64,000 bases of DNA from Macrostomum hystrix (taxonomy: Eukaryota > Animalia > Platyhelminthes): contig CATNEN010000008.1 of the NCBI GenBank assembly GCA_950097015.1, forward strand, positions 2,232,001 to 2,296,000, given 5' to 3'. Of the stretch, positions 1-64,000 are shown one piece after another. The notes below the pieces were generated by a model. The model was given only the letters and a program-made list of their open reading frames with translations. It was not told where the DNA came from and ran no database searches. How positions within the stretch are numbered: position 1 is the first letter of the stretch; the number at the start of each line of letters is the position of its first letter. The position numbers were made by a program, and so were the translations under genes.

Positions 1-139
1 AGAGGGATCAGTGGGATCAGGATTTATAGGAAATTATGATAGGGATCTGTAAAAATCCTAGATGTCTGTAGGGATATCTAGGATAACAAATCATAGTATT
101 TAATATGCAGAAACCGCATGCCAAACACACTAAACTCAC

Positions 140-1460
140 CTTGACTTCAGCCAGCTTGCTCTTCTTGCTCTGAATGATGGCAGCTGCGTCAGGATCGCCA
201 GCAGCGCGCAGAGCGGCCAGGTGCTTCATGCCGTTCAGATGCGTCTGCGATTGATTTGCAAAAATATGGCTCAAATTTAATTTGAAACTCCGCGGCGAGG
301 CCACATTCATTTGGCATGCAATTTACGCCCATGCAATTAAGGGCCAACCTCCAAGGCAGAATAAGAGTGTGCACTGCCTGACGATGAGAAAGTCAGGGCA
401 GTCAGCGGAATGGGCAGAATTGCCTCCTCGCTGGCTGCGGGTCCAGTGTCACCAAATGATTGTCCGCAGCCCTCATGCAATTATTATTATTAACTATAAA
501 CTCTAACTCTAATTGCACACACGAATGCCTCGCCATCAAATCAATAATTGCAATAGTGTACTAGCAGAGAGGTTGTAGCCTAGTGGTTAGAGCGTCGGAC
601 TCACGACTTGAAGGTCTGGGGTTCGTTTCCCGACTCCACTGGAACAATTTGTGTCCTTTAGCAAGACACTTAACTCTGCATTGCTTCAGTTCACCCAGCT
701 GTTAAATGGGTACCAGCATCAGCTGGGATAATTGAAGGTGGGTGTGGCGTCCCCCCAGTCCATGGACTGAACAGCTGTACGCAGCCTTCAGATGCCCCGC
801 GCAATAGCTGCAGCTGTGCTGTCGGCTCCACATCTGACCCAATTGGGGCAGGTGTAATCAAATATTATTATTAATTATTAATTAGTGTACTATAAGCCCA
901 CATGTGACTTTGCAATGAAAGTTTGGCTCCTGAAAGGTTATAAACCCACAGGCAGTTCAATCTAGTCCACCAACCTGCATCAGCTCCGGGTGAAGAATCA
1001 GGTCGCACAGCTGGCAATAGACTTCAGGATCTTTGGCTTCCTTCTTTCGTAGAAACTCCACCTCTTTGATCTTCTTGGTGTGCTTGGCTCCGTTGAGGTG
1101 CTTCTGGTACATGGCCTCGTTGGGACATTTTGTTTCACATAGTTCGCAAGTGTAAGGTTGGGTCACGCCTTCCATAGACGAGGACTGTTGCTGCAGAAGC
1201 TGCTGCTGCTGTCCCACCTTCTTAGCGTGCTTGGCTCCATTGATGTGACTCTGAAAACTAGCTTCGCAGTTGCATTTGGCATTGCACAGTTCGCAATAGA
1301 ACTTGGCGCCATCCACCGCCATTGGATGCTGGTCAGAACCAAAGCTCTCTTGCTGCCTCTTCTGCAGCATTGCCTGGTGCTGCACTGTGCCCAGATGAAT
1401 CTGGAGCATGTTCTCATCAGATAGGTTTACATTGCATAGGCTGCAGAAGAAATTGCTCAT
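140..1460 (-). CDS. Multi zinc-finger protein, JAZ/matrin (zf-met, U1-like) type, ZNF346/ZNF385/ZMAT-like; 3' end lies beyond the left edge of the window
   Basis: Coding exons 1460-975 and 244-140, joined in phase 0 (CAG|GTTGGT donor, TCGCAG|ACG acceptor, AAG|GTGAGT donor). Four C-x2-C-x11/12-H-x5-H fingers: CSLC..HLGTVQH, CELC..HINGAKH, CELC..HLNGAKH, and CQLC..|THLNGMKH, which the intron splits. An acceptor near 1494 implies an upstream exon. Confidence 0.85.
289..492 (+). mobile_element. SINE family A, copy 1 (5'-truncated, internally deleted)
   Basis: Matches the reverse complement of 16903-17253 and 19028-19293 (shared CCGCGGCGAGGCCACATT, CTGACGATGAGAAAGTCAGGGCAG, AATTGCCTCCTCGCTGGCTGCGGG). 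Ends in an (ATT)n tail. Confidence 0.8.
564..882 (+). mobile_element. tRNA-derived SINE with a CORE-like central domain (family B)
   Basis: A box TAGCCTAGTGG (~576-586) and B box GGTTCGTTTCC (~620-630). TGTGTCCTTTAGCAAGACACTTAAC...CAGCTGTTAAATGGGTACC (650-713) resembles the CORE of MIR-type SINEs. (ATT)n tail. 10-bp target-site duplication TAGTGTACTA at 554-563 and 883-892. Confidence 0.85.
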
Positions 1461-2434
1461 GATTGAATGCTGACTAGTTTGCAGGCTGGATATCTGCAAT
1501 GTTTATAAGCTTTGCAGGTTTAGAAAATTTATCACTAAGAACCTTCCAAAAAAGAAGCTTGTCATCAGACAAGTTTATTTATCAACTTGAGTTGATTTAG
1601 TAGTATGGCTAGTTATCCAACTATTACCTTAAAAAATTACATATTTTAGATTGCTCTAGCCCGTGGCTATGTTTTTAATGAACAGATTTAAGCTAGCTAT
1701 TATTGGTTGAGTTTTATAATTTTTCTTGACAGAATCACAAAAAATTCATCTAATTGGAAATTGCCAACACTTTTACATCCAGCTACTCTTGAAGCTCCAA
1801 TCTTATTGGAGCAACAATACGAGCTCTTTTTGTTGTTTGTCTCCCACTTGGTGTCTTACCTGAGACAAAAATTTACATTGAAAGTACAGGCCCATCATGG
1901 GCTATATTGATGTTTGAAGGTGGGTGAAAAATTGAAGTTACTAATCGGGTACACACGAGCACCCTCTCCCTGCGGGCGAAATTGAAGTTACTAATGCCAG
2001 CCAGAGAGCCACCAGGCAAAATAGAAGTTACTTAGTTTGAAATAGAAGTCGAAAACCAATATTCTTGTATCCCAACATCACTTTTTAAGAACAATCATTA
2101 ATAGATTGTTGTCAAGATTTAACACCAGAAAAATTGGAACAAGTGGCATAGTGAAGCTTTGTCTACCAGCATTATTTGCAAGCAAGGCCAAATTTGATGT
2201 TTGGCCACTTTGGGATGCCTAAATGGAAGGCAAGTATTAAAAAAGAACAATAGCTTCTTGAATGCAAATTGTAAATTAAAATAACAAAAACTTTATTGGC
2301 AAAAAACTTAACTAATGGGTAAGGACAAAGCCAGCCAAGGCTTTGGTCTTACTGTCTTCAGTGCTGGGACACATTACTTGTTACTAGTAACCTATCTTCA
2401 ACATAGGACAGTCACGGTAAAAAGATAGATGATA

Positions 2435-3742
2435 CGAGGGGTGTACTGAAAGTTTTGAGATGCACCAAAACCAAAAGTGTCTGAATCAAATTTTCTGTCA
2501 CAATTTTTCAAAGTAGTTGCCACCAGCTTGTGCACATTTCCTCATTCGGTGAAACCACTGCGTCCAGGCTCCAGCCCACTGTTCTTCAGGCACTGCTGAA
2601 ACCACCCGCTCGAACTCGATTCTTGCTGCTTCAGGGCTCTCAAACCGAGTCCCGCGCAGTTGGTTCTTCACCAAAGGGAAGAGAAAGAAGTCGCAGGGTG
2701 CCAGGTCCAGCGAATATGCAGGATGCGTCACCAGCTGGACTCCATTCTCAGTCAGAAATGCCAATGTTGCAGCAGCCGTGTGCGCACTGGCATTGTCGTG
2801 GTGCAGCAGCAGGCCACGAAGTCCGGTGCGCGGCCGGCGTCTGCGCCACGCATCAAACACCAGCGGCAGGCACTGGTTGATGTACCAGTCGGCATTGACT
2901 GTACGCCTGTCTTGGAGCGCTACAGTCGCCAGGTGGCCAGCCTGGCTGAAGAAAGTCGCCACCATCTGCTTCCCGACGCTGCGGGCCCGCTTGACCTTCG
3001 TTGGAGTGGCACCATCCAGAAGGAGCCAAATTGCCGACTGCTGCTTAGTTTCCGGGTCGTACTGGTAGACCCAGGTCTCATCACCTGTGACAATCTCCCA
3101 GCATCGCTTCGAGGTGCCAGAGTCGAATTTTTCAAGCATGAATTTGCACCAACGCACCCTCTCCGCTTTCTAGTCCTCCGTCAGGTTGTTGGGCACCCAT
3201 CGGGCACATCGCTTGGAGGCTCCCAGCTTGTCGTGTAGGATGGTCGTAACCGCTGCCAATCCAATGCCAAGAGCCTCCCTGATCTCGGCACAGGTCACTC
3301 GCCGGTCTTCGTCGATCATTCTCCGGACGGCAGCGATGTTTTCGTCCGTGACAGCGGAAGCTGGATGTCCCGACCGAGGCTCGTCATCAAGGCTGCTCCA
3401 GCCCCACTTGCATTCACTGTACCACCGAAAAACGGTGGCACGTGAAGGGGCTTGGTCTCCAAAGGCAGCACGTAAACTTTCAATGCATTGCTCTTGCGTG
3501 AGACCTTTACGCTGGTCGTAAACAATCATGGCACGAAAGTCGCGGTTTGTCAACTCCATTGGAGCGAGTACAACTTGGTAGGGGGTATTGACTTTGAAGA
3601 GTGATTGTGAAAAATTGACAAGAGCGCAAAGGCTGAAAATTTATTCTCATTCATTTTTAAGGTGGTAGAGTATGTACATTAAAAGGCATGCAGCTGCAAC
3701 TTATAAGTCAGACGTATCTCAAAACTTTCAGTACGCCCCTCG
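2435..3742 (-). mobile_element. Mariner (Tc1/mariner, D,D34D) DNA transposon, 1308 bp, probably irritans subfamily
   Basis: 27-bp terminal inverted repeats CGAGGGG[T/C]GTACTGAAAGTTTTGAGAT (2435-2461, 3716-3742; 1 mismatch), flanked by TA duplications at 2433-2434 and 3743-3744. The subfamily call rests on the CGAGGGG terminus and is inference. Confidence 0.95.
2498..3559 (-). pseudogene. Mariner transposase with one premature stop
   Basis: ORFs 3559-3170 and 3157-2498 share a frame and are separated by TAG at 3172-3170. HTH region, WVPNNL (WVPHEL-like), TGDETW, HHDNASAH, YSLDLAPCD (YSPDLAP-like). 34 residues lie between the 2nd and 3rd catalytic Asp. Confidence 0.93.
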
Positions 3743-5304
3743 TAGGACAGCTATCTCGTCAGTGTACCATGCGGATAAGCAGGAAATTATTCCCATGGTA
3801 CTGTAGGAATAAGACAAAAAATATTTCTACAGTACCATAGGGATAAGCACTGCCTTGATGTGGGGCATGGAGGAATTTTATTTTAGCCCATAGATATGTT
3901 TTCCAGACCCCATATTGCTTGTTGCTAGTTTAATCTAATTTCTCACTGACTGCAACTGAACAGGATGTATAATTAATTTGCCCCAAAAATTTGCCTGAGT
4001 GGCCTAGGGCCTATCTGGTAAATTTAGTATCTGTGTTTATATCTAATCTAACAAACAACTAACATAATGTGTTAAACTTATGGGCCTTAGGAATCTATAA
4101 AATATTAGCCATTTTCATTACCAAAATCATGATGGTAATTCAATAATCAGTTTAAAATTATAAAAAGCTGTAAACTAAGCCCTAGGGATCTGGGATTACC
4201 AACTACTACTTAATTCATAAGTACAGTCAGTAGACAATACACTATATATTATTTGCATCATAATAACATTATAAGCTTACATTAGCAAGAATACTAATAA
4301 CAAATTCCAAATAAAATTTAAAGTTAGGCCTATCTTTTAGCATACTGGCTTTATCATCTTCCATTTTACGCCTTGACTGCATTGCCCAATTTGGTGCGAT
4401 AATAATAATAAACAGTTTTCAGGGAATCGGAAAGGAAAGCAGCCTTTAGTAAAACACACATTAATGAAATATAAAAAACTCGGGGCATTACTATACAATA
4501 CGTTTTATACCTGGTTTAATAGTTTTGTTTTTTATATATTTAATTTTACATCAGTGACACAGCACTTGATATTTAAATTAATTTGTTTCAAGCCATGAGA
4601 TTATAAAATGTTACAAGGAACTATAAGTTATTTAGGATTTGTTTCGTATCAGATCAGATAAGCGACCTTTAAGTAAAGTTTTTTTAGTTCAATTTTCGAG
4701 TTGTATGTCATTTTTAATCATATTTCTCCGTAGGTCTTATTGACGTACTTTTGGCTCGGTAATGTAATCATATATAGTTAGTGGTATTTAAATATATAAA
4801 TAGAGCCGTGTAGCTGCTAAACCCTCTATAAATTCTTGCTGAAATTTAATTGTTAGGCTCTATGGCGCACATCCAGTTGGAATGGCTTTGAATGTTAAAT
4901 GCTCACATGTTATCCTTTCAAAAGTTCTCTAATTGTGGACTGCTTGCATGAACGTAAGGAACCAAACATGCAAATTTAACCGTACTCTATTCAGCGTTCC
5001 TGAAAAGAACCATTCGTCACTTATTATTTTTAATATATTTTATCACTTTTAGTTTTTTTGCTTTATATAAAATGTTCATAAAGTTTTAGTTAAACTACCA
5101 AAGCGAAAACAACAAAGCTGTGGTAAGACTTATTGAGAGACAGACAGTGTGCATGCTTTAGCATTGAGTAGCAAAGAGTAGCTGAAAGGTAAATCTCAAT
5201 AAAAATAATTTATATATTCGATTCCTGTATTCATTTTCCAGCATCACACACCGTCAATCCCAATCGCAATAAGCAGCATCTAACGTTTGGACAAATCCTG
5301 ACGC

Positions 5305-8300
5305 ATGGAAAAGCTACTGCAGAAAGTAAAGCCAGCCGCCGAATATTTCAAAGCCATTGAAACAGGAAGTTTGAAGCTTATCGACACGTTTATAAACCAA
5401 GAAAAAGACATTGATCGTCTCTTTCAGCTTCCTGAACCTGACACCTCTGCCTCTCTGTTGTACTTTGCTGTATCCCTGGGTCAGGCGGCAATTGTAGAGA
5501 GATTGGTGAGGGCTCAAGCTGATGTAAATCTTAAAGCAAGTGATGGCACGTCTCCGCTCTATTTAGCAGCCAAATGTGGCCATCAGCAAGTTGTGAAAGT
5601 ACTTCTTAGAGCCCAGGCAGACTTGGACATCGGAGCGAAATCGTCTGGAGCAACGCCACTGTATGTTGCCTCTTTGAGGGGCCACGAAGAGGTGGCTAGA
5701 ATGTTGATCAGAGCACAAGCCAGTTTAAATATTCAACAAATGCACGGAGCAACACCGCTCTACATTGCTGTTCAGGAAGGTCATATGAAAATTATCGACA
5801 TGCTTATTAATGCCGGAGCCGATGTCAATGTGCAGATAAACTCAGGCGAGTGCGCGTTACACTACGCCTCTCAGTCGAATCTTCGCCAGATAGTAAAAAA
5901 ACTACTCACAGCTCACGCAGATGCCAATCTCCGACAAGACGAGGGCATTTCGCCGCTGATTAGTGCAAGCTTCCTCGGCCACTTCGGCTTGGTGGACCTG
6001 CTACTCAGTGCCGCAGCTGATCCAACGGTTGAGTCTAGAGCCGGTTACACTGCACTGCATCTTGCAGCACAGAATGGGCACTATCGGATTGTGCAAATGC
6101 TTTTGAAAGCTTTGGCCAATATCGATCACCTGGGCCAGCAAGGCTACTCGCCGCTCTACGCCGCGGCTCAGAATGGCCACGCTCAAATTGTCAAAGCGCT
6201 CATTGCCGCCCAGGCGAATGTTAATCTCCAGTCGAGATACGGCGCAACGCCGCTGTACGTTGCCTCGGGCAAGGGAAACAACGAGGTCGTGAAGCTGCTG
6301 CTGGCAGCGCAGACGGACTCGGATGTAAAAGGACACGTTGGCGACTCGCCGGTTTATATAGCATCCCAGATGAACAATCTGCAAGTAGTTCGCACTCTCG
6401 TCAAATCGCAGGCTAATGTTAACACGCAGGCTATAATAGGATTTACTCCGCTTCATATTGCGGCTCAAGAGGGGCACTATGACATTGTTGATGTCCTAGC
6501 GAAAGCTCAGACTGACGCCAATTTGCAGGACTCGTTTGGGTTTACACCGCTCTTCTATTCTTCTCAGAATGGGCATCAGAAAGTTGTTGCGACACTAATC
6601 AGGCAAGCCAATCCTGATGTTAACTTGAAGGGCAACACTGGAGAAACACCGTTGCATGCAGCATGTCAGCTGGGTCATCACGGCATCGCCCAGTTGCTCA
6701 TCAAAGCTCAAGCTGACCTCAACATCCAGCAGCTGCATGGCTGCACGGCAATCTATCTGGCCGTGCAAAACGGCCACGAGAAAGTTGTAGACGCGTTGAT
6801 CAAGGCGCAGGCTGACGCGGACATTCAGCCAGAAAAGTGCAGTCCGCCATTGTACTCTGCAATATTCAATAACCACCGGAGCATAGCCTTGAAGCTCATT
6901 CGAAAAGCGCGAGTTGATTTTGATCAGCGAAGAATGGATGGAGTCGGCGATTCGTCACTTCATTTGGCCGTGCAAGGCAACCATCGTTGGGCGATGACCG
7001 CTCTGTTGAACGCTCAGGCAAATGTGAACATACAAACTACTGCCACTGGTTGGTCGCCACTGCACGTGGCATCGTACAATGGCCGTGAAGGAGCTGTGCT
7101 GGCAATGATTGAAGCCCAGGCCGATGTCGACTTGTTAACGTGGAACGGCGAAGCTCCGCTAACCACGGCACAGCGAAAGGGCCATGATGTTGTGATCAGA
7201 TCCTTGATCAATGCAGGAGCAATCGCGCCACAGGACAATGCTCTTCGGTGCTCTGCTCAGAACAACACGTTAGATACAGCAGACGATGCAGATAAACGAA
7301 ACTTAAGAAGCAATGCGGAAGAGAGTGTCACACTCGATTCTGGGTAAGTAAGCAATGAGTATAGCCAGCTGTACGAGTAAAAACCACTGAGTTACTTTAA
7401 ACTGTAGTTTTCTATACTGAATAAAAGTAGCTAGTTACTTACTACTTCTTTAGACTCGGGTAGGTAGAAGGTAATCATAAAACCAAAAATAAGATACGAG
7501 CGAAAACTCACCAAGCATTAGCATGTCCTATGATTACAGGCTGCCATCAGTCAGTGACATCGAGCTCAGTCGGCGGTTGTGCTCCACCCTTACACGCTCT
7601 GGATTCATTCGTTCAAGGGCTATTCTACAGAGCGCTGTGTCCGATGTTCTGCAACAGATATTGCGACAGAGAGGTGTGAGGCTGTCGCACAATTACATGT
7701 TCATTGTTGGCAGCTACTCAGAAGGCTGGGGAAACAGCTTGTCCTGCGCTGACGGCAAAACAGACGTGGAATCGGACATAGACCTGATGCAACTGTTTAC
7801 TGGCAGGAAGTATCACCTAGGCGATAGTTGCCAATGCGATGCTGTCACTCTGAGCGAAGTTGTTTCATATGACAATGGCCACATCGTGTGTCCCGGGTTT
7901 GGTAAGTACCAGTTTTTTGCACCTCAAAGGCTCTTAGAAGTAGATTTGGTTTCTTCAAAGTGGTTTCGTAGCATCGAAATCAAGCAGAACCATATTTACT
8001 CACCAGGACTGTGAATAAACAAATAAGCTAATTCAACGATTAAAGACAGGCAAAAAACCGATGTAAATATTATAAAAAGGATAACTCATTACAAAATCAG
8101 CTTTGATTTTCAGCTCTTTCAACTCTTCCACTTTGTCCATTTTTTCCAAGCAACTACACGCTCTTAACATAAATTAGAAAACTGTTTTAATTTTTTAGCA
8201 TCCAATGCCGCGAGGGCCTCTGTCGGGTCAATACTAGCCCAGCGACCGGCCGTAGACGAGGTTAGCGCGTGCGAACTATGCTGCTACCCACCTGTTGCGC

Positions 8301-9839
8301 CACTTCAATCAGCCAGAACCGCCTTGTCCAACATTCCCAAGCGAACCCTGCAGACTCTGCAGGAAGTCATCAAATCGCGGGACTGGCCGTGTCATGTTGT
8401 ACACGCGGCGCCACCTGGACAGGGTGGTGTACAACTGAGGGTGAGCACGACATTCCTCGAGAACCGGCTGCTGCGAAGCTTCAGCACAATACAGGGCCAG
8501 GTGTTTGTTACGCTGAAGTATCTGGTGAAGAAGGTGATCGGCAGAAAAGTCAACGGTGTGAAGGCGTACCACGCAAAGACGCTGATGTTCCGCTTGCTGG
8601 AAGAAACCGCGGCAGACCGATGGCAAGCGGACTGTTTGGTGAGCCTCACGAGGCGGGCCCTACTGATGCTCCTGGAAGGAGTGGAGAGCAGCAGCTCTGC
8701 GCCGGATTGCCGAATTCTGACTCACTTTTTCCTTGGCGATGCAGGCCTCTATCTAAAAGGCAATGATCGCAGCGGTGTTGACACTATTTCTCAAGTACTG
8801 AAGGACACAATAGATCAGCTGCCACGTTTGCTGTTGCAATTCGATAGTAGTCTCAAACCGATCGAGCCAAACTCGGGATTTCGTTTTCACCCGTTCCTTG
8901 TGCTGCCACAACAGTACCCGCATAATGTTCCACCACTGGAGACAAAGCCGTTGGAATACCACCAGATCTACGATGTGGTTTGCGAAGTTATGCTACAGCT
9001 CGGCTCGGATGTTAACAGCAACGCTGAACATTTAGCACAGCTTCTCGGTCAACTACCGGACAGGGCCACAAATTCAGCGCGCGAGGCCCTTCGTGCGATG
9101 GTTGGTCTGAAGTTCGGCTTTGTGGGCACTGCGGAACGTATAATGCGCTACTGCGCAGACCACAAGACCGGCCGAGGCATTCCTTGGCCGCCATCTGACA
9201 TTGCTAGCGTCGAAACTGAGGCAACAACGGACTATGTGTGGAAGCACTTGGTCAGTTGCGACTCTGCGTACAAGTTTTGTCTCAGATTCGATCGGAGGCC
9301 AGTATTTAGTTTCCTTCCAAAGTTTATTTGTGATCTCTTCCCAACCGGACTGAACGAGGTTAGCGTGACAAACTACTTTATGAACTTCGACGCTTTGCTC
9401 AGAAGCCTCCAGTTCGAGCTGCTACCGGAGACTGTTCTCAGCGCCACCGCCATCAGCTGGTTCGCCGGGCTTTCTCAACGACAGAGCGGTGATACCGACC
9501 TACAAGAGGTGCTGACCACCCTGCACTACTGCCCAGATGTCCAACTCATTGACCAATTATTGACTAGGCAAGGAGACACAATCTCAGCAGCCATTGCAGC
9601 CGGTTACAGTGAGGCAAGGGCAGAATTGGAACGTTTTCAACAAAACAGACAGGTAAGAAAAAATTATGGAACTATTGGTGCACTAAATCAAAGCGCATCC
9701 GTTTAGAAATGTTCTGTTTGATCACAAAAAACTAATTTAATTTGTTGTTCACTTTCAGGCGGCCGTCATTGCTGACAGCTTGCTGGCAGATCATTTGATG
9801 TTACAACAGCATAAGTCCGACCACCTTATAAGTAGTTAA
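5305..9839 (+). CDS. Ankyrin-repeat / Mab-21-family cGAS-like receptor (cGLR) fusion, ~1311 aa
   Basis: Exons 5305-7343, 7540-7901, 8199-9652, 9759-9839 (GT-AG; phases 2,1,0 all match; 3936 nt). In-frame stop at 5281 upstream of the ATG. 18 ankyrin repeats, then NTase motifs GSYSEG and ESDID, a third Asp in VDEVSACELCCYP, and Mab-21 motifs HVVHA, LRVSTTFLENRLL, TLKYLVKK, KAYHAKTLMF. Confidence 0.9.
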
Positions 9840-9989
9840 GCTTTTTGAAACCATAGCATATTCATTCAAATTTGTAGCAGAAAGCTTAACTTTTGTAAGA
9901 TAAGTTTGATCTTAGCTCCTATCTTTCCGCAGCGCAATTTTCATGCTCTTGTTCATGAACTGAACAAGTTGATGTTCATGAACTGTTTG

Positions 9990-10980
9990 AGCTGGGATCA
10001 GTGGAAACGTATCAAGATGGGTAGCTGGGATCAGTGGAATCGTATCAAGATGGGTAGCTGGGATCAGTGGAATCGTATCAATATAGGTATCTAGGATCAG
10101 TGGAATCGTATCAATATGGTTAGCTGGGATCAGTGAAATCGTATCAAGATGGGTAGCTGGGATAAAGTGGAATCTTATCAAGATGGGTAGCTGGGATCAG
10201 TGAAATCGTATCAAGATGGGTAGCTGGGATCAGTGGAATCGTATCAAGATGGGTAGCTGGGATCAGTGGAATCGTATCAAGATGGGTAGCTGGGATCAGT
10301 GGAATCGAATCAAGATAGGTAGCTGGGATCAGTGGAATCGTATCAAGATGGGTAGCTGGGATCAGTGGAATCGTATCAAGATGGGTAGCTGGGATCAGTG
10401 GAATCGTATCAAGATGGGTAGCTGGGATCAGTGGAATCGAATCAAGATAGGTAGCTGGGATCAGTGGAATCGTATCAAGATGGGTAGCTGGGATCAGTGG
10501 AATCGTATCAAGATGGGTAGCTGGGATCAGTGGAAACGTATCAAGATGGGTAGCTGGGATCAGTGGAATCGTATCAAGATGGGTAGCTGGGATCAGTGGA
10601 ATCGTATCAAGATGGGTAGCTGGGATCAGTGGAATCTTATCAAGATGGGTAGCTGGGATCAGTGGAATCGAATCAAGATAGGTAGCTGGGATCAGTGGAA
10701 TCGTATCAAGATGGGTAGCTGGGATCAGTGGAATCGTATCAAGATGGGTAGCTGGGATCAGTGGAATCTTATCAAGATGGGTAGCTGGGATCAGTGGAAT
10801 CGAATCAAGATAGGTAGCTGGGATCAGTGGAATCGTATCAAGATGGGTAGCTGGGATCAGTGGAATCGAATCAAGATAGGTAGCTGGGATCAGTGGAATC
10901 GTATCAAGATGGGTAGCTGGGATCAGTGGAATCGTATCAAGATGGGTAGCTGGGATCAGTGGAATCGTATCAAGATGGGT
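9990..10980. repeat. 33-bp minisatellite, ~30 copies (AAGATGGGTAGCTGGGATCAGTGGAATCGTATC)
   Basis: Direct tandem periodicity; explains the MGSWDQWNRIK and DTIPLIPATHL ORFs. Confidence 0.97.
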
Positions 10981-11258
10981 GCAAGTCATTATTTCAACTA
11001 AAAGTGTAAGAAATGTAGGAAATTTTTCTTGTTATATAGCTTTTAGCACCGGTATATTACTTAACTGATTCACACTAACTATTTAAGCCTTAGTGAAGTT
11101 TACTGAGCAGCCGTTTTTTAAAACTTTAAATGAACTTAAAAAAACCGTCAATGTACTTTTCGATAACATTTTGTGAAATCACAAAAATATAATTACGAAA
11201 TATTTTCCAGTTTTGTTTTAAATATTTTATCTTTTAAAAGATTGGTGCGATTCTCCTA

Positions 11259-11705
11259 GAATCGGAGAGGGATGGGGATCTGAGAATCGGAGACGGAAGG
11301 GGATCTGAGAATCGGAGAGGGAAGGGATCCGAGAATCGGAGAGGGAAAGGGATCTGAGAATCGGAGAGGGAAGGGGATCTGAGAATCGGAGAGGGAAAGG
11401 GATCTGAGAATCGGAGAGGGAAGGGGATCTGAGAATCGGAGAGGGAAGGGGATCTGAGAATCGGAGACGGAAGGGGATCTGAGAATCGGAGACGGAAGGG
11501 GATCTGAGAATCGGAGACGGAAGGGGATCTGAGAATCGGAGAGGGAAAGGGATCTGAGAAACGGAGAGGGAAGGGGATCTGAGAATTGGAGAGGGAAGGG
11601 GATCTGAGAATCGGAGACGGAAGGGGATCTGAGAATCGGAGAGGGAAGGGGATCTGAGAATCGGAGAGGGAAAGGGATCTGAGAAACGGAGAGGGAAGGG
11701 GATCT
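11259..11705. repeat. 25-bp minisatellite, ~18 copies (GAGAATCGGAGAGGGAAGGGGATCT)
   Basis: GATCT recurs at 11401, 11426, 11451. Confidence 0.96.
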
Positions 11706-12313
11706 GGAATTTTTCGAGCAAACCTAAACGAAACTGGGATCAATTTATTAGAATTGAGACGGGGATCTGAAGGGGATACAGTTCAGGGGATGCTGATTTA
11801 AGAAACTCCGTAAGGAATATTTTAAGGAGATTGTAAAAGCAGATAAAATTGACAATCTGTACAGTAATTGTATCGCAAAATACTGGACCACGCTGACGGC
11901 AACCAATTCGTGAAAATGATCCAGATTTTATTTATATTGCCATTTGCGAAATTAAAAAGTCTCGACATACAGTGGAACAATTAAAACAAAAAGCAGATTA
12001 AATACAAATAATCACAGAATGAGGATAACAACACTCGATAAACGGATATTCGCGGTATTAACAACACAGCGACTGTTGACATTCAGCTAACAAGCATACT
12101 AGAATGGCGAAATTAATTATTGTAACACTAATAGGTATATTGCAAAATCTGATTTGTTAACAAAAACACACGAGCATTTATGCAACAAGAGTGGTCCAAC
12201 ATGAGCAATTGTGCATAAACTGACTTGAAACTGGAAACAAATTAGTAAAAATCCTGGATCTCCTAGAAAACTAAATAATTTGAAACTTCTCAATCATAAG
12301 AAGTGTAGATGAT

Positions 12314-15300
12314 GGGATCAGAGGTGAAATGGGATTCTAATCGATTTGGGGATCAGAGGTGGAATGGGATTCTAATCGATTTGGGGATCAGAGGTGAAAT
12401 GGGATTCTAATCGGATTGGGGATCAGAGGTGAAATGGGATTCTAATCGGATTGGGGATCAGAGGTGAAATGGGATTCTAATCTGTTTGGGGATCAGAGGT
12501 GAAATGGGATTCTAATCGGATTGGGGATCAGAGGTGAAATGGGATTCTAATCTGTTTGGGGATCAGAGGTGAAATGGGATTCTAATCGGATTGGGGATCA
12601 GAGGTGAAATGGGATTCTAATCTGTTTGGGGATCAGAGGTGAAATGGGATTCTAATCTGTTTGGGGATCAGAGGTGAAATGGGATTCTAATCGGATTGGG
12701 GATCAGAGGTGGAATGGGATTCTAATCTGTTTGGGGATCAGAGGTGAAATGGGATTCTAATCTGTTTGGGGATCAGAGGTGAAATGGGATTCTAATCTGT
12801 TTGGGGATCAGAGGTGAAATGGGATTCTAATCTGTTTGGGGATCAGAGGTGAAATGGGATTCTAATCGGATTGGGGATCAGAGGTGAAATGGGATTCTAA
12901 TCGGATTGGGGATCAGAGGTGAAATGGGATTCTAATCAGTTTGGGGATCAGAGGTGAAATGGGATTCTAATCTGTTTGGGGATCAGAGGTGAAATGGGAT
13001 TCTAATCGGATTGGGGATCAGAGGTGAAATGGGATTCTAATCGGATTGGGGATCAGAGGTGAAATGGGATTCTAATCTGTTTGGGGATCAGAGGTGAAAT
13101 GGGATTCTAATCGGATTGGGGATCAGAGGTGAAATGGGATTCTAATCTGTTTGGGGATCAGAGGTGAAATGGGATTCTAATCTGTTTGGGGATCAGAGGT
13201 GAAATGGGATTCTAATCTGTTTGGGGATCAGAGGTGAAATGGGATTCTAATCTGTTTGGGGATCAGAGGTGAAATGGGATTCTAATCTGTTTGGGGATCA
13301 GAGGTGAAATGGGATTCTAATCGGATTGGGGATCAGAGGTGAAATGGGATTCTAATCGGATTGGGGATCAGAGGTGAAATGGGATTCTAATCGGATTGGG
13401 GATCAGAGGTGGAATGGGATTCTAATCAGTTTGGGGATCAGAGGTGAAATGGGATTCTAATCTGTTTGGGGATCAGAGGTGAAATGGGATTCTAATCTGT
13501 TTGGGGATCAGAGGTGAAATGGGATTCTAATCGGATTGGGGATCAGAGGTGAAATGGGATTCTAATCTGTTTGGGGATCAGAGGTGAAATGGGATTCTAA
13601 TCGGATTGGGGATCAGAGGTGAAATGGGATTCTAATCTGTTTGGGGATCAGAGGTGAAATGGGATTCTAATCTGTTTGGGGATCAGAGGTGAAATGGGAT
13701 TCTAATCTGTTTGGGGATCAGAGGTGAAATGGGATTCTAATCTGTTTGGGGATCAGAGGTGAAATGGGATTCTAATCGGATTGGGGATCAGAGGTGAAAT
13801 GGGATTCTAATCGGATTGGGGATCAGAGGTGAAATGGGATTCTAATCAGTTTGGGGATCAGAGGTGAAATGGGATTCTAATCTGTTTGGGGATCAGAGGT
13901 GAAATGGGATTCTAATCGGATTGGGGATCAGAGGTGAAATGGGATTCTAATCGGATTGGGGATCAGAGGTGAAATGGGATTCTAATCTGTTTGGGGATCA
14001 GAGGTGAAATGGGATTCTAATCGGATTGGGGATCAGAGGTGAAATGGGATTCTAATCTGTTTGGGGATCAGAGGTGAAATGGGATTCTAATCTGTTTGGG
14101 GATCAGAGGTGAAATGGGATTCTAATCTGTTTGGGGATCAGAGGTGAAATGGGATTCTAATCTGTTTGGGGATCAGAGGTGAGATGGGATTCTAATCGGA
14201 TTGGGGATCAGAGGTGAAATGGGATTCTAATCTGTTTGGGGATCAGAGGTGAAATGGGATTCTAATCTGTTTGGGGATCAGAGGTGAAATGGGATTCTAA
14301 TCTGTTTGGGGATCAGAGGTGAAATGGGATTCTAATCTGTTTGGGGATCAGAGGTGAAATGGGATTCTAATCGGATTGGGGATCAGAGGTGAAATGGGAT
14401 TCTAATCGGATTGGGGATAAGAGGTGAAATGGGATTCTAATCGGTTTGGGGATCAGAGGTGAAATGGGATTCTAATCTGTTTGGGGATCAGAGGTGAAAT
14501 GGGATTCTAATCAGTTTGGGGATCAGAGGTGAAATGGGATTCTAATCAGTTTGGGGATCAGAGGTGAAATGGGATTCTAATCTGTTTGGGGATCAGAGGT
14601 GAAATGGGATTCTAATCTGTTTGGGGATCAGAGGTGAAATGGGATTCTAATCTGTTTGGGGATCAGAGGTGAAATGGGATTCTAATCGGATTGGGGATCA
14701 GAGGTGAAATGGGATTCTAATCGGATTGGGGATCAGAGGTGAAATGGGATTCTAATCGGATTGGGGATAAGAGGTGAAATGGGATTCTAATCTGTTTGGG
14801 GATCAGAGGTGAAATGGGATTCTAATCGGTTTGGGGATCAGAGGTGAAATGGGATTCTAATCTGTTTGGGGATCAGAGGTGAAATGGGATTCTAATCGGT
14901 TTGGGGATCAGAGGTGAAATGGGATTCTAATCTGTTTGGGGATCAGAGGTGAAATGGGATTCTAATCGGTTTGGGGATCAGAGGTGAAATGGGATTCTAA
15001 TCGGTTTGGGGATCAGAGGTGAAATGGGATTCTAATCAGTTTGGGGATCAGAGGTGAAATGGGATTCTAATCTGTTTGGGGATCAGAGGTGAAATGGGAT
15101 TCTAATCTGTTTGGGGATCAGAGGTGAAATGGGATTCTAATCTGTTTGGGGATCAGAGGTGAAATGGGATTCTAATCTGTTTGGGGATCAGAGGTGAAAT
15201 GGGATTCTAATCTGTTTGGGGATCAGAGGTGAAATGGGATTCTAATCTGTTTGGGGATCAGAGGTGAAATGGGATTCTAATCGGATTGGGGATCAGAGGT

Positions 15301-16313
15301 GAAATGGGATTCTAATCGGATTGGGGATAAGAGGTGAAATGGGATTCTAATCGGTTTGGGGATCAGAGGTGAAATGGGATTCTAATCGGTTTGGGGATCA
15401 GAGGTGAAATGGGATTCTAATCTGTTTGGGGATCAGAGGTGAAATGGGATTCTAATCGGTTTGGGGATCAGAGGTGAAATGGGATTCTAATCTGTTTGGG
15501 GATCAGAGGTGAAATGGGATTCTAATCGGTTTGGGGATCAGAGGTGAAATGGGATTCTAATCGGTTTGGGGATCAGAGGTGAAATGGGATTCTAATCAGT
15601 TTGGGGATCAGAGGTGAAATGGGATTCTAATCTGTTTGGGGATCAGAGGTGAAATGGGATTCTAATCTGTTTGGGGATCAGAGGTGAAATGGGATTCTAA
15701 TCTGTTTGGGGATCAGAGGTGAAATGGGATTCTAATCAGTTTGGGGATCAGAGGTGAAATGGGATTCTAATCTGTTTGGGGATCAGAGGTGAAATGGGAT
15801 TCTAATCTGTTTGGGGATCAGAGGTGAAATGGGATTCTAATCGGATTGGGGATCAGAGGTGAAATGGGATTCTAATCGGATTGGGGATAAGAGGTGAAAT
15901 GGGATTCTAATCGGATTGGGGATCAGAGGTGAAATGGGATTCTAATCGGATTGGGGATAAGAGGTGAAATGGGATTCTAATCTGTTTGGGGATCAGAGGT
16001 GAAATGGGATTCTAATCGGTTTGGGGATCAGAGGTGAAATGGGATTCTAATCTGTTTGGGGATCAGAGGTGAAATGGGATTCTAATCGGTTTGGGGATCA
16101 GAGGTGAAATGGGATTCTAATCTGTTTGGGGATCAGAGGTGAAATGGGATTCTAATCGGTTTGGGGATCAGAGGTGAAATGGGATTCTAATCGGTTTGGG
16201 GATCAGAGGTGAAATGGGATTCTAATCAGTTTGGGGATCAGAGGTGAAATGGGATTCTAATCTGTTTGGGGATCAGAGGTGAAATGGGATTCTAATCGGA
16301 TTGGGGATCAGAG
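12314..16313. repeat. 35-bp satellite array, ~114 copies (GATCAGAGGTGAAATGGGATTCTAATC[TGT/GGA/AGT/GGT]TTGGG)
   Basis: Highly homogeneous 35-bp period; variation is nearly confined to one 3-nt site. Confidence 0.98.
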
Positions 16314-16450
16314 AAGACGATCGACTATCTAAAATGTGTCTAGGGTATAACAGAAATTGATATACGACTACTTACAAAGAAAAGTATAATTGTGGAAAAA
16401 TAGTCTCAACGTATTATTATGCCGATTTTGCTTGCAGCAGTGAGCAGTGC

Positions 16451-19400
16451 TCACTGAGGCACCGGCTGCGGATTGTAGGTCAGGCTGCGCTTAACAGTGA
16501 AGAATCTCTGTTCCTGGATGCTGTCAGTCAGGGCGCGAACCCACGAATGCAGATCCTCCAATGAGTTGGCCGAGAATTTGTAAACGCTGTGCCGGCCGGC
16601 AACCACAGAATTGGAAGCGTCAGTTTTATAGGCCTCGATGCGTTCGTCCCGATGACTGAACAGCTCGAAGCAGAAGCTCTTGGACTTGTCCGGCGCCTCG
16701 CGTACGCCCAAATCTCGCAGCTGAATAATCCCCTTGGGGAAGGTGCTGGATTTGTCGGACAGGTAGCTGAGCTGGCCGCTGTGCAGCATGCAGTACCTGC
16801 GCTTCCACGTGCGAACTTTGCCACCCTGAAAGATTATAATGATCGTTTGAGCTGAATATAAAGAATACTCGTAGCTGCATACAGAAGAGTATACAGAGTA
16901 TAATAATAATAATAATTGCAGGAGGGCTGCGAGCAGGGCGGTCCATCATTTGGTGACACTAGACCCGCAGCCAGCGAGGAGGCAATTCTGTCCATTTCGC
17001 TGACTCCTGAGCACACACGCACACAGATACTGTACGCAGGCACACGCTCACACAGGTGTGTACATCTGCCCTGACTTTCTCATCGTCAGACCGTGTACAT
17101 TTCACTGTGCCTTGGAGGTTGGCCCTCAAGGGCGTAAATTGCATGACAAGCCCCCATAGCCTTCTCTCGGCGGCTGCGCCCCAAATAAATGTGGCCTCGC
17201 CGCGGAATCGAGCTCAGGGACCTTGGTGCGAGAGGCAAACGGGTTAACCGCTAATACAGAGTATACATGTCATTTCACCAAATAAAGTGCCATTGCCCTC
17301 AGCCCTCCTGAAATTATTATTACTATTATGCCGGTAACCCATTGTATCGCTGGGACAACTGAAGCTTGTAGGAATTAAGCATCTTGATCATAACAAACAA
17401 GGCCACAATATTGATGCTTCATTTGGCCTGGATGTTCGAACTCTTGACGTGTCAAGCGGATTGCTCACCTGTTTCAAAAGGTAGCCCTCCTTGCGCACAT
17501 TGCACACGCTGTGCAGCAGATCTTCAAACGATTCGCAGCCATTGTTGACAAACGGCTGCTGACGAATGTCGTCGTAGATGTCGCGCACAAAGGCCCGGTC
17601 CAGATTGGGCAGATCGGCCCGTTCCAGCATCGTGTGGAACTCCTCGGGACTGCTGATCCTGGGGTGGGTAGGTAGATAGGTAGATAGGTAGATAGATATA
17701 TAGGTAGATATATAGGTAGATAGATAAATGGATAGATAGATAGACAGACAGATAGACGGCCTACCTGGTGGTCTTGTCCTTCTTGGCGTTCTCATTGTGC
17801 AGGGAGGTGTTGAGTATCATGCAGGCGTAGCAGAGCACAAACACTCTGTCGGCGCTCAGCGGGCAGTCTGGATTCTGGGCGGCGTAGGCCTTGGCGAATA
17901 CCGAGATGCAGCGCTCGATTACCTGCGAATTTGCATGGCAACCAAGCGACAAGAATCTTATCTAAGCTTAATTTGAAAAGGATAACAATTCTAGAATTCA
18001 AAGTTGATGCATCAATGGGTCAGTAATTGAGTCAACCAATGGGTCAGTAAGTGAGTCAATTAATGGGTCAGTAATTGAGTCAACCAATGGGTCAGTGAGT
18101 CAACCAATGGGTCAGTAAGTGAGTCAATTAATGGGTCAGTAAGTGAGTCAACCAATGGGTCAGTAATTGAGTCAATTAATGGGTCAGTAAGTGAGTTAAC
18201 CAATGGGTCAGTAATTGAGTCAACCAATGGGTCAGTAATTGAGTCAACCAATGGGTCAGTAAGTGAGTCAACCAATGGGTCAGTAAGTGAGTCAACCAAT
18301 GGGTCAGTAAGTGAGTCAACCAATGGGTCAGTAAGTGAGTCAACCAATGGGTCAGTAATTGAGTCAACCAATGGGTCAGTGAGTCAACCAATGGGTCAGT
18401 AAGTGAGTCAACCAATGGGTCAGTAAGTGAGTCAACCAATGGGTCAGTAAGTGAGTCAACCAATAGGTCAGTAAGTGAGTCAACCAATGGGTCAGTAAGT
18501 GAGTCAACCAATGGGTCAGTAAGTGAGTCAACCAATAGGTCAGTAAGTGAGTCAACCAATGGGTCAGTAAGTGAGTCAAACAATGGGTCAGTGAGTCAAC
18601 CAATGGGTCAGTAAGTGAGTCAACCATGACACAAACCTGGCTTTCCCCTGTCAGAGAGAATGTTCCGAGAAACTCTCGCAGTGCGGGCATAATCTTCTTG
18701 CCAGCAAAGCTGAACAGTCCAGCGAAGGCCTCCAGTGTCTGCACGTTGAATGGTTTATTCTCGGCAAAATAATCTCCAACCGCTCGCCTACTCAAATTTG
18801 TGGAGCGAAACAGAAAGCCGGCAACGCTGGCTGGTGTGTGCTCAATAAGGCCCTGCTCAACCAGGTGGGCGATTCCAGCGGACGGCTTTAGGTTAAACTT
18901 GTTTCGCCCAGTGATGAGGGCCTAAAATGCAGGTTTATTGTACGAGCGTAGTAGCACTAATTAGATGACGTGGCATGTGACTATGTAGTCAAAAACATAT
19001 TTAATCCTGCCATTTTTTAATTGCTGAGACTCCTGAGCACCACGCACACTGATACTGTTCGCAGGCACACACTCACACAGGTGTGTACATCTGCCCTGAC
19101 TTTCTCATCGTCAGACAGTGTACACTTTTAATGTGTCTTGGAGGTTGGCCCTCAAGGGCGTAAATTGCACGACAAGCCCCCAAGCCTTCTCTCCGTGGCT
19201 GCACCCCAAATAAATGTGGCCTCGCCACGGAATCGAGCTCAGGGACCTTGGTGCGCGAGGCAAACACGTTAGACTGCTCTGCCACTCACCCCCCTGCTCC
19301 TGCCATTTACCCATGAGATAGAAATGTCTGATTGCCCAATAAGTTTGAAAATCTTAATAAGTTTAAACCACAAACCTTATCCTTTCGACTGGCAACTCTG

Positions 19401-19591
19401 AATTCCTCTCCAGAATTTCCATTGCCACCACTGATGTCCATCTCTCTGATTTCTCCTTCCAGAAGCTCCAATTCTGATCTCAGATCAGTTAGTTCAGCTT
19501 CCAATATTTTCTTGCGTTGGCATAGCAGCTCCAGCTCATTGACTTGCTCTGGTTGCCAGCCAGAGATATCTGGCAAGACATGCCCTGCCGC
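16451..19591 (-). CDS. CYTH: Cytohesin-family ARF guanine-nucleotide exchange factor (coiled coil - Sec7 - PH); first exon uncertain
   Basis: Exons 19591-19376, 18921-18637, 17922-17765, 17658-17469, 16825-16451, phases consistent. Coiled coil; Sec7 with glutamate finger FSLTGESQ|VIER and MILNTSLHN; PH domain EGYLLKQ|GGKVRTWKRRY. A candidate first exon is 21873-21793 (ATG to GGA|GTGAGA, phase 0; low confidence). Confidence 0.93.
16903..17253 (-). mobile_element. SINE family A, copy 2 (near full length), in a cytohesin intron
   Basis: B-box-like GAGCTCGATTCC, 3' stem-loop and (ATT)n tail. 12-bp TSD ATACAGAGTATA at 16891-16902 and 17254-17265. Confidence 0.88.
17666..17757. repeat. (TAGA/CTAT)n microsatellite filling a 106-bp cytohesin intron
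   Basis: Intron 17764-17659 is almost entirely tetranucleotide repeat between GTAG and CCCCAG. Confidence 0.9.
18014..18626. repeat. 24-bp minisatellite, ~26 copies (AATGGGTCAGTAAGTGAGTCAACC), intronic
   Basis: Starts ~10 nt after the cytohesin donor at 18636; some units are 20-bp deletion variants. Confidence 0.95.
19028..19293 (-). mobile_element. SINE family A, copy 3 (intact tRNA-like head, 3'-truncated)
   Basis: Minus strand starts GGGGTGAGTGGCAGAGCAGTCTAACG (A box, Leu/Ser-tRNA-like) ... GAGCTCGATTCC (B box); colinear with copy 2. Confidence 0.85.
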
Positions 19592-20899
19592 CTGTAGTTT
19601 TAATAATGATAAAAACTCAATTTGAGTAACTATCTATAGACTAACAGTAATAAGGAATAATGACTACTAAAGTATCAATATCAAAAGCATAGCATGCATA
19701 TTTTATTAACAAAAATGAATGACTCTCTACTGATAATTATCAGAAGCAAGGATCAAACAATTATGAATTTACAGATAATAATGATTGGTGCTTGTAACTC
19801 AGTAGCTAGAGATACAGACTTTGGACTGAGAGTTTAGGAGCCAAAATATTGTGCTACCTATGCTTCAATTTATCAGGCTCTAAACTAGTAATTGTGTACT
19901 AACATTAGCTAGGCCCTAGGATAGAATTTTTTGTGGTAATGGTACCCCTATCATAGTCAATAGGTTAGGGTGAAAGTTGTTTATTTATACTTTTTGAAAC
20001 ACTATACAAATCTGCTATTGGAAATATACATGTATGCATTGCCCAACTAAGTCACGATTTAAGTGTAGGCCTAATATTTTTCTTAAAGTTATATATAAGA
20101 TATAATATATTCAATATAATATAGGTATATAATATTGTTATTTAGGTATATTACTATATAATATTGCTTATTCATACTCAATAAATAAAAAAACCAAATT
20201 TATAATAAAAAAAGGATATATATATCTTTTCAAAACCAAAGATATAACTAACCAAAGTACAAATATGTAAAATTGACATATAAAATTAGCAGAAATCTAT
20301 ATGCATCATTCATAGAAACTTGCACCAAATAAATGTATTTAGAAGAATATTTTTTATATATACCTACTAGTCATTGCACAACAATTAGCTAAATGAAGAG
20401 TCAATTGCAAATAAATTTTCAATACATGAAATCCTTTATAACCTCTTTACCATGTACAAAAAAATAATTTCTAGCGTAGCGAGTATATCGATAACTAAAA
20501 GACCTATCACGACATCAACCAATAAATCTTTAGTGCTTTAATACATTATTATGTTATGCAGATAATTAAAATTACATCAAAAAGCTAAAAATAGAAAAGC
20601 TTTCGATTACAAAGGGTTTCGGGGCCGCAGGGCAATGCATTTGAGAATCAGCAAGCGAGAAGCGAAATGAAATTGCAACTTTCAACTCAGATAGTTCCTG
20701 TAAAATATAAGCTTTAAAAACAATTGAAATTGAAATTTCTTTCGTTATCAACGCACATGCTGTGCATTGCAGCTTAAAAGTTAAATTTCTGTCATGAATC
20801 GAAGCTGGGCTTGTTATTTCTTTAAAATTATCTACATAGTGCCATTTTTTCTGCAAATGTGCTTTCTTCCGCGAAGTTCCGTGACGAAGAAGAAAAATA

Positions 20900-21575
20900 T
20901 TTGCAATAATACGCAATGTGCCAGGACTTGCGCGTCGACAAAAAGCAGGTCGATGTAACGGGCCGATCGTGCCTGTCCGTGCCAGCGCAGCGGCTCAGGG
21001 GAATAAGCTTCAGCCCTGATCACGTGTCAAGCCAGCCGTAGGCGCCGCTGTCTCAGCAAATCGTAAAACGACCCGGATGCATCCTGGCGCTGTCCGTCTG
21101 TGCGTCTGAGAGAAACACCGTCCGCAGTGCTCGAAAGGCGGCCCAGTCCTTGCCTCACCAAATCGTCGCTCGACACGTGCGGCACGAGTTCGCCGAGGTA
21201 AACGAACTGGCGGCACCGCGGGAGCGAGGTTCCGCAACCGTTGACATCTCTTAGGCTCTTTCAGCCGTCGAAGACAGCAGTGCGAGGTCGTCTGCGTAGC
21301 TAGAGCGGAGAGCCTCTTCTAGTGGTGCCACCGGCTTGTGCGCTGGCGATGGGCCGCGATGGTGGCCGGAATTCGTGCTAAACCCGTATTTCGCATTTCT
21401 TTTCTACTTTTAAATTTGTGGTATTACTATAACGAGCTGTTAGCAAGAGCACCGACAGGCCGTCGTGGAATTGTTACTACCGCAGCGATGGGTCCTGATA
21501 CAACGCCATGATGTCGGTAATCAGCTGCTGCGGCACCTTGTACGAGTTGTAGTAAACTAAGAGATCGTAGGCCAA
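20900..21575 (-). mobile_element. Decayed non-LTR retrotransposon (LINE; RTE-like by inference), RT and C-terminal fragments
   Basis: Minus-strand peptides across frameshifts: YKVPQQLITDIMALYQD, YADDLALLSSTAERA (YADD at 21298-21287), LPRCRQFVYLG, WAAFRALRTV, and LRQRRLRLA followed by HVIRAEAYSPEP. Order is colinear with LINE ORF2, with deletions. Confidence 0.75.
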
Positions 21576-22156
21576 AAAAGTGCAATTAATTTACGATGAA
21601 GTGACTCCACTTAAATACTGGGCCTCTCTCAGCTAGGAGATTTTGTGTTTGTGGGCATCCCACAAGAGCCCTGTCTACAAAATTCCCATTAGGGAATTGT
21701 TTTATCATTGACTTGTCAGTCAAAATCGTTCACTCTGAAATTCTCTGTGAATCCACTGCAATACAAATGAGGATACCAGTTTTCGTTCTCACTCCAGCTT
21801 CAGACTCATTTCTGTTGCTGTGGGGCCGCTTATTAAATGAAAGTGGATCACTATGCAGTGTGAGGCCTCTCATCTTTAATGCATCGATCGCATACAGCCC
21901 TGACCTAAAAATCAAAGTTTACACTCTTTGCGGTACACAGCAGACACGCACTTAGATGGTACACAAATGATATTATCCAGTCTCCTATCGCTCACTGTAC
22001 TGTTTAGCTGCTCAATTTAGAAAACAATTTCGATGCTTATAATCGCAATTTTGTCGTTTTCGTGTGTCGGTGTCAGCGTGTAAAATAGTTGACTTTTCAA
22101 AGACTCAAAAGGCAAAGATTCAAAGACTCAAATTATTGGGATGGTAATCTGTATAC

Positions 22157-22240
22157 ATGTACACACCTGTGTGAGCGTGTGCCTGCGTGTGGTATCTGTG
22201 TGCGTGTGTGCTCAGGAGAATTGCCTCGTTGCTCGCAGCG
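22157..22240 (+). mobile_element. SINE family A internal fragment (copy 4)
   Basis: ATGTACACACCTGTGTGAGCGTGTGCCTGCG...GTGCTCAGGAG matches the middle of copies 2 and 3. Confidence 0.7.
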
Positions 22241-23147
22241 AGGCTACCAAATGTCTACCAAAATGCCAAGTGTCACAAAATGATGTGCTTTGCAGTGCCC
22301 ACAGCGCTCCTGCAATTTGGTTGGAGACATTGCTTGTCATCTTTCTAAATGTGATTACACGCACAAACAAAGGAATTTCATCAGCCAGCAAGGTAGATTT
22401 GTGTAATTTTCTGGATCGCTGCCACGATCAGGGGAACTGGCGGACGCAGTTTAATTTTTATGATTGAAGTGCTTTGTTCTTTGGTTTCGATTGTTGCCTT
22501 ACTGAGTGCAGACCCAAAATGATCTACGCCGTTTCTACGGCACGATTGCTTCAAATTTATGCATGCTTGTTTTCGTGTTTTTTTAGTCGAATTAACACAA
22601 TTTTACTCCAATCGCTACAATGGGTTTTGGCGGCTGAAAATGATACCAGGCAAGCAATTCGTTTTTGCAAATGCGGAAATGACAATTGAGCATTATCCAG
22701 ATAGTGTGACACGTGTACTCGCTGTCACGCACCAATGAAACCGATGGAAATGTCAGTCAGCAACCATTTCATGCAAGCCCATGTCACGCCACTACACAAA
22801 CCTACTAGTATATATTTGCCATATTTCCTGTTTGCTTTCTTTTTTTGTTCCATCGTTGATTTTGAAAAATAAGGTGAAGCGACTTGCAGGTGTTTGAGAG
22901 ATGATTGAATCGGTTCATTAGAAGCTGGTTTTTCTGGCTGTTTCCAAATACTCGTAGGATCAAAAGGAGACATGCAAAAGGCCAATATCAACTGTTAACG
23001 TACGTTCGGCTGTTTAACGCCTTGACGGAACTGTGATGGCAGTTCCTCTATCAGATTCATGTATTTATTGTTATAAATTAAGCAATACTTTCTGAATGGA
23101 ACTGTGTCTGAATATTTATCTGTTTGCTCCTCTGATTGTCACTTTCA

Positions 23148-24195
23148 TCAGTCGTGAAGCCACCGGGTCCACTGATAGGGGTAGAGCACCTTGGAACTGG
23201 TGGCAGCGGTGGGATCGGCTGTGAAGGCCTCGTCTCCGCCAACCAGATGGTCCAGATTCTTTGCGCTCTGGATGATGTTGACTGCGAGTGAAGCGATTTC
23301 GGAAATGTTTGTTTGGTTCATGAAATTATATTTTCTTGCGAGACTTAAAGCTATGAGTCTGCGCTTACATTCTCTGCTCTTGCCAATAACAGTTTCGAAG
23401 GCCCCCATCAGCAGAGGCTGCTGCTGCTGACCCAGTAGGTCGGCCGACTTAAGAAATCTCTGCCTAGCATCATCCTGACTCAGACCCTGATAACTGACGT
23501 TGATTAATTTGTAGAAATCTGCAAATTTTCGTTAGACTGGTTAGTACGAGTTGGTTGAACGATGAATCCTGCTTTTGAGCTCGCAAAAACGATCTACCGT
23601 TGTCGTTCCACACCGACGCCATGTTGCCTAGCAGCGGCTTGGCAACGCTGTTCTCTTGAAATTCAAAGGCCGGTAGGCCTAGCTTTAGAAATTGATTGGT
23701 CCAATCCTGATCACCAGCCAGCTTGTCTCTGGCAGCCTTTCTGGCCGTCAGGGAGTCTGAAGTCGTGTAAAGATAAGGGGTAGATCAATGGATTAGTGAA
23801 TAGGATGATTGGCTTACATCTAGTTTGACATTGGCAACAGCTAGATATTGCAGAACACGCGTCCGGACTATCGGTTTGTCTGAATTTTCCTTAATATCAA
23901 ACATCCACATGCATGTAGTGTATTATTTTAGTCCAGTGCTACAATGAGGCAAGATGTCATAGAATGCAAAGTTCCCCAGTTGTACCGTACTCCCAGATGT
24001 GGAAAACGTGGTTAAGCGCGCCCAACTCCGTGGCCCAGTAGCCGACGACGCGCGAATGCCGGACCCGAATTCGAAACACGTCCTGCACCAGACTGCGCAT
24101 GCGCGCCAAGTCCTTAGCTGCGATACGATAGCACCGCAGCTCATAGAGCTTCTGGGCAGTTTGAGAACTCATTGCCAAGGCTTGATGTGCCCTGC
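23148..24195 (-). CDS. NIPSNAP3: NIPSNAP-family protein (NIPSNAP3-like); N-terminus uncertain
   Basis: Exons 24195 (or ATG 24172)-23986, 23756-23598, 23518-23369, 23281-23148, all joined in phase 1. LYELRCYRI...HSRVVGYWATELGALNHVFHIWEY|DSLTARKAARDKLAGDQDWTNQF is a NIPSNAP domain; the second domain is degenerate. AATAAA at 23069-23064. Confidence 0.87.
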
Positions 24196-25810
24196 CTGCT
24201 TTGGAAATTAATAGAACTTTCAAAATATACTTTCCTATCTATCTGCGTTTATTAAAGCCTGTATGTTTGTGCAAGTTAACGTGTGTTGATTAGAGGGTTA
24301 GTACACCGAGTGCCCTGGATAGGATAAGCGCGCACTAGGAATTCACGCACGTGTGTGCAAGCCAGACTGACAAACATTTGACCAGCCCCATACTCGCATT
24401 TCCAAGCCAAAGCGAATACTGGTTTGGAACAGATAAGCTGGCCTTTAGAATATGGCCCGGAAATCCACGGCTTTAGCAGCCAATCTGACACTGGACTGGC
24501 TGAAATGCTTCGAAGCTATTCTGCACCCCTATGGCCTTATCGTATAGTTGAATTAACTAAAATCTGCATGCTCTGATTAAAATATCAAGCCCTGGCGTTT
24601 GCAGTAGAAAGGCCATGCTTGGGGGGGGGGCCACGGCGAAATTTCAAATACCCGCTGTCTACTTTACGATAGCTCCCAAACCGAATTACGATTTTCGTCA
24701 AGGTCCACCATATGGATCAAAACTTTCCGCCCTTTACGATGAACTAACTTTCGAAGCCATTCGACGTCAGCAACGTCGAGATATTCAGCGATTCTTGTCG
24801 AAGACACTGGTGACAAGGGCAACTAACATTGCGCTGTATTAACCTCTATGGCGAATGCATATTGGTTCAATAATCTGAGACCATCTATCGTAGGGACATC
24901 TGTTCCCAGCATCCCAGGCACTAGGGTCCCTTTCAATGTCTACTGACTGAACACTGCATGCTGAAGTGGACCCTCCAATTTCAGCTTTGTGAACGCTGCC
25001 GTCTTTGAAGGTGCTTTTTTGAAGGTCGCGGCCGATGCTCCAGACGGTGATGAAGGTGACCCTGGAGACTGGGATGTTGAGAAGGACACACTAACTGTTG
25101 TTTGTGGAGCCGACGTGGTTCCATGATGAAATTCTGTGGGCAGAAAAAAACTATGCCAATATTGGTGGTTTTTGCCACAGGAAACCCCGCCGAGAATCGT
25201 TGAATATCTTGACGATGCCGATGCCTTGTGATTCTGGAAGTTGTTTTATCGGATTGAGCAGGAGTTTTTAGCCAGTCTTCTGGATTTTGCTGGCGACTGG
25301 TTGAATAGGTGATAAAAAATATAATAAAAATACCCCTCGATTATCTCGTTTAAAAACTAAACGTAATACCAGTAAAACAAAAATACCCTGTCGACGGATA
25401 AAGTGTAGATGATGACAGCCATTTGAGTGAGACTGTTCCAAGGAGGACTCACAAGGTCTGCTCCCGTTCTGTTTCAGTCTCGATCAGCTCCTGCCTTGAA
25501 ATTTCCCACAGCCCCCTCCGACATCCTCCCTATCAGCCAATCCCCTGCTGTCATCATTCACTCACGCTGCACTGTTTTAAACAGTAGCTGGGGCAGCTGT
25601 GATGCAGCCAAGCCTCACACACATTCTCTCTCTCCCACTTCATCTGCGCTGAGCTATTGGCCCCTGCCCGAGGCCCTGGTATTATACTGTTTGCTTTTCC
25701 AGTTTTTTGCATCAACAGCAGCAGCAATAGCACGTTGCTTAATCTCCTAGGTGTTTTGACACTTGCCTCTAAGCAGTAAACAGAGAGAAGCAGTGGACTG
25801 GCCGCATTCA

Positions 25811-28800
25811 ATGGCCAATCAGCAGCAACAGCAGCAGCAGGTTAGCTCGCTGATGCAGGACGGAGCGAAGTGTCTTCGATGGGAAGAGGTAAGTGCGAAA
25901 TACCTCAATGAGTCCCAAATGATAGAAACTTGTGCAAAGACAGCCTTCAGCTGTTCAGTCCACGGACTGGTGGGGTAGCCACACTCCTGCTAATGCTCGC
26001 ACTGATCTATTAATAGTCACTAAGCACTGAAAGTGTTAATTAGCAGTTTACTTCACAGACTAAAAATAGAATTTAGTTTGCAGGTGGATTGAGTCATTTT
26101 TCAAAAATCCTTTCGTTTTCCGTCGTTTCAAGTAGAAGCTCACGATAAATAATTGATTGTTGCACCAAACTGTCCCTGATTAATTACTCAATGAGGTGAA
26201 GCAAAAATGGCCAGAAAAAACTCTGCCGATTTCGCAGGACTCAACTATGCCGCGAGCTGTGACTCTTAAAGTGGACTCAAAAGCGTACCTGCTGTTCTGG
26301 CAGGAGTTGAACGGGGTGAGCTCATGAAATTTGTACTAGTCACAAATTATTTTTATTTTTCATTTTCAGACATGCCCTAAGTTAAAAAAATTCGTAATCT
26401 AAAAGAAATCAACGCGTTTCCCAGAAATCACAATTTCCAAGAAATCACAATTTCCAAGAAATCACAATTTCCAAGAAATCACAATTTCCAAGAAATCACA
26501 ATTTCCAAGAAATCGCAATTGCCAAGAAATCACTATTTCCAAGAAATCACTATTTCCAAGAAATCACTATTTCCAAGAAATCACTATTGCCAAGAAATCA
26601 CAATTTCCAAGAAATCACAATTTCCAAGAAATCGCAATTGCCAAGAAATCACTATTTCCAAGAAATCACTATTTCCAAGAAATCACTATTGCCAAGAAAT
26701 CACTATTTCCAAGAAATCACTATTTTCAAGAAATCACTATTGCCAAGAAATCACTATTTCCAAGAAATCATTGTTTCATAGAAATCCCAGAAATTTTCCG
26801 AACCCCCAAATTCTGTTATCTAATGAATTTTCTGAAATCCCAAGTCCCCAGAAACCCCAAAGCCCCAGAAAGCCAATATTTTTAGAACTGCCACGTTCTC
26901 TAAAATCCCAAATTCCCTGAAAACCTGTAAATCTCGGACATCTTAAATTCCTAGAAATCCCAAATTTCCCTAAATCTTCTGTACTCAGAAATGCCACAAT
27001 TATATCCTATCTCAAATTGTTGCAAATCAGCAATTAGCCTGACATCGTATTCTTAGAAATCGGATCTCCATATCTCTCCAGCAATGAAGATATGAAAACA
27101 GCAGCAAATAAAAGTGCATCTCTAAATCTCTCGACCCGCTCAGGACACCGACTTCATGGAGATCGCGCGCATCAGGGACACCAGAGTGGGCCGGGGTGCT
27201 CGAGTGCCAAAGGTGAGCTTTTTCACAAACGTCGAGTTATAGTACTCATGCTCAAATTATTACGTAGACAAAAAAAATTCAAAACAAATTGGCTGATTAC
27301 CTTGCATTAGCCTCCCCACAGCTCCAACCTCCCTGCCCGCCTGTCACCTTTATAGCCAAAGCAAAAAATGAAATTGAAGCGATGAGGACTCCCACACTAG
27401 CTTGAGTAGACTGCTCGGTGAGGGATGGATGAGAGAGAGGTGGGCGAAGAGGATAAGAGTTGCAACAACAGGAATTAGCATTTTTCCCACTGCAAAGAAT
27501 GCTAATCGCGCGGACGTAGCGAGAGACAGGAGCGGCTAAGGAGGATCAGCGAGATGGAAACACAATGTTAGCTACTGCATATTATTTTGCAGTCAGAATA
27601 TGCACCTGCTCTGAGCATGCACTCACTGTCCTTAACCCTAATTATTCTTTTCTTACCCTCCTAGCCCGCAAAACATTTGCCTTTGTTGCCGCCTACAGAT
27701 ATGGAAAGGAGTAGACACAGGAGTGAGTAGATACGGGAGTGAGTAGATACGGGAGTGAGTAGACACAGGAGTTAGTAGACACGGGAGTGAGTAGACACGG
27801 GAGGGAGTAGACACGGGAGTGAGTAGACACGGGAGGGAGTAGACACGGGAGGGAGTAGACACGGGAGTGAGTAGACACAGGAGTGAGTAGACACGGGAGT
27901 GAGTAGATACGGGAGTGAGTAGATACGGGAGTGAGTAGACACAGGAGTTAGTAGACACGGGAGTGAGTAGACACGGGAGGGAGTAGACACGGGAGTGAGT
28001 AGACACGGGAGGGAGTAGACACGGGAGGGAGTAGACACGGGAGTGAGTAGACACAGGAGTGAGTAGACACGGGAGTGAGTAGATACGGGAGTGAGTAGAC
28101 ACAGGAGTGAGTAGACACGGGAGTGAGTAGACACGGGAGTGAGTAGACACGGGAGTGAGTAGATACGGGAGTGAGTAGACACGGGAGTGAGTAGACACGG
28201 AAGGGAGTAGACACGGGAGTGAGTAGACACGGGAGGTAGTAGACACGGGAGTGAGTAGACACGGGAGGTAGTAGACAAGGGAGTGAGTAGACACGGAAGG
28301 GAGTAGACACGGGAGTGAGTAGACACGGGAGGTAGTAGACACGGGAGGTAGTAGACACGGGAGTGAGTAGACACGGGAGTGAGTAGATACGGGAGTGAGT
28401 AGATACGGGAGTGAGTAGACACGGGAGTGAGTAGACACGCGAGTGAGTAGATACAGGAGTGAGTAGACACGGGAGTGAGTAGACACGGGAGTGAGTAGAC
28501 ACGGGAGTTAGTAGACACGGGAGTGAGTAGACACGGGAGTGAGTAGACACGGGAGTGAGTAGACACAGGAGTTAGTAGACACGGGAGTTAGTAGACACGG
28601 GAGTGAGTAGACACGGGAGTGAGTAGACACGGAAGTGAGTAGACACGGGAGTGAGTAGACACGGGAGTGAGTAGACACGGGAGTGAGTAGACACGGGAGT
28701 GAGTAGACACGGGAGTGAGTAGACACGGGAGGGAGTAGACACGGGAGTGAGTAGACACGGGAGTGAGTAGATACGGGAGTGAGTAGACACGGGAGTGAGT

Positions 28801-30605
28801 AGACACGGGAGTGAGTAGACACGGGAGTGAGTAGATACGGGAGTGAGTAGATACGGGAGTGAGTAGACACGGGAGTGAGTAGACACGGGAGTGAGTAGAC
28901 ACAGAAGTGAGTAGACACGGGAGTAAGTAGACACGGGAGGGAGTAGACACGAGAGGTAGTAGACACGGGAGTGAGTAGACACGGGAGTGAGTAGATACGG
29001 GAGTGAGTAGACACGGGAGTGAGTAGACACGGGAGTGAGTAGACACGAGAGGTAGTAGACACGGGAGTGAGTAGTCACGGGAGGGAGTAGACACGGGAGG
29101 TAGTAGACACGGGAGTGAGTAGACACGAAAGTGAGTAGACACGGGAGTGAGTAGACACGGGAGGGAGTAGACACGGGAGATAGTAGACACGGGAGGGAGT
29201 AGACACGGGAGATAGTAGACACGGGAGGTAGTAGACACGGGAGGGAGTAGACACGGGAGGGAGTAGACACGGGAGGTAGTAGACACGGGAGTGAGTAGAC
29301 ACGGGAGTGAGTAGACACGAAAGTGAGTAGACACGGGAGTGAGTAGACACGGGAGTGAGTAGACACGGAAGGGAGTAGACACGGGCTGTTAGTCAGAAAG
29401 AACAAAGGCTAGTTAATTCTTAGAGTGAAGGAGATCAAGAAATGGCAAGTAAGTGATGTGTCCGGGCAGATAAGAAAGCACATCGAGTATCTTAATGCAT
29501 GCATCCTTTGTCATTCTACCTACATTGGTTCAGACAAAATGCTGGGTTGCTTTTTAGTTTGGAAGAAGAAAAATAGTGTCAATTAGCAGCAGCAGCAGGC
29601 TGTGAGGCAAAAAGCGTCGCACAGCGTGCCAATGTACCCGTCAATCAAATGCAGCTCAGCCACAACACAGTTAGTTATAAAAGGATCTACCAGCATGTTT
29701 GCTTCACAAGCCCGTGCAAATCGGACTCTCTTTACTTTGGCATTTTTTTAAATATCCATGGGATGTCAGGAGAGTCCATTGGATGTCAAGAGAGTCCATG
29801 GGATGTCAGGAGAGTCCATGGGATGTCAGGATAGTCTATGGGATGTCAGAATAGTCTATGGGATGTCAGGAGAGTCCATTGGATTTCTCAAGTGATTCCT
29901 AACCGAAACTGACAAACAAAGGAGCCGAAGCTGCGAGAATTCTGCGCCCAATTCGGATCGGCTTTGGATTATCCCCTAGAGGACAGGTGCTTCTCAGTGG
30001 TCTGGGGCGCCGACCTTGTCAACCTGCAGTGGATCAACTTTGTGGCTTTGAATAGGGAGACTGCGCAGGTGAGTTGTGCCTGTCTGTCCGTCTGTCTGTC
30101 TGCCTGTCTGTCTGTCTGTCCGTCTGTCCGTCTGTCTGTCTGTCTTTCTGTCTGCCTGTCTGTCTGTCTGTCCGTCTGTCCGTCTGTCTGTCTGTCTGTC
30201 TGTCTGTCTTTCTGTCTGCCTGTCTGTCTGTCCGTCTGTCCGTCTGTCTGTCTGTCTTTCTGTCTGCCTGTCTGTCTGTCTGTCCGTCTGTCCGTCTGTC
30301 TGTCTGTCTTTCCGTCTGTCTGTCTGTCTTTCTGTCTGTCTGTCTGTCTGTCCGTCTGTCCGTCTGTCTGTCTGTCTGTCTGTCCGTCTGTCCGTCTGTC
30401 TGTCTGTCTGTCTTTCTGTCTGTCTGTCTGTCTGTCCGTCTGTCCGTCTGTCCGTCTGTCTGTCCGTCTGTCCGTCTGTCTGTCTGTCTTTCTGTCTGTC
30501 TGTCTGTCTGTCCGTCTGTCCGTCTGTCCGTCTGTCTGTCTGTCTTTCTGTCTGTCTGTCTGTCTGTCCGTCTGTCCGTCTGTCTGTCCGTCTGTCCGTC
30601 TGTCC

Positions 30606-30655
<50 letters not shown>

Positions 30656-30977
30656 CCGTCTGTCCGTCTGTCCGTCCGTCTGTCCGTCTGTCCGTCTGTC
30701 TGTCTGTCTGTCTGTCTGTCTTTCTGTCTGTCTGTCTGTCTGTCCGTCTGTCCGTCTGTCTGTCTGTCTGTCTGTCCGTCTGTCCGTCTGTCTGTCTGTC
30801 TGTCTTTCTGTCTGTCTGTCTGTCTGTCCGTCTGTCCGTCTGTCCGTCTGTCTGTCCGTCTGTCCGTCTGTCTGTCTGTCTTTCTGTCTGTCTGTCTGTC
30901 TGTCCGTCTGTCCGTCTGTCCGTCTGTCTGTCTGTCTTTCTGTCTGTCTGTCTGTCTGTCCGTCTGTCCGTCTGTCC

Positions 30978-31027
<50 letters not shown>

Positions 31028-34000
31028 CCGTCTGTCCGTCTGTCTGGGTGTCTGTCTGTCTGTCAGTCTGTCTGTCAGTTCTGGGTGTCTGTCTGTCAGT
31101 CTGTCTGTCAGTTCTGGGTGTCTGTCTGTCAGTCTGTCTGTCAGTTCTGGGTATCTGTCTGTCAGTCTGTCTGTCTGTCTGTCTGGTCTGTCTGTCTGTC
31201 TGTCTGTCTGGTCTGTCTGTCTGTCTGTCTGTCTGTCCGCCAGTCAGTGCCAGCCATCAAGTCGGCCTCCCTGAACCGCACCCTCAGCACTGGAGCCAGG
31301 AGCTGTTCTCCCATGCAACGAGCACGCTGGCGTTGAATCCCTGTTTCTCGGACCTGCTGGAGCGAGCTTGGATCCGCCTGACAGTCTGCAGCCAGCCCGA
31401 TGGCACGATCCCCGTCAAGAGGTTGGCGGCTTCAGATTGAAAAACTTGTGGGGGGAGTCTTCGTTTTCGACCAAAGTTATCCCAATCATAAGAAACTAAA
31501 TTTTTCAAAAGTTCACGGGAGAAAATTCAATAATTTTTCAGCATCCTCAAGCTGTTTGCCGCGCAGAAGGACGACAAGAAGAGGGTGGAGACAGCCCTGG
31601 CCACCTGCCAACTTCTGTCAGCAACAAAGGTGAGGAGGACTTTCTCAGTTTTGTTCCCTGTTTTCAGTTGAATTCTGTAAAAAATCCCATCCTTGATCTG
31701 TGAAAATCTAGCCCGACTGCGTTGAAGCAAAGCTGCTGACCTTTGACGCTTTTCTGGGATTTCACGCGCGACTGTTCCCAAGACAGGACATTGACAGGAT
31801 CTGCGTGGAGCTGTGAGAGCCTGTCATGCTTGATTAGCTATCTGTACTTACTGCTCTTGGCATCTCGCTCCTTCCCTCCCCTCTCCCTCCCTCCTCTCTC
31901 TCCTTCTCCCTCTCCTCTTCTCTTCTCTGTCTCCCCCTTCCTCTCAGCCGTCCTCTCCCTCTTTTCTCTCTCCCCTTCTCTCCCCTTCTCTCCCCTTCTC
32001 CTCCCTCCTCTCGCTTAACACTCCTCTTCCCTTCACCTCCTCTCTCTGTCCCCATTTCTTCCACCCCATCTCTCCCTCTCCCTCAGTAAATCAAAGCAAA
32101 GAAGGCCTGAAAACCCATTATAAATCTCCGTCCTCAGCAATCCCGGCTGTCAGTCCGAGCCAAACTATCACCTGACCCGGGCTCAGTTCACGCGCCTGTT
32201 AAACGATCGCCAACGCGACCCAAGACTTAACGAGATCCTGCATCCGTATTGCAACGAAGCCAAGGCTCGCGAAGTTATTCAACGATTTGAGCCGGATCCT
32301 GCATTCGCAGAGCTCGGTAGGATTCCTGACGATGATAATTTGCTGATTGGCGGGCTGAATGGGATGGGCGGCAGATTAATGGGGTGGTTGTCTAGAAGCC
32401 TGATTGGCTAGACTTCCTCCAATCTATTCAGACCGAATCAGCAGTCGCGGACTGCATGCGTTTCTAACTTCCACCGAGAGTCGCCCGCTGCCATCGGAGA
32501 AGCTGGACATTGGACAGGACATGGAACAGCCGCTGGCGCACTATTTCATCAATTCATCGCACAACACCTACTTGTCAGGTTAGGCAACCTACAACCATCC
32601 TCACACAAGCCCCACTCCGCACATACACAAGGAATTTTGCACCAACTTCACACCCTCCCCACTACGCACAGTCCAACACCTATTTCTACCAAACTTCGCA
32701 CCCTCCCTACACTGCAGAGTCCACACCCCTTTCGCCAACTTCGCACCCTCCCCACTCCGCAGAGTCCACACCCCTTCCCGCTAACTTCGCAACCTCCCCA
32801 CTCCGCAGAGTCCACACCCCTTCCCGCTAACTTCGCACCCTCCCCACTCCGCAGAGTCCAACACCCCTTCCCGCTAACTTTGCACCCTACCCACTCCGCA
32901 GAGTCCAACACCCCTTCCCGCTAACTTCGCACCCTCCCCACTCCGTAGAGCCCAACACCCCTTCCCGCTAACTTTGCACCCTCCCCACTCCGCAGAGTCC
33001 AACACCTATTTCTACCAAACTTCGCACCCTCCCTACTCAGCAGAGTCCACACCCCTTCCCGCCAACTTCGAACCCTCCCCACCCCACACATCCCCACTCC
33101 ACACATTCCTCCTCAGGCCACCAGCTGACCGGCCGCAGCTCCGCAGAGTTGTACCGCCAGGTACTGCTGACAGGCTGTCGCTGCCTTGAGCTAGACTGCT
33201 GGGACGGCCACGGCGCAGATGAGGAGCCGGTGATCACACATGGATACACAATGTGCAGCGAGGTGTCCTTCAGGGTGAGCAGGATTTATTTTGATCTCCG
33301 AATTCTTCAAAAAATTTCCGTGAGAAAATATTTGACTCGGAAACCTTTTTCAATCTGCCTCTAGGAGACAATGGAAGCAATAGCGGAGGCAGCATTCAAA
33401 GTGTCCGACTATCCGGTTATCTTGTCCTTCGAAAATCACTGCTCGTGAGTGCTTTCAATTAAAAAATATAATCAGAGCTGAATCAAACAATGATCAGCCA
33501 ATATTCTCCCCGCCTATTGACTCAGACCAAAGCAGCAGGTGAAGATGGTCCAACTGCTCAAGGAATATCTGGGCGAAAAAATACTCACTCACGAATTGGA
33601 GTCAAATCCAGTAAGACAGACGGTGCAAATCTTAATTGTGAATCAATAGCATCAATAAAAAAATACGAGTAATTTCACTAACTTTTATACCCTCTTGTAT
33701 TGTGAAATTTCAGCTAAAGTCAGGAGTACCACTGCCAAGCCCGGAACAGCTGAGGGGTCGCTTCCTCATCAAGAATAAGAAGCGACACTTCAAAAAGTCG
33801 GGTGGGTTCGATTTCGGACCCACTCAACCTCTCTGACCCACTCAACCTCTCTCTGACCCACTCAACCTCTCTGACCCACTCTACCTCTCTCTGACCCACT
33901 CTACCTCTCTCTAACCCACTCAACCTCTCTCTGACCCACTCTACCTCTCTCTGACCCACTCTACCTCTCTCTGACCCACTCAACCTCTCTCTGACCCACT

Positions 34001-37000
34001 CAACCTCTCTCTGACCCACTCAACCTCTCTCTGACCCACTCTACCTCTCTCTGACACACTCTACCTCTCTCTGACCCACTCTACCTCTCTCTGGCCCACT
34101 CTACCTCTCTCTGACCCACTCAACCTCTCTCTGAACCACTCTACCTCTCTCTGACCCACTCCACCTCTCTCTGACCCACTCCACCTCTCTCTGACCCACT
34201 CAACCTCTCTCTGACCCACTCAACCTCTCTCTGACCCACTCTACCTCTCTCTGACACACTCTACCTCTCTCTGACACACTCTACCTCTCTCTGACCCACT
34301 CAACCTCTCTCTGACCCACTCAACCTCTCTCTGAACCACTCTACCTCTCTCTGACCCACTCTGCCTCTCTCTGACCCACTCAACCTCTCTCTGACACACT
34401 CTACCTCTCTCTGACACACTCTACCTCTCTCTGACCCACTCAACCTCTCTCTGACCCACTCAACCTCTCTCTGGCACACTCTACCTCTCTCTGACCCACT
34501 CAACCTCTCTCTGGCACACTCTACCTCTCTCTGACCCACTCTACCTCTCTCTGACCCACTCAACCTCTCTCTGACACACTCTACCTCTCTCTGACCCACT
34601 CAACCTCTCTCTGACACACTCTACCTCTCTCTGACACACTCTACCTCTCTCTGACCCACTGTCCACCTCCCTGACCCATTTTCAAAATCTTCGACCTATT
34701 TCCCAACACTCAGACCCATTCTCTAATTCTCTGACCCGATTCCCAACTCTCTGACCCATTTTCTAATTCTCTGACCCAATTCCCAACTCTCTGACCCATT
34801 TCCTAATTTTCTGACCCATTTTCCAACTCTCTGACCCATTTCCTAATTCTCTGACCCATTTCCTAATTCTCTGACCCATTTCCCAACTCTCAGACTCACT
34901 CTCTATGTAAATGTCCCTCATTCGTCAGCTCCTTTGATTTTCAATCTCTCCCACTTCTTCCAGACAGGTCCAATGTCTGTCTGTCGCTGCTCACAACATC
35001 CACAGCCTTTTCAAATCATTCCAGTTTTTTATCATCCCACTCAATCAAGATCCCGTCTGGCTGGAACAGGCTTAAATCCGAATTGATCAATATCTTGCAG
35101 GCAAGCAGGCACAGCTCAGAGACACTGGTAACCTGGAGACAGAGGACTACGGTCGCACAGGTGAGAAAAATGAGTCCTATCTGCTGTTTGAATGACTTCA
35201 TCGTTCACTAAGCCGAAATGGTGCCTTGTGTTAGCTGCCAATTCAATTTTATTTTTTATACTCGGGACGGAAAGCTTCTAGCTGTTTATTAATTTATAAT
35301 CTTTCAGGCCAGACAGGTGACAGACAAGGATGAAAATTAATAGTGAAAATTTCATTTTTATCCTAATCTCAAGTGGCATTAATCGATGCGGACGGGAAAA
35401 ATTGGCCTCCCAAGCCTGTCATTGAGTTTTAATCTGAAATGCACCGAAAATTAATAAAGATAGCGTTGCCGTACACAATAGTTCTCTTGTGATAAGAATA
35501 GTTTTAATACAAGAACTGGATTCTGTGCAGGATTCGATTTCGGCATCATCATTTTAGCTTTCTTAAGTGACAAGAGGTTCCTTATCAGCCTGTTGTACTT
35601 TTCTACAGAAAGCTTTAAAAAAATCTAAACAAGTAAACTCACACCACACCCGCCACCTCACACCACACCCGCCACCTCACACCACACCCGCCACCTCACA
35701 CCACACCCGCCACCTCACACCACACCCGCCACCTCACTTCACACCCGCCACCCCACTTCACACCCGCCACCTCACTTCACACCCGCCACCTCACTTCACA
35801 CCCGCCACCTCACTTCACACCCGCCACCTCACTTCATACCCGCCACCTCACTTCACACCCGCCACCTCACTTCACACCCGCCACCTCACTTCACAACCAC
35901 CAGCTCACTCTACAACAGCAACCTCACTCCACACCCAGCATTAAACTGTACACCCATCATTAAACTCCACACCCAGCATCCAACTCCATACCCGCCACCT
36001 CACTCCACACCCAGCATTCCACTCCACAACCAACAACTCACTCCACACCCAGCATTAAACACCACACCCGGCCTCCTCACTCCACACCCGCCACTGGACT
36101 CAATACCAGCAACCTCACTCCACACCCAGCATTCCACTAAACACCCGCCATCTCACTTCACAACCAGCATTCCACTCCACACCCGACACCAATCAACCGA
36201 CACCGGCCGCCACCTCACTCCCCACAGGCAACCGCACTCCACATTCGCAAACTCACTACCCACCCGCCAGATTTGGATCAACCAGACGAGGCAGTTGACG
36301 AGGAAGACGAGGATCCGGAGCTTCTGCACCTGAGGCAGGCGGCCCAGCAGCTGGCGCTACGAGGCGCCACCGCTGCCGACTCAACTGCCGAGTCTGGCAC
36401 AGTGACGCTTTCTGAAATTTCCGCCATGGTTAACTATATTGAGCCGGCACCGTTCTATTCATTTCAGTACGCAGCCAGTGAGTGATGGGTCTTGGCTGTG
36501 TGATAATTATTCAGCGAAATGCACTGTTTTGGAATGAAACTGGCTTCTAATTTGTAATAGAATTTGAGCGCTAGTGTCGAATATTTAGGCCAGAAAAATT
36601 TATTGAACGGCATGAATTCCACTTCCACAGAGAAAAACGTTTCCTACGAGTGCTGTTCCCTCTCTGAGACAAACGCCATGAATCTGCTTAAAGAGTCGCC
36701 AGTTGAGTTTGTCAAGTGAGACATCAGATTTCTAATGAGCAACGCCTTTTTCGCACTACACTACTGCCACTGCTGTTCAGTAGAAATGGAGGAAAATGCA
36801 ACCAATAATTTATAAACCAAAACTACAAACTTCGAATGCTCCACGCTCCACAGTGAGGTAGCTCCACAGCCACCACCTCACTCCACAACCGCCACCTCAC
36901 TCCACACCCGACACCTCACTCCACATCAGCCACCTCACTCCACACCCGACACCTCACTCCACAACCGACACCTCACTCCACATCAGCCACCTCACTCCAC

Positions 37001-40000
37001 ACCCGCCACCTCACTCCACATCAGCCACCTCACTCCACACCCGCCACCTCACTCCACACCCGCCACCTCACTCCACATCAGCCACCTCACTCCACACCCG
37101 CCACCTCACTCCACATCAGCCACCTCACTCCACATCAGCCACCTCACTCCACACCCGCCACCTCACTCCACATCAGCCACCTCACTCCACACCCGCCACC
37201 TCACTCCACACCCGACACCTCACTCCGCATCAGACACCTCACTCCACACCGCAACCTCACTACAGCGCAACCTCAGTCCACACCTACCACCTCACGGGGC
37301 ATCTTAAACATCTCTCCAATATAAAACACTCGCAGATTTAACAAGCGCCAGATCAGTCGCATATATCCGAAAGGAACTCGAGTCGATTCCAGCAACTTCA
37401 TGCCGCAGCTGTTCTGGAACTGCGGCTGCCAGCTGGTGGCGTTGAACTTTCAGACTCTCGGTGAGTGTGACCTGCCCTCCTGCTTTATATTTCTTTGGGC
37501 ATAAGAATGCGGGCAAAAAATCCATTACCTAACCTTCCATCGATTGGCAGACATAAACCTTTCCCTATGATTGTCAAGTTTAAATTGTATAAGACTTCTT
37601 TTTTCGCAAGCAATATCCTGAAAACCTCATTAAATCCTTGATTAAACGGCTAAAATTGCAATTTAATTTTAATAGCTTCATAACATTAGTTTAGCTTAGA
37701 TGGGTGCTGAAAGAATGAAAATATGAAAAAACGAATTTGGTTCGCGCTAGTAATTTTGGATCTAAAGTCATAAAGGCGAAGTTCACTTATTCTATCCTGG
37801 CTGTCCTGGCAAACTTACTTGGCCATCCAAGTACACTTACAATCTCATTCAAAATCCGCCACCTCACTCTATACCGCCACCATACTCCATACCCGCCACC
37901 TCACTCCACACCCACCACCTCACTTTACACCCAGCATTCTAATCCACACCCGCCACCTCACTCTACACCTGCCACCTCACCCCACACCCGACATCTCACT
38001 CAAACCCGCCACTTGAATCCACGCCCGCCACCTCACTCCACATCTACCACCTCACTCCACATCCGCCACCTCTCTCTAAACCACACCCTCACTTTAACCC
38101 ACCATCTCACTCCACACCCACCACCCAATTTCACACCTGTATACCTTCACACCTCGTACTTATAGTTTAAACTTCGTTAAAGTTTTCATAATTATTGACA
38201 TGATAAATTATACGAATTTTGCTGCAGCTCTTAATCTTTTGAAATCTTTTAAAGTTCTTTTTAAATAAAGCGTAATTTGGAAAACTAAACAAAGGATAAA
38301 GGAGTGCAGACTGCCACTGTTTCACAATTAGTCGTTAGGCTAGTCAGGCAATCTTGGTCAGGGTGGCAATGTCAGCGAAGTCGGGACAGCAGCCTAGATT
38401 GCGGCAGCGCAGCCAGCCAAGACGGGCTAGAAGGTCGCTGGTGAACCATTCGGCTTGACGATGCTGCAGCTGCTGCTGCTGTTGCAGCTGCTGACGTGAG
38501 GTCATTGTGTGCCTGATAAACTCGTCCGGATTAGAGAACTCCGAGTCCAGCACGTCACGCAGGAAGGCAATGTAGCCAATGGCCAGTCGCAGGGTGTCAA
38601 TCTTTGACAGCCGCCTCTCGTAGGGAAATGTTGGGATGTGATTGCGCAATTCTTCAAAAGCCGAATTGATGCTGAACATGCGCTTGCGCTCGCGGTAGCA
38701 GGCGCGCTCCTTCGGCACCTCCTCCTCGGCCGCTGGACCGCACGGATCCGGGCCGTTCGCGCCTTTGAGAGTGACGGATTCGAGAGTGACGGATTCGAGA
38801 GTGATGGATTCGAAAGTGACGGATTCAAAGGTGATGGATTCGAGAGTGACGGATTCGAGAGTGATGGATTCGAGAGTGATGGATTCGAGAGTGATGGATT
38901 CGAAAGTGACGGATTCGAGAGTGATGGATTCGAGAGTGATGGATTCGAAAGTGACGGATTCAAAGGTGATGGATTCGAGAGTGACGGATTCGAGAGTGAT
39001 GGATTCGAGAGTGACGGATTCGAGAGTGATGGATTCGAGAGTGACGTATTCGAGAGTGACGGATTCGAGAGTGATGGATTCGAGAGTGATGGATTCGAAA
39101 GTGACGTATTCGAGAGTGATGGATTCGAGAGTGATGGATTCGAGAGTGATGGATTCGAAAGTGACGGATTCGAGAGTGATGGATTCGAGAGTGATGGATT
39201 CGAAAGTGACGGATTCAAAGGTGATGGATTCGAGAGTGACGGATTCGAGAGTGATGGATTCGAGAGTGACGGATTCGAGAGTGATGGATTCGAGAGTGAC
39301 GTATTCGAGAGTGACGGATTCGAGAGTGATGGATTCGAGAGTGATGGATTCGAAAGTGACGGATTCAAAGGTGAAGGATTCGAAAGTGACGGATCCGAGA
39401 GTGACGGATTCGAGAGTGACGGATTCGAGAGTGACGGATTCGAGAGTGACGGGTTTTGAGAGTGACGGGATTTGAGAGTGACGGGTTTTGAAAGTGACGG
39501 ATTTGAGAGTGACGTATTCGAAAGTGACGGATTCAAAGGTGAAGGATTCGAAAGTGATGGATCGGAGAGTGACGGATTCGAAAGTGATGGATTGGAGAGT
39601 GACGGATTCGAAAGTGACGGATCCGAGAGTGACGGATTCGAAAGTGATGGATTGGAGAGTGACGGATTCGAAAGTGACGGATTCGAGAGTGATGGATTCG
39701 AAAGTGATGGATTCGAGAGTGATGGATTCGAGAGTGACGGATTCGAAAGTGATGGATTCGAGAGTGATGGATTCGAGAGTGATGGATTCGAGAGTGATGG
39801 ATTCGAGAGTGATGGATTCGAGAGTGATGGATTCGAGAGTGATGGATTCGAGAGTGACGGATTCGAGAGTGATGGATTCGAGAGTGACGGATTCGAGAGT
39901 GATGGATTCGAGAGTGACGGATTCGAGAGTGATGGATTCGAGAGTGATGGATTCGAGAGTGAAGGATTCGAGAGTGATGGATTCGAGAGTGATGGATTCG

Positions 40001-43000
40001 AGAATGATGGATTCGAGAGTGACGGATTCGAGAGTGACGGATTCGAGAGTGACGGATTCGAGAGTGATGGATTCGAGAGTGATGGATTCGAGAATGATGG
40101 ATTCGAGAGTGACGGATTCGAGAGTGATGGATTCGAGAGTGACGGATTCGAGAGTGATGGATTCGAGAGTGATGGATTCGAGAATGATGGATTCGAGAGT
40201 GACGGATTCGAGAATGATGGATTCGAGAGTGACGGATTCGAGAGTGACGGATTCGAGAGTGACGGATTCGAGAGTGACGGATTCGAGAGTGATGGATTCG
40301 AGAGTGATCGATTCGAGAGTGACGGATTCGAGAGTGACGGATTCGAAAGTGACCGATTCAAAAGTGAAGGATTCGAAAGTGATGGATCGGAGAGTGACGG
40401 ATTCGAAAGTGACGGATCCGAGAGTGACGGATTCGAAAGTGACGGATTGGAGAGTGACAGATTTTGAGAGTGAAGGATTTGACGGATGTAACAGGGCAAA
40501 AGAATGGAACAAAAGACTCACCATCCAGATTAGAGTCGCAGGTGTTCATCAGGGCCATGAAGCAGCCCTCTGAAGCCGCAGCAGCAGCTGCTTCAATAGA
40601 TTCGTCCAATGAAGCCATAAGCATTGAACTCAATCAGAGTTAGTTTTACCAGAAGACAGACTGAACTGACTGTTGTTCGACACATCCGCTCATGCGTGAT
40701 GATCAATTATATACAGATTCGCAGCTATCCCAATAGCCTTCGTTAGAAATGATTTTAAGACCCCCGGGGGCCGGTTAGCCCCTGTTCAAGTGGCAGACTT
40801 GTTAAATTAATCCCCAGAAAGTGTCAGCGGCAGAGGATACTCAAGCCACTCTCTCACTGTGAGGTGAGTGGTGAGTGGAGGGTGTCAGAGGCAGGGCAAG
40901 CATATGCATGCAATCAACTTCAAGTCTGTTCTTCACTGAACAATTTGAGCACAAAATTAACAGCACGTCTTGAGCAGTCAGTCGGCGTTTTCTCCTCATT
41001 TTCCAGATTTTTTGCCGCCCGGAAGATGAGCTGGAGTTAGTTTATCCTGAGTTAGTTTTTGGGCTTTTGGGTTTCAGTTCTGACTGGATGGGCTTGTTGA
41101 ATGCCCTGCGGCTTCTCGCAAATCTAGTCTTGATAATCTCATGATTATATTAATTGCTTCAGCTCAGCAGCAAATTTTGATAAATCACGATGGCAATTGA
41201 GAAAATCTGAAGATCCTAACCAAACGACCTCGAAATTCAAGATCCCGATCCCAGATACCGAAATTACAAGATCCCGAAATCCCAAGATCTAAAAATCCCA
41301 AGATCTAAAAATCCCAAGATCTAAAAATCCCAAGATCCCGAAATCCAAAGATCTAAAAGTCCCAAGATCCCGAAATCCCAAGATCTAAATTTCCCAAGAT
41401 CTAAAACCCCTAGATCTAAAATCCCAAGACAAGACATGAGAAATCCAATATTCCAAAATCCGAAGATCACAAAATCCCTAGATACGAAAAATCCCAATAT
41501 CATCAAATAGCAAGATTCCAAGATCCCTAGATACAAAAATCTCAAGATGCCGAAATCCAAAGATCCCGATCATCCCAAAATACCAATCCTAAGATACCGA
41601 AATGCCAAGATCCCTAAATCCCTAGATCCCGATATTCCAGGATTCCGAAATCCCAAGATCCCGAAATCCCAAGATCCCGAAATCCCAAGATCCCGAAATC
41701 CCAAGATCCCGAAATCCCAAGATCCCGATCCCAAACGCCCACGCAGATCTTGGCCTGCAGCTCAACCTCGGCGTGTTCCACTACCAGCGCAGATGCGGCT
41801 ACCTACTCAAGCCCGACTTCATGCGCAGGCCGGACCGTCGCTTCGATCCGTTCTCGGAGTCCACCGTGGACGGCATCGTTGCCAACAGCCTGTCAGTGCG
41901 AATTATCTCCGGTCACTGCCTGTCGGACCGGCGTGTTGGTGCGCAGTGTTCAGTATTTTTCTAAGAAATGATTTTTTGTTTTCCATTTTCTTTTATCCCA
42001 ATCCCTGCTACCCGACAGGTGTCTACGTCGAGGTGGAAATGTACGGCCTACCAGCAGACACCGTAAGGAAGCGATTCAGAACCAGAATTGCTGCTGGCAA
42101 TGCGTTAGATCCTCAGTTCAGCCACGAGCCTTTTGTCTTCAAAAAGGTGCGAAATTGTTGTGAGACTATGTAGCGAAAGTTCACCCAACCTAATCACCAA
42201 TTCACCTAAACTTTTCACCAGTGCACACAACCTATTCACCAGTTCACCCAACCTATTCACTAGCTCACCCAACCTATTCACCAGTTCACCCAACCTATTC
42301 ACTAGCTCACCCAACCTATTCACCAGTTCACCCAACCTATTCACTAGCTCACCCAACCTATTCACCAGTTCACCCAACCTATTCACCAGTTCACCCAACC
42401 TATTCAACAGTTCACCCAATCTATTCACCAGTTCACACAAACCATTCACCAGTTCACCCAACCTATTCACCAGTTCACCCAACCTATTCACCAGTTCACC
42501 CAACCTATTCACCAGTTCACCCAACCTATTCACCAGTTCACCCAACCTATTCACCAGTTCACACAAACCATTCACCAGTTCACCCAACCTATTCACCAGG
42601 TGGTGCTGCCCCAGCTGGCAACGCTGCGCATTTCTGTTAGCGAAGAGTCCGGCCGGCTGATCGGGCAGAGATTCCTCCCTGTGGACGCAGTCAGGCCGGG
42701 CTATCGCTATCTGCCGCTATTCACGGAGCTGGCCCAGCCATTGTCTGTGGCCGCACTGTTTGTCTGCATCTCCGTTAGCGACTACGTTTCTGATGCGTTC
42801 GCTGGTAAGAAGTGAATAGAAATATGGAGAGTAAAAATCTGAGTTAGAAAAAAAGTTTTTCTTGAAAACCTGTCTGCCCTCAGCTACTATCAGTAGCTGC
42901 GGAGAGTATGCTACACTTATCAAAGCCGAACCCCGAAACCCTTTAACAAGAGCTGGCTGCGGCTCTGTCGAATCCAATTCAATATCTGAGCGAGAAGGAA

Positions 43001-46000
43001 AAGCACCAGCAGCAGATGATGGTCCTGACTGACGACTTCTACAAGGAGGTGCGCAATCTCTGGGGGTTTGGGGGTAACCTCAATCTTTAGGGGTTTGGGG
43101 TTTGGGGGTTAGGGGTTTAGGGTTTGGGGTTGGGGGGTTTAAGGTTTGTGGCAAGGGGTTTGTGAGATTTGGGGTTGGGTGTTAGGGGTTTAAGAGTTTA
43201 GGGGTTGGTGGTTCGTGGTTTAGGGGTTTAGGGTTTGTGGTTCAAGGGTTTGGGGTTTTCAAGATTGGGCGTTGGGCGTTAGGGGTTTAAGAGTTTATGG
43301 GTTTGGGGTTCGTGGTTTAGGGTTTTAGGGTTTGTGGTTTAGGGGTTAGGGGTTTGCGATATTGAGGGTTGGGCGTTAGGGGTTTAAGAGTTTAAGGGTT
43401 CGGGGTTCGCGGTTTTGGGGTTTAGGGTTCGTGGTTTAGGGTTTTGGCGGGGTTGTGTTTTGGTACCGTCAGGTCGCCTATTCAGAGGACCTGAATTTTG
43501 TCAGTTACGCAATGTTGAGTATCAAAGATGGCTTGCAGGAGAAGTCCTCCGACCATGAAAACGGTGGTAGCGGTAGCGGCGGAGGAGCTGGCAGCGCTGA
43601 AGCTCCACCGGTCGGTCCCTTGGCGGTGAAGGCCGAGAGAAGTCATCAGCTGCTGCATGTACAAACTTCTTCATCTTCAACAACATCGTCGGCCGTGCCG
43701 CATCAGTCGCCAGGCAACGACATTCAGCACGGAGCGAATTCATTGACCAGTGCTGAGACGGCCGCAACGGCTGGACCTTCGACAAGCGGCGGCGGCGGTG
43801 GTAAGGACTGATCCGATTGACCTACCGCAAATTGCTCAGTTAAATTGCAGTTAATTGCTCAAAACATTGCGCAATCCTCAGTCGATCACACGGCCGCCGC
43901 TCAGTCGCTGACCCTGGCTGAGCTCAAGCAGGACAAAAAGTACCAGAAACTGATGCGCAAAGCCGAGAAGGAGATTCAGGCCCAGGTCAAACAGAATCAG
44001 AAGGTGAGACTGAGCTACTGGTGAAATAGAGGAATCGAAAGCTTCTGCCATTGCTTTTACTAGTTGGTTAAAAGTGTACAAAGCTTTTACTTCTACTGTT
44101 AGTAGGCGACAGAGACAAAAAACTAGCAAAAAAGCCGTAAAGACGGTCTCTAACTACGAAGACTCAATTTATTGCTTGGCATGAGACGGCCTCTTCAAAT
44201 CAGCGGTCCTGGTCAGGCCGGAGCTCCCGAACGGCGAGGACCCACCACCGTTCGTTGAACAACGCCTACCCCTGAAGCTTGCCACAATGCAACTGCTTGA
44301 AGCTTCTTCCTTCGATCCAAGCGTCGAGTTCTTGGAGCCTGCTGAAGCTGGACTTTTTGAACACCTTCAACACCTATAGGGCCGTGTCCTCTGACCCGAC
44401 CTTTACTAATGTCATCCGCATGGGGCTGCAACGGCTGCACCCAAGTCACCCGCGATGCCTGTGACCTGCTGGGTGCAGCCGAAGCAATCGACACCTTACT
44501 GTCGAGGCGATCTATCGCAGCCGCTTCAAAATCGCGCCGCGGCTTGTCGCCATCAACCGCCCAGACGCCTCCTTCCTGGTTTTTCTGGGCCTCCTTCCGC
44601 GATCCTCGCACTCCGACAGGTACGAGCCCTCTGGCAGAAGGTCGTGCTTTGGACTGCTAATGCCGTTGGAATGCCGTTGAGCACCAGGCCGACAAGGTAA
44701 GGCGAGCTTCATCGTCTGCCCGTCTGCGGCCTCCGCAGACGCGTCAGGTCCGTCAGGTCCGCTGGGATGTCATTCGGCTCGGTCAGCACATCGGTCTTTA
44801 GCGTCTCCGCGGTCTTCAGCAAAACTTTTCAGCAGATAAACAAACAAATGAATGAACCAAATTAACAGGCCCTGGTCAGCTTGCGCACGAAGCATCGAGT
44901 GGCTCTCGCCCGCCTGGAGTCAGCCGGCTCGGCCGAGAAGAATCTGGCAACCTGGTCGCTGCGAAGGCCCGACGACCAGCCAGAGCCAACAGAGGCGGTG
45001 CGCAGCGCCTCTGGGCGTGATTTCGGCCGCAGGGTGAGTTGCAGCCATGAGAAACTAACGTCTTGTGCTCAAGTTTTTAAATATCACCTCTCAGCTTAAT
45101 CCCCAAATAAGGCTTGCCAGCTGTCTGCGACCCAAAAAGCCGAGGTTCGAACCCAGCTGGACTCCCACGCCCGGTCCGAGTGCGATCTTCGCCTGCGGCT
45201 GTCGGCCCAGCAGCGCGACGCGCTAGCGACGGCGCTGGCCAAAGCGGAGGTATCGGCGCGTCAGCGACTGGAGTCGAGCTACTCAGCCCAGCGGGCTCAC
45301 CTGAAGCGAACTCGCGAGCGTCAGCGAAGCGCCGAGGCTCGCCAACTGGCGCGGCAGCTGCACGATCGGGCTGAGGAGCTGCGCGAGGCCAGGCGCGACT
45401 TTCAACAGAGACAGATCGCCGCCGCGGTCAGCGAGCTGCAGGCGTTGGACTCACAGCACGCCAGGCAGCTCAAAGCGCTGAGAGAGCAGAGGGACCGCAT
45501 AATGTTGGAGATTAACGCGGAGCACGACAAGGTTTGTGGTTTTGGCATTTGGAGCTAAGCGGTTGAGGTGTTGGCAGTTGTGTTTTTTGGGGTTGAGGTG
45601 TTGGGGATGAGGTGTTGGGGTTGAGGTGTTGGGGATGAGGTGTTAGGGATGAGGTGTTGGGGTTGAGGTGTTGGGGATGAGGTGTTAGGGATGAGGTGTT
45701 GGGGTTGAGGTGTTGGGGATGAGGTGTTGGGGATGAGGTGTTGGGGTTGAGGTGTTGGGGATGAGGTGTTGGGGTTGAGTTGTTGGGGTTGAGGTGTTGG
45801 GGATGAGGTGTTGGGGTTGAGGTGTTGGGGTTGAGGTGTTGGGGTTGAGGTGTTGGGGTTGAGGTGTTGGGGATGAGGTGTTAGGGATGAGGTGTTGGGG
45901 TTGAGGTGTTGGGGATGAGGTGTTGGGGTTGAGTTGTTGGGGTTGAGGTGTTGGGGATGAGGTGTTGGGGTTGAGGTGTTGGGGATCAGTTGTTGGGGAT

Positions 46001-46385
46001 GAGGTGTTGGGGTTGAGGTGTTGGGGTTGAGTTGTTGGAGATGAGGTGTTGGGGATTGAGGTGTTGTGGATGACGTGTTGTGGATTGAGGTATCGTCGGT
46101 TGGGGTATTTGTGGGTTGAGCTGTCGAGGGTTAACGTGTCGGGTGTTGAGGTAATCGGTGGTTACCTTACTAATATGTGTGGTTAGGAACTAATGTGTCG
46201 GGGTTGAAGATATACGTATTTGAAGACTAAAAACGTAGCTAATTAACAGCTACATGTAGTTAACGCCAGTTAACTTCTTAATTAAGGAGGCGCGCCTAAT
46301 TGAAGCAGAGCGACAGCAGAGGGTGGCAGATCTGGACAGAGGGATCGGCTCTGGCACCGCGGGGCCCAGTTGTGCGAGCTGTTGA
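25811..46385 (+). CDS. PLCB: Phospholipase C-beta (PH, EF hands, X/Y TIM barrel, C2, C-terminal coiled coil), 26 exons, ~1220 aa
   Basis: Exons 25811-25888, 26238-26315, 27144-27212, 29922-30068, 31288-31421, 31542-31629, 31712-31812, 32138-32316, 32432-32578, 33117-33274, 33365-33444, 33526-33610, 33714-33801, 35101-35160, 36271-36477, 36631-36715, 37336-37460, 41747-41938, 42019-42146, 42600-42804, 42951-43048, 43473 (or 43539)-43800, 43882-44003, 44869-45033, 45112-45531, 46287-46385. All phases are consistent. Motifs: [87 protein letters not shown]. Confidence 0.95.
26421..26770. repeat. 17-bp minisatellite, ~20 copies (CCAAGAAATCAC[T/A]ATTT), PLCB intron 2
   Basis: Direct periodicity, followed by degenerate related sequence to ~27000. 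Confidence 0.93.
27708..29384. repeat. 16-bp minisatellite, ~105 copies (GAGTGAGTAGACACGG), PLCB intron 3
   Basis: Direct periodicity; explains the [16 protein letters not shown] ORFs. Confidence 0.97.
29758..29885. repeat. 20-bp minisatellite, ~6 copies (ATGGGATGTCAGGAGAGTCC)
   Basis: Direct periodicity just upstream of the exon 4 acceptor. Confidence 0.85.
30078..31237. repeat. (TCTG/TCCG)n compound microsatellite, ~1.15 kb, filling PLCB intron 4
   Basis: Starts ~10 nt after the donor at 30069; source of the CLSV ORFs. Confidence 0.97.
32636..33082. repeat. ~47-bp minisatellite, ~9 copies (CTTCGCACCCTCCCCACTCCGCAGAGTCCAACACCCCTTCCCGCTAA), PLCB intron 9
   Basis: Direct periodicity, ending ~35 nt before the acceptor at 33116. 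Confidence 0.9.
33826..34900. repeat. 20-bp minisatellite (CCCACTC[A/T]ACCTCTCTCTGA) with a degenerate 3' tail, PLCB intron 13
   Basis: Homogeneous to ~34660, then diverged CTCTGACCCATTT units. Confidence 0.95.
35637..38150. repeat. Three arrays of one 19-bp family (CACCTCACTCCACACCCGC) at ~35637-36235, ~36866-37290 and ~37853-38150
   Basis: Same unit in PLCB introns 14, 16 and 17, separated by exons. Confidence 0.9.
38344..40624 (-). CDS. Fer2: Fer2/PTF1-family (48-related-2-like) bHLH transcription factor, ~173 aa, nested antisense in PLCB intron 17
   Basis: Exons 40624-40522 and 38762-38344 (GATG|GTGAGT to CTCAAAG|GC, phase 1). [45 protein letters not shown] plus a C-terminal [12 protein letters not shown] motif, as in Fer2-type proteins. 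Confidence 0.88.
38764..40490. repeat. 15-bp minisatellite, ~115 copies (GGATTCGAGAGTGA[T/C]), filling the single intron of the bHLH gene
   Basis: Direct periodicity; the last unit on the minus strand supplies the acceptor AG at 38764-38763. Confidence 0.97.
41238..41730. repeat. Degenerate ~16-bp minisatellite (CCCAAGATCCCGAAAT / CCCAAGATCTAAAAAT)
   Basis: Ends ~15 nt before the PLCB exon 18 acceptor at 41746. Confidence 0.85.
42178..42599. repeat. 21-bp minisatellite, ~20 copies (TTCACCAGTTCACCCAACCTA), PLCB intron 19
   Basis: The last unit provides the acceptor TTCACCAG| at 42599. Confidence 0.95.
43061..43453 (+). repeat. Degenerate telomere-like G-rich tract (TTAGGG/TTTAGGG/TTGGGG), PLCB intron 21
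   Basis: Many TTAGGG-like words, with a loose ~97-bp higher-order unit containing TTAGGGGTTTAAGAGTTTA at ~43182, ~43279 and ~43376. Confidence 0.75.
44200..44825. mobile_element. Decayed, internally inverted reverse-transcriptase remnant (non-LTR, possibly early-branching CRE/R2/NeSL-type)
   Basis: Plus strand gives [11 protein letters not shown] (44339-44371), resembling the LxKLDFxNAFN RT motif, followed by SSAWG.. (GVQQG-like). Minus strand gives [11 protein letters not shown] and [18 protein letters not shown], resembling KKDGGVRPIAVGDTLRR. GC-rich and frameshifted. Confidence 0.5.
45590..46066. repeat. 14-bp G-rich minisatellite, ~33 copies (GGGG[T/A]TGAGGTGTT), last PLCB intron
   Basis: Direct periodicity. 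Confidence 0.93.
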
Positions 46386-47691
46386 CCCAACTGTGGTCTT
46401 TTTTGTGTATAGGAACCTGTTTTTATCTATGTCAGAATTTTTGTTACATTTAGTTTTGTGAACTAAATATACTTAAATTAATTGCAAATGGACTGTATTT
46501 TTCGTTTTTTTATTAAATAATAGTTTTTTTGAATAATAGTTTTTTTGAATTCATTCTTACGGTTCAAACAATTTTCTCCAATTTATTGTCAATACAGAAA
46601 TATTGTACAGAAAATGAAATTACAAAAAATGTCACTAAATTATGGAACTAAAAGTCGTTTTAACTCTGGTATTAAATATCATTTGCGAATCGAATTAGAG
46701 TTGTGTTAACTTCGTTGCGTACTGAGTTGCCCTTATAGTTATACTAAATTCATTTTGGATTACAATTGATGTTTGTTTAGTTTCTAATGACTTATTGGAA
46801 ATCCAATGAGTCACTAGCTCAGCCGTCCAGTGATTTAAATGCGTCAAATATCGAGCTGCTTTTGAGTCCAATATTAATTTTGTCTTTTAATTTATTACTT
46901 TTATGTTTGCTAATTACTAATAAATGAAGTGATTAAACAGCATTTACGAGTACTCCAGATATTTTTACTTTAGGTCAATTAAACGCAGTCATAAATTTGT
47001 TCAAGGATGTTGTACTTCTTCTTACTATTGTTCTTTTTGTTAAAATGTCTATCAAAGAGTTATCAAAATGCTTACGTTTAGTTCGTATTTTTTGTTTGGA
47101 CAGAGACTTACAATCGAATGTTTTTTAGCCTGTAGTTTGGAGCAATAAAATTTCATATAATTTTTTTCCTTTACCGAGTATTTATTATACAATATCTTGA
47201 CATCATTGTTAAATATTTTTTAGTGGGAAAGGCTCGTGCAGTAGTTTTTCATGTGATTAAAATTTTAGTTAATACACTTACAAATGATGACTTGTAATTA
47301 AACTTCATGAAATAAAAAAATGGTTTGTTTAGTTTTTATGTGAGAGAACATTATCACGTGTACTTCATTGTTTCTACAATTTAAACATTATTTTCTAACT
47401 AATTATACTATCTGATTCTGAATAACATATTATTCTGCGATATGTGTTACAGCTAGGACAGAATGGATTTTTTGAGGACACTGTGGACAAATGCACTTAG
47501 CAACAGCTTCATTCAGCATGCTAACAAGCATATTATATATAGTTAAACAGTCGGATGTGCATGCATATAAGCATAACTAAAAGCATCTGCGTATAATCAC
47601 AGGAGATAATTCTTGCTGTATGCCTTTTTTAATTTAGCAACAGCAAAAAATGGATTCGGAGCACTTAGCGAGACCATTGATATAGCAATGC

Positions 47692-50600
47692 CTATGAGTT
47701 GCTCATGCCGCGAATTTGGGCGATTAAATCCTCAAGCTTGCGCTCTTCATCCGCACTGCAACGCTGGGGACTTCTTAACTGCTGCTGCTGCTGCTGCTGC
47801 GGTTGTTGTTGCTGTTGATGTGACAGAAAATTGCTCAAATCTGCACCGTGATGGCAAAAGTTACGAATCTGAAATGTTAAGTTATTGTGTACGACATTGT
47901 AGGTATATTTTAGTGCCCGCTTTCCTTTTCACGACTCGTATTTGATTGAGTGTCAGTTCAACGCGCCAACCCATTCTTTTTTCTCCTGTCACTAACTGGC
48001 TGTGCTGTTATCTATTCAATCACCAAGATAATTATATCTCCTATCGTCAGTCTTTCTTCACTCACCTGATTGGTGGGTCAATTAAACTAAACTTCCGTTT
48101 CCGTATTTTCGTCTCCCTCCTAGCCGCTGATTGGCTAGTCGATTAACACTAACCTTCCATTTCGGAATTCACTCCTCCTAACCGCCGATTGGTTGACATT
48201 TTTTATTTCTACCCAATAAGCTTTCACGTGGAAGTGAAAATTTAACAATAGCGAACCTCTCTAGCCAGCAGTCGCAATCGCTCAAAATTGACCAGTCCGT
48301 TGCTGCCGCCCCGGCTCTGGAGTTCACCGCACTCGCGCAGTGCGGCCAAATCTTTGCAGAGGATGGCCAGGTATGGCAGCAGCTGCTGTTGCTGTTGCAC
48401 CTGACTGGACGATTGATCGCTCGATCTAATGGGAGGGAAAACATGGGAAAAAATAGGATGTCTGGACTTAAATTATTATTCCCAGTGCCTTGAAGTGGTC
48501 ACCAACCACAACCAGATCGTACAGGGGTCACCAGCCCTCCCCAGATCGAACAGGGGGTCACCAGCCCTCCCCAGATCGTACAGGGGGTCACCAACTCTCC
48601 CCAGATCGTACCGGGGGTCACCAGCCCTCCCCAGATCGTGCAGATCCTACTCGCCCTTACCTGGCAGTCCTGACCAGCTGTCTGTAGGCAGCATGATTCA
48701 TCGACACGTCGGTCAGCTTTTCCAGAGAACGCCAAAACTGTCGATATTTCTTGCTAAGCCGCTGGCAGAATGGCTCCAGGCTGGACCTGCCAGCCATCAC
48801 AGCCAGAGCCAGGCTCATCAGGCTGTTTAGATTACCGATGCGCCAGCAGTGTCTGCAGATACGAAGCAGCTGCTTCAACGCCAGAAGCTGACGCCGACTG
48901 ATCGCTGACGCTGATGAGACTGTCGGTAGTATCTGGGTGACAACGCCAGCAGCCCAGGTCGATTCGCTCTGCGTTGCTGACATCAAAACCTGAAGCGGCC
49001 CTCCGACAGCTCCGCCGCCGCAGCCACCGCCGCTGAGCCACCAGTCAACCAGCTGACGTGGCCGAATTTGTCGATGCAATCGAAAGTCGGCATCGCAGAG
49101 ACGAGCGGCGATTTGCTTGGCGTTGGCCTGTAGGGTGATTCGGAGAATCGTTTTTGAGGATAATTCCCAACCAAGACAGTCCCAATGCTCCATGCAGACT
49201 TCCAGCTCGTTGAGCAAATAGAGACCTCTTCTGATCAGTGCGCGCCCCACTAAAAATCGATAGAGCTGAGCGAAAAACTATCTAATTATAGAATCTGCAG
49301 CACATACTGGATAGCGTGTGTCTGGCAGTTTGATCTATTTTTAGAGCGTTTATACGTTTATTCTATCTACGATTTGTGCTATTCTGCTCGAGCTACGTTT
49401 CCTACTGCGATTCTAGCTATCGGTCCAGCTGCGATTCTTGCTACTAATCCGGCTGCTATTCTAGCTACGATTCTACTTGTCATTCTAGCTACGATTCTAG
49501 CTGCGATTCTAGCTACGATTCCAGTTGCGATTCTAGCTATCGATCCTGCTTCGATTCCAGCTGCGATTCTAGCTATCGATCCTGCTACGATTCCAGCTGC
49601 GATTCCAGCTGCGATTCTAGCTATCGATCCTGCTTCGATTTTAGCTGCGATTCTAGCTATCGATCCTGCTGCGATTCTAGCTGCGATTCTGCAATAGATT
49701 CTGTTGCGATTTTAGTTATCGATCCTGCTGCGATTCTAACTATCGATCCTGCTGCGATTCTAGCTGCGATTCTGCTATCGATTATGTTGTGATTCAAGTT
49801 ATCGATCCTGCTGCGATTCTAGTTGCGATTCTAGTTATCGATCCTGCTGCGATTCTAGCTGCGATTCTAGCTATCGATCCTGCTACGATTCCAGCTGCGA
49901 TTCTAGCTATTGATCCTGCTATGATTCCAGCTGCGATTCTAGTTATCGATTCTGCTACGATTCCAGCTGCGATTCCAGCTATCGATCCCGTTTCGATTCT
50001 GGCTATTGATCCTGCTGCGATTCTAGTTATCGATCCTGCTGCGATTCTAGCTATCGATCCTGCTGCGATTCTAGCTACGATTCCAGCTGCGATTCTAGCT
50101 ATTGATCCTGCTGCGATTCTTGTGTAGCTGCTTCGATTCCTAGCTGCAGAGGCTGAACAATGAGTCTGAATTCAAGATAATATTTTAGACTAAGATGAGT
50201 TTCTCTGAAGAACCCGAAAGAAAATGGCAAGCTGAAAAAATACTCTTCGTTTTGGTAGCTCGCAGAAATGAGATAAGCAAATTAATTTCAGATCCTTCTC
50301 AAACTAATTGCGGGCTTATCCTCTAAGCCATGCTGAGTTCTGATGGGGGGGCTTTTAGCGCCTTGGACAACTCGATGAAGACCGAGTGGCGCAAGCTTCA
50401 TCGCAGATTCCGCATAGATACGGAAGCTGAGACCTTCGGGCTGCAGATATGGACCGAAAAACAGGCTACACCACCAAATTCGATTTCTCCCAAACTCACC
50501 CCAGCACTCTCGGTTTTCTGTAGGTTAGGAATGGGGATCTATCACTTGGGGATCTAGGGCGACTGGCTGTTGGGAGGCCGGTTTTAGGGCAGGCAGCCTA

Positions 50601-53600
50601 TCATTTAGCGATGATAGATATGCTAATTTTCTCAGCACTCAGCGAACTGACTGTACGCATGTGACTGTACGCATGTGACTGTACGCTGAGCTGATTGTCT
50701 CACCAAAGCTATTAGCCAACAGAAGTACATAAGTACAGATTACGATACCTATTTTGATTCCAAGTTACGATACCTAGCTTCGATTCTCAGTACCATACCT
50801 GCTGCATTTATTACGTCGATAATTTGAGTGATTTTAACTTTAATTCCTGAATAGATTCGAGCTTCGATTCCGGAATAGATTCTAGCTTCGATTCCGGAAT
50901 AGATTCTAGCTTCGATTCCTGAATAGATTCTAGCTTCGATTCCTGAATAGATTCTAGCTTCGATTCCTAAAATGGTTCGAGCTTCGATTCCTAAAATGGT
51001 TCGAGCTTCGATTCCTGAAAAGATTCCAGCTGCGATTCTTTAACAGACAATAGCTTCGATTCCTAAAGAGATTCTAGCTTCGATTCCTAAAGAGATTCTA
51101 GCTTCGATTCCTAAAGAGATTCCAGCTTCGATTCCTAAAGAGATTCTAGCTTCGATTCCTAAAGAGATTCTAGCTTCGATTCCTAGATTGATTCTAGCTT
51201 CGATTCCTAAATTGATTCTAGCTTCGATTCCTAAAGAGATTCCAGCTTCGATTTCTAGATAGATTCTAGCTTCGATTCCTAAAGAGATTCCAGCTTCGAT
51301 TTCTAGATAGATTCTAGCTTCGATTCCTAGATTGATTCTAGCTTCGATTCCTAAAGAGATTCCAGCTTCGATTCCTAAAGAGATTCCAGCTTCGATTCCT
51401 AAAGAGATTCTAGCTTCGATTCTTAAATTGATTGTAGCTTCGATTCCTAGATTGATTCTAGCTTCGATTCCTAAAGAGATTCCAGCTTCGATTCCTAAAG
51501 AGATTCCAGCTTCGATTCCTAAAGAGATTCCAGCTTCGATTCCTAAAGAGATTCTAGCTTCGATTCCTAAAGAGATTCCAGCTTCGGTTCCTAAAGAGAT
51601 TCTAGCTTCGATTCCTAAAGAGATTCCAGCTTCGTCGATTTCTAAAGAGATTCCAGCTTCGATTCCAAAGAGATTCTAGCTTCGATTCCTAAAGAGATTC
51701 TAGCTTCGATTCTTAAATTGATTGTAGCTTCGATTCCTAGATTGATTCTAGCTTCGATTCCTAAAGAGATTCTAGCTTCGATTCCTATAGAGATTCCAGC
51801 TTCGATTTCTAGATAGATTTTAGCTTCGATTCCTAGATTGATTCTAGCTTCGATTCCTAAAGAGATTCCAGCTTCGATTCCTAAAGAGATTCCAGCTTCG
51901 ATTCCTAAAGAGATTCTAGCTTCGATTCTTAAATTGATTGTAGCTTCGATTCCTAGATTGATTCTAGCTTCGATTCCTAAAGAGATTCCAGCTTCGATTC
52001 CTAAAGAGATTCCAGCTTCGATTCCTAAAGAGATTCCAGCTTCGATTCCTGAAGAGATTCTAGCTTCGATTCCTAAAGAGATTCCAGCTTCGGTTCCTAA
52101 AGAGATTCTAGCTTCGATTCCTAAAGAGATTCCAGCTTCGATTTCTAAAGAGATTCCAGCTTCGATTCCAAAGAGATTCTAGCTTCGATTCCTAAAGAGA
52201 TTCCAGCTTCGATTTCTAGATAGATTCTAGCTTCGATTCCTAAATAGATTCTAGCTTCGATTCCTAAAGAGATTCCAGCTTCGATTTCTAGATAGATTCT
52301 AGCTTCGATTCCTAGATTGATTCTAGCTTCGATTCCTAAAGAGATTCTAGCTTCGATTCCTAAAGAGATTCCAGCTTCGATTTCTAGATAGATTTTAGCT
52401 TCGATTCCTAGATTGATTCTTGCTTCGATTCCTAAATTGATTAAAGCTTAGATTCATGAAAAGATTCCAGCTGCGATTCTAGCTTCGATTCCTAGATAAA
52501 TTCTAACTTTCATTTCTGCAAAAATTGTTGCTTCGTTTCCTGAAAATATTCTAGCTTCGATTCCTGTTGCGATTCCAGGCTAGCCGACAGATGGCGACTA
52601 GGAAATTTAGGATAATCGGAGGGATGCAGGATGTTAGCCGGGCTATATTTTTCCTTTCCTCTCTCTCTCTTTCTCCGTCTCTCTATATTTTCCATTTTAG
52701 TCCTTGCGGGGCGATGGCAGTTGCCCTTAAAGTGGACAGTGAATCGGCCTTCCCTTCGATTCCTCTGAACAGGCTAGAAAGATTATGACTGATGACTCAG
52801 CTTCATAGAGCCTGCCAACCCCCGTAGAAACAGTTGCTGCTGTGCTAAATCGGATTAGAGTAGGAATTGGCAAATATACAGGGCGTGTGAGTGTGTTTGG
52901 CGAACTTCCGAGAGAAAATGATCCTGACTACGAATGCCGTGCCGATAACAGCAATATCACTCCAGTCTATCACGTTCTGTGTACATTTTTTCTCATTTCT
53001 AGAAGACTGTTTTTTATACTCTTTATGCCGAATTTTACAACGCCTGATTCAGTAGACAATCCTTTACTCTCCATTAGATAATACTTTACTTTTAAGTAGA
53101 TAATCCTTCACTCTCTAGAGGATAATCCTTCACTCTCCAGTAGATAATCCTTCACTCTCCAGTAGATAATCCTTCACTCTCCAGTAGATAATCCTTCACT
53201 CTCCAGTAGATAATCCTTCACTCTCCAGTAGATAATCCTTCACTCTCCAGTAGATAATCCTTCACTCTCCAGTAGATAATCCTTCACTCTCCAGTGGATA
53301 ATCCTTCACTCTCCAGTAGATAATCCTTCACTCTCCAGTGGATAATCCTTCAATCTCCAGTAGATAATCCTTCACTCTCCAGTAGATAATCCTTCACTCT
53401 CCAGTAGATAATCCTTCACTCTCCAGTAGATAATCCTTCACTCTCCAGTAGATAATCCTTCACTCTCCAGTAGATAATCCTTCACTCTCCAGTGGATAAT
53501 CCTTCACTCTCCAGTAGATAATCCTTCACTCTCCAGTGGATAATCCTTTACTCTCCAGTGGATAATCCTTCAATCTCCAGTAGATAATCCTTCACTCTCC

Positions 53601-56600
53601 AGTAGATAATCCTTCACTCTCCAGTAGATAATCCTTCACTCTCCAGTAGATAATCCTTCACTCTCTAGTGGATAATCCTCCACAATCTAGAAGACACTTC
53701 TGGAAACGATAACTTGGTAGAAATCAGTATTAATTAATCTGCAGAGTAAATAGTTTTCCTCACTCTCTCACATCATCTCGCTGGCCTCATTGTTGGAACA
53801 GGCGATGAAAGATTGCGCTCTTGACCCATTCAAAGGCCGAATTGTACCAGAACAGGAAGAGAAGGAAGAAGAATTACAGAAAGAACCACACCAGAAGCAG
53901 CAGCAGGACTGGTGTGCAGAAGAGAGAGAAGTCGGAAAAGGCAAGCAGCAGCAGCAGCCGAGGCATTATCGGCACAGCCGGATCGGCCGCGTCTGGAATA
54001 AGAAGAAGAAGAAGAAGCCGAGGCATTACTAATTACTGTTGCACTGTTGCTTCCGATAGTCGTTCTCTCCCTCTCTCTCTTCTGTCTGAGGTTTGCAACC
54101 GCCTTTAACAAGCATTGGTTATTTCCGTCTTTTTTGTTTCGCAGCATTTTATCCTCGAGGCACTACAACCAATGCTGGGTGATTAATCGGCTTCTTCTTT
54201 ACGACTGCTTAGCTGCTTTCTAGTTACAAAAAGAAAAAAATAGAAGAATGAACGTGGAAAAAGTAACAATTTATTGTAATTTTGTTAATACGTTAAACCT
54301 TTGTTCGTTACATTTTTTTTAAACTTCAAAAACTTCCGTTACTTTTGCTGTGTAACTTTTTTATTATAATCGTTAGTTTTGATATCAGTTGCCTTTTCAT
54401 TAAATTGAAACGCAGTCAAGCAGCGATCTAATTCTGTATCATCCTTTTCGACTGTCTGCTTGGTATTAGACAGAAAACCCCCCGTAGCTTCCATTCCTCT
54501 TTTTTCCTTTGCAATATGCGGAAGCTGCATAGTAATGAGGCTCACTGGCCAAATAGACTAGGGAGAAAAAAGTGCACACACTCGAAGGGAGAAAAAAGTC
54601 GAGACCCAAAACAGGAGGGGAAAGGCAACCCTCGTGATAGACCGGCGCGGATAAGTCGCACATTTCCCTATAGAAATTCCCAATTGGAGGGGCGGAGAGG
54701 ATAGGAATGTAGAGGCGAGCGAATAACTGGGAGACCAGTTTGGGGTCTGTCAGTATTCTAAAATAATTTTATCGTTTCCTTCTCCCCGACTTCTCCCAGT
54801 CTACCTAATTTCATCCTTGATCGAGACTAGAAATGTATTTGACTAGGAATTCCATTTATAAAACTGACTGGTACGGTTGCTGCAGTCAACGAGAATATAA
54901 TTAAGGCCATAGACAGGAAGGATTCTTAGTAAGCTGCAGTCAACGAGAATATAATTAAGGCCATAGACAAGAAGGATACTTAGAAGCTGCAGTCAACGAG
55001 AAAATAAATAAGGCCATAGACAGGATGGATTCTCAGTAGCTGCAGTCAACGAGAATATAATTAAGGCCATAGACAGGAAGGATTCTTAGTAAGCTGCACT
55101 CAACGAGAATATAATTAAGGCCATAGATGGCCATTTTAAGCTAAATATTTCGTTTTAGCTTTTTCGAAAGCTGTTACAGACAAAAACGTATGACAGCAAA
55201 GGATTTTGTACTTTAGTAAGTTTAAATAGTGCTGGTATGCAGTCTGATAAATTCAGACTTGGATAATCTGGGATATTCCAAATGGACATTGAACATGAGT
55301 GAGTAGACTTATAGCAGATTAACTTCGCTTTAGTGACAGCTAATCAATACAGTAAGCTGAAGCGAATGAGAAACATACTGACTAGCATTTACTTGCAGTT
55401 ACCAGGACTTTGTTTTATTTGACAATCGCCCAGTAACGCGCACTCAAATATGGCACAGTTCTGCTAAAATAAATAAAAACAATGCTTATCTAGAATCCAG
55501 ATTACTTTTCGAAAACTTCTTCGATTCTAGCTTCGATTCCTGAATATATTCTATCTTCGATTCTTTATTTGATTCCAGCTTCGATTCCTTCTCCGATTTT
55601 AGCTTTGATTCCTTTTTGCGTTTCTAGCTTCGATTCCTTATTCAGTTCTAGCTTCGATTCCTCATTCGATTCTAGCTTCGATTCCTCATTCGATTCTAGC
55701 TTCGATTCCTGAATATATTCCAGCTTCGATTCCTTATTTGATTCTAGCTTCGATTCCGTCTACCATTCTAGTTCGATTCCTTTATTCGATTCTTCCTTTG
55801 ATTCTAGCTTCGATTATTTCTTTGATTCTTGTTATGATTCATTTTTGATTCTTGCTTCGATTCCTTATTTGATTCCAGCTTCGATTCCTTCTTGGCTTCT
55901 TACCTAATTTATAGATCCAGGGTTGAGAAATCCAGGACTTTGCGGCTTTGACCTTATTCTACAACTGTCCTGAAAATCCCCAAGCCGCAGCAAAAGTGTG
56001 GAAGTTTCGCTCACCGTCAAGAAATAATCAATAGGCGGTCCGCACCGCCTGCCGCCGGCCGCCTCCGCTTCGGCCATCAGCTGGCGCGCCTCCTCGTCCC
56101 TCGCCAGGCAGAGGTCGGCCGGCTCCCTCGGTCCTGCCAGATAGTAGCGGACCCGCGAACTGTCAGCCGGCGCCAGGCCCGCAGCCGGCAGCGCAGGAGC
56201 CAGGGCCCGACGCCTGACGAGCGGCCCGGGCGACACCGACACCTCCAGTAGGCGATATCCAGACAGGTTCGCGTCGCCGCAATCAACGGCATTTTCATCT
56301 TCGGGATCGTCGGCCGCGAATAGCGAGGTCAGGCCGAACGATCGTCGGGCGGTTGAGACAATGTCGGCGACTCGGGCGCCGCGCGGCAGACGGAGAAGCC
56401 GACGACGGCCGTCGGGCCGATGCACGCGCAGCAGCTGCGCCTCGGCACTGCAGCTCGCGTCAGCGTCATCGACGTCGTCGATGTCAAAGTCGTCGTCATC
56501 CTCGAAGCAGCGGCTGGCGATACTATCGCCGACGCCGGTGTCTGAAGACGGAGCGGTCGCACCTGCCACGGTGGCGGCCACGGAACAGCAGCCGCCCAAC

Positions 56601-59600
56601 GGTGGCTCAGGATTTCGGCAGGAAGCTGAGAGGGACCAGTGAAAATCAACTTTTTATATTCTCATTGTGCTTTGAAGCATTATTGACTGTTCACTGTTGC
56701 ACCTACTAACAGCCCCGACACCTCTAAATCCGCTCCCTATCATCACCCCATCTCTCTCAATCCGCCCCCTACCACCACCCCACTCCTCTCAATCCGCCCC
56801 CTACCACCACCCCACTCCTCTCAATCCGCCCCCTACCACCACGCCACTCCTCTCAATCCGCTCCCTACCACCAACCCACTGCTCTCAATCCGCTCCCTAC
56901 CACCACCCCACTCCTCTCAATCCGCTCTTTACCACCACCCCACTCCTCTCAATCCGTTCTTTACCACCACCCCACTCCTCTCAATCCGCTCCTTACCACC
57001 ACCCCACTCCTCTCAATCCGCTCCCTACCGGATCCGGCGCTGCAGGCCAGCCGCAGCAGCCGCCGTTCGCCGCTCGCCTCCTCGCCGCCACCCGCGCCCA
57101 GCAGCTGGTCCAGTCGCAGCAGTACCCCGAACAGCTCCGGATTCGTGGCGAAATCTTCGAAATAACTGCCGGCCCAGGTCAGCAGAACTCGCACTGCTCG
57201 AGTTCGCCGCTCGGGTGCGTCTTCGCCGCCCGCCGCGCTTAGCAACCGCTTAGCAACCGGCAGGCCGGATCGGAAGAGCGCCGGATAGGTCAGCAGGAAG
57301 TCCTCGGTGAAGCCAGGATCGGTCAGCTCGCATCGGGGCTCGCTCAGCTGGTCCAGAAGGCCGCGCGGAGTGCCACGAGTTGTCACCTGCAGCTGCTGGG
57401 TCGGCGAGCCCGGCGGAGCCGGTCGAATCTCCCGGACGAGCGACAGCGCGCCGTCCGAGCCGAGAATCTCCACGGTGCGGCAGGCTTCTTCAGCCAGGAC
57501 GCGCTGAAGCTCCGGCTGTGAATTTAGTGAGGATTCCAGTGGGATTTCGTAGGGATTGCAGTTGGAGATTTGGGTGGGATCCAGTTGGGATCATTGAATT
57601 ATTTCTGTTGAATATTCGTAGGATTTACCCAAATCGGAGGTGGTGGTCGAAAGAATTTCTCACCAGGGGAACTCGTGCGAACACGCATCCCATCGAGAGC
57701 GCCCTGATTGTTCCAACCTGCTTCTGATGCCCTCGCTGCTGCTGCTGCTGCCGGGGTCTGGCTCCGAAGGCGTCGCCAACAGACAGCAGTTCCGTCCGAT
57801 TGCCAGGTCGGACAATCTCGGCTTGGCCGCTGACAATCACGAACCAGGAGTCGAGCTCACGACCATCGGCTAGCAGAGTCTCCGAGGGCGCCGCCTCGCC
57901 GCTAATAGCCGCCTCGGCGAGCTGCCCGACGGCTGGCCGGGTGAAATCGGCGAAGCCGCGCAATTGTTGAAAAGCTGCGACAAGGGCGGCCACCTCAGCG
58001 GCGCGTCGCATCGCTGGCGGCTTGCGCAGCGCGTCCAGAACTGTCGGCGGACGTTCGAGAATCGCCGTCGAAGTCGCGGACGTCGCCGCTGCCCGTAGCG
58101 CCTCGTCGCCATCCCCGACATCGTCCTCATCTGCGTCGGCGTCTACCATCGGCAGGTCGTCTTCGTCTTCGTCGGCGCTGTCGTCTTCATCATCCTCTTC
58201 GTCGCGGTTGAAGCCAAAGCCATCAAAATCGTGCTCACCTTCGTGGGCCAGCAGTTCAACTTCTTCGTCGTGTTCAGCTGCGGCGCAAGTGGTGGCCGCC
58301 GTGGCCGCTGTCAGCTCGCTGCTGCCTGAGTAGGCGGACGATGTTTCAGAGCTGTGCGAACCTCCTGAGAATTTTGTCGCTGGCTTGATTTGGCCGGCGC
58401 CGCCTCCGCCGCCAAAAAATAAATACCGCCTCGTTGAAATACTGGCCACCTGTGGTAAAATTACAGTCAGTGAGTAGATGTGAGAAGAATGGGTTAAAGA
58501 GGACTGGGTTAGACAGGACTGGGTTAGACAGGACTGGGTTAGACAGGAATGGGTGAGACAGGACTGGGTTAGACAGGACTGGGTTAGACAGGAATGGGTG
58601 AGACAGGACTGGGTAAGACAGGACTGGGTGAGACAGGACTGGGTAAGACAGGACTGGGTGAGACAGGAATGGGTAAGACAGGACTGGGTTAGACAGGAAT
58701 GGGTAAGACAGGACTGGGTTAGACAGGACTGGGTGAGACAGGACTGGGTTAGACAGGAATGGGTGAGACAGGACTGGGTTAGACAGGACTGGGTTAGACA
58801 GGAATGGGTGAGACAGGACTGGGTAAGACAGGACTGGGTGAGACAGGACTGGGTAAGACAGGACTGGGTGAGACAGGAATGGGTAAGACAGGACTGGGTT
58901 AGACAGGACTGGGTTAGACAGGACTGGGTAAGACAGGACTGGGTTAGACAGGACTGGGTAAGACAGGACTGGGTTAGACAGGAATGGGTGAGACAGGACT
59001 GGGTGAGACAGGACTGGGTTAGACAGGAATGGGTGAGACAGGACTGGGTGAGACAGGACTGGGTTAGACAGGACTGGGTGAGACAGGAATGGGTGAGACA
59101 GGACTGGGTTAGACAGGACTGGGTGAGACAGGACTGGGTGAGACAGGACTGGGTGAGACAGGAATGGGTGAGACAGGAATGGGTGAGACAGGAATGGGTG
59201 AGATAGGAATGGGTTAGACAGGAATGGGTGAGACAGGACTGGGTGAGACAGGAATGGGTGAGACAGGACTGGGTAAGACAGGACTGGGTGAGACAGGAAT
59301 GGGTGAGACAGGACTGGGTAAGACAGGACTGGGTGAGACAGGACTGGGTAAGACAGGACTGGGTAAGACAGGAATGGGTGAGACAGGACTGGGTAAGACA
59401 GGACTGGGTGAGACAGGACTGGGTAAGACAGGACTGGGTGAGACAGGACTGGGTAAGACAGGACTGGGTGAGACAGGACTGGGTAAGACAGGACTGGGTG
59501 AGACAGGAATGGGTGAGACAGGAATGGGTGAGATAGGAATGGGTTAGACAGGAATGGGTGAGACAGGACTGGGTAAGACAGGACTGGGTGAGACAGGACT

Positions 59601-60637
59601 GGGTAAGACAGGACTGGGTGAGACAGGAATGGGTGAGACAGGAATGGGTGAGATAGGAATGGGTTAGACAGGAATGGGTTAGACAGGACTGGGTGAGACA
59701 GGAATGGGTGAGACAGGACTGGGTGAGACAGGAATGGGTGAGACAGGACTGGGTGAGACAGGACTGGGTTAGACAGGACTGGGTGAGACAGGAATGGGTG
59801 AGACAGGACTGGGTGAGACAGGACTGGGTTAGACAGGAATGGGTGAGACAGGAATGGGTGAGACAGGAATGGGTGAGACAGGAATGGGTTGGACAGGAAT
59901 GGGTTAGACAGGACTGGGTTAGACAGGACTGGGTGAGACAGGAATGGGTGAGACAGGAATGGGTGAGACAGGAATGGGTGAGACAGGAATGGGTGAGACA
60001 GGAATGGGTGAGACAGGAATGGGTTGGACAGGAATGGGTTAGACAGGACTGGGTTAGACAGGACTGGGTGAGACAGGACTGGGCGAGACAGGACTGGGTG
60101 AGACAGGAATGGGTGAGACAGGACTGGGTGAGACAGGACTGGGTTAGACAGGACTGGGTTAGACAGGACTGGGTTAGACAGGACTGGGTGAGACAGGACT
60201 GGGTTAGACAGGAATGGGTGAGACAGGAATGGGTGAGACAGGACTGGGTGAGACAGGACTGGGTGAGACAGGACTGGGTGAGACAGGACTGGGTTAGACA
60301 GGACTGGGTGAGACAGGAAAGGGTGAGACAGGAATGGGTGAGACAGGAAAGGGTGAGACAGGAAAGGGTGAGACAGGAATGGGTGAGACAGGAAAGGGTG
60401 AGACAGGAAAGGGTGAGACAGGAATGGGTGAGACAGGAATGGGTGGGTTTTCTTAGAAATTCCATGCATAGTATCTCGGATCAACGGTAGAACAAGTATC
60501 ATTGTAGACGAGATGCAAAGCCAGCTAGGATTGAAAGGCCTCTAAAAACAGACAGTCGCCCCGTCCCTCACCTTGGCTTGGCTTCCGGCTGCTCCTGGGA
60601 GAAGGCACCGCCTGCCCCCGCCGCCGTCCCCGTTCAT
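47692..60637 (-). CDS. RAPGEF2: RAPGEF2/6 (PDZ-GEF)-like Rap exchange factor: cNMP-binding, REM, RA and CDC25 domains, no PDZ; ~920 aa
   Basis: Exons 60637-60572, 58449-57664, 57515-57029, 56625-56015, 49127-48661, 48425-48257, 47868-47692; phases 0,0,1,0,2,0 match. Motifs: [11 protein letters not shown]; [28 protein letters not shown]; [20 protein letters not shown]; [25 protein letters not shown]; CDC25 [33 protein letters not shown]|IR. An upstream exon is possible (acceptor at 60651, donor near 61420). Confidence 0.85.
48512..48645. repeat. 30-bp minisatellite, ~4 copies (CCAGATCGTACAGGGGGTCACCAGCCCTCC)
   Basis: Direct periodicity next to the RapGEF donor at 48660. Confidence 0.85.
53052..53685. 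repeat. 22-bp minisatellite, ~28 copies (TAGATAATCCTTCACTCTCCAG)
   Basis: Direct periodicity. Confidence 0.95.
54879..55127. repeat. 54-bp tandem repeat, ~4.6 copies (GCTGCAGTCAACGAGAATATAATTAAGGCCATAGACAGGAAGGATTCTTAGTAA)
   Basis: GCTGCAGTCAACGAG at 54879, 54933 and onward. Confidence 0.9.
56712..57028. repeat. 32-bp minisatellite, ~10 copies (CCACTCCTCTCAATCCGCTCCCTACCACCACC), RapGEF intron 3
   Basis: On the minus strand the array begins exactly at the donor G|GTAGGG (57028). Confidence 0.92.
58488..60446. repeat. 15-bp minisatellite, ~130 copies (AGACAGGA[C/A]TGGGT[G/T/A]), filling RapGEF intron 1
   Basis: Direct periodicity; source of the THSCL, HPFLS and RQDWV ORFs. Confidence 0.97.
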
Positions 60638-62202
60638 GACCGGGCAGTACCTGGAAGAAAGAAATTTTCTGCTTCAAAAACGTAGATTCTCTTTTTCTAC
60701 TAGTAGAAGTGAAGAAGATGAGGCAAGCGGACACATGGCAACAATCTGTCAAACAGAAAGGAGGCTTCTTCAATAAATGCTTAAACTGGGGAGGGTCATG
60801 TTTGCATGACTTGCCGGACAAGCTGAAAGAACCAAATAGAACCAATTTTCAGTTTTTAGCCCACTTGAAAAGCCAAAATTGTACTTTAACAAATGCCAGG
60901 TTTGTAGATGGCTTTAGTTTAATGTAAAAAACATCGCGGTCAAGATATTTAACATTCAAACAAAGACTTAAAAAATATCTCTAAAAATAAATGTATATTC
61001 GACACAACAAAATTTTGCAACCAAGTTTGCCTAGCAACAATAAATTAGATGGCTGGCTTGCGATACCAATCAATTTAAACTATCGTACGGTAGAAGCAAA
61101 AAGCACGCGCAATAGACAACCAACATTTATTAGCAACGTGGGGAAATGTCTTTTTTACCTGACCAGTCTGCCTCTGGCATGCGACGCAATAATATGTTAG
61201 CAATTTCGATTCAACCAAAAGGCTGACCTATTCATCTCCCTCTTATTTGGACGCAAAAATTATTTCATTTCGTTCGAAAATAAAAATTATTAACTAAGAA
61301 AAAAGTGTGCGATTTTGAGTGAATTTTGCCACCACTCCATTTCCTGCAAGCCAGGTAGTCACAAGGCTGATAACTCGTATTTTACATTACTTTAAACCTG
61401 TTACTAAACGTTTTACTCACCTAAAAAAGCAGTCTTCAAGAGTGGCAATTTGCAATTATTTGCAATTGTCAAACTAAGATAGAAAACTGGGTCTATTTTC
61501 AATCTCAGGAGCAACGTTTTAAAGTACGTCTTTCGCAACACTTGCCAGGCATGATAATTTACTGCAAATACTAGCCCTGTTCTTCTATGTCTGTGTCTGA
61601 TTTGTAGGCTATAATAATTATTCTTCTTCTGCACAATTTATTAATCCTCGCTGATCTTTCGGATTAGGAAAGCGAGGCCGATATATTAGCTGGATTGTAA
61701 AAGCCAACGCCAGCCAATCAGGTGACGGGACTGATTTCATTGGCCGAACAAAAACTAGACCATTCAACTGTCCTATTTAGTTCCAGAAAACTCCTTACGC
61801 TTCATTCCGGAATGAGTGTTTTGCTTCTCAAATGTTTAATATACTTAGAATCTATAAATATATTTGCTGCTTTATTGTACACAATGAACCACGCATAAAT
61901 GACTTGTTTTAGTGCATTTTCGATCAACACTTTCTCAAATGTCGTTTTATCAATTGAACTAGTCTTTGAAATCGCCCTCATTTCATAATATTATATTCAG
62001 ATGCACTTGTATATAGTTTATTTATTACGACTGATTTCATAAGCCAAATGATAAACTTCATTATATTATTATTATTCTATTTGAAATGAGCGATTATGGG
62101 GTGCAAGTCGCTTATACTCGTAATTAAACATTTTGATGTCTGACGGCAAGGGGAAGAAAAAAATATTTTTTGGGGTGCAGCGTGCACTCTAGCGCCAGCC
62201 AA

Positions 62203-62357
62203 CCAATGGAACTCGGCTTGGGGGTAGGAAGTGAATGACTCATCAGGGCTGTGCCGGACTACTTCAAACCGATTCTATTGATCGTTTCTGATTGGCTAGG
62301 CGTAAAAAATAAAGCTGACATTGGTCGCTAATCTATGCCTGCCCGGCTATATTTAAG
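62203..62357 (+). promoter_or_regulatory. Putative Pol II promoter of the secreted-protein gene
   Basis: TATATTTAAG at 62348-62357, ~50 nt before the ATG. CCAAT/ATTGG at 62203, 62291 and 62320; GGAAGT (ETS-like) at 62227; TGACTCA (AP-1 consensus) at 62236-62242. Motif matches only. Confidence 0.5.
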
Positions 62358-62408
62358 CCAGCTGAATGTTTGATTGTCGTGAGTATCACCTGATTCAAAA
62401 GTTACAGA

Positions 62409-63020
62409 ATGACTCAATTAAAACTGTTCTGCGTGTGCTTCTTAGCAATTTCCGCCGTACTGGCAAGTGCAGCCTCGGCCGGTGATCGCAAAGATAATCC
62501 AGACAATCGCGGTAAAGGACGCAATGAACTTCAGCCGAAAGCTCACAGCGGAAGATACGACCAGCAAAGATTAAACTATTACTATTACAGTGGTCGTCGT
62601 CTGGGTAGACCTTACAAATATGGATATTACTATGCCGGCAGTAGCAAGCACGGAAAGCCGCGCTATCGTTGGCGCCACGGCAACGGCAAGCGACGTCGCT
62701 ACGGCAAGAAGTACGTAGTCTATGGCGAGCGTCGCTACGGCAAGAAGTACGTAGTCTATGGCGAGCGTCGCTACGGCAACAAGTGGCACGATAGGCGCGT
62801 GAAGAACGACAAGCGTAGAAGCCACTCCAAATTTGAAAAGTTTAGAAAGCCGAGGAAGGGCTATTGGAGACACGGCAAATGGTACGCCAAGAAATCTGAC
62901 AAGAAATCTGACAAGAAGTCTGACAAGAAGTCCGACAACTCTGACAAGAAGCCCACGGACAAACCGGACAAAAAACCCATAGACAAACCGGACATAAAGC
63001 CTACTTTTGTGCCAGTTTAG
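62409..63020 (+). CDS. Intronless secreted Tyr/Lys/Arg/Gly-rich protein, 203 aa
   Basis: Hydrophobic signal peptide (MTQLKLFCVCFLAISAVLASAASA), 20 Tyr, a 12-aa repeat RRYGKKYVVYGE, and a KKSD/KPxD repeat tail. GC-rich ORF with AT-rich flanks and an upstream TATA box. Confidence 0.78.
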   Translation: MTQLKLFCVCFLAISAVLASAASAGDRKDNPDNRGKGRNELQPKAHSGRYDQQRLNYYYYSGRRLGRPYKYGYYYAGSSKHGKPRYRWRHGNGKRRRYGKKYVVYGERRYGKKYVVYGERRYGNKWHDRRVKNDKRRSHSKFEKFRKPRKGYWRHGKWYAKKSDKKSDKKSDKKSDNSDKKPTDKPDKKPIDKPDIKPTFVPV

Positions 63021-63620
63021 ACTTTTTAATTTTGCCTTGCTAGTGTTTAAAATGAGCATTTCGAATATGTATTGCACATCTAATATAACAAATATTGCAT
63101 TACTTTTAATTAGTTTTAAGTTTTTGATACTGAAATATATACTTCAAGTACTCTCGTGCATTCGTTTAATTAATAGTTATAGCAGCTTGTAAGCATACAG
63201 ATCGTGTCTTTTTATTATATTTTATTTCATGACTGAAGTGCATCGAAAATGTGAGGTTCCCAGAATCTTTAATTTCTACTTGCAGTAGTGCAAGTGGGAT
63301 ACGATGCACTAAAAATGCGAGTAAAGTTCTAAAGAATAATGAAGTTTGTAAACTGCAAATTATCTGTAAGAATATTTACCCCAATTCCAGTATTTCATTT
63401 CTGAAATGCTGTTGCCTGAGAATCTACTTGTAGCAAGCAGCATTCCCAGCTGTGATTTTAGTCTAGTTAGTCGATGTGATTTTGACAGTCGATAGTTTCT
63501 GTCAGTGACCACTCATTATAATGATTGCGTAACGCTATTCGCATTGGGATTATTTTTCCCCTTATTCTAAGCTGCCTTAGATTCAGTTGCATTTTCTTTT
63601 TATATAAAATTATAAATTTA

Positions 63621-63805
63621 CCATGGGTGAAGCTTGATCAGAATGGATTGCTAGTCTATACCATGGGTGAAGCTGGATCAGAATGGATTGCTAGTCTATA
63701 CCATGGGTGAAGCTGGATCAGAATGGATTGCTAGTCTATACCATGGGTGAAGCTGGATCAGAATGGATTGCTAGTCTATACCATGGGTGAAGCTGGATCA
63801 GAATG

Positions 63806-63849
<44 letters not shown>

Positions 63850-63863
63850 ATCTATCTATCTAT
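63621..63863. repeat. 40-bp tandem repeat (~4.6 copies, CCATGGGTGAAGCTGGATCAGAATGGATTGCTAGTCTATA) followed by (CTAT)n
   Basis: Direct periodicity at 63621-63804; microsatellite at 63806-63863. Confidence 0.92.
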
Positions 63864-64000
63864 CCCCGCATTCGCTGCCAAAGGCCGTATCGAATTAGTG
63901 GATCTTACAATCCCGGGCCAGCTACATTTAGACTCGACCCCGATCCCCTAAGGGGAGAATTGGGCGTGGTGCAGACGAGTAGAAACGCAGACAGAGGGGA

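Follow-up and report, generated by a model that had tools for sequence, protein, structure and literature searches.

Positions 5305 to 9839 (plus strand) of the window, the whole 64,000-nucleotide stretch of Macrostomum hystrix DNA analysed here, hold an intact gene which is trans-spliced and transcribed as a single mRNA with four coding exons. The encoded protein of 1311 amino acids is very probably a member of the ANK-cGLR family, in which an ankyrin array is followed by an acidic linker, a Mab-21/cGAS-fold nucleotidyltransferase (NTase) and a helical C-terminal domain. The reading of the locus as a whole, an intact and expressed ANK-cGLR gene with a product that would act as a cytosolic sensor enzyme, is considered likely. 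The gene is one paralogue of a large Macrostomum expansion of cGAS-like receptors, apparently restricted to that genus.

Exon 1 (5305-7343) carries codons 1 to 679 plus two nucleotides and encodes a 47-residue N-terminus, the 18 ankyrin repeats and the acidic linker. Exon 2 (7540-7901) encodes the helix at the N-terminus of the NTase core together with its first strands, and contains G737-S738, D759 and D761. The first part of exon 3 (8199-8935) supplies the remaining core with D820 and then the Mab-21_C helical lobe, the second part (8936-9652) the family-specific C-terminal domain of ~240 amino acids, and exon 4 (9759-9839) the final 26 codons and a TAA stop. The three introns, 7344-7539 (196 nt), 7902-8198 (297 nt) and 9653-9758 (106 nt), are all of the GT..AG type, with donors GTAAGT, GTAAGT and GTAAGA respectively, and all three acceptors have a pyrimidine-rich tract with AG at its end. 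All of these features lie on the plus strand. The joined coding sequence of 3936 nt translates to 1311 amino acids and its sole stop is terminal. The first-pass annotation had proposed four exons joining in frame through GT-AG sites into this protein, and the boundaries are exactly as it gave them; its description of the gene as hidden across three ORFs refers merely to an ordinary exon-intron organisation. The locus lies in a satellite-rich region. A tblastn search with the spliced 1311-residue protein found no second copy of the gene within the 64-kb window.

The RNA check proposed for the junctions 7343/7540, 7901/8199 and 9652/9759 was positive, as all three were found exactly in assembled contigs of three public RNA runs (X2, X3 and X4) and the introns were skipped in each. 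One contig per run was unbroken over 5241-7342, 7539-7900 and 8198-8353. Read depth of the gene in the RNA runs was 11 to 48 and the transcript extends past 9900 as a 3' UTR. At the other end, the trans-splice acceptor (AG at 5240-5241) and the 5' UTR occupy 5240-5304 on the plus strand, with loose contig ends at 5241 in X2 and X3. Upstream of 5241 the contigs carry, instead of genomic sequence, 23 to 24 nt of the Macrostomum spliced leader, a string that agrees letter for letter with the 3' end of the leader published for M. lignano (PMC5173321). Given that a contig spans the spliced leader, the ankyrin exon and the Mab-21 exons, these must be parts of one mRNA. Separate mRNAs for the ANK and Mab-21 parts, named beforehand as an outcome that would count against the fusion, are thus not what was seen, single contigs bridging both parts. 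The intron 2 joint is also read through by M. lignano proteins (GHIxCxGF/ASNPA, the slash marking the joint). Given the spliced RNA and the co-linear homologues, the 680-aa and 460-aa ORFs are far beyond chance.

The ankyrin array in exon 1 gave strong Pfam matches (Ank_2, E 7.7e-122; Ank, E 1.7e-106 over 16 matched stretches). With a period of ~33 residues, 18 repeats can be counted from about residue 48 to about residue 640, so that the number claimed N-terminal to the Mab-21 part stands, and the protein has tandem 33-residue ANK repeats by both Pfam and period count. The linker which follows is acidic (pI 4.2). It had been suggested that the array replaces the usual nucleic-acid-binding surface. 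This was rejected as unsupported because the Mab-21 core is complete and mildly basic, with a pI of 8.75 and a net charge of +6 (family median pI 7.8, range 5.4-9.7), and the array is joined to its N-terminal side as an extra part.

The Mab-21 part was less readily detected by HMMER. The Mab-21_C helical lobe (PF20266; about 8504-8782, plus strand) scored 21.9 bits (E 2e-4), just below the cut-off of 24.1, the homologues giving 20 to 26 bits. The Pfam NTase model PF03281 did not match in the separate exon pieces or in the Mab-21 regions of the homologues. The domain check by HMMER therefore bore out the ankyrin repeats and gave only the sub-threshold Mab-21_C for the Mab-21 part. A profile of the family searched against the PDB matched cGLR1 (8gjy) with E 1.3e-6 and cGAS with E ~2e-4, and the weakest of its Mab-21 matches was MAB21L1 (E 0.06). 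The fold was modelled with AF2 on the M. lignano homologue UniRef A0A1I8IF24 (P0017) rather than on the window's own spliced protein, the two being 59.5% identical overall and 68% identical over the modelled Mab-21 to C-terminal region. The Mab-21 region of the P0017 model had a pLDDT of 88.6, and the best 50 Foldseek matches listed were all cGAS or Cv-cGLR1. In VIA-align the model superposed on mouse cGAS with Z 17.7 (3.4 A over 243 residues) and on Cv-cGLR1 with Z 16.9, the aligned part spanning model residues 17-314. The homologue's model thus has the bilobed cGAS/Mab-21 nucleotidyltransferase fold, and on this model the NTase core of the 1311-residue protein is of the predicted cGAS/cGLR fold, in agreement with the Mab-21-fold nucleotidyltransferase of the first-pass annotation.

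The catalytic residues, which had been read from GSYSEG, DID and the Asp of VDEV, are all present and conserved across the paralogues. On the plus strand, G737-S738 of the GS loop are encoded at 7709-7714, the two Asp of DID, D759 and D761, at 7775-7777 and 7781-7783, all in exon 2, and the third acidic residue, D820 of VDEV, at 8255-8257 in exon 3. Among 43 family members the Gly is found in all 43, the Ser in 42, D759 in 42 and D761 in 40, and the D820 column is Asp in 38; some of these paralogues have diverged to about 25-30% identity yet keep the catalytic positions. The protein therefore carries h-G-[GS], [DE]-h-[DE] and a third acidic residue, and the loss of acidic residues of the MAB21L1/2 type was not seen. 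In the P0017 model the GS comes after strand 57-61, and strand 84-98 starts with the two Asp residues. D820 aligns with the Asp of canonical bivalve-like relatives, one named as an oyster protein, which have the arrangement GS-x10-13-DxD; the GS-to-DxD spacing is 20 residues here as against about 10-13 in those relatives. A profile of the N-lobe alone found neither cGAS nor OAS among PDB sequences, just noise near E 1. The placement of D759, D761 and D820 in the active site is for this reason a prediction based on the motif, on the secondary structure predicted for the model and on superposition of the whole domain.

A conserved domain of ~240 amino acids at the C-terminus was overlooked in the first-pass annotation, leaving its account of the domain content incomplete. 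It is mostly helical with two short strands, is conserved within the family and was modelled by AF2 from the window's own sequence with a pLDDT of 93.6. It has no Pfam family. Foldseek found no match for it in the PDB (best E 0.18), while the wide VIA-align search of the PDB (Z <=7.5) and the search of the ESM Atlas (TM <=0.50) returned background helical-repeat similarity alone. In the AFDB clusters the convincing matches bear A0A1I8 or A0A267 accessions, prefixes that M. lignano proteins also carry; the other matches there are weak, some of them named Mab-21-like and with bivalve-type accessions.

The strong relatives of the protein are all from M. lignano and mostly have the ANK plus Mab-21 layout. 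Together with the spliced leader at the 5' end, they mark the host as a free-living flatworm of the Macrostomum type. P0017 (1145 aa) is co-linear with the window protein across residues 50-1306, and no protein more than ~68% identical to the latter was found. When eight long homologues were scanned with Pfam, seven had strong ankyrin matches and five of those seven also a sub-threshold Mab-21_C. The M. lignano ANK_REP_REGION/Mab-21 proteins (for example A0A1I8IF24, PAA54193.1 and PAA93879.1) are likewise built of an ankyrin array, a Mab-21 core and the C-terminal domain, and share the motifs GSxxEGWGNSL...SDID and RPAxD with the window protein. They are of another species and paralogue and differ in ankyrin number and in length (about 1100-1400 aa, maximum 3379 aa). 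The cGLR survey of Li et al. 2023 described ANK-cGLR fusions and listed PAA-prefixed proteins, which we take to be from M. lignano, with Ank domains. Since this large flatworm family was already in that survey, the window gene is of a known kind and not a new architecture; its novelty had been overrated and the result is one of annotation level, within an already catalogued family. The 140-enzyme screen in the same study included five cloned M. lignano members (cGLRs #89-93: PAA86972.1, PAA45980.1, PAA57558.1, PAA93208.1 and PAA68676.1) and labelled 15 enzymes as active, none of them these five. They are more distant paralogues with the same family motifs and C-terminal domain, and their constructs apparently start at the Mab-21 region, judging by the first residues given in Table S3 of Li et al. 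2023.

Outside the flatworms the nearest sequence relatives are bivalve cGLRs such as Crassostrea virginica Cv-cGLR1 (PDB 8gjw), which has the same fold and shares GSxxEG and D..(A/S)..C..(W/Y)P but has the shorter GS-DxD spacing already described. Cv-cGLR1 is activated by dsRNA and its product is 2'3'-cUA. Vertebrate cGAS has the same bilobed Mab-21 NTase fold, with about 21% identity over the 243 residues aligned to the P0017 model, and the catalytic GS and three acidic residues. The cGAS catalytic-domain structures that were matched have neither an ankyrin array nor the extra C-terminal domain, and the core of the window protein is less basic than that of vertebrate cGAS. We know of no biochemical work on the fused form of an ANK-cGLR from another animal. 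Such proteins, for example that of Stylophora pistillata (Li et al. 2023, Fig. 1C/4C), also join an ankyrin module to a cGLR core but are of an independent lineage.

Macrostomum is an early-branching flatworm genus and is experimentally tractable. To our knowledge most flatworms, planarians and parasitic groups included, are reported to be without cGLRs and STING; Macrostomum, unlike these, has dozens of ANK-fused cGLR paralogues. Nothing specific on STING or cGAS in Macrostomum was found in the literature. Many of the M. lignano database entries are partial, whereas the window gene provides a full-length, fully RNA-supported model for one paralogue, and it draws attention to two features, the extended GS-DxD loop and the conserved C-terminal domain without a structural match. 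Should the family prove active, it could lead to a cGLR ligand that is not a nucleic acid, or to a read-out independent of STING.

Judged by its sequence, the 1311-residue protein may well be an active enzyme. A ligand would lift an inactive state, upon which the NTase core would make a nucleotide second messenger, and the ankyrin array, the C-terminal domain or both could serve in ligand recognition, autoinhibition or partner binding. Such a signalling-enzyme mechanism is on balance favoured, with slightly less confidence than the reading of the locus as a whole. Alternatively, the Mab-21 domain could be a scaffold without enzymatic function, comparable to MAB21L1/2 or MiD49/51; the NTase fold would then have been retained for binding and the protein would work as an adaptor built on its ankyrin repeats. 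The five screened M. lignano relatives without an activity label (Li et al. 2023), the unusual 20-residue spacing and the lack of detection by the Pfam NTase model are consistent with this. A scaffold would not need the GS and three acidic residues, however, and these persist in 38-43 of the 43 divergent paralogues; the profile ranks cGLR1 and cGAS, with E 1e-6 to 1e-4, above MAB21L1, and Mab21L1-like proteins were described by Li et al. 2023 as being without a predicted functional active site. A scaffold role is considered unlikely. Somewhat less likely still is an active nucleotidyltransferase working outside the cyclic-dinucleotide/STING pathway. Its product might be linear 2'-5' oligonucleotides, as with OAS, or something else that is read by a receptor peculiar to flatworms; that receptor could be the protein's own C-terminal domain or a partner bound to the ankyrin array. 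The planarian S. mediterranea is reported to have neither cGAS nor STING, the active-site loop is longer here and the extra C-terminal domain matches no known fold, all of which would suit such an enzyme, but by both structure and profile the nearest relatives are cGAS and the cGLRs. A further proposal, doubtful to the same degree, is that the Macrostomum ANK-cGLR-C-domain family is a lineage-specific form of pattern recognition, in which a polymorphic ankyrin array would sense protein rather than nucleic-acid ligands and the lengthened loop and C-terminal domain would link that recognition to a nucleotide signal for a non-STING receptor. Such an arrangement would account for the core-only constructs not being labelled active with dsDNA or dsRNA.

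The preferred reading of an intact, expressed gene has also to be set against one in which this paralogue is decaying or dispensable and is turning into a pseudogene. In the X3 and X4 contigs a C>T change at 5425 converts codon 41 from CAG to a TAG stop, so there may be a null allele in some individuals, and the satellite-rich surroundings would also fit decay. Against this, the frame of 1311 codons is open in the window's own copy as well as in the X2 contig, the splice sites are all intact, the gene is transcribed at the depth given above and the differences in the catalytic part are mostly synonymous; decay is considered very improbable. Where the window and the RNA contigs differ, the polymorphisms amount to six synonymous and two non-synonymous in the Mab-21/C-terminal part and to four synonymous and seven non-synonymous in the ANK part. 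One other apparent joint, 6589/6694 (CG..AG, 104 nt, with a 24-nt side), was rejected as a splice, being non-canonical, frame-shifting and found in a separate contig of low depth, and is most likely a paralogous ankyrin repeat.

The ankyrin and Mab-21 parts of this gene are carried on one mRNA. Three long open reading frames lie at the locus on the forward strand (5305–7347, 7523–8014 and 8324–9706). Exon 1 ends at 7343 with GTAAGT directly 3' of it, exon 2 (7540–7901) is preceded by ...TTACAG and followed by GTAAGT, exon 3 (8199–9652) is preceded by ...TTTTTTAG and followed by GTAAGA, and exon 4 (9759–9839) is preceded by ...CTTTCAG and ends in TAA. Spliced together, the four exons give 3936 nt or 1311 codons with the sole stop at the end. 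The boundaries proposed in the first-pass annotation are exact when read from the sequence. A tblastn search of the window with the spliced product found no second copy of the gene.

Four sequencing runs containing gene sequence were aligned over 4700–9900. Runs X2, X3 and X4, dated 2020, gave contigs 99.5% identical to the window in which exactly the three introns, with GT..AG ends, were skipped, matching the predicted junctions 7343/7540, 7901/8199 and 9652/9759. A first type of contig, one per run and 2487–2644 nt long, is unbroken over 5241–7342, 7539–7900 and 8198–8253/8353. A second type, 1604–1617 nt long, covers ∼8315–9649 and then runs from 9756 into the 3' UTR; the break between the two types coincides with a polymorphic bubble (8254, 8283, 8314). 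Since single contigs of the first type span all three of their segments, the ankyrin and Mab-21 exons are on one shared transcript, the opposite of separate mRNAs for the two parts. The M. lignano proteins are continuous where the ankyrin part meets Mab-21 and also where exon 2 meets exon 3 (GHIxCxGF|ASNPA at the latter), thus the splice model is independently supported. A 104 nt skip at 6589–6694 in a low-depth contig (X3, X4) was rejected as a splice as its ends are non-canonical, CG..AG, and it shifts the frame; this contig most likely originates from a paralogous ankyrin repeat.

In the X2 and X3 contigs, the 23–24 nt upstream of 5241 are non-genomic and read ...TGCGAAGACTCAATTTATTGCAT, with the G of the genome next. 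The trans-spliced leader published for Macrostomum lignano ends in these same letters at its 3' side (PMC5173321) and the mRNA is therefore trans-spliced at the AG at 5240–5241. Judged by the leader, the runs appear to be RNA data and the host a Macrostomum-type flatworm. The terminal ATG of the leader starts an upstream reading frame of 14 codons which closes before the true start codon at 5305.

Exon 1 gave very strong ankyrin matches in Pfam (Ank_2, E 7.7e-122) and a count of the 33-residue period placed 18 repeats in the stretch from residue ∼48 to ∼640, in agreement with the N-terminal array of 18 originally described. An acidic linker, pI 4.2, follows the repeats. Comparison of the window with the RNA contigs showed 4 synonymous and 7 non-synonymous differences in the ankyrin part and 6 synonymous and 2 non-synonymous differences in the Mab-21 and C-terminal part. 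A variable recognition module joined to a constrained enzyme would fit these differences, the counts being too small for a test. One of the differences in the ankyrin part is at 5425, where the window and the X2 contig have C and the X3 and X4 contigs have T, changing codon 41 from CAG (Gln41) to TAG upstream of the first ankyrin repeat; this may be a segregating null (nonsense) allele.

The Mab-21 core is recognised weakly by Pfam, with exon 3 matching Mab-21_C at E 2e-4 and 21.9 bits, slightly below the 24.1 cut-off, and exon 2 by itself having no Pfam match. A word-indexed search with exon 3 found 15 proteins, all 15 from M. lignano, at 40–67% identity, and an exhaustive search of representatives found 115 clusters at the 50% identity level, of which 79 had an E value no higher than 1e-10. 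All six strong matches checked for organism were M. lignano; one weak match was an oyster protein and three had no name. A strong ankyrin array lay N-terminal of the matched region in seven of the eight long homologues scanned, and five of these seven also had a borderline Mab-21_C match. A stretch of 41 nt, 7696–7736, encoding the GSYSEGWGNSL loop, is the only matching part of several other contigs of 1.5–3.6 kb which diverge beyond it; these come from other family members expressed in those samples.

The fold was modelled on a M. lignano homologue, P0017 (A0A1I8IF24, 1145 aa), which is co-linear with spliced residues 50–1306 at 59.5% identity. The part from Mab-21 to the C-terminus, 68% identical to the window, was modelled with a 44-row family alignment, A1, giving pLDDT 88.6 and pTM 0.88. 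Among the best 50 matches listed by Foldseek against the PDB, all were cGAS or Cv-cGLR1 at probability 1.00. VIA-align matched model residues 17–314 to mouse cGAS (Z 17.7, 243 residues, 3.4 Å, 21% identity) and to Cv-cGLR1 (Z 16.9). The A1 profile searched against PDB sequences found cGLR1 8gjy at E 1.3e-6 and many cGAS chains at ∼2e-4 to 8e-4, with MAB21L1 weaker at E 0.06.

The candidate catalytic residues of the window protein are G737-S738, D759, D761 and D820. The GS loop and three acidic residues of the first-pass annotation are thus present, and they are conserved in 43, 42, 42, 40 and 38, respectively, of 43 family rows, some of which have just 25–30% identity to the reference. In the P0017 model GS follows strand 57–61, two Asp are at the start of strand 84–98 and the third is within strand 144–153, as would be expected of a Pol-beta-type nucleotidyltransferase. 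Under the family HMM, D820 lines up with the Asp found in outgroup proteins of more canonical type, one from oyster. These outgroup proteins have GS-x10-13-DxD, whereas the spacing in the window protein is 20, with an insertion of ∼8 residues. We infer that the three Asp sit in the catalytic centre; a profile of the N-lobe only had no cGAS match by sequence. That deep paralogues keep the catalytic residues favours an enzymatic mechanism over a scaffold role of the Mab21L1 type.

One His, two Cys and a further His are also near-invariant across the family (H90, C97, C147 and H185 of family alignment A3; by homology ∼H765, C778, C828 and ∼H866 in the window protein). The Cys of the '(A/S)..C..(W/Y)P' motif and the 'CH.V' motif are present in bivalve cGLR sequences (Li et al., Table S3, PMC9980059). 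This set may be a structural metal site.

The superposition with cGAS stops at model residue 314 and the further ∼250 residues form a separate domain (spliced residues ∼1047–1285; 8936–9652, forward strand), overlooked in a domain layout that was otherwise right about the ankyrin array and Mab-21 core. Modelled from the window's own sequence with alignment A2, it reached pLDDT 93.6 and is mainly helical, with a pair of short strands. No Pfam family covers it, Foldseek gave no match in the PDB (best E 0.18), and its likeness to helical repeats was at background level (VIA-align Z 7.5 or less; ESM Atlas TM 0.50 or less). Significant matches among AFDB clusters had M. lignano-type accessions (A0A1I8..., A0A267...), the organism being judged by prefix; the others were weak, some Mab-21-like by name with bivalve-type accessions.

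With a full ankyrin exon and Mab-21 exons on one mRNA and a cGAS/cGLR fold in the P0017 model, the original interpretation is borne out in part: its reading as an ankyrin-bearing cGLR holds, and the locus is securely one of the paralogues in the Macrostomum ANK-cGLR expansion, full-length and expressed. The accompanying proposal, in which the array stands in for the nucleic-acid surface, found no support: the core is complete with a pI of 8.75 (family median 7.8). In Li et al. 2023 (PMC9980059), TPR or ankyrin modules are described on some cGLRs, and Table S2 includes Ank_2 proteins whose accessions begin with PAA, presumably from M. lignano given the prefix of its GenBank proteins. The 140 cloned enzymes of Table S3 include five M. 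lignano cGLRs, #89–93, for which the active-enzyme column is blank (PMC9980059); these five have the motifs of the ANK-cGLR family. The locus is an added paralogue of a family already known and not a new type. Its importance would grow only if the family senses a new class of ligand or signals without STING. The planarian S. mediterranea lacks both cGAS and STING according to a 2026 study (PMC13563047), and no paper on STING in Macrostomum was found in the literature.

Minisatellites lie downstream of the gene, a 33-nt unit in 30 copies immediately so (9990–10980), then 25-nt × 18 (11258–11710) and 35-nt × 114 (12314–16313). This region, 9990–16313, has strong GC skew and spurious repeat reading frames on both strands. 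Further on, 26400–60500 is largely short-period tandem repeat, including 16-nt × 105 (27709–29385), CTGT × 288 (30080–31237), 15-nt × 114 (38767–40479) and 15-nt × 130 (58500–60445), and its long reading frames (e.g. 38344–40524 and 57625–60465, minus strand) are probably repeat artefacts.
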